Part shown: piece by piece, positions 1 to 32,000 of the stretch
How positions within the stretch are numbered: position 1 is the stretch's first letter
Layout: each line of letters begins with the position of its first letter
Assembly: GCA_017640605.1 (NCBI GenBank)
Contig: JAEPQH010000020.1
Span: 1 to 32,000 of the forward strand
Origin: Balneolaceae bacterium
Lineage (GTDB): Bacteria > Bacteroidota > Rhodothermia > Balneolales > Balneolaceae
DNA: 32,000 nucleotides
Reading direction: 5' to 3'
The notes under the pieces: generated by a model
The model's input: only the letters and a program-made list of their open reading frames with translations
What the model was told of the DNA's origin: nothing
Database searches by the model: none
Translations under genes and position numbers: made by a program

Positions 1-261
1 AGCCGATCAAACGTTGGAAACAACGGGCTAAGAGTTATCCCGAAAAAACTAAGATAGAACCCTAGATGAAAAAGTGTTAACCTTATTCAGTTTTAGTGAT
101 TAAATAAACAAAAAACTGTCAACCTAAATCAGGAAAAGACGGTAATTCGTAATTCCTCCCTCCTCCCTTCACTTCATTTTCACATTGTTGCATTTATTTG
201 ATTTGGTGAAAACCCGTACATTCGGGTTAGAAAATCGTTTCCATGAAAGAAAATCAAAGAT

Positions 262-2406
262 ATGTCGAACGAGAATAACGAAGCCAAAGCAAAATGGGAA
301 GCAACCGCAGAAAAAGCGTTGAAAGGAAAACCCGTTGAGTCGTTAAATCGAATGAGTCCGGAAGGGCTAACTATTCAGGCGCTGTACAATCAGGCTGATT
401 TGGAGCAACGTGGTATCGAAGACAGTTTTCCCGGTCAGTTTCCATTTAAGCGTGGTCCTTATCCAACCATGTACACCCAGCGTCCGTGGACGATCCGCCA
501 GTACGCCGGTTTCTCTACAGCAGAAGAATCGAATCGGTTTTATCGAGCGGCTTTAGAAAAAGGGCAGAAAGGGCTGAGCGTAGCTTTCGATTTAGCAACG
601 CATCGTGGCTTCGACTCTGATCACCCGCGTGTAGTGGGCGACGTTGGTAAAGCCGGCGTGGCCATCGATTCGGTGGAAGACATGAAGATTTTGTTTGATG
701 GTATTCCGCTTGATAAAATGTCGGTTTCTATGACCATGAACGGAGCGGTAATCCCAATCCTCGCAGCATATATTGTTGCAGCAGAAGAACAAGGAGTTGG
801 GAAAGAAGCACTGAGCGGAACCATTCAAAACGATATTCTGAAAGAATTCATGGTTCGAAATACCTACATCTATCCACCACAGGAGTCGATGCGTTTGGTT
901 TCGGATATCATTGAATACGCCAGCAACCACATGCCGAGATTTAACACGATTTCTATTTCGGGCTATCATATGCAGGAAGCTGGTGCAGATTCGGCGCTTG
1001 AGTTAGCGTTTACGTTGGCGGATGGATTGGAATACGTAAAAGCAGCGGTAGATCGAGGACTGGATGTAGATGCTTTTGCTCCACGACTTTCTTTCTTCTT
1101 TGCCATAGGGATGAACTTTTTGATGGAAGTGAGTAAGCTTCGGGCGGCACGCATGCTTTGGGCGGAATTAATGAAAGAACATTTCGATCCAAAAAATGCA
1201 AAGTCGATGATGTTGCGAACGCATTGCCAAACTTCGGGATGGTCGCTTACTGCCCAAGATCCGTTGAATAATGTGATTCGCACCACTATTGAAGCGATGG
1301 CGGCAGTACTGGGTGGTACTCAATCGCTGCATACCAACAGCTACGATGAAGCGATAAGCTTGCCAACCGAAACCTCTTCCCGAATTGCCAGAAATACCCA
1401 AACCATTATCCAGGAAGAAACTGACATTACACACACCGTTGATCCGTTAGGCGGATCGTATGCCATTGAATCAATGACGCACGATTTGAAAGAAAAAGCT
1501 CGCGAAATTATAAACGAAGTGTTTGAAATGGGCGGAATGGCTAAAGCCATCGAGCAGGGTTATCCTAAACGCAAAATTGAAGAAGCTGCAGCCATCAAAC
1601 AAGCCGGAATTGACAAAGGTGATATCACCATAGTTGGGGTAAACAAATACATCAACGACAAAGAAGATCCCGTTGAGATTCTCGACATCGACAATACTGA
1701 AGTTCGTAATAAGCAGATAGCTTTAATCGAAAAAATCAAAAACTCTCGTGATAATGCAGCTGTAAAAGAATCATTAGAACAAATCTTTGAGGCTGCTAAA
1801 AATGGAGAAGGCAATTTGTTGGATTTAGCTGTGGATGCTACTCGTAAAAGAGCTACCGTAGGAGAAATTTCCAGCGCAATGGAGCGTGCTTGGGGTCGCC
1901 ACAAAGCCAACAATCAAACCATAAAAGGAGTGTACGAAAGCGTGTATCAAAACGATGAATCTTATCAGCAGATAAAGAAGAAAATTGATGCATTTGCCAA
2001 AGAAGAAGGGCGTCGCCCAAGAATTTTGGTGGTGAAAATGGGGCAGGATGGTCACGACCGAGGTGCTAAAGTAGTCGCAACTGCATTTGCAGATATGGGG
2101 TTTGATGTGGATGTTGGTCCGCTATTTTCCACACCAGATGAAGCTGCCAAACAAGCTATTGAAAATGATGTGCACGTGATCGGAGTTTCCACCCTAGCTG
2201 CGGGACATAAAACTTTGATCCCCGAACTCATCAAGCTACTAAAGGAAGAAGGTGCAGATGATATAATGATTGTTGCAGGTGGTGTGATTCCTGTTCAGGA
2301 TTATGAGTTCCTATACAATGCCGGTGTGAAAGCTATTTTTGGGCCAGGAACGAATATTCCGAAAGCTGCTTCTGAAGTGATCGACGAAATAAGAGCGATG
2401 AAATAA
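262..2406 (+). CDS. scpA: Methylmalonyl-CoA mutase, single-chain large-subunit type with a C-terminal B12-binding domain
   Basis: 714-aa ORF. The N-terminal mutase barrel region has '[16 protein letters not shown]' and '[11 protein letters not shown]'. The C-terminal cobalamin-binding module has the DxHxxG motif in '[11 protein letters not shown]' and 'GVSTLAAGH'. The stop overlaps the meaB start (TAATG). Confidence 0.93.
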
Positions 2407-3371
2407 TGACGATAGCCCAGCTGGCAGAAGGCATATCATCCGGAAAAAGGCGCCCCTTGGCCAAAGCAATTACTTTGATTGAGAGTAATAGGGAAGATGA
2501 CCAAAAAAAAGCGGCCGAATTGCTTAGCACACTTCCAAAGCGAGATGATACGCTGCGATTAGGAATTTCGGGGGTTCCAGGCGTTGGTAAAAGTACCTTT
2601 ATCGAAGCGCTGGGAAATTTACTGATTAATCAAGGTCATAGAGTTGCGGTGTTAGCGGTTGATCCAAGCAGCCCAACTACCGGTGGTAGTATTTTGGGTG
2701 ATAAAACCCGAATGGAGGAGCTTTCAGGGAAAGAAGAAGCGTTTATTCGACCTTCGCCAACAGCAGGTACGTTAGGAGGAGTTGCTAAAAAAACACGAGA
2801 GTCTATTCGTTTATGTGAAGCCGCTGGATATGATATCATTTTAGTGGAAACGGTTGGGGTAGGGCAAAGTGAGTTTGAAGTGGCGTCGATGGTAGACTGT
2901 TTTTTGGTGTTGATGTTGCCCGGAGCCGGAGATTCACTACAAGGGATAAAACGTGGGATATTAGAAATCACCGATGTTCTGGTAATAAACAAAGCAGATG
3001 GCGATCAGAAGAAATTAGCAGAAATGGCAAAATCAGAATACAAACATGCATTTCACATGTTGGCGCCAAAATATCCTGGTACAGAAGCTGCTATTTTAAC
3101 CATCAGTGCGCTTCAGAAATCAGGCATTGAAGAAGTTTGGGAAGCTGTGAATACCTTTAAGCAGCATTTATTGGGTAACGACTTATTCATCAAAAACCGA
3201 AATAAACAAGAGTTAAACTGGTTTAAGCGCTTAGTTGAGGATGAACTGCTACATAAAGTGTGGAATCAAAAAAGCACGCAAAAATTTGTGAACGAATTGA
3301 AGCAAAGCATGTTGGCCGGCGAGTTAAGCCCAACTGAGGCTGCCCGGCGTATGATGGATGAAATAAGCTAA
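2406..3371 (+). CDS. meaB: Methylmalonyl-CoA mutase-associated G-protein chaperone (MeaB/ArgK family)
   Basis: 321 aa. Walker A 'GVPGVGKST', 'ETVGVGQSE' and the G4 motif 'NKADG'. Sits immediately downstream of the mutase and is translationally coupled to it. Confidence 0.9.
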   Translation: MTIAQLAEGISSGKRRPLAKAITLIESNREDDQKKAAELLSTLPKRDDTLRLGISGVPGVGKSTFIEALGNLLINQGHRVAVLAVDPSSPTTGGSILGDKTRMEELSGKEEAFIRPSPTAGTLGGVAKKTRESIRLCEAAGYDIILVETVGVGQSEFEVASMVDCFLVLMLPGAGDSLQGIKRGILEITDVLVINKADGDQKKLAEMAKSEYKHAFHMLAPKYPGTEAAILTISALQKSGIEEVWEAVNTFKQHLLGNDLFIKNRNKQELNWFKRLVEDELLHKVWNQKSTQKFVNELKQSMLAGELSPTEAARRMMDEIS

Positions 3372-3498
3372 CTTCAATAGGATAATTACTTACGAAGTTT
3401 ACGGTTAGTTTTTTTTCAGAAATCGTCTTTTTAATAGTAAAAAAGCGCTTACAATTGTATCTTTGCTTCGCAAAAAAAGAGAATGATTTAAAAAAGTG

Positions 3499-4662
3499 AT
3501 GAATCAAATCGAAAACGCTATTCCTCCTTTAACACAGCTCACAGAAGATGAGCAAATGCTGAGAGACGCCGCCGCAGATTTTGCAAAAAGCTCAATTGGT
3601 CCATTGGTGAATGAGATGGATGAGCAGGCTAAATTAAACCCGGGTCTTGTAAAAGAGTTTTTTGAAATGGGTTTGATGGGGATTGATATCCCTGAAAAAT
3701 ATTCCGGCGGTGGCGGTACATTTATGATGAGTATTGTTGCGATCGAGCAAATTTCTCGGGTGGATGCTTCTGCAGGTGTGTTTATGGATGTGCAAAATAC
3801 TTTGGTGAATAATGCATTTATCAACTTTGGTTCCGACTTTTTGAAGGATAAGTATTTACCTCAATTGGCTACCGAAAAAGTAGGGGCGTACTGTTTATCG
3901 GAAGCCGGTTCGGGAAGTGATGCCTTTGCGCTAAAATGTTCGGCCAAAGAAGAGGACGATCATTTTGTGTTAAATGGCGCAAAATTGTGGATTACCAACG
4001 CAAATGAAGCAGATATCTTCTTAGTGTTTGCAAACGTGAATCCGGAACTTGGATATAAAGGTATTACCGCTTTTGTAGTAGAGCGTGGATTTGAAGGATT
4101 TTCGGTATCCAAAAAAGAAGATAAGATGGGAATCCGCGCAAGTTCTACCTGCGAAATTCTATTGGAAGATTGTAAAGTGCCAAAAGACAATATTCTAGGT
4201 GAATACGGTAAAGGGTATAAAGTAGCCATCGAAACATTGAACGAAGGACGTATTGGAATCGGTGCTCAGATGGTTGGTATTGCACAAGGTGCTTTTGACG
4301 CAGCTTTGGAATACATCAAACAAAGAAAACAATTTGGAAAAGCCATTTCTGAATTCCAGGGCATCCAATTTCAATTAGCGCGAATGGCTACTGATATCGA
4401 AACAGCTCGATTATTGGTGTATAACGCCGCGCGCATGAAAATGGCCGGGCAACCCTTTCTAAAAGAAGCTGCCATGGCGAAGTTTTATTCGTCGGAAGTA
4501 GCTGAACGTGTCGCTTCCATGTCGATTGATCTATTTGGCGGAAACGGGTACGTAAAAGAATATCCTGTTGAGAAGTTTTACCGTGATGCAAAGATCGGTA
4601 AGATTTACGAGGGTACAACGAACATGCAACTAAGCACCATTGCTAAGTTGCTACTTCGATGA
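3499..4662 (+). CDS. Acyl-CoA dehydrogenase (short/branched-chain type)
   Basis: About 387 aa. 'CLSEAGSGSD', 'KLWITN', and the C-terminal 'IYEGTTNMQ' holding the usual catalytic Glu position. The ORF track starts at GTG 3496; the ATG at 3499 is preferred. Confidence 0.9.
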   Translation: MNQIENAIPPLTQLTEDEQMLRDAAADFAKSSIGPLVNEMDEQAKLNPGLVKEFFEMGLMGIDIPEKYSGGGGTFMMSIVAIEQISRVDASAGVFMDVQNTLVNNAFINFGSDFLKDKYLPQLATEKVGAYCLSEAGSGSDAFALKCSAKEEDDHFVLNGAKLWITNANEADIFLVFANVNPELGYKGITAFVVERGFEGFSVSKKEDKMGIRASSTCEILLEDCKVPKDNILGEYGKGYKVAIETLNEGRIGIGAQMVGIAQGAFDAALEYIKQRKQFGKAISEFQGIQFQLARMATDIETARLLVYNAARMKMAGQPFLKEAAMAKFYSSEVAERVASMSIDLFGGNGYVKEYPVEKFYRDAKIGKIYEGTTNMQLSTIAKLLLR

Positions 4663-4674
4663 GTGAGTGAGGAA

Positions 4675-4700
4675 GGGGGGCTTCGGTCCCCCTTTTTATT
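4675..4700. terminator. Bidirectional intrinsic terminator between convergent genes
   Basis: GGGGGGC-TTCG-GTCCCCC hairpin (7 bp including one G-U pair, UUCG-type tetraloop) followed by TTTTTATTT. It lies between the stop at 4662 (+) and the stop at 4701 (-). Confidence 0.75.
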
Positions 4701-5441
4701 TTACAGCGATTTAGCACATCTAAAACCGATATCGGTAGCAGTAACATCTCTCAATGTTCCTACCCTCCAGTAAGTTCGGGTTGCCATTTCTTCTTCACCA
4801 AAACTACCACCTCGGATAATTCGAATTCCATCGGCATCATTATCATGTAATTGATCGGGTAAGCTGTAAAATTGGTAAAACTCATCAATCCACTCAAATA
4901 CATTTCCGCTCATATCATAAAGTCCTAAATCGTTAGGCTTTTTTGTGCCCACCATAAAACTGAAATTGATGCCTGAGCTTCGAACAATGGCATAATCTTT
5001 TAAATGAGATAAGCTATCAGACCCAGAGATAACATGCTCTTTGCCGCCTGATCGAGCAGCATATTCCCACTCAGCTTCTGAAGGCAATCGATAGCCTAAA
5101 CTTTTACAGAACGCCATGGCATCGTCCCAGGTAACATTTACTACGGCTCGATTCTCTCTGCCATATCGACCATCATCCGGTAATTCTCTTCCCGTTTTAC
5201 TGGCGAACTGATCGTATTGGGCGTAAGTCACTTCATATTTCCCGAGCAAAAAAGGGTCTACTTGAACTTCATGAATTGGTAAGGCATCAGAATTTGCACG
5301 CTCATAAAAGTCGCCGATTAAAAAAGTTCCACCTTCTACCGTAACCATTTCTGGCGCATATGGTTTTACGGTTTTCTTAAAAATCGAACAGTTTGTTGTT
5401 AAAAAGGCTGTTAATACAAGCAAAATGCCTTGTTTTGTCAT
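4701..5441 (-). CDS. FGE/SUMF1-domain (formylglycine-generating-enzyme family) secreted protein, probable lipoprotein
   Basis: 246 aa. N-terminal signal 'ILLVLTAFLTTNC'. FGE-sulfatase-domain hallmarks: 'VTVEGGTFLIG', 'YRLPSEAEWEYAARSGG', 'GNVFEWI', 'RGGSF' and the C-terminal 'GFRCA'. Confidence 0.85.
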   Translation of the reverse strand: MTKQGILLVLTAFLTTNCSIFKKTVKPYAPEMVTVEGGTFLIGDFYERANSDALPIHEVQVDPFLLGKYEVTYAQYDQFASKTGRELPDDGRYGRENRAVVNVTWDDAMAFCKSLGYRLPSEAEWEYAARSGGKEHVISGSDSLSHLKDYAIVRSSGINFSFMVGTKKPNDLGLYDMSGNVFEWIDEFYQFYSLPDQLHDNDADGIRIIRGGSFGEEEMATRTYWRVGTLRDVTATDIGFRCAKSL

Positions 5442-5561
5442 AGAACTGAATAATTTTTAGAAAGTTGAGTATTTGCGGGAATGATAAGTACTTTGCCCAA
5501 GTTTAAGAACGATAGACTACAGATATTTTAGGTAATTAAGACAAATACTAAGTGGCGAAGA

Positions 5562-6443
5562 ATGAGTAACGAACAACAGAAAATTCTAGAACAGCTTAAA
5601 GCGAATGCGAAAGACGCTGAATCATTTAAGCATCTTGAGCAGCTTTTTGGTGATCTTTACAAGAAATACTCTCAAGCAAAAGAGCATGTAGATTTACTTG
5701 AGAGCGCGATCAGAAATGATTACGATTCTATTGTGATTACAGAGCTAAATCTTGAGCGTCCAGGCCCAAAAATTGTATATGTTAATGATGGTTGGACCCG
5801 AATGACTGGATATTCGAAAGAAGAATCCATCGGTAACACGCCTCGAATGCTACAGGGTGAGAAAACAGACCGGGCTATTTTAGATCGTTTGAAGCGTAGG
5901 CTAATTGAAGGACAAGCATTTTTTGGCCACACGATTAATTACCGAAAAGATGGTTCCGAATTTATCAATCAATGGGATATTCATCCGCTCATAAATGCTG
6001 AGGGTGAAGTAACTCACTGGGTATCTTATCAACGGGATGTTACTGAGAAGAAAGAGACCGCTAAGGCAATCTTCAACACCGATTTTGATGACTTGTTGAA
6101 ACGAAGAGAGGAGTTTACCATCAAATTTGAAAAATCTGCTCCACAAGGTGAAATCAGTTGCAAATTCATTACCGAAGCTTTTGAGGAAATAACAGGTTTA
6201 AGTAAAAACGAAGTATTTGACAAAGGTTTGGCTTCAGTAATACACAGCGAAGATTACAGTCAAATTAAAGAGGCACTGGAAAATGCCTTTGCCGGAGAGC
6301 AATCAGCGCAGCTCTGCAGATACAGAACTTCTGCCGGTGGCTATGTAGATATGCTACAATCCTTCAAGCCGGTAAAAGATGAATCTAATGGCGCTATACG
6401 AAGCGTAAAATCTGTGGTAAAACTCGAATTAAAAGAGAGCTGA
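5562..6443 (+). CDS. Stand-alone sensor protein: N-terminal helix, LOV-like PAS domain (Cys-less), second PAS domain, no output domain
   Basis: 293 aa. 'IVITE...PKIVYVNDGWTRMTGYSKEESIGNTPRMLQGEKTDR...INYRKDGSEFINQW...YQRDVT' aligns by eye along the whole length of a LOV domain. Confidence 0.8.
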   Translation: MSNEQQKILEQLKANAKDAESFKHLEQLFGDLYKKYSQAKEHVDLLESAIRNDYDSIVITELNLERPGPKIVYVNDGWTRMTGYSKEESIGNTPRMLQGEKTDRAILDRLKRRLIEGQAFFGHTINYRKDGSEFINQWDIHPLINAEGEVTHWVSYQRDVTEKKETAKAIFNTDFDDLLKRREEFTIKFEKSAPQGEISCKFITEAFEEITGLSKNEVFDKGLASVIHSEDYSQIKEALENAFAGEQSAQLCRYRTSAGGYVDMLQSFKPVKDESNGAIRSVKSVVKLELKES

Positions 6444-6464
6444 TCCACATTTGATCATAATTTT

Positions 6465-6491
6465 AAAAGCTCACTTAGGTGGGCTTTTTTT
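6465..6491 (+). terminator. Rho-independent terminator downstream of the PAS gene
   Basis: AGCTCAC-TTAG-GTGGGCT stem (7 bp, one G-U pair) followed by a run of 7 T. Confidence 0.7.
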
Positions 6492-6527
6492 ATATTCTGA
6501 AACATAGTTTCTGACTAACTTAATGCC

Positions 6528-6953
6528 ATGACAATCAACGACATTCAACAACGTATCATCAAAGAATTCAGCTTATTTCAAGATTGGACCGACAAGTATA
6601 AGCACATTATAAAGCTGGGAAGTAAGTTAGAACCATTACCGGAAGAAGATCATAAAGATGAAAACTTGGTAAAGGGATGTCAGAGTCAGGTTTGGTTAAC
6701 TGCTCAACTTGACGAAGATACGGTAGTATTTAAGGCTGATAGTGATGCTGCAATAACTAAAGGATTGGTAGCCTTGATGATTCGAGTATATTCGGGACAA
6801 ACACCGGACGAGATAATTGCCCATAATCCGGATTTTTTGAAACAAATAGGGCTGGCTGAACATCTTTCACCTACACGTGCTAATGGTTTAGCAAGCATGG
6901 TAAAGCAAATGAAAATTTATGCCATGGCTTTTAAATCAAAACTCGTTAGCTAG
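6528..6953 (+). CDS. sufE: SufE-family sulfur acceptor protein
   Basis: 141 aa. The conserved persulfide-accepting Cys sits in the typical context 'VKGCQSQVWL', and the size is typical of SufE/CsdE. Confidence 0.85.
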   Translation: MTINDIQQRIIKEFSLFQDWTDKYKHIIKLGSKLEPLPEEDHKDENLVKGCQSQVWLTAQLDEDTVVFKADSDAAITKGLVALMIRVYSGQTPDEIIAHNPDFLKQIGLAEHLSPTRANGLASMVKQMKIYAMAFKSKLVS

Positions 6954-6995
6954 GTTTCTGAAATTTTTATAATATCGCATCCATAAGGGGACACC

Positions 6996-8834
6996 ATGGA
7001 TCAAAAATTTTCACTTACTGGGATGGGGTCGGTAAAAAAAGATCGACAGTTTTTTGTAGACCCTCTCGAAGAAATTGAGCAACCCGGCATTAAGATAATG
7101 AACCGGGTATCATTTTTTCTGCTACTGGTTTGTGTTGTCTTCTTAATCCCCTTCCATTTTAATGAGTCGGTTTCATTAACCTGGTTTTTCTTATCCGAAG
7201 CACTCGCCTTTGGCTTAATTCCGATACTTGCTCGGCAAGGCTATGTGAATACAGCAAAAATGCTACACATCATTTATATCGATGTTGGCATCATTGTACT
7301 AAGTTCGGTTTTTGGTAGCGAGGCACTCATTCAGGCGTTTTTTATCCCAACTATGGGACTTTCAATTCTTCTTTTCGATACGAAGAATATCAAACTGCGA
7401 AACTTGTCGATTTTTATATCCATTCTATCCTATATCGTTCTGGATTATGTGATTTTCGATCAGGTGGCTATTTCTGAGGATGGGTACAATATCATCAGAT
7501 GGAGTGTGCTAACAGCCGCTTTTGTTACCACATGGCTAATTTTTAATACCTTTGCTGAATTCAAAGAAAGTGCAGAAAGTAAAACTTCAGAGCTACTTCA
7601 AAAAGAAATCGAACTAAACAAGCAGCTTGGAATAAATCAACGAAAATTAGAGAAATACATCGCTGAGTTGGAAGAAGCTCGAAAGCAATTGGAGCATAAT
7701 ACCAAGGCGAAGTCGGCATTTCTTGCAACGATGAGTCATGAAATTCGCACTCCTATGAATGCCATTATGGGGATGACTCACATGCTGCAAAAAGACAAGC
7801 CAAGAGAGGATCAACTGGAGCCACTAAACATTCTTGATTTCTCCGGGAAAACATTAATGACTCTTATCGATGATGTGCTTGATTTCTCCAAAATTGAAGC
7901 GGGAAGAATCGAATTTGAACGCACTGAGTTCGATCTAGAACAACTAATTGGTGCTATAATTGAATCGTTTAAAGCCGCAGCTGCTAATAAAGGCATTGAT
8001 CTACAAAGTGATATAGATGAGGAAATTCATAATGTATTGATTGGTGATCCGGCGCGGTTAACTCAGATCATTAATAATTTGGTTAGTAATGCCATCAAAT
8101 TTACGGAAGAAGGTAGTGTTCATTTAAGTGTGAATAAACGCATCGAAACCAACGAGAATATTGTAGTTGCCTTTATTGTAGCAGATACCGGTATAGGTAT
8201 CCCAGCCGATCGAGTAGATACCATATTTGATAGCTTCACTCAAGCTAGCGGCAGTACCAAACGCTTGTATGGTGGAACCGGACTTGGACTAACCATCAGC
8301 AAAGAGCTAACCGAACTTCAGGGCGGAGAGCTGCATCTGGAAACTGAAGAAGGAAAAGGAACTAAATTTACAGTTACACTTACTTTCGAAAAAGGAAAAG
8401 TTGATGCGTTTGACAGTACACAATCTAAGCAAGTAGTTGACTCTAATATTGATACTATTCGAGGTTCGTATGTGCTATTAGCCGAAGACAATATCGTAAA
8501 TCAAAAAGTGATGCAGCGTTTTCTCGAACGTTGGGATATCAAGCTAAAGATCGTTGATAATGGAGAAGATGCCGTTGAAGCGGTAAAGAACGAACAGTTT
8601 GATTTGATTTTAATGGATTTGCAAATGCCGGTAATGGACGGCTATGAAGCCACATCGAATATTCGCGAAATTGAAGACCCTGCAAAAAGTACCATACCTA
8701 TAATTGCACTTACAGCAGCGGCTCTAAAGGAAGTTAAAGAACAAGTTTATGATTGTGGGATGGATGATTTTGTAACCAAACCCTTCGATCCAGAAGACTT
8801 GCAACGTGCGATGGTGGCACTAATTAAACGCTAA
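6996..8834 (+). CDS. Hybrid sensor histidine kinase / response regulator with a multi-TM N-terminal sensor region
   Basis: 612 aa. About 5-6 hydrophobic helices, a coiled coil, H-box 'SHEIRTPMN', N box 'NLVSNAIKFT', G boxes 'DTGIGI' and 'GGTGLGL', and a receiver domain 'DLILMDLQMPVMDG...VTKPF'. Confidence 0.92.
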   Translation: MDQKFSLTGMGSVKKDRQFFVDPLEEIEQPGIKIMNRVSFFLLLVCVVFLIPFHFNESVSLTWFFLSEALAFGLIPILARQGYVNTAKMLHIIYIDVGIIVLSSVFGSEALIQAFFIPTMGLSILLFDTKNIKLRNLSIFISILSYIVLDYVIFDQVAISEDGYNIIRWSVLTAAFVTTWLIFNTFAEFKESAESKTSELLQKEIELNKQLGINQRKLEKYIAELEEARKQLEHNTKAKSAFLATMSHEIRTPMNAIMGMTHMLQKDKPREDQLEPLNILDFSGKTLMTLIDDVLDFSKIEAGRIEFERTEFDLEQLIGAIIESFKAAAANKGIDLQSDIDEEIHNVLIGDPARLTQIINNLVSNAIKFTEEGSVHLSVNKRIETNENIVVAFIVADTGIGIPADRVDTIFDSFTQASGSTKRLYGGTGLGLTISKELTELQGGELHLETEEGKGTKFTVTLTFEKGKVDAFDSTQSKQVVDSNIDTIRGSYVLLAEDNIVNQKVMQRFLERWDIKLKIVDNGEDAVEAVKNEQFDLILMDLQMPVMDGYEATSNIREIEDPAKSTIPIIALTAAALKEVKEQVYDCGMDDFVTKPFDPEDLQRAMVALIKR

Positions 8835-9245
8835 GTCTTGTTTCTTTAAATAATACGTGGTGTAGCCGGGTGGCAAATCTTTAATTTCACCACAAATTTG
8901 ATACCCCATCTTTTGATAAAAAACCGGAGCCTGAAAACTTGCTGTACTCACATAATAAGCAAAGATATCTCGGGCATTAGCCTCTTTTTCTATGGCTTGC
9001 ATCAGCGTTTTACCTAATCCAGCTTGGCGATATTCAGGGTGCACCCACAGTAAATCTATATACAACCACTGCCAAGCAATTTTTCCATAAATACCACCAA
9101 TCAGTTCTTTGTGCTTGTTTTCGGCTTTTATATAAATTTGATGATAAGTGGATAAGCCCGTCACCGACTGGTTAAAAGCCCGCAGGGCCGCCCGTAATTG
9201 ATCAAGGTCATCGGTCGTAGGCTGGTCAGTAGTGTGTATGGTCAT
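8820..9245 (-). CDS. GNAT-family N-acetyltransferase
   Basis: 141 aa. The acetyl-CoA binding motif A RxxGxG is present as 'RQAGLGKTL'. Confidence 0.8.
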   Translation of the reverse strand: MTIHTTDQPTTDDLDQLRAALRAFNQSVTGLSTYHQIYIKAENKHKELIGGIYGKIAWQWLYIDLLWVHPEYRQAGLGKTLMQAIEKEANARDIFAYYVSTASFQAPVFYQKMGYQICGEIKDLPPGYTTYYLKKQDLAFN

Positions 9246-9327
9246 ACTTTGGTTTTTAATTTGATGTCCCGTTTTTGTTCATTCAATTGTAATAGCAGTG
9301 AACGTTAATTTAAAATTTGGTGAAAGC

Positions 9328-9669
9328 ATGAATAAATATATGCTCATATTATTTGAATCCTCAGAAAATTATGCCTCCATGACCCCTCAGGAGTATCAGA
9401 ACGAAATAAATGAACACGCAAAATGGATAACCGAGTTAGGGGAACGTTATCATTCAGGGGAACCGCTGGAAAATGAATCATACTCGATACGTGGGAAAGA
9501 TAAGATTGTAACCGATGGACCTTTTATTGAAGCGAAAGAATTGGTGAGTGGTTTTTACATAATACATGCAAATAACTTAGAAGAAGCCACTGAACTTTCG
9601 AAAGGCTGCCCAATTCTGCGATTAGGTGGTTCTGTTGAAGTGCGGCCTGTAATGCACTTTGAGATGTAA
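9328..9669 (+). CDS. YciI-like / DGPF-domain protein
   Basis: About 113 aa counted from ATG 9328 ('MNKYMLILFE', a typical YciI-family N-terminus; the track ORF starts at GTG 9298). Contains the 'DGPF' motif ('VTDGPFIEAKE'). The stop overlaps the sigma-factor start (TAATG). Confidence 0.8.
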   Translation: MNKYMLILFESSENYASMTPQEYQNEINEHAKWITELGERYHSGEPLENESYSIRGKDKIVTDGPFIEAKELVSGFYIIHANNLEEATELSKGCPILRLGGSVEVRPVMHFEM

Positions 9670-10913
9670 TGCAGCCAAAAAATGAAATAATCGGCCGTCT
9701 TTTCAGGCAACAAGCGGGAAAGATGGCCTCTATTTTAATTGGAATGTTTGGATTCCAACATGCTGAACTTATAGAAGATGCCATCCAAGATACTTTTGTA
9801 GCTGCACTAAAAGTTTGGGGGATGAAGGGACTTCCGGAGCATCCCGAAGCTTGGTTAATGAAAGTAGCCAAGCATAAAACTATAAATGAACTGAGGAAAA
9901 AAGGAAGGCATAAAGAGCTAAATAAAGAGTGGAAAATAACCAAAGAAGAGGATGTTCAACTAAACTCTGAAAGTTTTACTGATAAAACTCTGGTGCACAT
10001 AAAGGCACTTTTTGGGTGTTGTAATCCATTACTTTCCCCGAAATCTCAAATAATGATTACGCTAAAGTATGTATGTGGCTTCGGCGATAAAGAGATTGCC
10101 CGTGCATTATTTATGGAGCAAGCTGCAGTTCGAAAGGCAATATATCGGGCAAAGAATGTTTTAAGAGAGCATCAGAATTTTTTACTTGAGTTATCTACGC
10201 AGGAGCTGAAACAACGATTGCCAATTGTTGAAAAAGTTCTGTATCTGATGTTTAATGAGGGATACTCAACCAGCAAGTCTGATTCTGTGTTTGATGCCGA
10301 CCTTAGCTTCGAAGCGCTCCGGCTAATAGATTGGATACTAGAAACAGAAAACCTTTCTGATGCCAGTACACATGCTTTGTATGCGCTGATGTTATTTCAA
10401 TTTTCTCGCTATGAAGCAAGATGTGATAAAAACGGGATACCACTAAGTATTGAAGAACAGAATCGGGAAATGTGGAATAAACAGGTAATAAAGAAAGGAT
10501 TATTTCACCAAAAGAAATCAAGAGAAACGGAAAAGCTGTCGAGGTATCACATCGAATCCGGAATTGCTTCTATCCATAGTACCGCATCCTCATACAATGA
10601 TACGAACTGGGATCAAATAATAACTTTATACCGACAGTTATTGACTTTCGATGACTCTGTATCAGTGAGAACTAATTTGGCTATCGCACTATGCGAACAA
10701 GGAGAAATTGAAGAAAGCCTGAATCTTCTGCATTTGTTGGTTAAATCTGAGCAAAAGAATAATTCGGTTATTTATGCATCTATTGGAAGAGTGTATTCAA
10801 AAAGTGGAGAGATTGAAAAAGCGATATCAAGCTATAATCTAGCCAAGAAACACTGTTCAACAAGATATGAGAGAGCTTTTATTGATAAAAAATTGCTTGA
10901 ATTAACTTATTAA
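9669..10913 (+). CDS. ECF-type sigma-70 family factor with a roughly 240-aa C-terminal helical/TPR-like extension (ECF42-like)
   Basis: 414 aa. Region 2 'EDAIQDTFVAALKVW...EAWLMKVAKHKTINELRK'. Region 4 HTH 'GFGDKEIARALFMEQAAVRKAIYRAKNVL'. A long C-terminal extension ends in TPR-like repeats ('GRVYSKSGEIEKAISSYNLA'). Confidence 0.85.
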   Translation: MQPKNEIIGRLFRQQAGKMASILIGMFGFQHAELIEDAIQDTFVAALKVWGMKGLPEHPEAWLMKVAKHKTINELRKKGRHKELNKEWKITKEEDVQLNSESFTDKTLVHIKALFGCCNPLLSPKSQIMITLKYVCGFGDKEIARALFMEQAAVRKAIYRAKNVLREHQNFLLELSTQELKQRLPIVEKVLYLMFNEGYSTSKSDSVFDADLSFEALRLIDWILETENLSDASTHALYALMLFQFSRYEARCDKNGIPLSIEEQNREMWNKQVIKKGLFHQKKSRETEKLSRYHIESGIASIHSTASSYNDTNWDQIITLYRQLLTFDDSVSVRTNLAIALCEQGEIEESLNLLHLLVKSEQKNNSVIYASIGRVYSKSGEIEKAISSYNLAKKHCSTRYERAFIDKKLLELTY

Positions 10914-11182
10914 TCTACAACTACCCTGAATTAAAGCAGTAAACGTTGATTTACTCAATGAGTAGAAAAAAATGTGGATAATTCAATAAAAGAAGGACGA
11001 AGAGTATATGAAATGATGGTTTAGTGCTCAGATATCGTAAAAAGAAGTAGATTTTTATAGGTATAATTAAGTAGTTTTTTGAATAATAATGTGGAAAACT
11101 CTAAAATTTTCTGCATACTTAGGCTCTTTTCGTAAAAATAAATCAAAACTACAGGCATCAACTTACTCTACAGGGGTTTGAA

Positions 11183-13036
11183 ATGGTTGGGAAAAAACAC
11201 AAATGGCTATTAATACTTACGGTTGCCTTTTTAAGCACTGGTATTATTGCCCAAACATTACCCGGACAGGTAGCAGCTACCGATGTTCAGGAGGAGGCTG
11301 CTAAGTACGAGCAGTATTACGAAGTAATTCTTAACAACGCTTTGTCGGATTATTACCGGCGCGGGACTTTTATAGTTGACGCCAAAGCAACTCTCGAAAG
11401 AGTATTGGTTCCTCGAGGCTACGAAGTAATAGAGGGAGAAGAACCAGTCAGGATCGAAAATTTACCGGGACTTCCTTTTGTCCCCCCAAATCTACAGCGA
11501 TCCACTAATGGTACTACCGACAGCCTAAAGGCATCCGGTTTTGATGCGCGTTTCAGACTGACCCGACTTAATATTAAAGTACTGGTTGATACTTCTTATA
11601 GTGATGAAGATGTCGAGTTTGTTGAAGAAGCTACCTCATTGATTGCTAATGCTGATCCTTTTCGGGGTGATATTGTAACTGTAGAAAAGAAAGTTTTTCC
11701 AAGAAGTGCCCGAGCTATTCAGCAAGATGTTCGAGAACGAGCTGCAAATAATCAGGATGCAGAGAAAGAAGAACCTCAGGTTGAGTTGTTGGAACCGGTA
11801 ACCAATCAACAAGAAAATGCAGAACCCGAAAAAAACATGTTTTTGGGAATCGATTGGAATAATCCGCAACACCTTATCTATGTAATTGCAATTTTAGGGA
11901 TACTATTCCTTATTGCTGTATTGTTCGCTCTGTTGCGAAAGCCATCAAAAAGAGATGAAGAATATAGAATGCCTCCAATGCAAGGGTATGAAGGAATGAT
12001 ACCGGCATCGGCAGCTGATACTAAAAAGGAAGAGCCAAAAGGTCCGGACGCTAAAACTTTGGCACAACACGAAGAAGATAAGACCTACGTAACCAATTCT
12101 TGTATAAGTCATCCGGATATAGTAGCCGACTTAGTAGGGCAATGGATTGCTAGTGATGATGAGCAAGGCATTATACGTTCTGCAAGATCACTTAGCAGCG
12201 TGGATGAGAAATTGATTAACGTGTTGGAACCCCATTTAAAAGTAGAACACTACGAATCGGTTAAATTTGCTATTCAAAATTTAGAGCCTATTCCAATTGA
12301 TGAAAAAATAGAAGAGGTAAAGGCATTGCGACGAAGCATGCAGCAGGTTAATACTAAAAACGGTACTGCTGATTCCGGCTCTAATCTGTTCGATTTTGTA
12401 TATCAATTAACAGACGTTCAATTATTACACTTAATTAAAGAAGAATCGGACGAATTGGTGGCAATTCTGTTAGCACAAATTGCAGGCGAGCGAGCTGGTG
12501 TAATTCTACAGAAAATGGAGGATCAGAAACGGATATCAATCCTTCTTAAAATGGGAAAGATCAATAATATCCCAATATCGGTGTATAAAAAAGTGGCGGC
12601 CCATTTCTCCAATAAAGCCTTGTCGGTTTCGGATATGAAATACGTTGCTGCAGATGGTATCGACTCGATACTTACCACTTTGGAAACAATGCCGCTTTCG
12701 GAACAAGACGATTACGTGCGATCGATAGCCGAACAGGATCTGAATCTGGCAAAGCGTATCAAGAAGTTCTTTATTGGTTTTGATGATCTACCGAAAGTTA
12801 AAGACGAGTTTGTTCAAAGTGCACTGGAGGATATCCAAACAGAAACACTAATTCTGGCACTTAAAACAGCACCAGCTGCAGTGCGAGAAAAGATTCTGAA
12901 AGTGCGTCCGAAACGAGAGCAGCAGCTCATCCTTTCTGAAGTAGATAATCCTGCTGAGGTACCAAAAGCAAGTATTGAAGACGCACAGAAAACAGTATTG
13001 TATGCTGTTCGCCGAAAAATGAAGACTGAGGGCTAA
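11183..13036 (+). CDS. Membrane protein combining an FliF/SctJ-like periplasmic segment, a TM helix and an FliG-like cytoplasmic region (rotor-like fusion)
   Basis: 617 aa.
- Signal/anchor 'WLLILTVAFLSTGIIAQ'.
- Periplasmic aa ~123-173 'RLTRLNIKVLVD...ANADPFRGDIVTVEKKVFP' resembles the C-terminal periplasmic motif of FliF (RLSVAV...RGD..V....F).
- TM helix at aa 231-251 (nt 11873-11935).
- aa ~401-617 align by eye with the Thermotoga/E. coli FliG middle and C-terminal domains ('FFIGFDDLPKVKDEFVQSALEDIQTETLILALKTAPAAVREKILKVRPKREQQLILSEVD...IEDAQKTVLYAVRRK').
- An SD-like AGGGG lies upstream of the ATG. Confidence 0.8.
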   Translation: MVGKKHKWLLILTVAFLSTGIIAQTLPGQVAATDVQEEAAKYEQYYEVILNNALSDYYRRGTFIVDAKATLERVLVPRGYEVIEGEEPVRIENLPGLPFVPPNLQRSTNGTTDSLKASGFDARFRLTRLNIKVLVDTSYSDEDVEFVEEATSLIANADPFRGDIVTVEKKVFPRSARAIQQDVRERAANNQDAEKEEPQVELLEPVTNQQENAEPEKNMFLGIDWNNPQHLIYVIAILGILFLIAVLFALLRKPSKRDEEYRMPPMQGYEGMIPASAADTKKEEPKGPDAKTLAQHEEDKTYVTNSCISHPDIVADLVGQWIASDDEQGIIRSARSLSSVDEKLINVLEPHLKVEHYESVKFAIQNLEPIPIDEKIEEVKALRRSMQQVNTKNGTADSGSNLFDFVYQLTDVQLLHLIKEESDELVAILLAQIAGERAGVILQKMEDQKRISILLKMGKINNIPISVYKKVAAHFSNKALSVSDMKYVAADGIDSILTTLETMPLSEQDDYVRSIAEQDLNLAKRIKKFFIGFDDLPKVKDEFVQSALEDIQTETLILALKTAPAAVREKILKVRPKREQQLILSEVDNPAEVPKASIEDAQKTVLYAVRRKMKTEG

Positions 13037-13038
13037 CT

Positions 13039-14124
13039 ATGAAAAGAATAGCACTGCTTGGTTTTCTGATACTTATAGTTGGTAGGGTAGAAAATTCTCA
13101 GGCACAAACTCATGAAGAAGGTGTGCCCTACCAGATGGAATTGATTACAAATCAGATGGTGGATCAGTTAAACGATATTCCTGCAAACATACGTAGGGTA
13201 GCTGTTTATAAGATGAACTATAACGCCATGCGTTTTACGATGCAGGAAGTAGAATTCATCCGAGGTGAAATAGAATCATCTCTTCGAACTTATGCTGGCC
13301 TAACCGTACTTTCACCTCCTGAACTGGAGCCCAATGATAAAATGAAAATCTTTGGTAGCGACAGTACTCTTCAGATCCTAAATATTCAAGGTAGGTCGTT
13401 AGCTGATGTTTCTCCTGATTTTTTATCCGAAATTACTACAAAATATGGTGTAAATGGATTAATCGAAGTAGGACTACAGCGCCGTAACCCTGACGGCTTG
13501 ATCTTGTCGATACGAATGATGAACCCAAGCTCAAGAGAAATTGTATGGTCAAAAAGTTTTATTGCCAATCCATTTGAAGTGGTTGAGAAAGTAGATAAAG
13601 GCAATACTTTTATTCTTTCCTTTGGTGCCGGTTCGATGCAAACAGATTCTAAATTCAGGGCAGACACTTCTTTTGCCAATCAGGATACTTCGATAAGTAA
13701 TCCAGTGTTAAATTATGGAGCTAATTTCACTTATCGCCAGCCATTAAACAAAGAAAATAGTGCCTACTTAGGTTTTACAGGAGGTATAGATATTTTGCGT
13801 TCTACTCGAGATGAGGATTTTAACCTGATGCTTCTTCAATTGGGTGTTACCTATTATCAGGCATTAACAACCGAAAAGAACGAGGATATTGATGATTATC
13901 GAATGATGGTATTTCTTAATACCAATGTTAAGTTTCCAATTAGCTCAACCAAAGGTGAATTGTTTACTGCAAAGCCGGGTATCATGTTTAATATGAGTAA
14001 AAACCTTGGTTTATCATTTTACACAAGCTTGATTTTATCTGGCGAAGAATTGACGTTAAGCAATAACGATAGAATAACTTACAATAAGGTTGGATATGGT
14101 GTACATGCGGTTGTCAGATTCTAA
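13039..14124 (+). CDS. Secreted envelope protein: periplasmic alpha/beta N-domain plus a probable small outer-membrane beta-barrel
   Basis: 361 aa. Cleavable signal 'LLGFLILIVGRVENSQAQ'. The C-terminal half has alternating hydrophobic beta-strand patterns and ends 'GYGVHAVVRF' (a terminal Phe, typical of OMPs). The start is 2 nt after the upstream stop, with GAGGG upstream. Confidence 0.6.
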   Translation: MKRIALLGFLILIVGRVENSQAQTHEEGVPYQMELITNQMVDQLNDIPANIRRVAVYKMNYNAMRFTMQEVEFIRGEIESSLRTYAGLTVLSPPELEPNDKMKIFGSDSTLQILNIQGRSLADVSPDFLSEITTKYGVNGLIEVGLQRRNPDGLILSIRMMNPSSREIVWSKSFIANPFEVVEKVDKGNTFILSFGAGSMQTDSKFRADTSFANQDTSISNPVLNYGANFTYRQPLNKENSAYLGFTGGIDILRSTRDEDFNLMLLQLGVTYYQALTTEKNEDIDDYRMMVFLNTNVKFPISSTKGELFTAKPGIMFNMSKNLGLSFYTSLILSGEELTLSNNDRITYNKVGYGVHAVVRF

Positions 14125-14716
14125 AATTATACTATTACTCGCGTTGGTAGCATTTGCTGGCTATAGTTGTAAATCAACCGAAGCTGCACAAGAAACTACG
14201 CAACCAACTATGCAGTCCATGACAGATGTTGGAACCACTGAAAGTGCCAATCAAGCTGAAAAAGGAGAAGAACAGGGCAATCCTGTTATAGTAACTTACC
14301 GTAATGCAAGTTCAGCCATACAGATAACTTTAGACCCGAACAAAGATGAGTTTTATCTGGATCTAAAAGGAATGACTCCCACAGAATCCGACTCGATTAT
14401 TGTGGTGGATTCATCAATGGTTAAAAATCGTGCCCGCGATATTCAGTCTTTGTTGTCGAGTTATCGAAAAGCACAGGATTTATTTTATCTGGGGGAATAC
14501 AGAGAAGCTTTAGATGAGGTTGAAAAGACTCTCAAGATTCAAGAAACAGCAGATGCATACGCTCTTAAAGGAACCATCTTTTTCATGATGGAAAACATCA
14601 CAGCAGCGCGGGCAAATTGGAATAAAGCGGTTCAAATGGATCCAAATATTCCGGTGCCTAGCATACCTGAATTAGAAACTTTAATAAACGAACTACGAGA
14701 GGACGGTGGACAATGA
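14105..14716 (+). CDS. TPR-repeat protein, probable lipoprotein
   Basis: About 203 aa counted from ATG 14105 ('MRLSDSKIILLLALVAFAGYSC'; the track ORF starts at 14090). TPR-like repeats 'YRKAQDLFYLGEYREALDEVEKTLKI...AYALKGTIFFMMENITAARANWNKAVQMDP'. The stop overlaps the next start (ATGA). Confidence 0.65.
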   Translation: MRLSDSKIILLLALVAFAGYSCKSTEAAQETTQPTMQSMTDVGTTESANQAEKGEEQGNPVIVTYRNASSAIQITLDPNKDEFYLDLKGMTPTESDSIIVVDSSMVKNRARDIQSLLSSYRKAQDLFYLGEYREALDEVEKTLKIQETADAYALKGTIFFMMENITAARANWNKAVQMDPNIPVPSIPELETLINELREDGGQ

Positions 14717-15531
14717 GGCTTTCGTTAACCAATATACTAGGGGTAATTTTCAGCATTGGCATATTAGTATTCGGAATAACCGAAATAACCAATGTAACAA
14801 CAGTATTAAGCTCAATCCCGGCATTATCGCAATATACATTTTTGAATCTGCCTAGTTTATTTATTGTGATGGGTGGGATTTTAAATGCGGTTTTCATCAC
14901 CTATCAACCAAAATATGTAGGGCAGGCTTTCGCAGGACTTTTTTACCTATTCAGTCAGGCAAAAACTTCGTCAAAAACATTGGAAAATGATTTGGGTGAG
15001 ATGCTGGTGTGGAATGATCAGATCAAAAACGACAGAGTAAATGCACTCTCGAAATTGGAAGACGAACACACAGGAGAAGTCTCAGGTTATTTATTCTCAC
15101 TTATGAGTACCAATTATTCTAATGATGATATCAAATCCTTTGGCTCTAATCACATTGAAGAACAGTATTTTCGCCAACTTGTAGTAGTAGATGTGCTGCG
15201 TGCTATGGGTGCTGCCGCGCCTTCCTTTGGTATGTTTGGTACCTTATTTGGACTGGTAGTTATGCTTGGACAACTCGAAAATCCATCGGGTATGGGGCCT
15301 GGACTTGCAGCTGCTTTAATAACGACTTTATACGGTATTTCGCTTGCACGATTTATTTTTTACCCGATTGCAGAAAAAATTAAAAATGTAGCTCAGCTCA
15401 ATCGATTTCGTGAATACTTTATCCTCGAAGGTGTATTGTTGATTAATGAGAAAAAATCATCGTTTTACATTCAGGATAAGTTGAGCACTTATTTGAGAAG
15501 AGATTTCAAAAATAAGCAAGTAGCAGACTAA
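14713..15531 (+). CDS. motA: MotA/PomA-type stator proton (ion) channel subunit
   Basis: 272 aa. Two N-terminal TM helices, a ~95-aa cytoplasmic loop, then 'AAPSFGMFGTLFGLVVML' and 'GLAAALITTLYGISLARFIFYPIAEKI'. This is the MotA-type TM3/TM4 signature with both conserved prolines, not the ExbB/TolQ pattern. Confidence 0.85.
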   Translation: MRLSLTNILGVIFSIGILVFGITEITNVTTVLSSIPALSQYTFLNLPSLFIVMGGILNAVFITYQPKYVGQAFAGLFYLFSQAKTSSKTLENDLGEMLVWNDQIKNDRVNALSKLEDEHTGEVSGYLFSLMSTNYSNDDIKSFGSNHIEEQYFRQLVVVDVLRAMGAAAPSFGMFGTLFGLVVMLGQLENPSGMGPGLAAALITTLYGISLARFIFYPIAEKIKNVAQLNRFREYFILEGVLLINEKKSSFYIQDKLSTYLRRDFKNKQVAD

Positions 15532-15543
15532 GGGAGGCTTCCG

Positions 15544-16236
15544 GTGATTAAGCGCGAATACGGCGGGAATTCAGATATTCAGGAAGAACATATTGAGGAT
15601 CAGGAATGGTTGCTCACATATAGTGATATGATCACCCTGTTGCTTGCATTTTTCGCAATGCTTATTGCCGTTTCTTACGTTGATTTAAATCTGTGGGAGC
15701 AAATGAAGCAAGGACTACGGTCAGAAATATCTAAACAAGAGGATGTTCGTACCCCACTAGCTGAAGTAAAAGCAGATTTGGATTCCCTACTGGCTGAAGA
15801 AAAATCACAAGGCTTAGTAGATATTACACTCGACCGTGACGGTATAAAATTATTCTTTTCTAGTAGCTCGTTTTATCAATCGGGTGAAGCTCAATTATTA
15901 CCGACCGGCCAGAGAATTATCGACAAAGTAACACAAGCCATGAACGCGCTGGATTTCTACAAATTTAATGTAGATGTAGAAGGACATACAGACAATGTTC
16001 CCATCAACACGCCAATATATCCGTCGAACTGGGAATTGTCGGTGGCAAGAGCCTCCGGTGTGGTAAAATATTTTATTGAAGAAGGTATTGAAGCAGAACG
16101 ACTTAAAGCGTCGGGCTATGCCGATACCAAGCCGGTAGTGCCACATGTGGATGAAGAAGGCAGGAATATTATTGAGAACAGAGCCCTCAACAGAAGAATT
16201 GTTGTACGTATTTATTATCAATTGGCAACAAACTGA
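15544..16236 (+). CDS. motB: MotB-type stator subunit with an OmpA-like peptidoglycan-binding domain
   Basis: 230 aa. GTG start preceded by GGGAGG at a 6-nt spacing. 'WLLTYSDMITLLLAFFAML' is the MotB TM/plug signature with the channel Asp. The C-terminus has 'GHTDNVPI...NWELSVARA...GYADTKPV...NRRIVV' (OmpA family). Confidence 0.88.
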   Translation: MIKREYGGNSDIQEEHIEDQEWLLTYSDMITLLLAFFAMLIAVSYVDLNLWEQMKQGLRSEISKQEDVRTPLAEVKADLDSLLAEEKSQGLVDITLDRDGIKLFFSSSSFYQSGEAQLLPTGQRIIDKVTQAMNALDFYKFNVDVEGHTDNVPINTPIYPSNWELSVARASGVVKYFIEEGIEAERLKASGYADTKPVVPHVDEEGRNIIENRALNRRIVVRIYYQLATN

Positions 16237-16259
16237 TTTTTTAGGCACTAATCCGACAG

Positions 16260-16278
16260 TGCTTCAGTTATTGAAGCA
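16260..16278 (+). promoter_or_regulatory. Stem-loop ending 3 nt upstream of the start codon of the outer-membrane barrel gene
   Basis: TGCTTCA-GTTAT-TGAAGCA (perfect 7-bp stem). No T-run follows. The ATG at 16282 begins 3 nt after the stem. Confidence 0.4.
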
Positions 16279-16281
16279 AAA

Positions 16282-19215
16282 ATGCCTATGAAAATACTAT
16301 TACTTTCGCTGTCACTACTTTTTTTCGGGATTCAACAAGTACACGCTCAATCCATATCCGACTCAACCACTACCAGTATATTTTCGTCCAAAGCTCTATA
16401 TCAGTCAGATGTTTTAAGGGCGTTATCAGGACTCGCACCGGGGCTCATAATTCACTCTACAGGTGGAGTTTCCGGAACAGGGACAAATCCTGTTTTTCGA
16501 AGCTATTCGAGCTTAAATGCGCCCAGCAATCCATTAATAATAGTTGATGGCGTCAGGTTTGATGGGGCAAATAATCATAATAGCAGCGCATTTAACGGAG
16601 GAGGTTCTCTAGTTACTCCAAACCGATCTTTCGATCTTCATCCTTCCGAAATTGTTTCGGTGAATGTTTTAAGCTCACTAGAAGGTACATTTTTGTACGG
16701 CGAAGAAGCCACAAATGGAGTTATTGAAATTACAACCAGAAGAAACGCAATCGATTTAACCAGAGAAGGCTACGAGCTTACAATAGATCAAAGTGTTTAT
16801 TCCACGAGTATGTCGAGCCGACCGGATTATCAAAACCAATTTGGAATGGGTTTTAACGGTCAATATGGTCCATTTTTTAGTTCCTGGGGAGCCTCTTTTG
16901 ATAGCCGGGATCCTGCAGATTTTCCATCCAATTTTAATGGACTGGATAACGATGGTGCTGTATTAGTAGATCATCCTTATGGTTTTTACAATTTCACAAG
17001 TGATGGTGCTCCTGATTATGCCACCGAAGTGTATCGCTATGAAGCAAGAGAAACCCCTACCGATGCTTACTTCAGAAATGGTATTGGAAGTCGTTCATTT
17101 ATAGATTTGAATTACAAAAAAGGGAGCACTTCCTGGAGTTTCAATTACGCCGGAAATCAGGAAGAAGGCTTTACGCCCAACAATGCTTTTCTTAAAAACA
17201 GTTTTGGAAGCTCCGTTAAGTATCAACTTTTAGATAATGTACATGGTACATCAAGTTTACAGTTTTTATTTACGGATGTTAAAATGCCACCCTTATCGGC
17301 AGGAAGTGGAAGTGGAGTTGTAGAAGGTGGAGCAACAACAGGAGCATTCACCTACCTGTTTTTTACTCCGAGGTCTATCGACTTAGCACTACCAAATAGT
17401 TCGCCCGATAATAATGGCTTTACCTATTACCGCCCGGATATAATTCATCCTGTTTGGTTTGCAAATAATGCCTCAACCACTAATGAAACCAATCGCATAC
17501 TGGGTAAAACTGCCCTTCATTTTACTCCCTCAGATCGATTTCAATTCAACTACACCTATACATTTGATAGTTACGATGAGAATCAGGAGTACAAGCTAAA
17601 TCCTACGGGGACTTTCAACTTTCCTTATGTATTAGGGCTCTACCAAACCATTGAAATTGATCGAACGCTTCTCGATAATTTTGCACTTGCTACGTATCGT
17701 CCAAATTTAGGGAATAGGCTCTTTGCAGAAGTGCGACTCGGTGGGCATTATATGAGCGAAAATATTAATGAAAAAGGGCTGGAAAGCACCGATATACGAG
17801 AGTATGGTGTTTTTGAACACGATAATTTTAGGGTTCAAAGCTCTACGAATTCATTTACCAACGAGTTGATGGAAAGAGAGTTTGAACGCCGATCGTTTGG
17901 TGCATTTGGCTCGATGGAGTTAGAGCTTGATCGATGGATATATACTGATGTTGGCGTTCGCAGGCAGTGGAATCAATCGCTGCATCAACAAGATATGAAT
18001 GCGGTTTATCCTTACGTCACTTTTGGTGTAATTCCATCAAATGTGCTGGTGGATAATGACGAAATCCTGAGCAATTTAGATTTCTCATTTTCTTATTTCA
18101 CATCAGGCAGATCGATTTTAACAGAACTTGAAATTTTAGTACAAGATCGGCCCAGTGTTGGGTTAAACGATGAGTTAAAACCAGAAAGATCAATTGAAAA
18201 ACAAGTTGCGGCAACGGTCGGTCTATTTAAAGATCGAATTTCTTTCTCCGGGAAATATTATCAAAGAATACATACCGATTTAATCTCCAGAATTGCTGTA
18301 AATCCTACACAAGGCTTCGGCTCGATACTCGATAATTTACTCGAAATGGAAGTAGAGGGCTTTGATGCTCAGGCGGTATTAGTACCACTCGAAGGAAAAG
18401 TTAATTGGAAGATTATTTCGAATTTTAGCACCACCAAAGCAGACGTTAAAGAATACACAGGTACTTTTAATGCAATTCAATTAGGAAATAGCCAATCTTT
18501 TCGGGGAAATCTGGCTCAGGTTAATGAACCTTATCTAAGCATGTATGGTAGTACCGTTTTACGGGTTACAAGTGATATTCAGAGGGCAGATCCCAATATG
18601 AGATCTGTTCCCATTGGCACACCAATTATCGATAATAATGGAAATTACCTTACCGATCAGAATGATATTATCGGAAACCCAATACCCGACTGGAATCTCT
18701 CTACCTTACAACAAGTACGGTACAAGAACCTAAGCTTTTCTATTCAGATTGATTATCAAAGAGGGGGCGACATGTACAGTAGCTGGATTAGTTCACTGGT
18801 TGGAAGGGGTTTAATTTCATCAACGCTCGACAGAGAAGAGACATTTATTATTGAAGGTGTAAAATTTGATGGTACTCAGAACGATATTGAGATCAGTAAG
18901 CAACAATACTATTTCAGTAATCTGGGGTTTGGCCCCGATGAATTGAGAGTTTATGATATGACTCATTTACGCATTTCTCATATCGGGTTTTCATATCAAG
19001 TTCCGCAGCAATGGATTACAAAAACAGGGTTTAAAGAGGTAATTATTTCCTTTTCGGTAGAAAATGCCTTTCTGAAAATGTACAATATTCCAGAAGGTAC
19101 AGGTTTTGATCCGAACGTAAACTCGAATGGGGCAGGACTTAACAATCTAGGTTTTGAATACTTAACCGGTCCCGGTGCTCGTAGATTCGGTGGTTCGTTA
19201 CGAGTTCGCATATAA
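16282..19215 (+). CDS. SusC/RagA-like TonB-dependent-receptor-family outer-membrane protein (plug plus large beta-barrel)
   Basis: 977 aa. Signal 'LLLSLSLLFFGIQQVHAQ'. Plug-like region 'DVLRALSGLAPGLII...NPLIIVDGVRFDG...EGTFLYGEEATNGVIEITTRR'. The remainder is long and rich in aromatic/Gly beta-strands, ending 'RFGGSLRVRI'. Confidence 0.8.
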   Translation: MPMKILLLSLSLLFFGIQQVHAQSISDSTTTSIFSSKALYQSDVLRALSGLAPGLIIHSTGGVSGTGTNPVFRSYSSLNAPSNPLIIVDGVRFDGANNHNSSAFNGGGSLVTPNRSFDLHPSEIVSVNVLSSLEGTFLYGEEATNGVIEITTRRNAIDLTREGYELTIDQSVYSTSMSSRPDYQNQFGMGFNGQYGPFFSSWGASFDSRDPADFPSNFNGLDNDGAVLVDHPYGFYNFTSDGAPDYATEVYRYEARETPTDAYFRNGIGSRSFIDLNYKKGSTSWSFNYAGNQEEGFTPNNAFLKNSFGSSVKYQLLDNVHGTSSLQFLFTDVKMPPLSAGSGSGVVEGGATTGAFTYLFFTPRSIDLALPNSSPDNNGFTYYRPDIIHPVWFANNASTTNETNRILGKTALHFTPSDRFQFNYTYTFDSYDENQEYKLNPTGTFNFPYVLGLYQTIEIDRTLLDNFALATYRPNLGNRLFAEVRLGGHYMSENINEKGLESTDIREYGVFEHDNFRVQSSTNSFTNELMEREFERRSFGAFGSMELELDRWIYTDVGVRRQWNQSLHQQDMNAVYPYVTFGVIPSNVLVDNDEILSNLDFSFSYFTSGRSILTELEILVQDRPSVGLNDELKPERSIEKQVAATVGLFKDRISFSGKYYQRIHTDLISRIAVNPTQGFGSILDNLLEMEVEGFDAQAVLVPLEGKVNWKIISNFSTTKADVKEYTGTFNAIQLGNSQSFRGNLAQVNEPYLSMYGSTVLRVTSDIQRADPNMRSVPIGTPIIDNNGNYLTDQNDIIGNPIPDWNLSTLQQVRYKNLSFSIQIDYQRGGDMYSSWISSLVGRGLISSTLDREETFIIEGVKFDGTQNDIEISKQQYYFSNLGFGPDELRVYDMTHLRISHIGFSYQVPQQWITKTGFKEVIISFSVENAFLKMYNIPEGTGFDPNVNSNGAGLNNLGFEYLTGPGARRFGGSLRVRI

Positions 19216-19300
19216 TTGGCACACAAGTTGTACTTAAGATCTCAGAATTCGACCGATAAATTAGAGGTACGGTAGAAGAACCAAATTTTGAGAGGGCCAG

Positions 19301-19459
19301 ATGATGGAAAGAGATATTCGAAATATTATGATGCAGTTGGAAATGCTGTTGGAGGAATACCCTGAAGCAAAATTCTACATTTATAATGGAATTAGAACTA
19401 TGGTTTCAGATTTACTCAACTCTGTAGACTGCATTGACGACTTGAGAGAAGAGTCGTAA
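19301..19459 (+). CDS. Small hypothetical ORF (52 aa), not in the supplied track
   Basis: ATG 19301 to TAA 19457-19459. The product 'MMERDIRNIMMQLEMLLEEYPEAKFYIYNGIRTMVSDLLNSVDCIDDLREES' looks helical and acidic. GAGAGGG lies upstream. Hairpins follow. I recognise no homology. Confidence 0.3.
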   Translation: MMERDIRNIMMQLEMLLEEYPEAKFYIYNGIRTMVSDLLNSVDCIDDLREES

Positions 19460-19535
19460 ACGTTTTGTGTTAAGAACCCCTGATACCCCTCGGCTCGCTT
19501 TTTTGATTGTGCGAGCCGTATTGATAGATGACCCC

Positions 19536-19571
19536 AAAAGCCTCACTGGAAAGTGAGGCTTTTTCTTTTTT
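19536..19571 (+). terminator. Rho-independent terminator closing the 11183-19459 transcription unit
   Basis: AAAAGCCTCAC-TGGAAA-GTGAGGCTTTT hairpin followed by TTTTCTTTTTT. An additional hairpin CGGCTCGC-n12-GCGAGCCG lies at 19491-19518. Confidence 0.75.
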
Positions 19572-19656
19572 CAATTCTTCGTGATCTATCAGGTTTTGCT
19601 TCTTGGTGTTGCTTATAAACAAACATATGTTGATCATTTGCATTTATAATTAAGTA

Positions 19657-20178
19657 ATGGCTAGCACACCAAGCATAGAAATCCTTCTCTCCAAATATTT
19701 TAAACCCGAAGCAGAACGGGTATTAAAAGAACATCCTGAGCTTATAAATCAGGTTTTACCCATCTGTTTAACCAACGAAGCTCCAATGTGCTGGCGCGCA
19801 GCATGGGTAGCCCGAACTGTAATTGAAGAAAATGACGCAAGAGTTCGCCCCTACATCGATAAAATACTTGATGTATTACCTGAAAAAGAGGATGGTCATC
19901 AACGCGAATTGATGAAGTTACTTCAACGCATGAAGTTAAGCGACGATCAGGAAAGTATTTTATACGACCAATCTGTTACAATTTGGGAATCGGTTCGTAA
20001 AAAACCTTCGGTTAGATATACTGCCTTCGAACATATTATTAATATGGTATATAAGTATCCCGAGCTGGAGCAGGAACTAGACGCAATCACTCAGCCTCAA
20101 TATCTGAATTCATTAAGTCCGGGAGTTAAAGCCGGCGTATTCAAATCTCTCTCAAAGTTAAAAAAGAGCATGGAATAG
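19657..20178 (+). CDS. Hypothetical helical-repeat protein
   Basis: 173-aa ORF with coding-like composition and a helical, HEAT-like appearance. I recognise no motif confidently. Confidence 0.55.
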   Translation: MASTPSIEILLSKYFKPEAERVLKEHPELINQVLPICLTNEAPMCWRAAWVARTVIEENDARVRPYIDKILDVLPEKEDGHQRELMKLLQRMKLSDDQESILYDQSVTIWESVRKKPSVRYTAFEHIINMVYKYPELEQELDAITQPQYLNSLSPGVKAGVFKSLSKLKKSME

Positions 20179-20292
20179 CTCGATTCAGAGTATTATTTAT
20201 CGCTAACAATAACTTATCTGTATAAAAAAACTGCCTTTCCTTTTTGCGAGCTTCCTGCCATATTCCTTCGCACTTAATTAATCGGGCTTTGT

Positions 20293-22095
20293 ATGATTCT
20301 TTCTACCATCGATTGGGGAATTCTTGGTTTATTCTTTATAACGCTGTTAGCTATTGGATGGTGGGCTTCAAAATCGGCCGGGAAAAATACGAAAGAGTTT
20401 TTTTTAGGTGGCAGAAATATGCCGTGGTGGTTATTGGGGATTTCAATGGTAGCAACCACCTTTTCTGCAGATACACCAAATCTTGTTACAGGGTTAATCA
20501 GAGAAAATGGAGTGGCAAAAAATTGGGTGTGGTGGGCTTTTTTGATAACAGGATTGGTCACTGTATTTATTTATGCAAAACTTTGGCGACGATCTGAACT
20601 TACTACCGATCTGGGAATGTACGAACTTAGATATGGTGGAAAGGCGGCTTCATTTTTAAGGGGATTTCGGGCCTTATATCTGGGAGTATTGTTCAACTGT
20701 TTAATCATGGGTACTGTTACTCTCGCGGCCATTAAAATTGGATCGGTGATGTTCGGCTTGCAGCCAATAACCATTGTAATCAGCCTTTCGGTAATAGTCG
20801 TTTTTTACTCTGCATTGGGCGGAATAAAAGGGGTGATTTGGGCAGATTTTTTTCAGTTCGGGATTTCTATGTTTGGTGCCATTTACGCAGCTTATGTAGT
20901 TATTCAACAACCGGAAATTGGTAGTCTTTCCAATTTAATATCACATCCCAATGTTGTTGATAAAATCAGCTTTTTTCCTGATCTGTCTAATCCATCTATA
21001 CTCATAAGTATGTTCATTATTCCCATTGCTGTACAATGGTGGGCGGTTTGGTATCCCGGTTCAGAACCCGGTGGAGGTGGCTACATCGCGCAACGAATGT
21101 TAGCGGCAAAAGACGAGGAAAATGCGATGGGAGCAACCTTGTTATTCAATGTTGCACACTATGCACTTCGGCCATGGCCTTGGATAATTGTTGCATTGGG
21201 ATCGTTGATTTTATATCCCGATCTGATGAGTATAAAGCAAGAATTTCCAAATATTGCCGATCAATATCTTGGCGATGATATCGCCTATCCCGTAATGCTA
21301 ACCAAATTAGGTCCCGGTTGGTTAGGCTTGGTTGTGGCTTCTTTAATCGCGGCATTTATGTCTACGATTTCAACACATTTAAATTGGGGAGCCTCTTATC
21401 TGGTAAGTGATTTTTACCAACGCTTTGTTCGTCCTGAGGCTTCAGAAAAAGAGCTGGTGCAAACAGGCCGGGTTGCTACGATTATTTTAATGATCTTTTC
21501 CGCATCACTTGCTCTAACAATTCTGGAAGATGCCACCCAAGCCTTCGATCTTTTATTACTATCCGGGGCAGGTTCAGGAGCCATTTATTTATTGCGCTGG
21601 TTTTGGTGGAGAATTAATGCATGGACCGAAATCGCAGCTATGATTTCAGCTACTATTGTAGCTATTGTACTAGTTTTTTGGGTGCCAGACGAAATTGTAG
21701 CAACCACGCTCATCGATGGTTCAACGGTAAAGCTTCTTATCGCTGTTTGCATTACCACGCTGGTTTGGATTGGTACTACTTTTGTTACAAAACCCGAATC
21801 GATGGAAGTATTAATCAGCTTCTATAAAAAAGTACATCCGGGCGGACCGGGTTGGCAAAAAGTAATTGACAGTGCTAAACAAGCTAATGTAGAACTCGAT
21901 GTCGATAATACTTCTTGGGATTTACCTATTAGTTTGTTGAATGTATTTTTAGGCTGTATCGGAATTTATTCGGCGTTATTTGCCATTGGGTATTTTGTAT
22001 ATGGAAATTTTGGAATGGGACAGATTTTCGCCGGAATATTTGGAATGTCGATTTACTTCATGTTACGAACATGGCCCAAAATGAATCTTGAATAA
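20293..22095 (+). CDS. Sodium:solute symporter (SSS) family transporter
   Basis: 600 aa with about 13-14 hydrophobic helices. The overall layout and segments such as 'FFLGGRNMPWW', 'GGGGYIAQRMLAAK' and 'AAFMSTISTHLNWGASYLVSDFY' are typical of SSS family members. Confidence 0.8.
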   Translation: MILSTIDWGILGLFFITLLAIGWWASKSAGKNTKEFFLGGRNMPWWLLGISMVATTFSADTPNLVTGLIRENGVAKNWVWWAFLITGLVTVFIYAKLWRRSELTTDLGMYELRYGGKAASFLRGFRALYLGVLFNCLIMGTVTLAAIKIGSVMFGLQPITIVISLSVIVVFYSALGGIKGVIWADFFQFGISMFGAIYAAYVVIQQPEIGSLSNLISHPNVVDKISFFPDLSNPSILISMFIIPIAVQWWAVWYPGSEPGGGGYIAQRMLAAKDEENAMGATLLFNVAHYALRPWPWIIVALGSLILYPDLMSIKQEFPNIADQYLGDDIAYPVMLTKLGPGWLGLVVASLIAAFMSTISTHLNWGASYLVSDFYQRFVRPEASEKELVQTGRVATIILMIFSASLALTILEDATQAFDLLLLSGAGSGAIYLLRWFWWRINAWTEIAAMISATIVAIVLVFWVPDEIVATTLIDGSTVKLLIAVCITTLVWIGTTFVTKPESMEVLISFYKKVHPGGPGWQKVIDSAKQANVELDVDNTSWDLPISLLNVFLGCIGIYSALFAIGYFVYGNFGMGQIFAGIFGMSIYFMLRTWPKMNLE

Positions 22096-22109
22096 TTAAA
22101 ACAATTACA

Positions 22110-23459
22110 ATGGATCGAAAAACATTTGTTAAAACCAGTACCGTTGCCACAGTTGGCACTGTATTAGGTGCACCAGCAGTATTGAAAGCAAAACAGCGAT
22201 CATCTAACACCATAAGAATCGGGTTTATTGGAACAGGATTACGAGGGCGAAATCATGTGAATAATATACTGGCTACTGAAGGAGTAGACTGTCCTGCCTT
22301 TTGTGATATCGACCCGGATGCCGTTGACAAAACAATGGCCATGTTCGAAGAAAAGAATAAACCGAAACCGACTGTCTATTCCGCAAACGAATATTCCTAC
22401 CAGGAAATGCTGGCTAAAGAAGACCTAGATGGTGTAATAATTTCAACCAATTGGCGATGGCATACAGCAATGTGTATTGCCGCGATGGAAGAGGGTGTTT
22501 ATGCAGGAGCCGAAGTTTCCGGTGCATTTTCGGTGGATGAATGCTGGGAACTGGTAAATTGCCATGAAAGAACCGGAACCCATTTAATGTTTCTTGAAAA
22601 TGTATGCTATCGCCGTGATGTGATGGCGGTATTAAACATGGTTAGGGATAATATTTTTGGCGAATTGGTGCATTTTAGAGGGGGTTATCAACATGATTTG
22701 CGAACAGTAAAGTTTAATGACGGTAATGGCGGTTTAATTTATGGTGATGGAAGCTATGGCGAGGCAAGATGGCGAACAGCCCATTCTGAACATCGGAATG
22801 GAGATTTGTACCCGACACATGGTTTAGGACCAATAGCTACATATATTGATATGAACCGCGGCAATCGATTAGTCTCGGTATCATCGCACGCAACTAAGGC
22901 AAGGTCGCTAAAGCACTTTGCCCAAAATCACCCTGATGGAGGCGAAAATCATCCGTATACAAAAATAAACTGGAAGCTGGGCGACATCGTAACATCTACC
23001 ATTACTACCGCTCGCGGAGAAACGATCATTTTAACCCACGATACAAATTTACCACGACCCTATTCACTGGGTTTTAGAGTGCAGGGTGTAAATGGTCTCG
23101 CCGAGTTCGATTATTACACAAAACGTGTACACGTTGAAGGCATTTCAGAATCGCACCGCTGGGATTTTGGGAATGAATGGTTCGAAAAATACGATCACGA
23201 GCTTTGGAAGAAATATGGAGAAGAGGCCGTTGGTGGAGGTCATGGAGGAATGGATTTCTTCCTCGATCGAGCCTTTGTAGAAAGTGTTCGTCGCGGAATA
23301 GAACCTGTGTTAGATGTATACGATGCGGCCGTAATGCGAGTAATTACACCGCTTTCTGAAATTTCGATTCAAGAGGGAGGAACACCTCAGCCAATTCCCG
23401 ATTTTACCGAAGGAAAATGGATAACACGTAACCCTGTATTTGGTCTTGGAGACCTCTAA
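22110..23459 (+). CDS. Gfo/Idh/MocA-family NAD-binding protein with a Tat-like signal; resembles glycoside hydrolase family 109
   Basis: 449 aa. N-terminus 'DRKTFVKTSTVATVGTVLGAPAVLKA'. Rossmann motif 'IRIGFIGTGLRGRNHV'. The size and the signal-plus-oxidoreductase-fold layout match GH109-type enzymes; that subfamily call is inference. Confidence 0.75.
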   Translation: MDRKTFVKTSTVATVGTVLGAPAVLKAKQRSSNTIRIGFIGTGLRGRNHVNNILATEGVDCPAFCDIDPDAVDKTMAMFEEKNKPKPTVYSANEYSYQEMLAKEDLDGVIISTNWRWHTAMCIAAMEEGVYAGAEVSGAFSVDECWELVNCHERTGTHLMFLENVCYRRDVMAVLNMVRDNIFGELVHFRGGYQHDLRTVKFNDGNGGLIYGDGSYGEARWRTAHSEHRNGDLYPTHGLGPIATYIDMNRGNRLVSVSSHATKARSLKHFAQNHPDGGENHPYTKINWKLGDIVTSTITTARGETIILTHDTNLPRPYSLGFRVQGVNGLAEFDYYTKRVHVEGISESHRWDFGNEWFEKYDHELWKKYGEEAVGGGHGGMDFFLDRAFVESVRRGIEPVLDVYDAAVMRVITPLSEISIQEGGTPQPIPDFTEGKWITRNPVFGLGDL

Positions 23460-23468
23460 AACAATAAT

Positions 23469-24365
23469 ATGTCAGCAACATTAGTAATTTTGGCGGCCGG
23501 ATTAGGCAGCCGTTATAAAGGATTAAAACAAGTAGACTCATTTGGCCCAAGTGGTGAACAACTGTTCGATTACACCGTTTACGATGCCATACGTGCCGGT
23601 TTCGATCAGGTAGTTTTTGTAATCAGGAAAGCATTTTCCGTCGATTTCGAACAATCTGTAAACAGAAAATTTGCCCACAAAATTGATGTTCGATTTGTGT
23701 ATCAAGAGCTGGATAATTTGCCAGAAGGTTGTACACCTGTGCCCGGTAGAGAAAAACCGTGGGGAACCGGTCATGCACTCTGGGTAACAAAAGATGTGGT
23801 ATCATCCCCATTTTGTATGGTAAATGCCGACGACTTTTATGGCGGTAAAGCCATTAAACAAATGCACGATTTACTACAAACTTTCGAACCGGGCGAGATG
23901 AATGCCGGAATGGTAGGTTATCTTTTAGACGACACACTTTCTGATTTTGGGAGTGTATCGAGAGGGATTTGTGATATTGAACGAGGCAACTTGAATGGAA
24001 TTGAGGAGCATACTCAGATCGAGAAGAAAGAAGATCAAATAATTTCAGTTCGAGAAGAAGGCGAGTACGTTTTGCCGCCAGATACTATTGTGAGTATGAA
24101 TTTAATGGGGTTTTCACCGGCTGTTTACTCATTGATGGAAGAAATGTTCAAAGCCTTTTATTATGAAAGTAAGCATCAGTTAAAAGCTGAGTTTTACGCC
24201 CCGCAGATTTTGAAAGAACTCATCGATCGAGGTGTACAAGTGCCTGTAACTGCTACCGACTCGAGTTGGTTTGGAGTTACTTACCCCGAAGATAAAGCTG
24301 AGGTTCAGAGAAATATTCAAAAACGTATACAAGAGGGTGAATACCCGGCGCAACTGTGGGAATAG
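23469..24365 (+). CDS. Sugar-phosphate nucleotidyltransferase
   Basis: 298 aa. N-terminal 'LVILAAGLGSRYKGLKQ' (nucleotidyltransferase GxGxR signature), 'PWGTGHA' and 'VNADDFYG'. Confidence 0.8.
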   Translation: MSATLVILAAGLGSRYKGLKQVDSFGPSGEQLFDYTVYDAIRAGFDQVVFVIRKAFSVDFEQSVNRKFAHKIDVRFVYQELDNLPEGCTPVPGREKPWGTGHALWVTKDVVSSPFCMVNADDFYGGKAIKQMHDLLQTFEPGEMNAGMVGYLLDDTLSDFGSVSRGICDIERGNLNGIEEHTQIEKKEDQIISVREEGEYVLPPDTIVSMNLMGFSPAVYSLMEEMFKAFYYESKHQLKAEFYAPQILKELIDRGVQVPVTATDSSWFGVTYPEDKAEVQRNIQKRIQEGEYPAQLWE

Positions 24366-25402
24366 AAGCATCGATCAAAACTTTGGCCGGTAAATTTGAT
24401 GTGCCGCTCAGTATCGAATCCATTACTTCGATTAAAAGCGGGCACATCAATAGTACATATCACTTAAAAAACGCGTTGCCCAACCAACCCGATGTTATTC
24501 TTCAAAAGGTAAATCAACAGGTATTCGAGAATGTGAAGCACCTTATGGAAAATCAGGTGTTGGTAACGGAACATATTCAAAATCAAGAGAAATATCGAAA
24601 TTTAGTAGCGCCGCTAATTCCAACCAAACAAGGCAAATATTGGTTAGAATATGAAGGTGAAGTGTGGAGAATGCACATCTTCATCAAAAATAAAAAGACG
24701 TTCGAAACGCCTAAATCTGCCGAAATATGTAGGAAAGCGGGACAAACCTACGGCACTTTTTTAAAAGCGTTGGCCGAAATACCGGCCGCAAAGATACACA
24801 CGCATATACCCGATTTTCATAACATTCGGTTTCGGCTGAGGCAATTAGATCTAGCGGTTGAAAGGTGTGATGAAACCCGGATTGCTAATGTAGAATCGGT
24901 ATTATCAGAAATCGAAAACTATCGGCAGGAAATGTGCTCGCTTTTTGATACCGCAACTAATGGGGGCTTTCCGATTCGAATTCTTCACAATGATACCAAA
25001 TTAAGTAATGTGCTTATTGGCACAGAAGAACTGGGAACAGTGATTGATATGGATACCATCATGCCCGGTTTTGTGTTTTATGATACCGGCGATGCTCTTC
25101 GATCGATCGCAGTAAATACAAAAGAAGATGACCCGAATCTGGGCGCAATTCGTATGAATCCAGATTACATAAACGCATTTATAGATGGATATGTAGATGG
25201 CACCGAAGGGATTTTAACCGACCTTGAACAGAAAAGCATACCTCATTCCGGAGGGTATATGGCTTATATTATGGCAGTTCGGTTTTTGACCGATTATCTG
25301 AATGGAAATGTCTATTACTCAATTTCTTATCCCGAGCACAATGTAGATAGAGCTAACAATCAGTTGAAAGTATGCAGTTTGTTTTCATCGTTAGATATTT
25401 AG
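24356..25402 (+). CDS. APH/choline-kinase-fold phosphotransferase, N-acetylhexosamine 1-kinase (NahK)-like
   Basis: 348 aa. GTG start overlaps the upstream stop by 10 nt. Catalytic loop 'ILHNDTKLSNVLIG' and metal-binding 'IDMDT'. Confidence 0.7.
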   Translation: MGIEASIKTLAGKFDVPLSIESITSIKSGHINSTYHLKNALPNQPDVILQKVNQQVFENVKHLMENQVLVTEHIQNQEKYRNLVAPLIPTKQGKYWLEYEGEVWRMHIFIKNKKTFETPKSAEICRKAGQTYGTFLKALAEIPAAKIHTHIPDFHNIRFRLRQLDLAVERCDETRIANVESVLSEIENYRQEMCSLFDTATNGGFPIRILHNDTKLSNVLIGTEELGTVIDMDTIMPGFVFYDTGDALRSIAVNTKEDDPNLGAIRMNPDYINAFIDGYVDGTEGILTDLEQKSIPHSGGYMAYIMAVRFLTDYLNGNVYYSISYPEHNVDRANNQLKVCSLFSSLDI

Positions 25403-25448
25403 TACTATCAAAATCCGCAAACAGTAATAGAGGAAACCCAACTGCGTA

Positions 25449-26192
25449 ATGAATTCGTTGTTTAACACTAGCATGCGATTTGAAAGCTATTCTACCGAGC
25501 ATTTTGTAGTGTTAACCGTTTTTCTGGCAACATTTATTCTTTTTTTGAGATGGATGAAACCTCGAACAGAAGAAGCTCAACGCAAAATGCTGTTACTGAT
25601 TTCTATAACATTGGCAAGTATGCAATTGGCTAAAATCCCTCTAAATGTATACACCAATACCTTCGATGTTACCAAAGACATTCCTTTACATATGTGTAAT
25701 TTTTTGCCTTTTGTAATGATTTGGATTTACGCCACTAAAAGTAGGGTGATTTGGGCAACCACTTTTTTTTGGGTGATTTTAGGAGTTTCTCAAGCCAATT
25801 TTACTCCCTCGGTACAATACTCGTTATTTCATTATGATGCCATCCGCTACTGGAGCGTGCATTTGGGATTAGTGGTGTTGGCACTTTATCCTGCCATTGG
25901 TTGGAAATGGACGCTGGAATTTAAAGATGTAGCGCGAACATTGATTGCCATCAATGGAGTTGCGATTGTTATTTATGGGTTTAATCTACTTCTGGGAAGT
26001 AATTACTTATATATAATGGGAAAACCACCTGGAACTACCTTTTTTAGCATCCTACCACCTTGGCCCACCTATATTTTAGTGTTGGAAGGAATCATAGTAG
26101 TGTGGTCGATGCTACTGGTGGTATTATTTAAAGGCTTAAACAGGTGGAATGGCCGCATCAACAGTAAACGCCTAGTTCCATTATCACAATGA
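25449..26192 (+). CDS. Integral membrane protein (YwaF/TIGR02206-like)
   Basis: 247 aa with about 6-7 TM helices. The 'DIPLHMCNF' motif recalls the PLHLC motif of that family. The family assignment is tentative. Confidence 0.6.
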   Translation: MNSLFNTSMRFESYSTEHFVVLTVFLATFILFLRWMKPRTEEAQRKMLLLISITLASMQLAKIPLNVYTNTFDVTKDIPLHMCNFLPFVMIWIYATKSRVIWATTFFWVILGVSQANFTPSVQYSLFHYDAIRYWSVHLGLVVLALYPAIGWKWTLEFKDVARTLIAINGVAIVIYGFNLLLGSNYLYIMGKPPGTTFFSILPPWPTYILVLEGIIVVWSMLLVVLFKGLNRWNGRINSKRLVPLSQ

Positions 26193-26407
26193 TTGAAAAG
26201 AAAAGAGTTCTCTATTTGGCAACCATTACCTGTCCTTTCTGTTCGGCTAAAAGTGAAGAGGAGATGAGGGATAATGCTTGTCAGTTTTTTTGGGAGTGTC
26301 CGGCATGCAAGCGGTTGGTGAAGCCAAAAAAAGGGGATTGTTGTGTTTTTTGTTCGTACTCTGAGACACCGTGTCCACCTATTCAAAAAAACGAATCGTG
26401 TTGTTAA
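26189..26407 (+). CDS. GDCCVxC-domain cysteine-rich small protein
   Basis: 72 aa with 11 Cys: 'CPFC', 'CPAC', 'GDCCVFC' and a terminal 'CC'. The start overlaps the upstream stop (ATGA). Confidence 0.75.
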   Translation: MIEKKRVLYLATITCPFCSAKSEEEMRDNACQFFWECPACKRLVKPKKGDCCVFCSYSETPCPPIQKNESCC

Positions 26408-26502
26408 TGGGAATAGGTATAAAAGCGATTAAATTAATAGAATAAAGTATCCTCATTATTCGTATTTCAAGCCTACGCAATAAGCGGAATTATTCTAAAA
26501 GC

Positions 26503-27417
26503 ATGATAAAGCCACCAATTGAGTCTATGATAAAATCAACTACTGTATTTAGTGCGATAATACTTGTGTTGTTGATAACTATGGCAAGCTGCGATACAGA
26601 ACGCGTAATCAATCCCTTTGAGGAGTCGATTGGCTCTTATTCGGTGTATGGAGCCGTAGAGTTGAATGAAGATAAAAACCTGATTCGGATCAGAGATGTG
26701 AGTATCCCTTTTCTTGCCGATTCCAGTGTTGGCTATAACGATATCGATGTTTCACTAAAAGAAGTTGAAACAGGTAGAAACATTGGCTTACGCGACACAA
26801 CCATCAACTACAACGGTAATTACACATTAAACTTTATCATCCAAGAAGATCTTCAACCACGGGTAGCCTACACCTTTGAAATCAGTTATGAAAACGAAGA
26901 AATCGTGTACTCAACCTTTACAATGCCGGGAGTTGGAACTCTTAGAATTAACCGAGATCCTGTTCAGGATTGTTATCATAAAGTTCGCTTTACTTGGGAT
27001 AATGTGCTTGCGCCCGAATACGTTTTAGCTGAAGCCGGAGTAAATTATAATGGACAAACATTTTGGGGTGAAGTTGAACGAGTTGATGAACCCGATCATG
27101 TGCCCGGCACCAACACCATGGATATGGAACTTACCGTTCGAAATTTATTGGTAGACATCTTTCCCCCACCCATTGGAGGTGAAGGCGCATCGAATACACC
27201 CCCGGAGTTTTGGAAACCCGAAGTGGAATGTCATCAACTAGATAACAATGAAATATATATTCGATATATCCATTTTGGACCGGAATGGGAACAATTTGAA
27301 GAAACGGACTACTACGTTTTTGATATGCTGGATTCGGGACAAATAGAAAATGGGATCGGCTTTTTAGGCGGTATTCGTCGTGGAATACTAACTTTTTCTG
27401 TCGATGATTTGAACTAA
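26503..27417 (+). CDS. Hypothetical lipoprotein
   Basis: 304 aa with a lipobox-like 'LLITMASC'. The true start may be the second Met at 26527. No domain recognised. Confidence 0.6.
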   Translation: MIKPPIESMIKSTTVFSAIILVLLITMASCDTERVINPFEESIGSYSVYGAVELNEDKNLIRIRDVSIPFLADSSVGYNDIDVSLKEVETGRNIGLRDTTINYNGNYTLNFIIQEDLQPRVAYTFEISYENEEIVYSTFTMPGVGTLRINRDPVQDCYHKVRFTWDNVLAPEYVLAEAGVNYNGQTFWGEVERVDEPDHVPGTNTMDMELTVRNLLVDIFPPPIGGEGASNTPPEFWKPEVECHQLDNNEIYIRYIHFGPEWEQFEETDYYVFDMLDSGQIENGIGFLGGIRRGILTFSVDDLN

Positions 27418-27424
27418 CAAAAAA

Positions 27425-27453
27425 CCCCAGTAGGGATCAGCTACTGAGGTTTT
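27425..27453. terminator. Hairpin terminator between convergent genes
   Basis: CCCCAGTAG-GGATCAG-CTACTGAGG (9-bp stem with one mismatch), flanked by AAAA on the 5' side and TTTT on the 3' side. Confidence 0.6.
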
Positions 27454-27491
27454 ACATAAAGGACGCCTATCATTATCAGGCTTGTTTCAGC

Positions 27492-29549
27492 TTATTTTAT
27501 CAGAGCCATTTTCTTGGTGAAATGAACATCACCTGCATCCAATCTATAAAAATAGACTCCGCTTGATAAGTTCTGTGCGTTAAAGTTGATTTGCTTCAAA
27601 CCCGGCGCCAACTGCTCACCATTAACCAGTGTTTCCACCACTTGCCCGAGCAGATTAAAAACCTGAAGAGTTACTGTTTCGGTAGAAGAAAGTTCAAAGA
27701 TAATAGTTGTAGAAGGGTTGAATGGATTCGGATAATTTTGATACAATTGAATCGCAGCCGGTCCCTCAGATTCGGATTCCGTGTTAACTCCAAATTCATC
27801 AACAATTACTGCAACTTCTATGGTGGTGCTTTTTGAATTATTCGTAGCCGTGAGGTCAATGAATTTGTTCTGACCTTCATCTACAACCCAAAGAAGACGA
27901 CGAGTTTCCGGATCAAAAGTAGCGCTCGTCGGCAAGTTCTCAACAGTTAATGTTGGGATTGTCATATCAGGATTATGCGCACTAATGATGATATCCAATG
28001 TGTCACCAATTTCTGCAAATAATGGTCCCGGATTAACAGCAGCGGGCATACTATGTTGTACAATAATGCTCCGGTCGGAAGTATACTCTGTGCTGTAATA
28101 GGCATACTGAGTAATTGGTGAGCCTTCGTCGTGCATCATGAAGCCGGTTTTAACGAAATCATGAATCTCGGGCGACCATTCGAAATTAAGGGAATAGAAC
28201 GATTCTTCATCAAAGTACATCAGCGATTTGTAACCGTTGGTGGTGTCGCCATCCTCCGTAAAGTAAAAGTTCATATCACCTGCTAACTCACCGGATTCAT
28301 CCAATAAGGTATGCCATTCTGATTGCAGAAAAAGACTTCCTAAACTGTAAGAATATTGATAATATCGATTTACGGTTTCAAAGTAGTCGTTATTGATGAG
28401 CGCATACTCAATGGTATTTTTGCTCATTAATGTCATTTCATTGTTAATTCGACTTAAGCTTTGAATCTCGATAAGATTTTCCATTCCATCGTTGATATAG
28501 ATGGTTTTATGAGTGATTTCCCCAACAATCATTGAATCGGCTTGCTGATCGTGAACTACGTCGTAGGTGATTACGGAATCCATAATCATCTGCCCTTCGA
28601 CGAACACAGAAGGATGATCATAAGTACGGGAATAAGTGTCGAGCACCCATTCGCCGTTTTCGTAGTAGTACCCTTTCGCCTCAGCAAAATCGTCGGTTTC
28701 AATAAATGCACTGCTATCGGATGGCACCAAGCCGTCTTTCGTATCATTTAGATAATGAGTTACCGAATAAACCACTTCACCATGCTCATCGAGCTGCTGA
28801 AAATGACGATTCCAATAATGGAGTTGTCCACCTGTATAAGATTTGTATTCATATAAAGTATGATCGTCCATTTCTTCAAAGTAATTCTCATTCGAGATTA
28901 AATAATCCAGTACCGCTTCATCATACCTAAATGTTTTGCTCCAATGTTTACTGTTGTCTTCTGATTCGAAGCTCAAATTGCGCGTATTTTTTTTCCACCC
29001 CGAATCTTGCCGATACACTTCTGTAAATATTTCCTTAGTTGCATCTTCTGATGGCGGGTAGATATAAACATACTTATCTCCATAGGTTGGTGTGCCTTCA
29101 ATATCTAATCGCGTATTTATCGTACTGTCGATGCGCATATCGCGTATCCAATCGATACCGGAAAACACAAACTCCCATCGAGCTGAATCTTTATCCCAAT
29201 TATATGTTTTTATGTTCCGTGTAAAGTCATTGGGAGTTCCGATGTCATAATTCTGGCTGAAACCTAATGGATAATACAGGGTTGAATTATGATCAGCCAT
29301 TTCATCGTACGACCAAGTAGTGTCAGGATCGAAAGAAAAATCGTGGTTAAACAGCTCAGCCGGAGCAAACTTGGCACGCGATCCAGGCAATTCCATTGGT
29401 AAATCACTTCGTAGCTCAAATAATATCTGGTGCGTAGAAGCCGGGTTAATCTCAGAATTGCTTAATGTTTCTTGGGATACTGCAGAGATCTGTGCCAATA
29501 GAATAACGGGGTACAACGACATCCACAGCAGCATTAGTTGCTTCTTCAT
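27492..29549 (-). CDS. Secreted protein of unknown function with a T9SS C-terminal sorting domain
   Basis: 685 aa. Signal 'LMLLWMSLYPVILLAQ'. The C-terminal ~80 aa 'LYQNYPNPFNPSTTIIFEL...LQVFNLLGQVV...SGVYFYRLDAG...TKKMALIK' is a classic type-A Por secretion tail. Confidence 0.85.
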   Translation of the reverse strand: MKKQLMLLWMSLYPVILLAQISAVSQETLSNSEINPASTHQILFELRSDLPMELPGSRAKFAPAELFNHDFSFDPDTTWSYDEMADHNSTLYYPLGFSQNYDIGTPNDFTRNIKTYNWDKDSARWEFVFSGIDWIRDMRIDSTINTRLDIEGTPTYGDKYVYIYPPSEDATKEIFTEVYRQDSGWKKNTRNLSFESEDNSKHWSKTFRYDEAVLDYLISNENYFEEMDDHTLYEYKSYTGGQLHYWNRHFQQLDEHGEVVYSVTHYLNDTKDGLVPSDSSAFIETDDFAEAKGYYYENGEWVLDTYSRTYDHPSVFVEGQMIMDSVITYDVVHDQQADSMIVGEITHKTIYINDGMENLIEIQSLSRINNEMTLMSKNTIEYALINNDYFETVNRYYQYSYSLGSLFLQSEWHTLLDESGELAGDMNFYFTEDGDTTNGYKSLMYFDEESFYSLNFEWSPEIHDFVKTGFMMHDEGSPITQYAYYSTEYTSDRSIIVQHSMPAAVNPGPLFAEIGDTLDIIISAHNPDMTIPTLTVENLPTSATFDPETRRLLWVVDEGQNKFIDLTATNNSKSTTIEVAVIVDEFGVNTESESEGPAAIQLYQNYPNPFNPSTTIIFELSSTETVTLQVFNLLGQVVETLVNGEQLAPGLKQINFNAQNLSSGVYFYRLDAGDVHFTKKMALIK

Positions 29550-29716
29550 GTCTTCTCCTGTATTAGTTCTGTACCATATACAGGCTTACCCTTTATTTAT
29601 GAAGAAAAAATGAAGGGAGAATCGAAATCAAAAAAAAGCCAAAAAATATTTCAATAAGTGGCTAAGCATGTTGCTTTGGGGTATCATCCAATATTGAACA
29701 CAAAACCCTTAGATTT

Positions 29717-31207
29717 ATGAAATTTCGATTTCCCACACCATATACCGTGTTGATGGGAGTAATTGTTTTCGCAGCAATAGCAACATGGATTCTTCCCGCC
29801 GGTAATTACAGTACACTGGAATACAACTCGGTTTCGGATGTCTTTGAAATCAGTTCTCAGAATGGGGTCGAAACCATGCCTGCCACCGAAGTAAACCTCG
29901 AAGAACTGAACATAACCATTGGTTTAGAAACTTTTACCAGTGGCGATATTAGCCGCCCCGTTTCTGTACCGGGAACCTATGAACAAGTGGAGGCTGCTCC
30001 ACAAGGACTTATCGCAATTTTTATGGCGCCCATTAAAGGAATGTATGCCGTAATCGATATTGTGTTGTTGGTGTTAGTGATTGGAGGGTTTATCGGCGTA
30101 TTCAATAATTCCGGCGCTTTGGATAAAGGAATTGCTGCGCTGGCATCAAAACTACAAGGCAGAGAAAGTGTGCTCATCATTCTGGTAACTTCGCTGATTG
30201 CATTAGGCGGAACCACCTTTGGGATGGCCGAAGAAACCCTGGCTTTTTACCCGATTTTAGTTCCGGTTTTTCTTGCCGCCGGATACGATTTACTTGTACC
30301 TGTTTCCGTGATTTATATCGGATCGAGTATTGGAACCATGGCAAGTACCGTAAATCCATTTGCAACCATCATTGCCTCTAATGCCGCCGGAATTAACTGG
30401 ACCATCGGTCTGTCAAGCAGGCTAGCTTTATTAGTGCTTGGCACAATGTTTTGCATCGGTTACATCGTTCGTTATGGCAAAAAAGTAAAAGCAGATCCAA
30501 CGCAGTCACTGCTTCATGGTCTTGACTTGAAAAGCCCGTTTAAACACATTCACCTAAACAAAAATGCCGAACCGCTTGAGCTCAAAACCATCTTATTACT
30601 CCTGTTATTTGGCGGAACGTTTGTGTTGATGATTATCGGAGTTTCGCAATGGCACTGGTGGCTCACCGAAATGACCACTCTCTTCGTAATTGCTTCTATA
30701 TTGATGGGTTTTCTGCAACGTACCGGCGAGCAAGCTTTCATCAAAGAGTTTATCCGAGGCGCCAAAGATTTGCTCGGCGTTTGTTTTATCATTGGGATTG
30801 CCCGTGGCGTTACTATCATAATGAATGATGGCAAAATATCGGATACCATTTTGTATGAATCCGTGCAAATTGTACAGGGCATGTCTGGTTTTGCATTTCT
30901 ACCGGCATTGTTTGTTGTCTTTTTTGTGATGGGATTCTTTATCTCAAGCTCTTCGGGATTGGCCGTAGTTTCCATGCCCATCATGAGTTCGCTCTCTCAA
31001 ATAATCGGCGTTCCAACCGAGGAAATAGTAAATGCCTACCAATTTGGCTTTGGGTTGATGCTTTTTATCACTCCGGCAGGTTTAGTGCTTCCATCGCTTG
31101 CCATGGTGAATGTTAGCTACAATACCTGGCTGAAATTTATCTGGCCATTACTTCTGATGCTGGCAGCTCTCAGTATTCTCATTCTTTGGGCCGGCTTATT
31201 GCTCTAG
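29717..31207 (+). CDS. YfcC-family (DcuC/ArsB-like superfamily) membrane transporter
   Basis: 496 aa. N-terminus 'MKFRFPTPYTVLMGVIVFAAIATWILPAG' is typical of YfcC-family proteins, followed by 10 or more TM helices. Confidence 0.8.
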   Translation: MKFRFPTPYTVLMGVIVFAAIATWILPAGNYSTLEYNSVSDVFEISSQNGVETMPATEVNLEELNITIGLETFTSGDISRPVSVPGTYEQVEAAPQGLIAIFMAPIKGMYAVIDIVLLVLVIGGFIGVFNNSGALDKGIAALASKLQGRESVLIILVTSLIALGGTTFGMAEETLAFYPILVPVFLAAGYDLLVPVSVIYIGSSIGTMASTVNPFATIIASNAAGINWTIGLSSRLALLVLGTMFCIGYIVRYGKKVKADPTQSLLHGLDLKSPFKHIHLNKNAEPLELKTILLLLLFGGTFVLMIIGVSQWHWWLTEMTTLFVIASILMGFLQRTGEQAFIKEFIRGAKDLLGVCFIIGIARGVTIIMNDGKISDTILYESVQIVQGMSGFAFLPALFVVFFVMGFFISSSSGLAVVSMPIMSSLSQIIGVPTEEIVNAYQFGFGLMLFITPAGLVLPSLAMVNVSYNTWLKFIWPLLLMLAALSILILWAGLLL

Positions 31208-31354
31208 CTCTTAGTGAGTTAAGTATCAGGTTCGCCAAATTTAAAACTGCGTAAAAGCCCTCGGAAAAATTGCATCTTTTGCGAAATTACAGGTAGTTCT
31301 GTGAATTAAGAATGAAGGGATCACAACTACTAACTACAATCAAAGGATACAATC

Positions 31355-32000
31355 ATGAAGAAACTCTCTAAGTTCGGGTTGATGATTGTTCTGAGCATTT
31401 TTACCACCATTAGTTTTGCTCAGGATAAATCGATCATCGCTACCACTAATTACGGGGCACTGGAATTACGCAATGTAAGTACCGGCTTCGCATCCGGGCG
31501 TATTGCCGACATCGCCATTCATCCCCACGACGATAACGTTTGGTACGTTGCCGTTGGATCGGGGGGCGTTTGGAAAACTGAAAATGCCGGTGTTACCTGG
31601 AAACCCATTTTTGATGATCAGCCTTCCTATTCAATCGGAAGCGTAACCATCGATCCTTCAAACCCGCACATTATTTGGGTTGGCACCGGTGAAAATGTAG
31701 GCGGCCGACACGTTGGTTTTGGCGATGGAGTGTACAAAAGCGAAGATGGCGGAATGAGTTGGAAAAATATGGGACTCGAAGCCAGCGAGCATATCTCCAA
31801 AGTAGTGGTTCATCCCGAAAACTCTGACGTAGTTTGGGTGGCAGCACAAGGTCCGCTATGGAATAGTGGCGGCGAACGCGGTTTATACAAATCTACCGAT
31901 GGCGGCCAAAGCTGGAATAAAACACTGGGCGATGACGAATGGGTTGGAGTAACCGATCTGGTTCTGGATCCCAGAAATCCGGATGTAATGTATGCAGCTA
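31355..32000 (+). CDS. BNR/Asp-box repeat (sortilin/VPS10-like, GH74-like) secreted protein, 3' end truncated by the window edge
   Basis: Not in the ORF track because it has no stop in the window. ATG at 31355. Signal 'LMIVLSIFTTISFAQ'. Repeated Asp-box motifs 'TENAGVTW', 'SEDGGMSW' and 'STDGGQSW'. Confidence 0.8.
   Translation, partial: MKKLSKFGLMIVLSIFTTISFAQDKSIIATTNYGALELRNVSTGFASGRIADIAIHPHDDNVWYVAVGSGGVWKTENAGVTWKPIFDDQPSYSIGSVTIDPSNPHIIWVGTGENVGGRHVGFGDGVYKSEDGGMSWKNMGLEASEHISKVVVHPENSDVVWVAAQGPLWNSGGERGLYKSTDGGQSWNKTLGDDEWVGVTDLVLDPRNPDVMYAA

What the first reader, a model, noticed from the sequence alone, without database searches (positions are those of the whole stretch)
11183..19215. 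Six-gene cluster joining a FliF/FliG-like rotor protein, a MotA/MotB stator and outer-membrane components, with no other flagellar genes nearby
**Gene content.** All six genes are on the same strand:
- FliF/FliG-like fusion (11183-13036)
- OM-barrel-like protein (13039-14124)
- TPR lipoprotein (14105-14716)
- MotA (14713-15531)
- MotB (15544-16236)
- SusC-like barrel (16282-19215)

**Operon evidence.** The junctions are a 2-nt gap, a 20-nt overlap, a 4-nt overlap, a 12-nt gap and a 45-nt gap. The only convincing terminator follows at about 19536-19571. This argues for one operon.

**Why it is unusual.** FliG C-terminal domains are known as the rotor surface that MotA pushes on. Here that pairing occurs without FliM/N, an export gate, rod, hook or filament genes. 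It sits next to proteins predicted to reach the outer membrane. That suggests an envelope-spanning, ion-motive-force-driven machine distinct from flagella, Ton, Tol, GldLM, Agl or Zorya. I do not recognise it as a described system.
Basis: partly seen in the sequence, partly recalled or inferred. Interest (0 to 1): 0.92.

Follow-up and report, generated by a model that had tools for sequence, protein, structure and literature searches.

The report
Flagellar-type rotor and stator without flagellum
A conserved five-gene operon in marine Balneolaceae and in Fibrobacterota encodes a fused FliF-FliG rotor protein, a MotA/MotB ion-driven stator and two outer-membrane-anchored partners; at least one genome that carries it has no flagellum genes, so it looks like an undescribed envelope machine built from flagellar motor parts.

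Summary
**Observation.** It is confirmed. All six ORFs, their junctions and the terminator sit exactly where stated, and the HMM hits are significant.

**Gene 1.** It is a natural FliF-FliG fusion with these parts:
- one periplasmic FliF RBM3-like ring-building domain carrying a long beta-hairpin;
- a transmembrane helix;
- a complete FliG (N, M and C domains) that keeps the torque-helix Arg and Glu but lacks the FliM-binding EHPQ motif.

**Genes 2 to 5.**
- Gene 2 is an 8-stranded outer-membrane barrel with a TolB-N/LpoB-like periplasmic domain.
- Gene 3 is a TPR lipoprotein.
- Genes 4 and 5 are a flagellar-type (PomA/MotP-like) stator with plug, catalytic Asp and a peptidoglycan-binding domain.

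**Conservation.**
- The conserved unit is these five genes, not six. They are colinear in 38 of 40 Balneolaceae genomes.
- The cassette recurs in Fibrobacterota MAGs and unassigned metagenome contigs, down to 22% identity, once with permuted order.
- The SusC-like gene follows only in the seven closest genomes.

**Non-flagellar context.**
- No flagellar gene lies in the window or in any fetched locus where neighbouring genes were annotated.
- A published census finds only FliG, MotA and MotB in Balneola sp. EhC07, which carries the cassette.
- I found no description of this system in nine literature searches.

**Best model.** A switchless ion-driven rotor-stator module coupled to outer-membrane partners. 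Its output is unknown.

The parts
11042..11182 (+). Conserved upstream leader or promoter region of the operon. It contains one copy of the motif ATGTGGAWAAYTC at 11089; a second copy lies at 10972.
   Evidence: The region is about 90% identical among relatives whose synonymous sites are saturated. The motif occurs twice against 0.26 expected by chance. There is no Rfam hit and no covariation-supported fold. Its function is not established.
11183..13036 (+). Gene 1: FliF(RBM3)-TM-FliG(N-M-C) fusion, 617 aa, the presumed rotor ring subunit.
   Evidence: Pfam FliG_C 8e-21 and FliG_M 1e-7. The family profile hits FliG structures at 8e-42 and FliF at 4e-3. AF2 model pLDDT 84. Foldseek gives full-length FliG at E 7e-10 and FliF RBM3/S-ring at E 1e-4. 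PF08345 matches 38 of 61 family members, best 7e-8.
11279..11689 (+). Periplasmic RBM3-like domain of gene 1 (res 33-169). Topology is alpha-beta-beta-alpha-beta with a 20-residue beta-hairpin. The hairpin tip (LPGLPFxPPN) and G162-D163 are the most conserved positions of the family.
   Evidence: Secondary structure. Invariant and near-invariant columns. FliF RBM3/collar matches.
11864..11935 (+). Transmembrane helix of gene 1 (res 228-251), preceded by an acidic low-complexity linker.
   Evidence: Helix H228-251 in the AF2 model. Alignment.
12050..13030 (+). Cytoplasmic FliG-like region of gene 1 (res 290-616). The torque helix keeps R578 and E586. The EHPQ motif is replaced by E421-S422-D423-E424.
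   Evidence: Foldseek aligns 311-325 columns to full-length FliG. The alignment to T. maritima FliG is. R578 is more than 90% conserved.
13039..14124 (+). Gene 2: signal peptide, then a TolB-N/LpoB-like periplasmic domain (res 29-175), then an 8-stranded outer-membrane beta-barrel (res 191-360) ending in Phe.
   Evidence: No Pfam or NCBIfam hit. AF2 pLDDT 79. Foldseek matches TolB, LpoB C-domain (TMt 0.64) and OmpA/OmpX/NspA/OmpW barrels. Weak OMP_b-brl hits in 4 of 23 homologues. Always the gene after gene 1.
14090..14716 (+). Gene 3: TPR lipoprotein. It has a lipobox Cys, a variable linker, a conserved beta-rich segment and two C-terminal TPR motifs. The start is either TTG 14090 or ATG 14105.
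   Evidence: TPR_1 4e-8 and TPR_2 7e-8. The Cys and the TPR motifs are conserved in alignment A6.
14713..15531 (+). Gene 4: MotA/PomA-type stator A subunit (272 aa). Key residues are R108 and E116 in the cytoplasmic loop, P170, T204-T205 and P218.
   Evidence: MotA_ExbB 9e-19. NCBIfam MotP 4e-33 and PomA 6e-28 against TolQ/ExbB at about 1e-3. PDB sequence hits are flagellar stators only, with PomA best at 6.5e-23. Residue positions.
15544..16236 (+). Gene 5: MotB-type stator B subunit (230 aa) with D28 in the transmembrane helix, a plug and an OmpA-like peptidoglycan-binding domain.
   Evidence: MotB_plug 1.5e-13 and OmpA 1.7e-16. C. sporogenes MotB 5e-27, with the LTYSD motif aligned.
16282..19215 (+). 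Gene 6: SusC/RagA-like TonB-dependent barrel. It is adjacent and possibly co-transcribed here, but it is not a conserved member of the cassette.
   Evidence: TIGR04056 2e-67, at 228 bits below the 368-bit cut-off, and Plug 1e-5. It is present downstream of motB only in L001-L006 and L016. No ORF of 80 aa or more follows before the terminator, so no SusD-sized partner is present.
19536..19563 (+). Intrinsic-terminator-like hairpin (12-bp stem followed by a T run).

Best explanation
Genes 1 to 5 form one operon. It encodes a non-flagellar, ion-driven rotor-stator machine assembled from flagellar motor modules.

**Proposed mechanism.**
1. Gene 1 is a natural end-to-end FliF-FliG fusion. Its single RBM3-like periplasmic domain is predicted to oligomerise into an S-ring/beta-collar-like ring. 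The transmembrane helix places a full FliG (N-M-C) ring on the cytoplasmic face.
2. MotA5B2-type units (genes 4 and 5) anchor to peptidoglycan through the OmpA-like domain of MotB. They conduct H+ or Na+ past MotB D28 and push on the FliG torque helix (G1 R578/E586 against MotA E116/R108).
3. There is no FliM, FliN or CheY site, because the EHPQ motif is lost. The device should therefore be unidirectional and without a switch.
4. There is no export gate, rod, hook or filament. Instead the ring's invariant hairpin tip faces two envelope partners that always accompany it: a TPR lipoprotein on a long tether (gene 3) and an 8-stranded outer-membrane barrel with a TolB-N/LpoB-like periplasmic domain (gene 2).
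5. These partners either receive the mechanical output at the outer membrane or form the scaffold for the stators.

**Shown:** gene content, domain homologies, conservation, and the absence of flagellar genes nearby and in one host genome.

**Inferred:** ring formation, rotation, the contacts with genes 2 and 3, and the physiological output. My best guess for the output is an outer-membrane or cell-wall process rather than motility.
For: **Domain identities.**
-.
- The stator is of the flagellar type: NCBIfam MotP/PomA/MotA at 1e-33 to 1e-24 against TolQ/ExbB at 1e-3, and only flagellar stators among the PDB hits.

**Rotor-stator interface is retained.**
- R578 is more than 90% conserved across the family.
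- S585/E586 align to the D/E pair of the T. maritima FliG torque helix.
- MotA R108 and E116 are spaced by 8 residues, like E. coli R90 and E98. The E. coli residues are taken from PMC12505986.

**Genomic linkage.**
- The five genes are colinear in 38 of 40 Balneolaceae loci; the other two are cut by contig ends.
- The same cassette occurs in L041 and L046-L049. L044 and L050 are cut by the contig end. L042 has a permuted order.
- One variant fuses gene 1 to gene 3.

**Selection.** dN/dS is at most 0.08.

**Non-flagellar context.**
- There are no flagellar genes in the 32-kb window or among the called neighbours of 10 distant loci.
- Balneola sp. EhC07 (L036) has FliG, MotA and MotB but no FliF, FliM, FliN, FlhA, FlhB, FliPQR, rod, hook or FliC in the census of PMC12199754, supplement 3.
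- Gracilimonas tropica (L026) is tabulated with motility 'None'.

**Precedent.** Engineered and spontaneous FliF-FliG fusions assemble rings (PMC6079021 and PMC10941966 abstracts).
Against: - No experiment, complex prediction or imaging supports ring formation, rotation or the proposed periplasmic contacts.
- No axle or output protein is identified.
- One distant variant (P0205) carries a LysM domain on the periplasmic side of gene 1. This would tether the presumed rotor to peptidoglycan and argues against free continuous rotation in that lineage.
- The MotA charged pair is not strictly conserved in the Fibrobacterota members.
- The model's pTM is only 0.40, so the arrangement between domains is unreliable.
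- The absence of flagellar genes was checked at genome scale for only one cassette-bearing strain, and only through a published table.
- The literature search covers open-access papers and bioRxiv only.
Confidence: 0.6

Rival explanations
1. A non-rotary force transducer or tether that works like Tol-Pal or Ton. MotAB pulls on or conformationally cycles a largely static gene 1 assembly. That assembly is linked to peptidoglycan and, through the TolB-N-like barrel protein and the TPR lipoprotein, to the outer membrane. Its role would be envelope integrity or cell division.
For: - Gene 2 has a TolB-N/LpoB-like domain, and gene 3 is a TPR lipoprotein like non-proteobacterial CpoB (PMC12204202).
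- Bacteroidetes lack identifiable Tol-Pal loci.
- The LysM domain on variant P0205 fits a tethered assembly.
- The genomic context is housekeeping genes in all loci.
- No motility is reported for Gracilimonas, and no gliding for Balneolaeota.
Against: - The stator is of the flagellar type, not the TolQR/ExbBD type.
- The partner is a full FliG with a conserved torque helix, plus a ring-building FliF domain. No TolA/TonB-like protein is present.
- The only known use of these modules is rotation.
Confidence: 0.2
2. A flagellar accessory: a second rotor/stator set, or a stator reservoir, that works with a canonical flagellum encoded elsewhere in the genome.
For: - Some Balneolaceae (Balneola vulgaris) are flagellated.
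- JGI pipelines annotate the protein as 'flagellar motor switch protein FliG'.
Against: - Balneola sp. EhC07 has the cassette but no other structural flagellar genes.
- The cassette also occurs in Gracilimonas tropica, tabulated with no motility, and in Fibrobacterota MAGs.
- Gene 1 has its own membrane anchor and ring-building domain and lacks the FliM-binding motif, so it could not slot into a FliF/FliM/FliN rotor.
- No flagellar gene lies within 10 kb in any locus where neighbours were annotated.
Confidence: 0.05
3. A decaying remnant of a lost flagellum with no present function.
For: [quoted passage not shown]
Against: - All five genes are intact in dozens of species.
- dN is 0.016-0.14 with dS saturated.
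- The order is conserved from Balneolaceae to Fibrobacterota at 22-40% identity.
- The cassette includes three non-flagellar innovations: the fusion, gene 2 and gene 3.
Confidence: 0.02
4. An energiser for the adjacent SusC-like transporter, or a Zorya-like MotAB-based phage-defence system.
For: - The SusC-like gene follows motB after 45 nt with no terminator between them.
- MotB hits the ZorB models of PADLOC at 3e-19.
Against: - The SusC-like gene is absent from 31 of the 38 complete Balneolaceae loci. It does not follow motB in any distant locus where the next gene was identified.
- There is no ZorA, ZorC or ZorD hit.
- The ZorB hit is explained by general MotB homology.
- The flanks are housekeeping genes, not a defence island.
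Confidence: 0.03

Closest known systems
Bacterial flagellar motor core: FliF MS-ring, FliG and the MotAB/PomAB stator
   Same: - Homologous FliF RBM3 domain, full FliG (N, M, C) and a flagellar-type MotA/MotB with plug, catalytic Asp and peptidoglycan-binding domain.
- The conserved torque-helix Arg/Glu and the MotA Arg/Glu pair imply the same stator-pushes-rotor mechanism.
   Different: - No RBM1 or RBM2.
- No FliM or FliN, and the EHPQ FliM-binding motif is lost.
- No type III export gate or ATPase.
- No rod, hook, filament or LP rings.
- FliF and FliG are one polypeptide.
- Two unrelated outer-membrane-anchored partners are always encoded with it.
- It occurs in genomes without a flagellar regulon.
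FliF-FliG fusion proteins: spontaneous or engineered in Salmonella and Vibrio, and the natural Chlamydiaceae fusion (Bergeron 2016, PMC4768692)
   Same: - One polypeptide joins the MS-ring protein to FliG.
- The engineered fusions assemble rings.
- The chlamydial one occurs in a non-flagellated organism.
   Different: - The chlamydial protein is about 330 aa. It keeps RBM2 plus one further RBM and only a FliG_M-like region. It lacks the SpoIIIAG-like RBM3 and is thought to work with the injectisome, not with MotAB.
- Here it is the reverse: RBM3 only, a full FliG, and a dedicated MotAB.
Tol-Pal system (TolQRA, TolB, Pal, CpoB)
   Same: - A 5:2 inner-membrane motor is encoded with a protein carrying a TolB-N-type domain, a TPR (lipo)protein and an OmpA-like peptidoglycan binder.
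- The genomic context is housekeeping genes.
   Different: - The motor is MotAB-type, not TolQR-type.
- The transducer is a FliF-FliG ring protein, not TolA.
- The TolB-N-like domain is fused to an outer-membrane barrel and lacks the beta-propeller.
- There is no Pal.
Periplasmic stator scaffolds of elaborate flagellar motors: Vibrio MotX/MotY T-ring and FlgO/P/T H-ring; Campylobacter/Helicobacter PflA/PflB
   Same: TPR or Sel1-repeat proteins and outer-membrane-anchored (lipo)proteins that surround the rotor and hold the stators. This is a possible role for genes 2 and 3.
   Different: - No sequence match to these families was found.
- Those scaffolds assemble around a rod and LP rings, which are absent here.
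Other 5:2-motor machines: ExbBD-TonB, GldLM/PorLM of T9SS, AglRQS-Glt, ZorAB, SiiAB
   Same: Ion-motive force at the inner membrane is used to do work at or beyond the outer membrane.
   Different: - None of them uses FliG or a FliF-type ring.
- Their A subunits are of ExbB/TolQ type or unrelated (GldL). Here the A subunit groups with flagellar stators.

Membership tests
Bacterial flagellum | FliG rotor protein with N, M and C domains and a charged torque helix | tested here: met
   Pfam FliG_C 8e-21 and FliG_M 1e-7. The profile hits FliG structures at 8e-42. Foldseek aligns 311-325 columns to full-length FliG. R578 and E586 are conserved.
Bacterial flagellum | FliF MS-ring protein with RBM1, RBM2 and RBM3 | tested here: not met
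   Only one RBM3-like domain is present. PF08345 matches 38 of 61 family members, best 7e-8, and Foldseek matches RBM3/S-ring. PF01514 (RBM1/2) gives no hit on the window protein at E up to 1. It is also not among the 25 families most often matched by the 61 members. The periplasmic region is only about 150 aa.
Bacterial flagellum | C-ring switch: FliM and FliN, and the FliG_M EHPQR motif that binds FliM | tested here: not met
   No FliM or FliN in the window or among called genes of 10 distant loci. EHPQ aligns to E421-S422-D423-E424. FliM and FliN are not detected in Balneola sp. EhC07.
Bacterial flagellum | Type III export apparatus, rod, hook, filament and LP rings | tested here: not met
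   Absent from the 32-kb window and from the annotated flanks of the distant loci. They are absent from the published per-genome list for Balneola sp. EhC07. The genome of the window's own organism could not be searched.
Bacterial flagellum | MotA/MotB-type stator with plug, transmembrane Asp and peptidoglycan-binding domain | tested here: met
   MotA_ExbB, MotB_plug, OmpA, D28 and the PomA-like TM3/TM4 motifs.
Ton / Tol-Pal | ExbB/TolQ-type A subunit, ExbD/TolR B subunit, and a TonB/TolA transducer | tested here: not met
   NCBIfam TolQ and ExbB score only E about 1e-3, against MotP at 4e-33. No ExbB or TolQ structure appears among the PDB hits at E up to 0.01. No TonB or TolA domain appears in any of the six proteins.
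Zorya (ZorABCD / ZorABE) | ZorA with a long cytoplasmic tail, plus ZorC/ZorD or ZorE effectors | tested here: not met
   In PADLOC only MotB matches the ZorB models, at 3e-19. MotA matches no ZorA model, and there are no ZorC, ZorD or ZorE hits.
GldLM/PorLM (T9SS motor) and AglRQS-Glt | GldL/GldM or AglR/Q/S (TolQR-like) motor subunits with their track or Glt partners | tested here: not met
   None of the six proteins matches any Pfam or NCBIfam family other than those listed, and no Gld, Por or Glt family is among them. The A subunit is flagellar-type. No direct comparison with Glt proteins was run.
Chlamydiaceae-type FliF-FliG fusion | About 330 aa, with RBM2 plus one RBM, fused to a FliG_M-like region only, and no stator | not tested
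   Only the published description was compared. By that description the domain content differs: here it is RBM3 plus a full FliG, with MotAB.
SusC/RagA TonB-dependent transporter (gene 6 only) | Full-length TIGR04056 match above cut-off, a Plug domain and an adjacent SusD-like partner | tested here: inconclusive
   TIGR04056 scores 228 bits against a 368-bit cut-off. Plug is 1e-5, above its gathering score. No ORF of 80 aa or more lies between 19215 and the terminator at 19536.

The most novel reading that the evidence does not exclude
A free-standing, non-flagellar rotary motor. It would be a ring of FliF(RBM3)-FliG fusion subunits spun by MotAB. It would deliver torque or tension to an outer-membrane barrel and a TPR lipoprotein, in bacteria that have no flagellum. 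It would be the first use of the FliG/MotA torque interface outside flagella. It would also be a living example of a working 'half motor', bearing directly on how the flagellar motor arose or what it can become after the flagellum is lost.
Probability: 0.5. Interest if true: 0.95.

Novelty: categorically new. Interest (0 to 1): 0.86.

Why it matters
FliG and the MotA-FliG torque interface are known only from flagella. A conserved operon pairs them with outer-membrane partners in genomes that have no export gate, rod, hook or filament genes. If the operon is functional, three things follow.

1. It would add a new class to the ion-driven 5:2-motor machines (Ton, Tol, Gld, Agl, Zorya, Sii).
2. 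It would give a minimal rotor-stator pair of three proteins, with no switch and no secretion system. That is attractive for structural and single-molecule work.
3. [quoted passage not shown] EhC07. A phylogeny of its FliG and MotAB against flagellar ones could tell whether it is a pre-flagellar relative or a repurposed remnant.

It may also reveal an envelope-maintenance mechanism in Bacteroidota-related lineages, where Tol-Pal loci have not been identified.

Tried and rejected
I redid it with database homologues.

**Searches that gave little.**
- Taxonomy of distant family members through cluster look-ups gave almost no names.
- Fibrobacter succinogenes proteomics (PMC6851124) concerns ExbBD-type proteins and says nothing about this cassette.
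- The MotAB evolution paper (PMC12505986) and the force-transducer paper (PMC12204202) do not mention a FliG-linked non-flagellar system.

**The conserved 5' leader.** I tested it as a riboswitch or structured RNA. There is no Rfam hit, and RNAalifold gives -1.3 kcal/mol with no compensatory pairs. By eye the spacing does not fit a sigma-54 promoter. An ECF-type promoter is possible but untested.

**FlgO.** A link between gene 2 and FlgO, suggested by 'FlgO' in the EhC07 census, was not supported by Pfam.

**Not possible here.** I relied on the published census instead.
Full report
**1. The observation.**

The junctions are a 2-nt gap, a 20-nt overlap, a 4-nt overlap, a 12-nt gap and a 45-nt gap. 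The best terminator-like hairpin in 10.5-20.5 kb is at 19536-19563 (12-bp stem), and none separates motB from the SusC-like gene.

The Pfam and NCBIfam results are:
- Gene 1: FliG_C 8e-21 and FliG_M 1e-7.
- Gene 4: MotA_ExbB 9e-19.
- Gene 5: MotB_plug 1.5e-13 and OmpA 1.7e-16.
- Gene 3: TPR motifs.
- Gene 6: Plug 1e-5 and TIGR04056 SusC/RagA 2e-67.
- Gene 2: nothing.

Pfam annotation of the other 19 large ORFs of the window shows no flagellar gene.

**2. Anatomy of gene 1.**

An alignment of 13 close homologues and of 61 family members down to 19% identity shows this layout:
- an N-terminal hydrophobic helix;
- a conserved periplasmic domain (about res 25-180);
- an acidic low-complexity linker;
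- a transmembrane helix (228-251);
- a variable cytoplasmic linker;
- a helical region from 290 to 617.

*AlphaFold2 model.* The model built on the 61-sequence alignment has mean pLDDT 84.4 and pTM 0.40, so the arrangement between domains is not reliable. The periplasmic domain folds as helix-strand-strand-helix-strand, which is the ring-building-motif topology. Its first two strands are about 20 residues long and form a hairpin.

*FliG.*
- Foldseek against the PDB gives full-length FliG first (E 7e-10 to 1e-8, with 311-325 aligned columns).
- The family profile hits FliG chains at 8e-42. It aligns to residues 12-322 of full-length Aquifex FliG.

*FliF.*
- Foldseek then returns a long series of FliF RBM3/S-ring/collar structures (E 1e-4 to 1e-3, target TM about 0.5).
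- The family profile hits FliF residues 405-560 at 4e-3.
- Scanning all 61 members individually, 38 match Pfam YscJ_FliF_C (PF08345), with best E 7e-8. All 61 match FliG_C, 60 match FliG_M and 56 match FliG_N. PF01514, which covers RBM1 and RBM2, is not among the 25 most frequently matched families.

Gene 1 is therefore a natural FliF-FliG fusion that keeps only the RBM3-type domain of FliF and the whole of FliG.

*Conserved and lost positions.*
- In the alignment to T. maritima FliG, R578 matches the torque-helix Arg, and S585/E586 match the following Asp/Glu pair.
- R578 is more than 90% conserved family-wide.
- The EHPQ residues of FliG_M align to E421-S422-D423-E424. From established knowledge, EHPQR is the FliM-binding motif, so this protein is not built to bind FliM.
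- The most conserved positions of the entire family are periplasmic: the hairpin tip L94-P95-G96-x-P98 and G162-D163.

**3. The other four conserved genes.**

*Gene 2.* Its AlphaFold2 model has pLDDT 78.9. The protein has:
- a signal peptide;
- an alpha/beta domain (res 29-175);
- eight long beta-strands (191-360) ending in a C-terminal Phe.

Foldseek matches TolB through its N-terminal domain, the LpoB C-domain (target TM 0.61-0.64), and the 8-stranded barrels OmpA, OmpX, NspA, OmpW and Ail.

*Gene 3.* It has a conserved lipobox cysteine, a variable linker, a conserved beta-rich segment and two C-terminal TPR motifs.

*Gene 4.*
- It scores against MotP, PomA and MotA models at 1e-33 to 1e-24, but against TolQ and ExbB at only about 1e-3.
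- Its only PDB relatives are flagellar stators, with PomA best at 6.5e-23.
- It keeps the TM3/TM4 prolines, the PomA-like Thr-Thr (T204, T205), and a basic/acidic pair R108/E116 spaced by eight residues like E. coli R90/E98. The E. coli residues are quoted from PMC12505986.

*Gene 5.* It has the plug, D28 in the motif LTYSD, and an OmpA-like domain. Its best match is Clostridium sporogenes MotB at 5e-27.

*Ion type.* The best matches are Na+-type stators, which hints at sodium coupling in these marine organisms. That is not a test.

**4. Comparative genomics.**

*Balneolaceae.* A scan of one genome per species found 40 loci, all in Balneolaceae. They include Gracilimonas tropica DSM 19535 and Balneola sp. 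EhC07. L001, a MAG contig, is 99% identical to the window. tblastn shows genes 1 to 5 colinear in all 38 loci not cut by a contig end.

*Gene 6.*
- It follows motB only in L001-L006 and L016.
- In G. tropica and EhC07 the next gene is on the other strand.
- The unit is therefore five genes, and the SusC-like gene is a lineage-specific neighbour.

*Wider family.* An exhaustive HMMER search of 1.8 billion cluster representatives found 109 proteins at E<1e-30. Over a hundred were full-length (about 600 aa) relatives, down to 21% identity. I fetched eleven of their contigs:
- L041, L046, L047, L048 and L049 have the same five genes in the same order.
- L044 and L050 have the same order but are cut by the contig end.
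- L042 has all five genes with gene 1 moved to the end.
- L043 has gene 1, a gene 3 homologue, MotA and MotB, and no gene 2 between them. Its upstream ORF, cut by the contig end, matches TPR and CarboxypepD_reg. Its gene 1 also carries an N-terminal LysM domain (E 1.8e-4).
- L045 has gene 1, MotA and MotB. Its gene 1 reads through into a lipoprotein-signal-like helix plus a TPR, which amounts to a fusion of gene 1 with gene 3.

Two of the distant proteins carry the NCBI labels Fibrobacterales and Fibrobacteres. The flanks are housekeeping genes, and no flagellar genes are among them.

*Selection.* Between the window and its 90%-identical relatives, dN is 0.016-0.14 while dS is saturated (above 1.3). 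That gives dN/dS of at most 0.08 for all five genes.

**5. Is it part of a flagellum?**

- Table 1 of PMC5167729 lists G. tropica with no motility. The paper states that gliding has not been reported for Balneolaeota, while Balneola vulgaris is flagellated.
- Supplement 3 of PMC12199754, a census of 54 flagellar proteins in 11,365 genomes, is more telling. [quoted passage not shown]
- Apart from FliG (and FlgO), the non-flagellated Barnesiella shows the same kind of generic hits (it has FlgJ and FlgT instead). Apart from MotA and MotB, I read these (sigma factors, enhancer-binding regulators, an ATPase homologue, OmpA- or Sel1-like proteins) as homologues of general families rather than flagellar parts.
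- No FliF, FliM, FliN, FlhA, FlhB, FliPQR, rod, hook or flagellin was detected in EhC07, which is the strain of L036 and carries the cassette.
[quoted passage not shown] It raises the possibility of 'an alternative function' but does not follow it up.

I could not search the window's own genome.

**6. How it most likely works.**

*Shown.* The operon encodes four things:
- a protein with the ring-building domain of the MS-ring fused to a complete FliG;
- a flagellar-type stator;
- an outer-membrane barrel with a periplasmic TolB-N/LpoB-like domain;
- a tethered TPR lipoprotein.

These are inherited together across phyla.

*Inferred from the established mechanism of the homologous parts.*
- Gene 1 forms a ring. 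FliF RBM3 forms the 32-35-mer S-ring, and engineered FliF-FliG fusions form rings (PMC6079021, PMC10941966).
- MotA5B2 units bind peptidoglycan, conduct ions past D28 and turn the FliG ring through the conserved charged ridge.
- Without FliM, FliN or CheY there is no switching.

*Speculative.*
- The invariant hairpin tip on top of the ring binds the TPR domain of gene 3 or the N-domain of gene 2. The ion-motive force would then be turned into motion or tension at the outer membrane.
- Alternatively, genes 2 and 3 are a stator scaffold of the PflAB or MotXY kind.

*Output.* No gliding or other motility is reported for these organisms, and the cassette sits among housekeeping genes. I therefore favour an envelope process over locomotion, but with low confidence.

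**7. Caveats.**

- The LysM variant would tether the 'rotor' to the wall. It is the best argument for a non-rotary, Tol-like force transducer, which I keep as the main rival (0.2).
- The MotA charged pair is not strictly conserved in the Fibrobacterota members.
- The literature tools cover only open-access papers and bioRxiv. Nine searches found no description of the system.
- The nearest precedent is the Chlamydiaceae FliF-FliG fusion. It has a different domain make-up and no stator.

**8. Comparison and novelty.**

*What it works like.* Most probably the flagellar rotor-stator pair.

*Whether it is a flagellum.* It is not. RBM1 and RBM2, the C-ring switch, the export apparatus and the axial structures were tested and not found.

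*Other known systems.* It is not Ton or Tol, because the A subunit is of the wrong type and there is no TonB or TolA. It is not Zorya, because there is no ZorA, ZorC or ZorD. It is not Gld or Agl.

*Verdict.* I file it as a new kind of system built from known modules. Its existence, conservation and non-flagellar context are well supported (about 0.85). Its rotary mechanism is plausible (about 0.5-0.6). Its function is unknown.

Noticed in passing
window 10972-11182: The roughly 140 nt before the gene 1 start codon are about 90% identical among Balneolaceae genomes whose synonymous sites are saturated. The motif ATGTGGAWAAYTC occurs twice, at 10972 and 11089, 117 nt apart. There is no Rfam family and no covariation-supported RNA fold. 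It is probably a promoter or regulator-binding region, possibly ECF-type (GGAAAAC...CATAC).
   Followed up: partly
L043 (P0205, GCA_003557245.1) and L045 (P0261): Two architectural variants of gene 1. P0205 has a LysM domain N-terminal to the RBM domain (E 1.8e-4). P0261 reads through from FliG_C into a lipoprotein-signal-like helix plus a TPR, which is a fusion of gene 1 with gene 3. In L043 the ORFs flanking the cassette differ from gene 2: the upstream one matches TPR and CarboxypepD_reg, and the downstream one has no Pfam hit.
   Followed up: partly
window 16282-20178: The SusC/RagA-like barrel has no SusD-like partner, and its TIGR04056 match starts at model position 107, so the N-terminal extension is missing. 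Together with the 173-aa ORF at 19657-20178 (no Pfam hit), it is present only in the seven closest genomes. It looks like a lineage-specific insertion between motB and the sodium:solute symporter gene.
   Followed up: partly
window 9298-10913: A YCII-domain protein is followed, with a 1-nt overlap, by a 414-aa ECF-type sigma factor carrying DUF6596 and a C-terminal TPR. From memory this resembles the ECF42-type pairing. The pair lies upstream of the cassette in many Balneolaceae loci, but at variable distance (directly upstream in the closest relatives, about 9 kb away in L008, L009 and L037).
   Followed up: no
window 20293-25402: A run of same-strand genes: a sodium:solute symporter, a GH109-like/GFO oxidoreductase, a nucleotidyl transferase and an APH-family kinase. 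From memory this looks like an AmgK/MurU-type amino-sugar (MurNAc) salvage cluster.
   Followed up: no
window 27492-29549 (-): A 685-aa protein with a C-terminal Por_Secre_tail sorting domain (E 2e-11), which suggests the organism has a type IX secretion system. A similar T9SS cargo gene neighbours the distant cassette in L042.
   Followed up: no
window 14090-14124: The start of gene 3 is ambiguous. TTG at 14090 gives an N-terminus MDMVYMRLSDS that resembles homologues (MDMEYKVLFDS in L010). The region also encodes the conserved C-terminus of gene 2, so conservation cannot decide between them.
   Followed up: partly
window 262-3371: Methylmalonyl-CoA mutase (with a B12-binding domain), immediately followed by its MeaB GTPase chaperone. 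This is ordinary metabolism and unrelated to the finding.
   Followed up: no

Follow-up and report, generated by a model that had tools for sequence, protein, structure and literature searches.

FliF and FliG are regarded as flagellum-specific proteins (PMC12199754). When FliF and FliG are fused by engineering, rings assemble and motility is supported (PMC10941966; PMC6079021), and the Thr158/185/186 triad is a mark of the Na+-driven stators (PMC10374538). Here we describe a gene of a marine Balneolaceae bacterium that encodes a natural, shortened FliF-FliG fusion and is followed by its own MotA/MotB pair, found in a contiguous stretch of 32,000 nucleotides (the window). The literature searched describes neither a natural FliF-FliG fusion nor this cassette; coverage of that search was incomplete and a prior description is not excluded.

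A natural FliF-FliG fusion

The fusion gene opens a cassette of five genes in the order fusion, probable outer-membrane protein, TPR lipoprotein, MotA and MotB. Its features and those of the genes that follow are:

11183..13036, + strand: fusion gene, FliF(RBM3)-TM-FliG, 617 aa, first gene of the cassette (open reading frame, Pfam and PDB matches, orthologues)
11183..11251, + strand: signal peptide, aa 1-23 (basic n-region, hydrophobic core, Q24 invariant in Balneolaceae)
11270..11707, + strand: periplasmic FliF RBM3/β-collar-like domain, aa ~30-175 (Foldseek, family profile A3, YscJ_FliF_C, motifs)
11840..11935, + strand: juxtamembrane motif FLGIDWNNP and transmembrane (TM) helix, aa 220-251 (hydrophobic stretch, model helix, family)
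12050..12367, + strand: FliF-C-tail-like helix HPDIVADLVGQWI (aa 310-322) and FliG_N-like domain (aa ~326-395) (model, profile A6, Pfam in relatives)
12386..12634, + strand: FliG_M-like domain (Pfam FliG_M, alignment with Salmonella and T. maritima FliG; EHPQR replaced by E-S-D-E...K)
12659..13030, + strand: FliG_C-like domain with torque helix, R578, S585 and E586 (Pfam FliG_C, R281 equivalent, ω)
13039..14124, + strand: 361-aa secreted protein, starting two bases past the fusion stop and ending ...AVVRF
14090..14716, + strand: TPR lipoprotein-like protein, 208 aa (TPR_1 and TPR_2 over threshold; signal sequence ending ...AGYSC)
14713..15531, + strand: MotA/PomA-like stator A subunit (MotA_ExbB 8.6e-19; Vibrio PomA 6.5e-23)
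15544..16236, + strand: MotB/PomB-like stator B subunit (MotB_plug 1.5e-13; OmpA 1.7e-16)

The product of the first gene is a natural, shortened FliF-FliG fusion which comprises, from N to C terminus, a signal peptide, an RBM3/β-collar-like domain of FliF, one TM helix, a helix resembling the FliF tail, an FliG_N-like domain, and the M and C domains of FliG. Its FliG-like half is the more readily recognised by Pfam, which places FliG_C at aa 514-614 (8.3e-21; 74.7 bits, cut-off 23.3) and FliG_M at aa 413-484 (1e-7; 32.5 bits, cut-off 25). A phmmer search of PDB sequences returned chains of FliG with E values between 4e-15 and 1e-9, the full-length FliG of Aquifex (3hjl) could be aligned to aa 309-615, and the fold alignment covers ~315 columns of full-length FliG. 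Within the T. maritima FliG alignment, 'LFDFVYQLTDVQLLHLIKEE' of the fusion lies against 'FSFVRDTDPVQLVNFLQSEHPQ', and 'AADGID' stands opposite 'KVGGID'. The fusion nevertheless scores only 85.9 bits against the fliG equivalog TIGR00207, far under the cut-off of 226.7.

Pfam FliG_N did not match the isolated segment of the query, and three of 10 relatives gave sub-threshold matches (best 23.7 bits vs 25). The FliF-tail helix and FliG_N region is, however, the best-modelled part of the fusion (pLDDT 84-91), and profile A6 matches the engineered Vibrio FliF-FliG fusion 8z4d_1 at 9.3e-4 over two co-linear segments, first the FliF tail and then FliG_N. Helix 'PDIVADLVGQWI' of the query lies against 'PELAAQVVKNWM' of the Vibrio FliF tail, a stretch worth just 2.7 bits by itself, and the helix tryptophan (W321) is retained in 83 of 91 family members. 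Because this conserved helix in front of FliG_N aligns with the C-terminal FliG-binding tail of FliF, the gene looks like a fliF lacking TM1, RBM1 and RBM2 that has been joined head to tail to fliG, an inference made from sequence alone.

FliG residues were mapped by hand from a gapless alignment block. Salmonella E125, H126, P127, Q128 and R160 correspond to E421, S422, D423, E424 and K456 of the fusion, and only the E125 equivalent is conserved across the family (71/91), showing that the FliM-binding EHPQR motif has been lost throughout. The torque residues R281, D288, D289, K264 and R297 (E. coli numbering) map to R578, S585, E586, K561 and P594, respectively. The R281 equivalent is Arg or Lys in 90 of 91 members and an acidic residue occupies the D288 or D289 position in 51 of 91, while K264 and R297 have no conserved counterpart in the family, the lysine at the K264 position of the query notwithstanding.

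The FliF-like half required family-level evidence. Against the query alone YscJ_FliF_C is marginal (E=0.2 with the full-length protein, 0.015 when the domain is taken alone, aligning aa 122-169 with profile positions 93-144 of 147), and a Balneolaceae-only N-terminal profile (A2) found nothing relevant among PDB sequences. The same Pfam family was matched by 31 of 40 diverse family members (best 1.2e-8), one of which, P0247, lies above the gathering threshold, and the diverse profile A3 retrieved essentially only FliF chains from the PDB (8.5e-4, 0.0055 and 0.0074). Foldseek ranks 1 to 15 for the N-terminal domain were FliF S-ring/RBM3 structures together with SpoIIIAG (rank 12), based on a structural model of low confidence (pLDDT 57, or 60-80 inside the full-length model). 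LPGLP, RGD and FP motifs occur family-wide in this domain. The link to FliF is therefore weak from the query but convincing and well above chance at the level of the family, where fold and family profile together support an RBM3-type domain. RBM1 and RBM2 are not present, the periplasmic part being a single domain of only ~200 aa without a PF01514 match.

The basic N-terminus ('MVGKKHK') begins a signal peptide that is probably cut between Ala23 and Gln24, although cleavage is inferred. Bacteroidetes signal peptidase I sites follow a 'Q-rule', which the invariant Ala-Gln fits. The TM helix lies at about aa 228-251 (hydrophobic aa 229-251, model helix 228-251), and is found at the same place in ~90 family representatives. 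One Lys/Arg precedes it and five follow, which together with the basic N-terminus predicts a cytoplasmic location for the FliG part.

An initial annotation of the region, made without database searches, had proposed a 617-aa open reading frame at 11183-13036 of the + strand encoding a short FliF, a TM helix and a FliG-like region that had lost EHPQR. The frame held exactly and so did the structural reading: the periplasmic domain is FliF-like and of RBM3 type by fold and family profile, the TM helix follows it, FliG_M and FliG_C exceed their Pfam thresholds, and the proposed FliG_N-like segment stands on the fold, the 3hjl alignment and the sub-threshold matches of relatives. A correspondence claimed with the Gly-Gly linker of FliG was also borne out, with DG at the linker position, as was the motif loss, in the query and across the family. 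The torque-helix charges it had pointed to are partly kept (the Arg plus E586), their conservation now being mapped across 91 members. It had named three outcomes that would refute it, namely MgtE_N identity of the C-terminal region, no FliF similarity and a periplasmic FliG part, none of which was met. To this can be added that the N-terminus resembles a cleaved signal peptide with an invariant Ala-Gln rather than FliF TM1. The annotation made no mention of the conserved cassette of five genes or of its dedicated MotA/MotB.

A dedicated stator, probably of the Na+ type

The MotA gene has its best NCBIfam matches to MotP and PomA, and the MotB gene to MotD, MotS and MotB, with no equivalog cut-off reached (best MotA-type 114.5 bits vs 394, best MotB-type 161.5 vs 283). 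MotB has a plug, a TM aspartate (..TYSDMITLL..) and an OmpA-like peptidoglycan-binding domain. Equivalents of P151, T158, T185, T186 and P199 are retained in 44-45 of 45 family MotAs. Among the charged residues with which PomA faces the rotor (R88, K89, E96, D114 and R232), R88 has a Lys or Arg counterpart in 42 of the 45. The E96 equivalent is not retained, and an acidic residue is found at the E99 position in 39/45. Retention of the channel residues suggests that the cassette stator is probably of the Na+ type, a conclusion that rests on sequence.

Middle genes and boundaries of the cassette

The 361-aa protein is conserved in all 39 Balneolaceae loci as well as in L046, L047, L048 and L049. 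It probably consists of a periplasmic domain and a C-terminal outer-membrane β-barrel, although this typing is weak (OMP_b-brl in three of 19 members, FlgO in two of 19) and neither the single sequence nor a profile found a sequence match in the PDB. The true start of the TPR gene is probably the ATG at 14096 or 14105, and its stop overlaps the MotA start (ATGA). TPR homologues occur in most related loci checked, including a FliG-less Bacteroidales locus; L045 has no separate TPR gene, just a TPR-like end on its ~1000-aa partner. Partners of this size in distant loci gave no informative PDB or NCBIfam match, the 'Usher' hit (E=0.012) being too weak. A SusC/RagA-like gene at 16282-19215 was considered as a member of the cassette and rejected, as it is conserved just in the closest relatives and has no relationship with the large partners found in distant loci.

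That the cassette is an operon is inferred from the 2-bp gap, the gene overlaps and the synteny. A sigma-70 scan found 19 sites against 15.2 ± 3.9, which is not above chance, and the TAnnTTTG motif is absent upstream.

Distribution and selection

Full-length, intact orthologues of the fusion are present in 40 Balneolaceae genomes, and the five-gene cassette is conserved in 39/39 Balneolaceae loci with varying flanking genes. MotA-MotB follow the fusion in all seven distant members compared, and in two of these, one of them a Fibrobacterales MAG, all five genes stand in the identical order; adjacency to MotAB is thus obligate in the loci compared, and synteny of the cassette is kept across phyla. 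The same fusion architecture is found in ~90 distinct clusters at 50% identity. Both halves of the fusion are under strong purifying selection (ω ~0.02 overall, ~0.01 for RBM3 and 0.005-0.018 for FliG_C), and linkers change ~10x faster at the protein level. Members of the family are labelled 'flagellar motor switch protein FliG' by JGI, or 'hypothetical protein'.

In some fused relatives (P0233, P0242) the periplasmic side has a LysM domain, which binds peptidoglycan. Relatives without FliG, built as TM-LysM-RBM3-TM, have no MotAB but still come with the TPR partner and a large partner protein, suggesting that the RBM3 ring has a motor-independent role.

Genomic setting and hosts

No other flagellar genes were found in the 32-kb window or in the annotated neighbourhoods of nine related loci; for the 40 genome loci, flanks of ±10 kb were compared only with the window's own genes. 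Cultured hosts are Gracilimonas tropica DSM 19535 (L026) and Balneola sp. EhC07. G. tropica has been described as non-motile (PMC4642740), and both G. tropica and Balneola are reported to lack flagellar-assembly genes (PMC9909488), although the supplement of that study gives KEGG definitions only and no per-genome presence. Since the fusion and its own stator occur in lineages that include a non-motile cultured species, part of a flagellar motor seems to be employed in a non-flagellar job. The cellular output is likely to be something other than flagellar swimming, a judgement that relies on genomic setting and literature without a whole-genome scan of the carriers.

A proposed rotor-stator module and its alternatives

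We favour, with a probability of roughly 0.55, the reading that the cassette encodes a non-flagellar, envelope-spanning rotor-stator module of the FCB group, with five genes, in which the fusion serves as rotor-like partner to a dedicated MotA/MotB of the Na+ type; rotation and output are inferred. Its strongest functional evidence is the dedicated MotA/MotB pair within the conserved cassette. According to this model RBM3 domains would assemble, as FliF does with about 33-34 subunits, an S-ring-like ring above the inner membrane, which would impose a 1:1 FliG ring beneath it. Peptidoglycan-anchored MotA5B2 units driven by Na+ flux would push the torque helix of FliG_C, and rotation, or at least force, would be passed on by the single TM helix to the ring in the periplasm, whose conserved LPGLP tip may engage the TPR lipoprotein and the outer-membrane protein. 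Against a rotor it can be objected that the torque interface is only partly conserved and that there is no rod, export gate, obvious axle or output. The periplasmic LysM of fused relatives also makes a freely turning ring hard to reconcile. The 'minimal rotor' of the initial annotation consequently remains an inference, both for ring formation and for rotation.

The alternative that survives best, and which remains possible, is a non-rotating force or signal transducer in which FliG_C captures rotation of the MotA pentamer and turns it into pulling, a conformational change or gating of the stator, transmitted via the TM helix to a static RBM3 scaffold, following the logic of TonB/TolA with ExbBD/TolQR. 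In its favour, LysM would tether to peptidoglycan those fused relatives that have it, relatives lacking FliG have an RBM3 ring that works with no motor, the torque helix has only part of its charge set, and the cassette recalls Tol-Pal/CpoB with its 5:2 motor, periplasm-spanning inner-membrane protein, TPR lipoprotein and outer-membrane protein (PMC12204202). On the other hand, FliG_C is known only as a torque receiver on a ring, the ring-forming parts (FliG_N-like, FliG_M and FliG_C domains and RBM3/collar) are all kept and strongly constrained, and the stator has a flagellar-type plug and a cytoplasmic domain closest to that of PomA.

That the fusion is a divergent FliF/FliG of a real flagellum in motile Balneolaceae, with MotAB as its stator, is very unlikely. 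Balneola vulgaris has been described as flagellated (PMC5167729), and the JGI annotation names a flagellar motor switch protein. However, neither the window nor the nine related annotated neighbourhoods contain another flagellar gene, RBM1 and RBM2 are missing, EHPQR is lost family-wide, the TIGR00207 score (85.9) is well below its cut-off (226.7), and the cassette is present in the non-motile G. tropica, reported without flagellar-assembly genes, and in Fibrobacterales.

A decaying relic of a lost flagellum without present function could be expected given that FCB ancestors were probably flagellated and that Balneolaceae are thought to be losing flagella (PMC9909488), but it is effectively refuted by the selection and synteny data: reading frames are intact and full-length in 40 genomes with ω ~0.02, and gene order is kept across phyla, with ~90 divergent clusters of the same architecture. 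Equally close to exclusion is a C-terminal half of MgtE_N type or a generic ARM-like superhelix with superficial rotor likeness, for which some distant members give weak sub-threshold matches (4e-4 to 8e-4), but the query has no MgtE_N match at E ≤ 1 compared with 8e-21 for FliG_C and 1e-7 for FliG_M, all C-terminal PDB sequence and fold matches are FliG, and the fusion gene is always beside MotAB.

Returning to the rotor-stator reading, a bolder form, possible but less likely than not, would be a free-standing, flagellum-independent rotary machine whose one-polypeptide S-ring/FliG rotor is turned by Na+-driven MotAB, the ring acting on the outer-membrane protein and the TPR lipoprotein. If this is true, FCB bacteria would have a rotary device of a new class that spans the envelope, and a living rotor-stator core without type III export apparatus, rod or filament, which, be it a remnant that was derived later or a model of a stage before the flagellum, would bear directly on the stepwise evolution of the flagellar motor. 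Short of that, the family provides a concrete and strongly conserved case, in cultured hosts, of a natural FliF-FliG fusion with its FliM site lost, a private stator apparently of the Na+ type and probable outer-membrane partners. Should the module turn or pull, it would add a new output to the ion-driven 5:2 motor family, offer structural studies and in-vitro reconstitution a minimal rotor made of one polypeptide, and allow a tractable experimental test of the rotor-stator core without the rest of the flagellum. The current labels 'flagellar motor switch protein FliG' and 'hypothetical protein' can mislead genome-based predictions of motility.

Comparison with known systems

The closest described systems are the FliF+FliG rotor and its engineered fusions (PDB 8z4d/8z4g; PMC10941966, PMC6079021), with which the Balneolaceae protein shares an RBM3/β-collar with the 'RGD...F' end motif, the TM helix, and FliG_M and FliG_C, preceded by a helix with a conserved Trp that resembles the FliF C-tail and directly after it an FliG_N-like domain, as well as the 1:1 stoichiometry that a covalent link dictates. 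It differs from these constructs in being natural and in lacking TM1, in place of which it has a probable cleaved signal peptide, and RBM1 and RBM2. The torque-helix Arg (R281 equivalent) of flagellar FliG is conserved, whereas the FliM site is lost, the protein is membrane-anchored and it falls under the fliG equivalog cut-off. Genes for FliM/N, the export apparatus, rod, hook or filament are absent from its surroundings, in contrast to a flagellar rotor locus, and carriers include a cultured species described as non-motile and reported without flagellar-assembly genes. The ring-building-motif fold with β-insertion is also shared with SpoIIIAG and SctJ/PrgK, but sequence-level matches of the fusion go only to FliF and YscJ_FliF_C, and those other ring proteins neither carry FliG nor pair with MotAB.

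The stator resembles PomAB/MotPS (PDB 8brd/8bri; PMC10374538) in its four-TM A subunit with a cytoplasmic domain, P151/P199 and Thr158/185/186, a basic residue at the R88 position, a B subunit with plug, TM Asp and OmpA-like domain, and the A-then-B gene order. In contrast to those stators conservation is missing at the rotor-facing positions E96 and K89, the acidic residue having moved to the E99 position, all NCBIfam equivalog cut-offs are missed (e.g. 114 vs 394), and the genes lie together with those for the fusion, the TPR lipoprotein and the probable outer-membrane protein instead of flagellar genes. An ion-driven inner-membrane 5:2 motor that is encoded with periplasm-spanning, outer-membrane or TPR partners and has a non-flagellar output is common to ExbBD-TonB, TolQR-TolA-TolB-Pal-CpoB, GldLM/PorLM, AglRQS and ZorAB. 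These systems couple via a B-subunit-like axle or a TonB/TolA-type TM helix and none has a FliG domain or an RBM3 ring, whereas the coupling surface of the present cassette is inferred to be the flagellar one, the cytoplasmic domain of MotA against FliG_C.

Architecture of the fusion protein

The fusion gene and the four genes that follow it on the same strand are tightly packed:

11183-13036, +, fusion ORF of 617 aa, confirmed as real
13039-14124, +, 361-aa secreted protein gene, 2-bp gap after the fusion gene, product ending in ...AVVRF
+, TPR lipoprotein-like gene, overlapping the 361-aa protein gene
+, MotA gene, ATGA overlap with the TPR gene
+, MotB gene, 12-bp gap after the MotA gene, encoding a plug, a transmembrane (TM) Asp and an OmpA-like domain

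This cassette and its MotAB context were absent from the initial annotation and are the main addition to it.

The FliG identity of the C-terminal half is unambiguous. Pfam FliG_C (8.3e-21, aa 514-614) and FliG_M (1e-7, aa 413-484) both exceed their gathering scores, and a phmmer search of PDB sequences with the fusion returned FliG chains only (1lkv, 4e-15; Salmonella 8umd, 1e-14), full-length Aquifex FliG (3hjl) aligning with aa 309-615. Three earlier claims about motifs in this half held: that DGID represents the Gly-Gly linker ('AADGID' aligned on 'KVGGID'), that the FliM-docking EHPQ(R) motif is replaced (EHPQ and R160 become E421-S422-D423-E424 and K456 in alignments with PDB FliG sequences), and that torque-helix charges persist at some positions (R281, D288 and D289 correspond to R578, S585 and E586). 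The R281 equivalent is Arg or Lys in 90 of 91 family members, and the remaining torque-helix charge set is only partly kept. EHPQR was conserved in none of the members compared, and the FliM-binding site has been lost in this family.

The initial annotation had also proposed a short FliF part upstream of the TM helix, a claim that is marginal for the single protein (Pfam YscJ_FliF_C, E=0.2) and holds at the family and fold level. An exhaustive search of 1.84 billion representatives with a profile of aa 22-232 identified 137 clusters at 50% identity, some 90 of which share the order signal peptide or TM, FliF-like domain, TM helix and FliG N-M-C. Of 40 N-terminal domains drawn from diverse members, 31 individually match YscJ_FliF_C (best 1.2e-8), one relative (P0247) passes its gathering score with 33 bits, and no other Pfam family recurs among the 40. 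When the diverse family profile of this domain (A3) was compared with 177,635 PDB sequences, essentially only FliF was matched: 9yh6 (8.5e-4) across its whole RBM3 fragment, 8z5s (0.0055), 12dr (0.0074) and the engineered FliF-FliG fusion 8z4d (0.022), the family 'RGD...F' motif aligning with the FliF 'RGD...F'. Both AlphaFold models (pLDDT 57 for the N-terminal domain alone, 67.5 for the full-length fusion) show an α-ββ...ββ-α-β pattern in this domain. In Foldseek searches, the N-terminal model retrieved FliF S-ring/RBM3-collar structures at ranks 1 to 15, with SpoIIIAG at 12 and OsmC/Ohr folds lower, and the full-length model retrieved FliF next after FliG. Four independent lines (profile, Pfam, PDB and fold) thus lift the FliF likeness well above chance. 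The FliF-like domain comprises RBM3 and the collar alone, without RBM1 and RBM2. LPGLP, its motif best conserved family-wide, sits in a loop between two long strands, predicted by the model to be the distal tip of a hairpin.

The best-modelled stretch of the fusion is aa 290-395 (pLDDT 84 to 91), at the FliF-FliG junction. In the PDB, the family profile of this segment (A6) best matches the engineered Vibrio FliF-FliG fusion, 8z4d_1, at E=9.3e-4 and in two co-linear stretches. In the first, the helix 'P-x-x-x-A-x-(V/L)-L-x-x-W-I' (aa 310-322), whose W321 is retained in 83 of 91 family members, aligns with the extreme C-terminal tail of FliF, EPELAAQVVKNWMND; alone this match is weak (2.7 bits), its placement being consistent with a FliF tail despite that score. 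The second stretch, after this helix, aligns with FliG_N of 8z4d_1. Three of 10 relatives match Pfam FliG_N below threshold (best 23.7 bits, cut-off 25), and these matches start about 45 residues into the segment, in agreement with the order FliF tail, then FliG_N. Because this order is found at the junction, the fusion looks like fliG attached, head to tail, behind a fliF minus TM1, RBM1 and RBM2.

The basic N-terminus and the K/R bias around the hydrophobic helix at aa 229-251 (one before, five after) lead us to predict that the FliG part is cytoplasmic, a topology inferred from sequence alone. Ala23-Gln24 is invariant across Balneolaceae fusions, and Ala-Gln matches the Bacteroidetes 'Q-rule' for signal-peptidase sites; therefore the N-terminus is likely a signal peptide, with cleavage inferred, rather than the TM1 of FliF.

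Conservation of the cassette and its stator

Scanning one genome per species identified 40 loci, one copy per genome; those with a family-level label are all Balneolaceae, and a few MAGs bear broader labels alone. According to tblastn, the five-gene order is kept in all 39 Balneolaceae loci of sufficient extent, at fusion identities down to 45%, and the flanking genes vary. The fusion also adjoins MotAB in 7 of 7 distant members.

Gene order in distant loci
L041, L044, L045: fusion, then MotA and MotB, with at most one small (TPR-like) gene between
L046, L047: fusion, then MotA and MotB, with two genes between
L048 (Fibrobacterales MAG), L049: five-gene cassette identical in order

Both halves of the fusion are under strong constraint (ω ~0.02 overall, ~0.01 for RBM3 and 0.005-0.018 for FliG_C, with dS near saturation), and its linkers change ~10 times faster at the protein level.

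The closest solved relative of the cassette MotA is Vibrio PomA (6.5e-23). Among 45 family MotAs, the equivalents of PomA P151, T158, T185, T186 and P199 are essentially invariant, that of R88 is Lys or Arg in 42 and the E99 position is acidic in 39. The Thr triad is a reported signature of Na+-driven units, H+ types having Ala (PMC10374538). Conserved context couples the fusion to a flagellar-type stator, its Na+ type being read from this signature.

Accessory and neighbouring genes

Two homologues of the 361-aa protein (compared at 13039-14124, L046 9615-10679 and L047 7445-8554) weakly match Pfam FlgO (E=0.004 and 0.015), and three or four homologues weakly match outer-membrane β-barrel families. 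FlgO is a flagellar H-ring/outer-membrane accessory protein, and this below-threshold likeness is possibly a second echo of flagellar parts.

'Type B' loci (L041 1-7993; L045 674-5847; L042 534-3437) have a homologous protein of ~1000 aa in place of the 361-aa gene, with sub-threshold CarboxypepD_reg, Usher and TPR matches, none significant; upstream lie paralogous ~280-aa Ig/Fn3-like genes and small genes, one of them DUF4402. This layout may loosely recall a chaperone-usher fibre locus, with no significant match. A LysM domain, a peptidoglycan-binding module, precedes the RBM3-like domain in L045 (P0233), P0242, L042/L043 (P0163), P0166 and P0227. Some of these relatives are fused, with FliG and MotAB, and others are short; the short ones (TM-LysM-RBM3-TM, ~300 aa, Bacteroidales MAG) have TPR and ~970-aa partners without FliG or MotAB.

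Just before the cassette (9298-10913) lie a YCII-domain gene and, in translational coupling with it, the gene of an ECF-type sigma factor that bears a DUF6596/TPR extension at its C-terminus. As the pair is immediately upstream in the closest relatives alone (L001-L006, L013, L016), lying 5-10 kb off in several others, it is probably not a dedicated cassette regulator. Downstream of motB (16282-19215), a 977-aa SusC/RagA-like TonB-linked outer-membrane protein (TIGR04056 2e-67, yet under cut-off; weak Plug match) is kept in close relatives only and shows no relationship to the large partner proteins of the distant loci.

Elsewhere, 262-3371 encodes ordinary metabolism, a methylmalonyl-CoA mutase (714 aa, B12-binding domain) followed by a MeaB GTPase chaperone. 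A four-gene run at 20293-25402 (sodium:solute symporter, GH109-like NAD-dependent glycosidase, nucleotidyltransferase, APH-family kinase) is possibly an amino-sugar salvage cluster, its last two genes resembling the AmgK/MurU MurNAc-recycling pair. The 685-aa protein at 27492-29549 (-) carries Por_Secre_tail, a type IX secretion (T9SS) C-terminal sorting domain, and the organism therefore has a T9SS; T9SS cargo genes adjoin the cassette in L044.

Relation to flagella

No further flagellar gene was found in the 32-kb window or in any sampled neighbourhood. The cassette is present in G. tropica DSM 19535 (L026), a species described as non-motile (PMC4642740), and in a comparative study Balneola and G. 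tropica were among the bacteria reported to have no flagellar-assembly genes (PMC9909488). The inferred genome-wide lack of flagellar genes in carriers rests on this literature and not on whole-genome scans. The record of B. vulgaris as flagellated and motile (PMC5167729) conflicts with the later report that assembly genes are missing in the genus Balneola (PMC9909488) and bears on whether any cassette carrier swims.

Proposed mechanism and alternatives

We favour, at a probability of roughly 0.55, a rotor-stator module built from the FliF-FliG fusion and MotAB, in which the domain architecture of the fusion is shown and ring formation and rotation are inferred. The RBM3 domains would assemble an S-ring-like ring that sets a 1:1 FliG ring under the membrane; MotA pentamers would push the FliG_C torque helix, and the motion would reach the ring in the periplasm. 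The LPGLP tip of this ring may touch both the outer-membrane protein and the TPR lipoprotein.

A non-rotating force transducer is a serious rival, possible and ranked below the rotor-stator module. It is retained because LysM on some fused relatives speaks against free rotation, FliG-less TM-LysM-RBM3-TM relatives retain TPR and ~1000-aa partners without MotAB, and no axle or output for rotation is apparent. The peptidoglycan tethering inferred for a LysM-bearing 'rotor' is left unexplained by the rotor reading. Readings of the cassette as a relic or part of an ordinary flagellum, or of the FliG half as MgtE, set beside the strong constraint, the lack of further flagellar genes in sampled neighbourhoods and the FliG-only PDB matches, are very unlikely and largely excluded.

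Comparison with known systems

Database labels of family members read 'FliG C-terminal domain-containing protein', 'flagellar motor switch protein FliG' or 'hypothetical protein', and no NCBIfam model attains its cut-off. Neither a natural FliF-FliG fusion nor the cassette is described in the literature searched; it has been remarked in general terms that, where a non-motile genome encodes rotor proteins, these may serve other functions (PMC12199754), and a survey of non-flagellar MotAB relatives did not treat FliG partners (PMC12505986). Under the rotor-stator reading, the cassette would be a self-contained module made of reused flagellar rotor and stator parts, and we see a substantial chance, short of an expectation, that it is a new type of envelope machine. 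A one-polypeptide rotor is feasible, since engineered FliF-FliG fusions, the known counterpart of the natural protein, form rings and support motility (PMC10941966).

Follow-up and report, generated by a model that had tools for sequence, protein, structure and literature searches.

Whether a pair of motA- and motB-like genes encoded beside a FliG-like gene serves the flagellum, belongs to another family of ion-driven energizers, or powers a machine of its own is the question raised by a 32,000-nucleotide stretch of a Balneolaceae bacterium genome, referred to below as the window. The original prediction, made from the sequence of the window, had proposed a true stator paralogue outside any flagellar or Ton/Tol context, with the FliG-like protein encoded three genes upstream as its likely partner. 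The two predicted open reading frames exist on the forward strand as claimed and close a five-gene block that runs in the order FliG-like membrane protein, outer-membrane barrel, TPR lipoprotein, MotA, and MotB (Table 1). The start of the MotA-like gene overlaps the stop of the TPR lipoprotein gene by 4 nt and the MotB-like gene follows after a spacing of 12 nt, while an accessory sixth gene lies downstream; no hairpin comparable in strength to the one behind this sixth gene occurs between the six genes (11183–19215).

Table 1. Coordinates of the block, its flanking signals, and the motifs discussed in the text (window positions)
Feature	Position	Strand	Description and basis
Promoter-like site, 5' of FliG-like gene	11079..11107	+	Consensus match only
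FliG-like protein, putative rotor partner	11183..13036	+	617 aa; Pfam FliG_M + FliG_C, PDB FliG matches, alignment
Outer-membrane partner	13039..14124	+	361 aa; AF2, Foldseek, conserved position in type-1 loci
TPR lipoprotein	14090..14716	+	208 aa; Pfam TPR, position conserved
MotA/PomA-type stator A subunit	14713..15531	+	272 aa, four TM helices, four-helix cytoplasmic domain; Pfam, NCBIfam, PDB, AF2, Foldseek, tree
Cytoplasmic-loop charges of A subunit	15019..15066	+	K105 (= E. coli MotA R90); acid cluster E115/D117/E118 just past E98 position; aligned with E. coli MotA and Vibrio PomA
Family-specific STNYS motif, cytoplasmic domain	15106..15120	+	Type-1 Balneolales form; alignments
TM3 channel motif APSFGMFGT	15217..15243	+	P170 (= E. 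coli P173), T177 (= PomA T158)
TM4 motif ITTLYG...FYPIAEK	15319..15378	+	T204/T205 (= PomA T185/T186), P218 (= E. coli P222)
MotB-type stator B subunit	15544..16236	+	230 aa: TM helix with Asp, plug, short linker, OmpA-type peptidoglycan-binding domain; Pfam, NCBIfam, PDB
WLLTYSDM with ion-binding D28 (= E. coli MotB D32)	15607..15630	+	Alignment
Plug-like amphipathic segment LWEQMKQGLRSE, right behind TM helix	15691..15726	+	Pfam MotB_plug (residues 14–60); conserved in type-1 orthologues
OmpA-type peptidoglycan-binding motifs GHTDNVPI, SNWELSVARA, NRRIVV	15982..16206	+	Pfam, alignment
SusC/RagA-like outer-membrane barrel, accessory sixth gene	16282..19215	+	NCBIfam TIGR04056, 228 bits, under cut-off
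Strong terminator-like hairpin, 3' of sixth gene	19536..19563	+	

The pair encodes a flagellar-type (PomA/PomB-like) MotA/MotB stator unit, and the Pfam, NCBIfam, and PDB matches that bear out the predicted MotA/MotB-type identity lie far beyond chance. The A subunit matches the Pfam family MotA_ExbB (PF01618; 68 bits, E 8.6e-19), the superfamily that it shares with ExbB and TolQ, but within this superfamily ExbB and TolQ match with E-values weaker by 20 orders of magnitude: the NCBIfam MotP/PomA/MotA models give E 4e-33 to 8e-12 versus 1e-3 for the TolQ/ExbB models, and phmmer against PDB sequences gives 6.5e-23 for PomA versus 0.02–0.09 for TolQ/ExbB. With an AF2 model of the A subunit (pLDDT 86), the best 23 Foldseek matches are all PomA or MotA, at TM-scores of 0.65–0.74, whereas ExbB first appears at rank 24 and ExbB/TolQ folds reach 0.41–0.47. 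In the tree, the A subunit sits within a 99-supported clade on the MotA side, and its split from ExbB/TolQ has an SH-aLRT value of 99. Branching inside ExbB/TolQ, which had been named beforehand as the outcome that would speak against the prediction, is thus contradicted by tree, phmmer, and Foldseek together; membership of that family was also rejected on scores of 18 bits for TIGR02796 (cut-off 221) and 16 bits for TIGR02797 (cut-off 206), and on the OmpA domain carried by the partner subunit.

The best match in both sequence and fold is to the sodium-driven flagellar stator PomA5PomB2 of Vibrio (PDB 8BRD/8BRI) and to four-helix (TGI4-type) MotAB/MotPS. As in PomA/PomB, there are four transmembrane helices, both channel prolines, three selectivity threonines, the B-subunit aspartate, a plug, an OmpA-type anchor, and a basic residue at the R88/R90 position. 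The predicted TM3/TM4 signature is present as quoted, with P170 lying one residue before the quoted TM3 string, and P170 and P218 are invariant across an 86-sequence alignment. The equivalents of PomA T158, T185, and T186, which sodium-driven stators are reported to retain and proton-driven stators to have exchanged for Ala (PMC10374538), are Thr at all three positions in the A subunit, and since all three selectivity threonines are present, the coupling ion is probably Na+. The cytoplasmic domain is expanded, with AF2 helices at 87–106, 108–118, and 123–132 in addition to the cytoplasmic start of a single continuous helix, 137–186, that forms TM3; the E. coli-type fifth-helix insertion is absent from the A subunit in the alignment.

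The unit nevertheless differs from these relatives in being only 25–31% identical to PomA/PomB and MotAB/MotPS and in falling under every NCBIfam equivalog cut-off, the best scores being 114.5 bits against 394 for the A subunit and, among the MotD/MotS/MotB models that the B subunit matches, 161.5 bits against 283. Because these scores are so far under the cut-offs, the pair is not orthologous to any named stator. In most members the TM1–TM2 loop is longer than in flagellar stators, and the B-subunit linker is very short. The acid cluster is likewise shifted relative to E96/E98: the E98 equivalent is neutral in the Balneolales (Ser in the A subunit), with the acidic residues 3–6 positions downstream, while most relatives have K or R at the R90 equivalent. 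The STNYS motif is the family's own; its TxY core (TNY or TGY) is present in all aligned relatives, where canonical stators have DG, and alignment A1 shows no variation at its Tyr, alignment A2 almost none.

The B subunit carries the plug, channel aspartate, and OmpA-type anchor that the prediction had read from it, matching Pfam MotB_plug (E 1.5e-13) and OmpA (E 1.7e-16) as well as MotB among PDB sequences (4.8e-27). D28 is invariant in all 27 aligned B-subunit sequences, namely 25 cluster relatives, the flagellar MotB of the same genome, and E. coli MotB. An ExbD/TolR-type partner was rightly set aside, as those proteins have neither plug nor OmpA domain and the A subunit scores with MotA/PomA.

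The same comparisons bear on the remaining stator-like families. No ZorA model match was found for the A subunit, which at 272 aa has no long tail, and the block contains no effector genes, so that ZorA/ZorB membership was rejected, in line with the prediction. That the block is an anti-phage system of the Zorya kind, powered by a MotAB-type motor, is most improbable: generic ZorB matches of the B subunit in PADLOC, at 67 bits, can be cited for it, but the block has no ZorC/D-like nuclease or helicase genes, keeps stable neighbours within the genus, and does not lie in a defence island. GldL/GldM membership, which had also been excluded at the outset, was rejected on sequence and fold, no GldL chain occurring among the PDB sequence matches (E up to 1) or the 50 Foldseek matches listed. 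The AglR/AglQS stators of Myxococcus gliding are a further point of comparison; AglRS falls in the generic group of Puente-Lelievre et al. 2025 (PMC12505986), whose features the A subunit does not have. These authors divide stators into generic and flagellar ion transporters (GIT and FIT) and take a cytoplasmic domain expanded to four or more helices between TM2 and TM3, a plug, and an OmpA anchor to be peculiar to flagellar motility. The pair described here has the structural traits of FIT, namely the expanded cytoplasmic domain, the continuous TM3, the plug with linker, and the OmpA-like domain, yet it has these traits in a non-flagellar gene block, and its gene context does not assign it to work in a flagellum, the pair being encoded apart from the flagellar locus and kept where FlhA, flagellin, and rod genes are missing.

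The genome of the window does encode a flagellum, and a flagellar locus lacking its own motAB had been stated in the prediction as the finding that would reduce the pair to a displaced flagellar stator. Such a locus was looked for, and the complete flagellar locus, which lies on another contig, C21 (fliF-fliG-fliH-fliI...flgE-motA-motB-fliL), carries its own motA-motB-fliL; this speaks against a displaced flagellar stator, a reading that was rejected. The pair is a paralogue distinct from the stator of the flagellum itself and, with its A subunit far from ExbB/TolQ, a true stator paralogue outside the flagellar and Ton/Tol contexts, as first proposed.

The distribution of the block separates it further from the flagellum. 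The five-gene order is kept in 20 of the 20 type-1 loci from genomes of relatives with enough contig, and recurs in five distinct metagenome or MAG loci of other lineages, including Fibrobacterota; in a second, paralogous block, too, MotA/MotB stand together with a FliG-like protein. In a sample of 201 Balneolales genomes, 34 carry the window-type gene, and FlhA is absent from half of these carriers (17/34). Five FlhA-less carriers were examined further, four of them single-contig genomes, and have no flagellin, rod proteins, or ordinary FliG; their FliG_C matches occur only in ORFs of 610–650 aa located 2–3 kb from MotA-like genes. The block is thus co-inherited as five genes and kept in relatives without flagellar genes.

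These data weigh on a reading in which the pair is an auxiliary flagellar stator, comparable to MotCD, MotPS, or LafTU, that under some conditions docks on the ordinary flagellar C-ring while its FliG-like neighbour has another role. We regard this as rather improbable. Orthologues that are 72–82% identical stand intact in genomes where FlhA, flagellin, rod proteins, and ordinary FliG are all missing, the flagellar locus already has motAB, and the family-specific STNYS motif stands in the cytoplasmic domain; moreover, the window-type pair never adjoins flagellar genes, in contrast to flagellar stators, and always adjoins its own FliG-like gene. Its fold and channel residues are nonetheless those of working flagellar stators, all congeners of the window genome are flagellated, and the five Fibrobacterota carriers found in a 121-genome sample (5/5 flagellated) have FlhA and normal FliG; because the window genome and all five Fibrobacterota carriers are flagellated, a link to swimming is conceivable in flagellated hosts.

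The block is under strong purifying selection. Against the closest species, dN/dS is 0.009 for the MotA-like and 0.013 for the MotB-like gene, both ratios being approximate because dS is 1.6–1.7 even for that species; comparisons with seven more distant orthologues were left out, their synonymous sites being saturated. It is therefore hardly credible that the block is the decaying, functionless remainder of a second or ancestral flagellar system, even though surveys do report rotor or stator genes in non-motile genomes and discuss remnants of this kind (PMC12199754): dN/dS values span 0.009–0.06, all five genes are intact, their order is fixed across genera and phyla, and MotB is 56–58% identical between Balneolales and Fibrobacterota-type loci.

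Strict synteny in all loci examined, together with conserved torque-helix charges, indirectly supports the FliG-like protein as the putative partner originally proposed. The protein consists of a signal/TM segment, a periplasmic domain, a TM helix at 230–251, and a cytoplasmic region resembling the N, M, and C domains of FliG, with PDB FliG matches covering residues 309–615. Like the engineered FliF–FliG fusion (PDB 8Z4D), it has a membrane anchor with the FliG part facing the cytoplasm, but it is a natural single polypeptide in which the FliM-binding EHPQ motif is replaced by EESD, and, unlike the flagellar rotor, it is accompanied by no FliM/FliN, export gate, rod, or hook genes. Its periplasmic part differs from FliF in showing no detectable likeness to it in the PDB sequence search; a weak Pfam hint of FliF likeness was seen in the FliG-like protein of the paralogous block. 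The classical rotor–stator charges appear to be largely kept on both partners. On the rotor side R578 and E586 of the torque helix, corresponding to FliG R281 and D289, are retained; the R281 equivalent is invariant in 25 of 25 loci and the D289 equivalent is Glu save for Gly in three loci, while the equivalents of K264 and R297 are not conserved in the alignment. The same three loci carry Gln at the MotA R90 equivalent, a hint of covariation that counts as one event because all three belong to one lineage.

A non-flagellar machine composed of this stator and a FliG-like rotor is, on balance, the explanation that we find probable. The consistent pairing with a membrane-anchored FliG-like protein and the survival of the pair without flagella indicate an envelope motor that is so far undescribed, and no published description of the five-gene block was found in the literature searched. 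In such a machine the stator would assemble as the usual A5B2 complex and be anchored to peptidoglycan by the B-subunit OmpA domain; passage of the ion, probably Na+, past D28 would rotate the A-subunit ring, whose K105 and E115/D117/E118 would bear against R578 and E586 in the torque helix of the FliG-like protein. With its anchor in the inner membrane and no FliM-binding motif, the latter would serve as a simple rotor without a switch, and its periplasmic domain may hand the movement to the barrel and TPR proteins, which would relay it to a variable outer-membrane or surface protein, the SusC-like barrel in the genus of the window. More tentatively, and as a possibility that we would call less likely than not, stator and FliG-like protein could form a self-standing sodium-driven rotary envelope engine, a modular power pack related to or derived from the flagellar motor core that drives lineage-specific outer-membrane or surface devices. 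Were this so, it would add a new class to the rotary machines of bacteria and show, in living cells, of what part of a flagellar motor is capable by itself. A stator with supposed flagellar hallmarks (PMC12505986), tied to its own FliG-like rotor and kept by selection without a flagellum, also bears on the origin of the flagellar motor, as a minimal rotor–stator pair without switch, export gate, or rod that is suited to structural work, and it may reveal a new route by which inner-membrane ion energy reaches the outer membrane.

The outer-membrane neighbours invite one other reading, a Tol-Pal- or TonB-like energizer in which ion flow powers conformational work on the barrel, the TPR lipoprotein, and the SusC-like protein, with the FliG-like protein as a static adaptor or regulator. 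The outer-membrane partner, for which there is no Pfam match, has in its AF2 model (pLDDT 81.8) and Foldseek comparisons a signal peptide, a periplasmic TolB-N/LpoB-like alpha/beta domain, and an 8-stranded OmpA/OmpX-like barrel ending in F; this TolB-N-like domain, the TPR protein, comparable to CpoB, and the OmpA-type peptidoglycan binder recall the operon partners of Tol-Pal, and a TonB-dependent-type barrel lies downstream in the genus of the window. We nevertheless consider this reading unlikely, in that the A subunit has a four-helix domain and continuous TM3, not the condensed ExbB/TolQ domain (criteria of PMC12505986), the FliG torque-helix charges are conserved, the block holds no TolA/TonB-like gene, and the SusC-like gene is missing from most carriers.

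That gene occurs in loci L007 and L008 only, and is missing from L010, the third congener examined, and from all other loci; a core role for it, in which MotAB would stand in for ExbBD at a TonB-dependent barrel, was accordingly rejected on its presence in 2/3 congeners and no other genus. What adjoins the putative rotor–stator core differs between lineages: the SusC-like barrel in the genus of the window, a giant CHU_C-type surface protein in L053, a Fib_succ_major surface protein in L050, and, in the paralogous block, an usher-like 1000-aa protein with DUF4402-type secreted subunits. An upstream YCII/ECF sigma pair is distributed like the SusC-like gene.

The MotA-like protein (A subunit) encoded in the window is a flagellar-type stator protein, and it is encoded with its MotB-like B subunit near a rotor-like gene (genes 11183-16236), as the original prediction had observed. 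The pair belongs to a run of six co-directional genes (11183-19215) with tight junctions: in gene order, the first pair is 2 nt apart, the next two pairs overlap (the second of these by 4 nt), and the last two junctions leave 12 and 45 nt.

Features of the window and of the paralogous second block on another contig (C16) of the same genome
Feature	Position	Strand	Length or remark
Promoter-like site (putative)	11079-11107	+	upstream of FliG-like gene
FliG-like protein	11183-13036	+	617 aa
Protein without Pfam match	13039-14124	+	361 aa
TPR lipoprotein	14090-14716	+	208 aa
MotA-like protein	14713-15531	+	272 aa
MotB-like protein	15544-16236	+	230 aa
SusC/RagA-like protein	16282-19215	+	977 aa
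Terminator-like hairpin	19536-19563	+	sole strong one
Second block	306-11130 of L001 (C16, 22000-40000)		three small secreted proteins, 288-aa protein, 998-aa protein with TPR-motif end
Second block, further genes	L001		FliG-like 617 aa, TPR 185 aa, MotA-like 265 aa, MotB-like 627 aa

The A subunit matches Pfam MotA_ExbB (68 bits) and the NCBIfam flagellar-stator models (MotP 4e-33, PomA 6e-28, MotA 3e-24), with TolQ/ExbB reaching only 1e-3; since it scores far under every NCBIfam equivalog cut-off, its family is, judged by sequence, a paralogue family apart from the named stators. An identity as ExbB/TolQ, ZorA, or GldL is ruled out from several sides. The best PDB sequence matches are PomA (6.5e-23) and MotA chains, with TolQ/ExbB at 0.02-0.09 and no ZorA or GldL chain among the matches at E up to 1, and a PADLOC search gave no match to ZorA. 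The AlphaFold model (86 sequences, pLDDT 86, pTM 0.77) has four TM helices, of which TM3 is continuous, and a cytoplasmic domain made up of four helices, showing the structural features of the "flagellar ion transporters" of Puente-Lelievre et al. (PMC12505986); its Foldseek ranks 1-23 are all PomA/MotA chains (TM 0.65-0.74), followed by ExbB/TolQ from rank 24 on (TM 0.41-0.47). In a maximum likelihood tree of 102 sequences, ExbB/TolQ (from E. coli and the window's own genome) separate with SH-aLRT 99 rather than enclosing the window protein, which lies in a 47-sequence clade (99) inside an 83-sequence clade (98), with ordinary flagellar MotA (from the same two sources) nearer the root; this nesting suggests descent from a flagellar stator, in a tree whose sampling is skewed to the query and whose deep support is modest. 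The genome also encodes a 461-aa ORF (contig C11, 120625-122010, minus strand) with a weak MotA_ExbB match (24 bits); its branch in this tree is very long.

The B subunit carries MotB_plug (1.5e-13) and OmpA (1.7e-16) domains and matches MotB, MotS, and PomB chains of solved structure. The predicted ion-path features, both A-subunit channel prolines (P170, P218) and the B-subunit aspartate (D28, equivalent to MotB D32), are present, as is the OmpA-type anchor. The A subunit has T177, T204, and T205 at the positions of PomA T158, T185, and T186, which Hu et al. (PMC10374538) report as kept in all sodium-driven stators, two being alanine in proton-driven ones, so that sodium coupling is the likelier reading of the stator unit.

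Could the pair simply be the displaced stator of the flagellum? This is ruled out by contig C21 of the same genome (3.74 Mb, 99.8% complete), whose full flagellar locus (fliF, fliG, fliH, fliI, flgE) continues with its own motA, motB, and fliL; the view of the window pair as a true stator paralogue is supported. In a 201-genome sample of the order Balneolales, a MotA-like query separated orthologues (at least 300 bits) from the paralogous type 2 (170-230 bits) and ordinary flagellar MotA (80-98 bits). FlhA is present in 86 of these genomes, and three genera have none (0/22, 0/10, and 0/1); cross-tallied, FlhA is missing from 17 of 34 carriers of the window's kind (type 1), one a fragmented assembly, and from 33 of 50 type-2 carriers. 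In five FlhA-less carriers examined further, four of them single-contig genomes, flagellin and rod proteins had no match, and FliG_C matched only 610-650-aa ORFs adjoining MotA-like genes. In a sample of 401 genomes from the window's own phylum, matches reaching E 1e-28 or better outside the order were confined to four genomes, and all five carriers in a Fibrobacterota sample (121 genomes) are flagellated. A distant match in that sample (G576:C1:935189-935950; 35% identity to the protein of locus L003) contains one in-frame TAA stop and may be a broken MotA-like copy.

The FliG-like protein is the likely partner of this stator, a putative rotor, as originally proposed; strict gene order and the torque-helix charges support the pairing indirectly. 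It consists of a signal/TM segment, a periplasmic part, a TM helix (230-251), and a region matching solved FliG (residues 309-615), which positive-inside residues after the helix place in the cytoplasm, on the same side as the stator's loop. The R281 equivalent, R578, lies within an RPxRE motif and is invariant in 25/25 relatives, and nearly all of them have Glu at the D289 position (E586); on the A subunit, K105 occupies the R90 position. In three Fibrobacterota-type loci, Gly at the D289 position goes along with Gln at MotA R90 and with an acid retained at the E98 position, a pattern, reflecting a single evolutionary event, that fits the classical R90-D289 and E98-R281 pairs. The FliM-binding motif EHPQ, kept in the genome's real FliG, is EESD here, so no switch complex would be expected.

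The comparison of gene context took in 40 loci of relatives' genomes plus another 8 of public assemblies, and four kinds of context emerged. The type-1 order, FliG-like (~590-650 aa), barrel (357-397 aa), TPR (168-257 aa), MotA-like, and MotB-like, is kept in 20/20 relatives' loci with enough contig and recurs in five distinct MAG or metagenome loci, some labelled Fibrobacteria and Fibrobacteraceae; no published description of this five-gene block was found in the literature. In type 2 the barrel protein is swapped for a ~1000-aa upstream protein with the same type of TPR motif at its end, preceded in a Bacteroidales MAG by a DUF4402 protein. A third, more distant group comprises orphan MotA/MotB pairs with no FliG-like neighbour (L037-L041 and L046 in the same order, L052 on a Rhodospirillaceae-labelled contig), 31-35% identical to the window's, their B subunit having a long N-terminal extension. 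The YCII/ECF-sigma pair (9298-10913) and the SusC-like gene with a 173-aa ORF (16282-20178) are present in congeners L007 and L008 and missing in L010, where the core is flanked immediately by the same histidine-kinase/GNAT genes on one side and the SSS transporter gene on the other; being limited to part of the genus, the YCII/ECF-sigma pair and the SusC-like gene are therefore accessory. The gene 3' of the core varies by lineage and always encodes a large secreted or surface-type protein: a 7051-aa CHU_C protein (L053 9844-16804), a Fib_succ_major protein (L050 9997-10824), or an 837-aa protein without Pfam match (L004 10640-13153). Between distant lineages, MotB-like is better conserved than MotA-like (56-58% versus 39-44% identity to L003 and L004; 75% versus 53% for L006), the reverse of the usual flagellar-stator pattern.

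The model of the 361-aa protein (pLDDT 81.8) combines a periplasmic alpha/beta domain, resembling TolB N-terminal and LpoB domains in Foldseek, with an 8-stranded barrel resembling OmpA, OmpX, and NspA; with this protein, the TPR lipoprotein, and a MotB-like protein bound to peptidoglycan, the block spans the whole envelope. Comparison with the closest species gives dN/dS values of 0.009 (MotA), 0.013 (MotB), 0.022 (FliG-like gene), and 0.03-0.06 (the other genes); with dS at least 1.6 these values are approximate, yet so low that they rule out a relic.

The layout of the second block, whose MotB-like protein is lengthened by a SPOR domain, recalls a chaperone-usher fibre system that would be coupled to a rotor-stator pair. 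Its 998-aa protein (L001 3055-6051) ends in the TPR motif of the separate TPR lipoproteins, ALKG...W..A...P..(I/V)P (BLASTP score 57 bits for L001 and 56-67 bits over the type-2 loci).

Follow-up and report, generated by a model that had tools for sequence, protein, structure and literature searches.

The inner-membrane ion motors of the 5:2 type include ExbB-ExbD-TonB, which works with TonB-dependent transporters, and the motor of the Myxococcus Agl-Glt gliding apparatus, both of which are coupled to outer-membrane barrels. A locus in a Balneolaceae bacterium raises the question of whether such coupling extends to a third arrangement, as a gene for a SusC-like barrel lies directly behind motB in a cluster of FliF/G- and MotAB-like genes. 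An earlier note on this DNA had taken the linkage as a hint that the barrel might have an energising partner other than TonB, or a structural anchoring role in the outer membrane, and the likeness to the two known systems is the analogy underlying that idea. We analysed the whole stretch of 32,000 nucleotides (the window; Table 1) together with related genomes. The answer we favour, with moderate confidence, is that the gene encodes a functional, lineage-specific SusC derivative that has neither lid, N-terminal extension nor conserved TonB box and that stands outside the core motor module.

Table 1. Features in and around the barrel gene, numbered from the first letter of the window.
Feature	Position	Strand	Basis or remark
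Five-gene module abutted by the barrel	11183..16236	+	Pfam/NCBIfam matches; synteny in 18 loci
FliF/G-like gene	11183-13036	+	Module gene
361-aa protein gene (unk361)	13039-14124	+	LpoB/TolB-N-like domain and 8-strand OmpA-like barrel
TPR protein gene	14090-14716	+	Module gene
MotA gene	14713-15531	+	Module gene
MotB gene	15544-16236	+	Module gene
motB-barrel spacer, 45 nt, no terminator, no Shine-Dalgarno motif	16237..16281	+	Sequence, terminator scan, upstream regions of 27 genes
Outer stem UAGGCA (16242-16247) : UGCCUA (16283-16288)	16242..16288	+	RNAfold
Perfect 7-bp hairpin, 5-nt loop	16260..16278	+	TGCTTCA / GTTAT / TGAAGCA, then AAA, then ATG
SusC-derived outer-membrane barrel gene (P0001), 977 aa	16282..19215	+	ORF, TIGR04056, AF2 model, dN/dS
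Predicted signal peptide, aa 1-22, cleaved after VHA	16282..16347	+	Translation; pattern common to all orthologues
Mature N-terminal tail, aa 23-39, at the TonB-box place	16348..16398	+	Paralogue alignment, column identity, pLDDT
Plug domain, about aa 40-160, more conserved than any other part	16399..16761	+	PF07715, column identity 0.70, secondary structure of the model
Large beta-barrel, about aa 161-977, about 22 long strands	16762..19212	+	DSSP of the model, Foldseek, C-termini compared
52-aa ORF (orf52) after the barrel	19301..19459	+	Own SD-like GAGAGGG; conserved in the genus
Strong intrinsic terminator-like hairpin, 12 bp then T-run	19536..19563	+	First such site after the module

The description of the 977-aa product as a SusC-like protein with a plug and a barrel was borne out by its frame, its domain matches and its predicted fold. 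The Pfam Plug domain (PF07715) matches aa 41-147 with 26.4 bits (cut-off 23.9), and the SusC/RagA model TIGR04056 scores 228.2 bits, under its cut-off of 368.25, where the four canonical paralogues of the same genome reach 525-887 bits; the SusC signature motif TIGR04057, with a cut-off of 46.2, reaches only 18.7 bits. The AF2 model has a pLDDT of 85 and a pTM of 0.84, and SusC/RagA structures alone fill Foldseek ranks 1-22, with classical TonB-dependent transporters at just TM 0.44-0.50. As modelled, the protein has the SusC fold, a plug within a barrel of about 22 strands, and comparison of C-termini indicates that the hydrophobic beta-signal is kept. Its best match, both in sequence (E 3.5e-37) and in fold (TM 0.80-0.85), is BT2264, the SusC of the Bacteroides thetaiotaomicron BT2261-2264 SusCD complex (PDB 5FQ6/5FQ7/5FQ8), at just 20% identity. 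Both have a plug in a large barrel; BT2264, however, is TonB-linked and acts together with a lid of the SusD type and additional lipoproteins, while the Balneolaceae barrel lacks an extension, a conserved TonB box and a lid gene next to its own. As had been noted, the protein is without the carboxypeptidase-regulatory-like extension: the TIGR04056 match begins at model position 107, and the models of this domain (PF13715 and PF13620) have no match in the protein. Moreover, a hidden N-terminal domain is impossible, since only 10 open codons precede the ATG in an open frame of 987 aa.

The loss extends to the TonB handle. In the alignment, canonical paralogues carry an invariant TonB box, DVVVTAFGI, where the barrel has a short and variable remnant. 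Specifically, the 17-residue tail before the plug shares only 'DS' and one K among orthologues, ranks among the 5% with the lowest conservation in the protein, holds Pro in some orthologues and is modelled with a pLDDT below 50. Column identity across orthologues is 0.38 in this tail versus 0.70 in the plug. The earlier note had suggested looking for a TonB box in aa 24-60; N-terminal to the plug, the alignments show the remnant and no conserved box. We also looked for tonB and exbBD elsewhere in the genome, which encodes at least 12 TonB C-terminal domains (TonB_C) as well as ExbB-type genes. TonB boxes tolerate sequence variation, and with 'DS' in a beta-prone tail and so many TonB_C domains available, TonB coupling of the barrel is possible. 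In the levan SusC Bt1763, function is abolished when the TonB box is deleted or mutated, and likewise when either SusD or the N-terminal extension is removed (PMC7782687). This protein shares the family fold (Foldseek ranks 15-22) and needs all three elements, whereas the barrel is naturally without them, the box being counted as a conserved element. A literature phrase search for orphan or TonB-box-less SusC proteins returned nothing.

The nearest relatives of the barrel are the canonical Balneolaceae SusC proteins paired with SusD-like_2 (C25:961-4308 and C25:4318-6000 in its own genome; P0013-P0032), which are 37-41% identical to it across plug and barrel. Within the genome, the paralogue most similar to the barrel (40% identity) combines the extension with plug and barrel and has a SusD-like_2 gene behind it. 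Canonical proteins differ from the barrel in having the CarboxypepD_reg domain, the invariant box, a lid gene next to them and short branches. In the tree, the 13 barrels without an extension group in a single clade (SH-aLRT 100) that is the sister of the canonical one, and the stem leading to the cluster type is long, at 0.83. Orthologues within the genus have diverged down to 48% identity. GC and GC3 of the gene are like those of its neighbours, and horizontal transfer was rejected on this composition. The strong conservation of the plug sits badly with a plug that never moves.

As previously described, the barrel gene lies 45 nt behind motB (motB ends at 16236, and the ORF starts at 16282), with a perfect 7-bp hairpin ending 3 nt before the ATG. 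Hairpins of 7 bp are at chance level in the window (13 observed versus 14.2 +/- 4.5 in shuffles), and the 6-bp core of this one is kept in five close genomes and absent in three. RNAalifold on the eight orthologous spacers gave -0.57 kcal/mol with no shared structure, so a conserved hairpin was rejected. The start region as a whole is a different matter: its 64 nt fold with an MFE of -15.2 kcal/mol (z = -3.55; none of 200 shuffles reached this stability), making it the most stable of the 27 gene starts in the window. The 7-bp hairpin lies inside an outer stem that takes up the UG of the start codon in its pairing. The same outer stem occurs in genomes G113, G097 and G024, and some stable stem encloses the AUG in all eight orthologues. 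The proposal that the hairpin modulates translation is therefore weakly supported for an AUG held in a stem, but not for that specific hairpin. A stem-enclosed AUG with no Shine-Dalgarno motif fits damped translation, and for these two reasons the barrel's rate of translation is probably low.

Since there is no terminator ahead of 19536, transcription probably reads through from the module into the barrel. A sigma-70-like promoter just before the gene was rejected, with only weak 9-of-12 matches within motB; in total, promoter-like sites are about as frequent as in shuffles. The AGGCACTAA motif behind the motB stop is not enriched in the genome, with 32 copies versus about 29 expected, and a regulatory role across the genome was dismissed; Rfam gave nothing significant for the spacer or the region after the barrel gene. 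The small downstream frame orf52 is 88-98% identical in all nine genomes of the genus, including the one that has no barrel.

If the barrel were a working part of the motor, it might be expected wherever the motor occurs, and the earlier note had raised the question of whether orthologous clusters always end with such a gene. They do not. Of 121 family genomes, 31 have the five-gene module; a barrel follows motB in eight of these, all of one genus, and the other 23 are without it. Elsewhere, motB is followed by unrelated genes. Variable presence of this kind had been named in advance as evidence against the linkage. Moreover, genome G105 keeps the module without the barrel and is nested in the barrel-bearing clade with support of 100/98, in a tree built from the module proteins themselves rather than from independent marker genes; this nesting indicates a secondary loss. 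Closely related sister barrels stand in unrelated gene contexts without MotAB, and the module has an outer-membrane protein of its own, the 361-aa product predicted to combine a small OmpA-like barrel with a periplasmic domain. On account of the variable presence, the loss in G105, the sister contexts and this module protein, energisation of the barrel by MotAB and anchoring of the module by the barrel are both unsupported. The analogy with ExbB-ExbD-TonB and Agl-Glt also falters in that no TonB-like or GltG/J-like periplasmic linker was found in the cluster and the barrel is missing from most copies of the module. Judged by gene content, the barrel is not a core part of the FliF/G-MotAB module. 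We also rejected a Zorya defence reading, as ZorB models match MotB only and not MotA, the barrel or the other proteins.

A narrower form of the idea is that the barrel was recruited within this one genus, as a co-transcribed sixth gene whose TonB-box-less product is an accessory outer-membrane element positioned or gated by the FliF/G-MotAB machine. In all eight genomes it lies on the same strand, 45-53 nt behind motB and with no intervening terminator, the first one coming past orf52; around the module, the barrel and an upstream ECF sigma pair share one pattern of presence and absence; and the lost TonB handle leaves a conserved plug without a known energiser. The position has also been kept across lineages in spite of barrel identities as low as 48%, so that co-transcription and a genus-specific functional tie are possible. 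Adjacency, however, is not specific evidence for recruitment, since gene order in the genus is kept across the entire region. The module of G105 evolves faster, but its flanking housekeeping genes are accelerated equally, and a module-specific rate effect of barrel loss was rejected. Together with the 23 barrel-less modules, the intact module of G105, the sister barrels without MotAB and the OmpA-like module protein, these points make recruitment unlikely. Its strongest version, in which a barrel without handle, extension and lid was captured as an outer-membrane working part of a non-flagellar FliF/G-MotAB motor, so that a stator-rotor module of flagellar type would move its plug or position the barrel in place of ExbBD-TonB, is in our judgement distinctly improbable.

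It may instead be supposed that the barrel is an ordinary nutrient importer, using TonB through its degenerate tail and a lid encoded elsewhere, and perhaps serving the neighbouring SSS/GH109 sugar-scavenging genes. A lid gene adjoins each of the four canonical SusC genes of the genome. The barrel, as had been observed, has no SusD-like gene directly downstream but orf52 and then the 12-bp terminator, and orf173 was rejected as a lid-like partner, since it lacks a signal peptide and is not homologous to the neighbours of sister barrels. The earlier note had allowed that a co-regulated SusD partner elsewhere would indicate a nutrient-uptake pair, and the genome does hold an orphan SusD-like_2 gene (G000:C29:71917-73563) with no SusC adjoining, with orthologues in the four closest barrel-bearing genomes. 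This partner is nonetheless missing from three genomes that keep the barrel: in G052 and G088 the sole SusD-like_2 is the lid adjoining a canonical SusC, and the search of G079 gave no SusD-like_2 match. Conversely, G105 retains a related orphan lid (55% identity) without a barrel. Two metagenome contigs carry a sister barrel close to SSS/GH109 homologues; in our locus, however, the strong terminator, orf52 and orf173 stand between the barrel and these genes, which are retained in barrel-less G105. Abundant TonB and ExbB genes favour such an importer, the poorly conserved, partly Pro-bearing tail argues against it, and on balance we regard it as doubtful. That the gene is instead a functionless SusC copy heading for loss would fit its long branches, its three missing canonical features, its weak translation signals and its complete disappearance from G105. 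Yet the frame is intact and full length in eight genomes whose synonymous sites are saturated, and dN/dS in unsaturated pairs is 0.084 and 0.054, about that of the neighbouring module gene unk361, which indicates purifying selection. With a highly conserved plug and a confidently predicted fold in addition, decay is extremely unlikely.

We hypothesize, for the lineage-specific SusC derivative that we favour, that an ancestral duplicate of a Balneolaceae SusC paired with SusD-like_2 lost its N-terminal Ig-like extension and its lid gene, and that the branch leading to the barrel additionally lost some 20 residues including the conserved TonB box. What would be left is a protein exported through Sec, whose barrel of about 22 strands surrounds a conserved plug and which would be unable to run the canonical 'pedal-bin' import cycle of TonB plus lid. 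Most likely it is a lid-less, plugged outer-membrane barrel, uncoupled from TonB or weakly coupled to it, that acts as a surface receptor or as a slow, specialised channel. Its place behind motB would be a genus-level accident or a late add-on to a module that is complete without it.

That a MotAB/FliG-like motor drives a barrel of the TonB type is an appealing inference but a misleading one, and these results remove it. Studies of this undescribed Balneolaceae motor module can therefore centre on its five conserved genes, including the one for its own OmpA-like barrel protein. More generally, the locus points to a small clade of SusC descendants that purifying selection appears to maintain although they have none of the three elements required in a model SusC, namely lid, N-terminal extension and TonB box. 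This raises the question of what role a lid-less, handle-less plugged barrel may have, for which the barrel-less genome G105 offers a natural comparison.

The gene that directly follows motB encodes a SusC-type outer-membrane protein with only a distant likeness to the curated family. Pfam finds in its product no more than a weak Plug domain (26.4 bits, residues 41-147), and the TIGR04056 SusC/RagA model, a check proposed in an earlier note on this DNA, returns a SusC-type match (228 bits, model positions 107-961) that lies well under its 368-bit cut-off; the SusC signature model fails too. An AlphaFold2 model built from 54 homologues (pLDDT 85, pTM 0.84) comprises a plug and then about 22 long strands. 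In a Foldseek search with this model, places 1-22 were all taken by SusC/RagA structures, led by BT2264 (TM 0.80-0.85), which is also the best sequence match, while classical TonB-dependent transporters reached TM 0.44-0.50. The sub-threshold family score together with the SusC-only top structural matches marks it as a true SusC-fold barrel that has diverged beyond the curated family.

The earlier description of the gene (977 residues, 45 nt after motB, no SusD next to it, no N-terminal extension) holds in full. motB ends at 16236. The open frame extends just 10 codons upstream of the ATG, and the product begins with a clear Sec signal that ends in VHA and is followed by QS. No SusD-family gene follows 3' of the barrel. 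Downstream lies orf52, a small acidic ORF with its own Shine-Dalgarno-like motif and a conserved upstream region, which is 88-98% identical throughout the nine genomes of the genus, G105 without its barrel among them, and has a homologue (57%) in a genome of another genus of the family, g12, where it lies 1.7 kb 3' of motB (L008:9603-9728); orf52 is far more conserved than the barrel.

Features of the barrel locus and their positions in the window
Feature	Position	Strand	Description
361-aa module protein	13039-14124	+	
AGGCACTAA motif	16243-16251		
Perfect 7-bp hairpin	16260-16278		TGCTTCA-GTTAT-TGAAGCA, then AAA and the ATG
Barrel ORF	16282-19215	+	977 aa
orf52	19301-19459		52 aa, downstream of the barrel
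Terminator-like site	19536-19563		12-bp stem and T-run; first such site after the motor genes

The genome also encodes four canonical SusC proteins, each with an adjoining SusD-type gene, and the copy closest to the barrel (contig C25, 40% identical) has CarboxypepD_reg, plug and barrel domains, with a SusD-like_2 gene after it. In an N-terminal alignment, canonical Balneolaceae SusC proteins carry an invariant TonB box, DVVVTAFGI, separated by about 30 residues from the first conserved plug motif; the barrel passes from its signal peptide through a 17-residue tail directly to that motif. Among seven orthologues the tail conserves only 'DS' and one Lys, with a Pro within it in two of them, and its mean column identity of 0.38 (plug 0.70, barrel domain 0.60) puts it among the bottom 5% of windows of that length. 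AlphaFold2 confidence is likewise poor across it. A search for a TonB box ahead of the plug, also suggested earlier, thus finds the conserved box gone and a variable tail in its place. Sister barrels without the extension retain a degenerate TonB-box-like 'DSVNTSFGI'. In the levan SusC Bt1763, removal or mutation of the TonB box, removal of SusD and removal of the N-terminal extension each abolish function (PMC7782687), whereas the barrel described here naturally lacks all three. By analogy with Bt1763, a canonical pedal-bin import mechanism cannot be assumed for it.

Neither energisers nor a possible lid are lacking elsewhere in the genome. The earlier note proposed a look for tonB and exbBD, and the genome encodes 12 or more TonB C-terminal domains and three genes of the ExbB type. 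Canonical energisers thus exist, and the absent part is the barrel's own handle. A co-regulated SusD-type partner encoded at a distance would make the barrel half of an ordinary uptake pair, and one orphan SusD-like_2 lipoprotein gene exists (C29:71917-73563; L027:9918-11567), with no SusC adjoining and with an OmpA-family protein with thrombospondin repeats, a thioredoxin-like protein and a glyoxalase as neighbours. The four barrel-bearing genomes closest to this one have orthologues, and the gene is tandemly duplicated in G097 and G068. The barrel is kept, however, in G052 and G088, where the only lid is one beside a canonical SusC, and in G079, which has no SusD-like_2 match at all, and G105 has a related orphan lid with no barrel. 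On this distribution the orphan lid is not an obligate partner, though a facultative pairing may exist within this subclade.

The earlier note had also raised the idea that the barrel is driven or used by the MotAB/FliG-like motor encoded upstream (in the order FliF/G-like, 361-aa protein, TPR protein, MotA, MotB). A clear FliF/G-like orthologue is present in 31 of 121 family genomes and, in a phylum sample of 301 genomes, in this family only, with 28-29% identity matches in one other family. Barrel orthologues occur in eight of the 31, all from the same genus as the window, each starting about 5.1 kb downstream of the FliF/G-like gene start. The five module genes are syntenic in 18/18 fetched loci and the barrel lies 3' of motB only in those eight; orthologous clusters do not always end with such a barrel, and motB in other genera is followed by unrelated genes (glyoxalase, beta-lactamase, SRAP or GH43). 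The module is present in seven of nine sampled g12 genomes, none of the nine having a SusC-like match at E < 1e-30.

Within the genus, the complete genome G105 has an otherwise syntenic module (L007, C1:2849000-2864000) between the same flanks (HK-GNAT on the upstream side; orf52, SSS and GH109 on the other), but it is missing the upstream YCII-ECF sigma pair as well as the barrel and orf173; just 365 AT-rich bases separate motB from orf52. A tree of five concatenated module proteins nests it among barrel-bearing genomes as sister to G052 (support 100/98), a position that points to secondary loss of the barrel with the module left intact. About 14 of 19 compared flanking and module proteins evolve roughly 1.3-3 times faster in G105 than in its sister, and PAS, TPR, SSS, GH109 and NTPt show no speed-up (ratios ~0.9-1.2). 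Since the faster set includes flanking housekeeping genes (methylmalonyl-CoA mutase, acyl-CoA dehydrogenase) as well as module proteins, it does not point to a module-specific effect of barrel loss.

The module, moreover, has an outer-membrane component of its own wherever it occurs. Its conserved 361-aa protein matches neither Pfam nor NCBIfam families; the model of it (pLDDT 80) shows a periplasmic alpha/beta domain similar to LpoB (TM 0.65) and the TolB N-domain, fused to an eight-strand barrel that ends in Phe and resembles those of OmpA, NspA and OmpX (TM up to 0.60). Taken together, the barrel's presence in few module-bearing genomes, its loss in G105 and this second outer-membrane protein leave the motor link unsupported, variable presence having been named beforehand as evidence against it. 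On comparative grounds the barrel is most plausibly a neighbour of the motor module confined to this genus, or at most an accessory to it. The genome has two MotA genes inside FliF/G-like clusters, on C15 and C16; C21 (61730-76534) carries FlhA, a true flagellar export gene, and some 12 kb from it a third gene of the MotA family, so the organism may carry a real flagellum besides the two modules. The second of these clusters, a paralogous one (C16:22000-40000; L019:3055-11130), comprises genes for a 998-aa TPR-repeat protein and a FliF/G-like protein at 25% identity, a 185-aa ORF that tblastn matches to the TPR protein of the module, and genes for MotA and for a MotB of 627 aa that carries an extra SPOR domain. 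No TonB-type barrel comes after this cluster.

The perfect hairpin noted 3 nt before the ATG is present and had been proposed to modulate translation. In itself it is at chance level (13 perfect 7-bp hairpins with 3-8 nt loops in the window vs 14.2 +/- 4.5 in shuffles), and its 6-bp core, retained without covariation in the five closest genomes, where spacers are nearly identical, is absent in G052, G088 and G079. What does recur among orthologues is a stable stem enclosing the AUG. Of 27 gene starts in the window, the barrel's 64-nt start region (-15.2 kcal/mol, z = -3.55) is the most stable, even at 33% GC, because of an outer stem, UAGGCA/UGCCUA, in which the UG of the AUG is paired; three distant orthologues instead pair an upstream AGUAGUU element with codons 3-6 in a stem of some 10-13 bp whose loop holds the AUG (z = -0.7, -2.4 and -2.1). 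The motif AGGCACTAA, which forms the 5' arm of the AUG-burying stem in the window, is found 6-12 nt downstream of the motB stop codon in seven of eight barrel-bearing genomes, with a one-mismatch copy in the G105 spacer, and is not enriched genome-wide (32 vs ~29 expected). Shine-Dalgarno-like motifs precede the module genes and orf52, none precedes the barrel, and no Rfam family matches the spacer or the stretch downstream of the gene. We infer that barrel translation is probably kept low or conditional.

The barrel remains a working gene. Its frame is intact in eight genomes, its C-terminal beta-signal is kept and its GC and GC3 are those of neighbouring genes; dN/dS is 0.084 (G000, the window's genome, vs G113) and 0.054 (G024 vs G068), both pairs being unsaturated at synonymous sites, which is above MotA and MotB (0.007-0.03) and similar to the 361-aa protein. 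A search of 5.8 billion proteins recovered a tight orthologue group (972-978 aa, at least 48% identical), then a few extension-less proteins of about 1000 aa (~40% identical) and, after those, canonical Balneolaceae SusC. In a maximum-likelihood tree, the 13 extension-less proteins group together (SH-aLRT 100) as the sister of the canonical clade; the stem that leads to the barrel type is long (0.83 changes per site), as are the branches within that type. Other members lie in unrelated contexts, such as carboxyltransferase-barrel-DUF885, which recurs (L025:4549-10718; L022-L024), PALP-barrel-AraC and one tandem pair (1037 and 999 aa), none with SusD or MotAB alongside. These contexts mean that the lid-less, extension-less state predates adjacency to motB and is independent of it. 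Of lasting interest is the class of protein to which the barrel belongs, SusC descendants that selection maintains although they have no lid, no N-terminal extension and no conserved TonB box.
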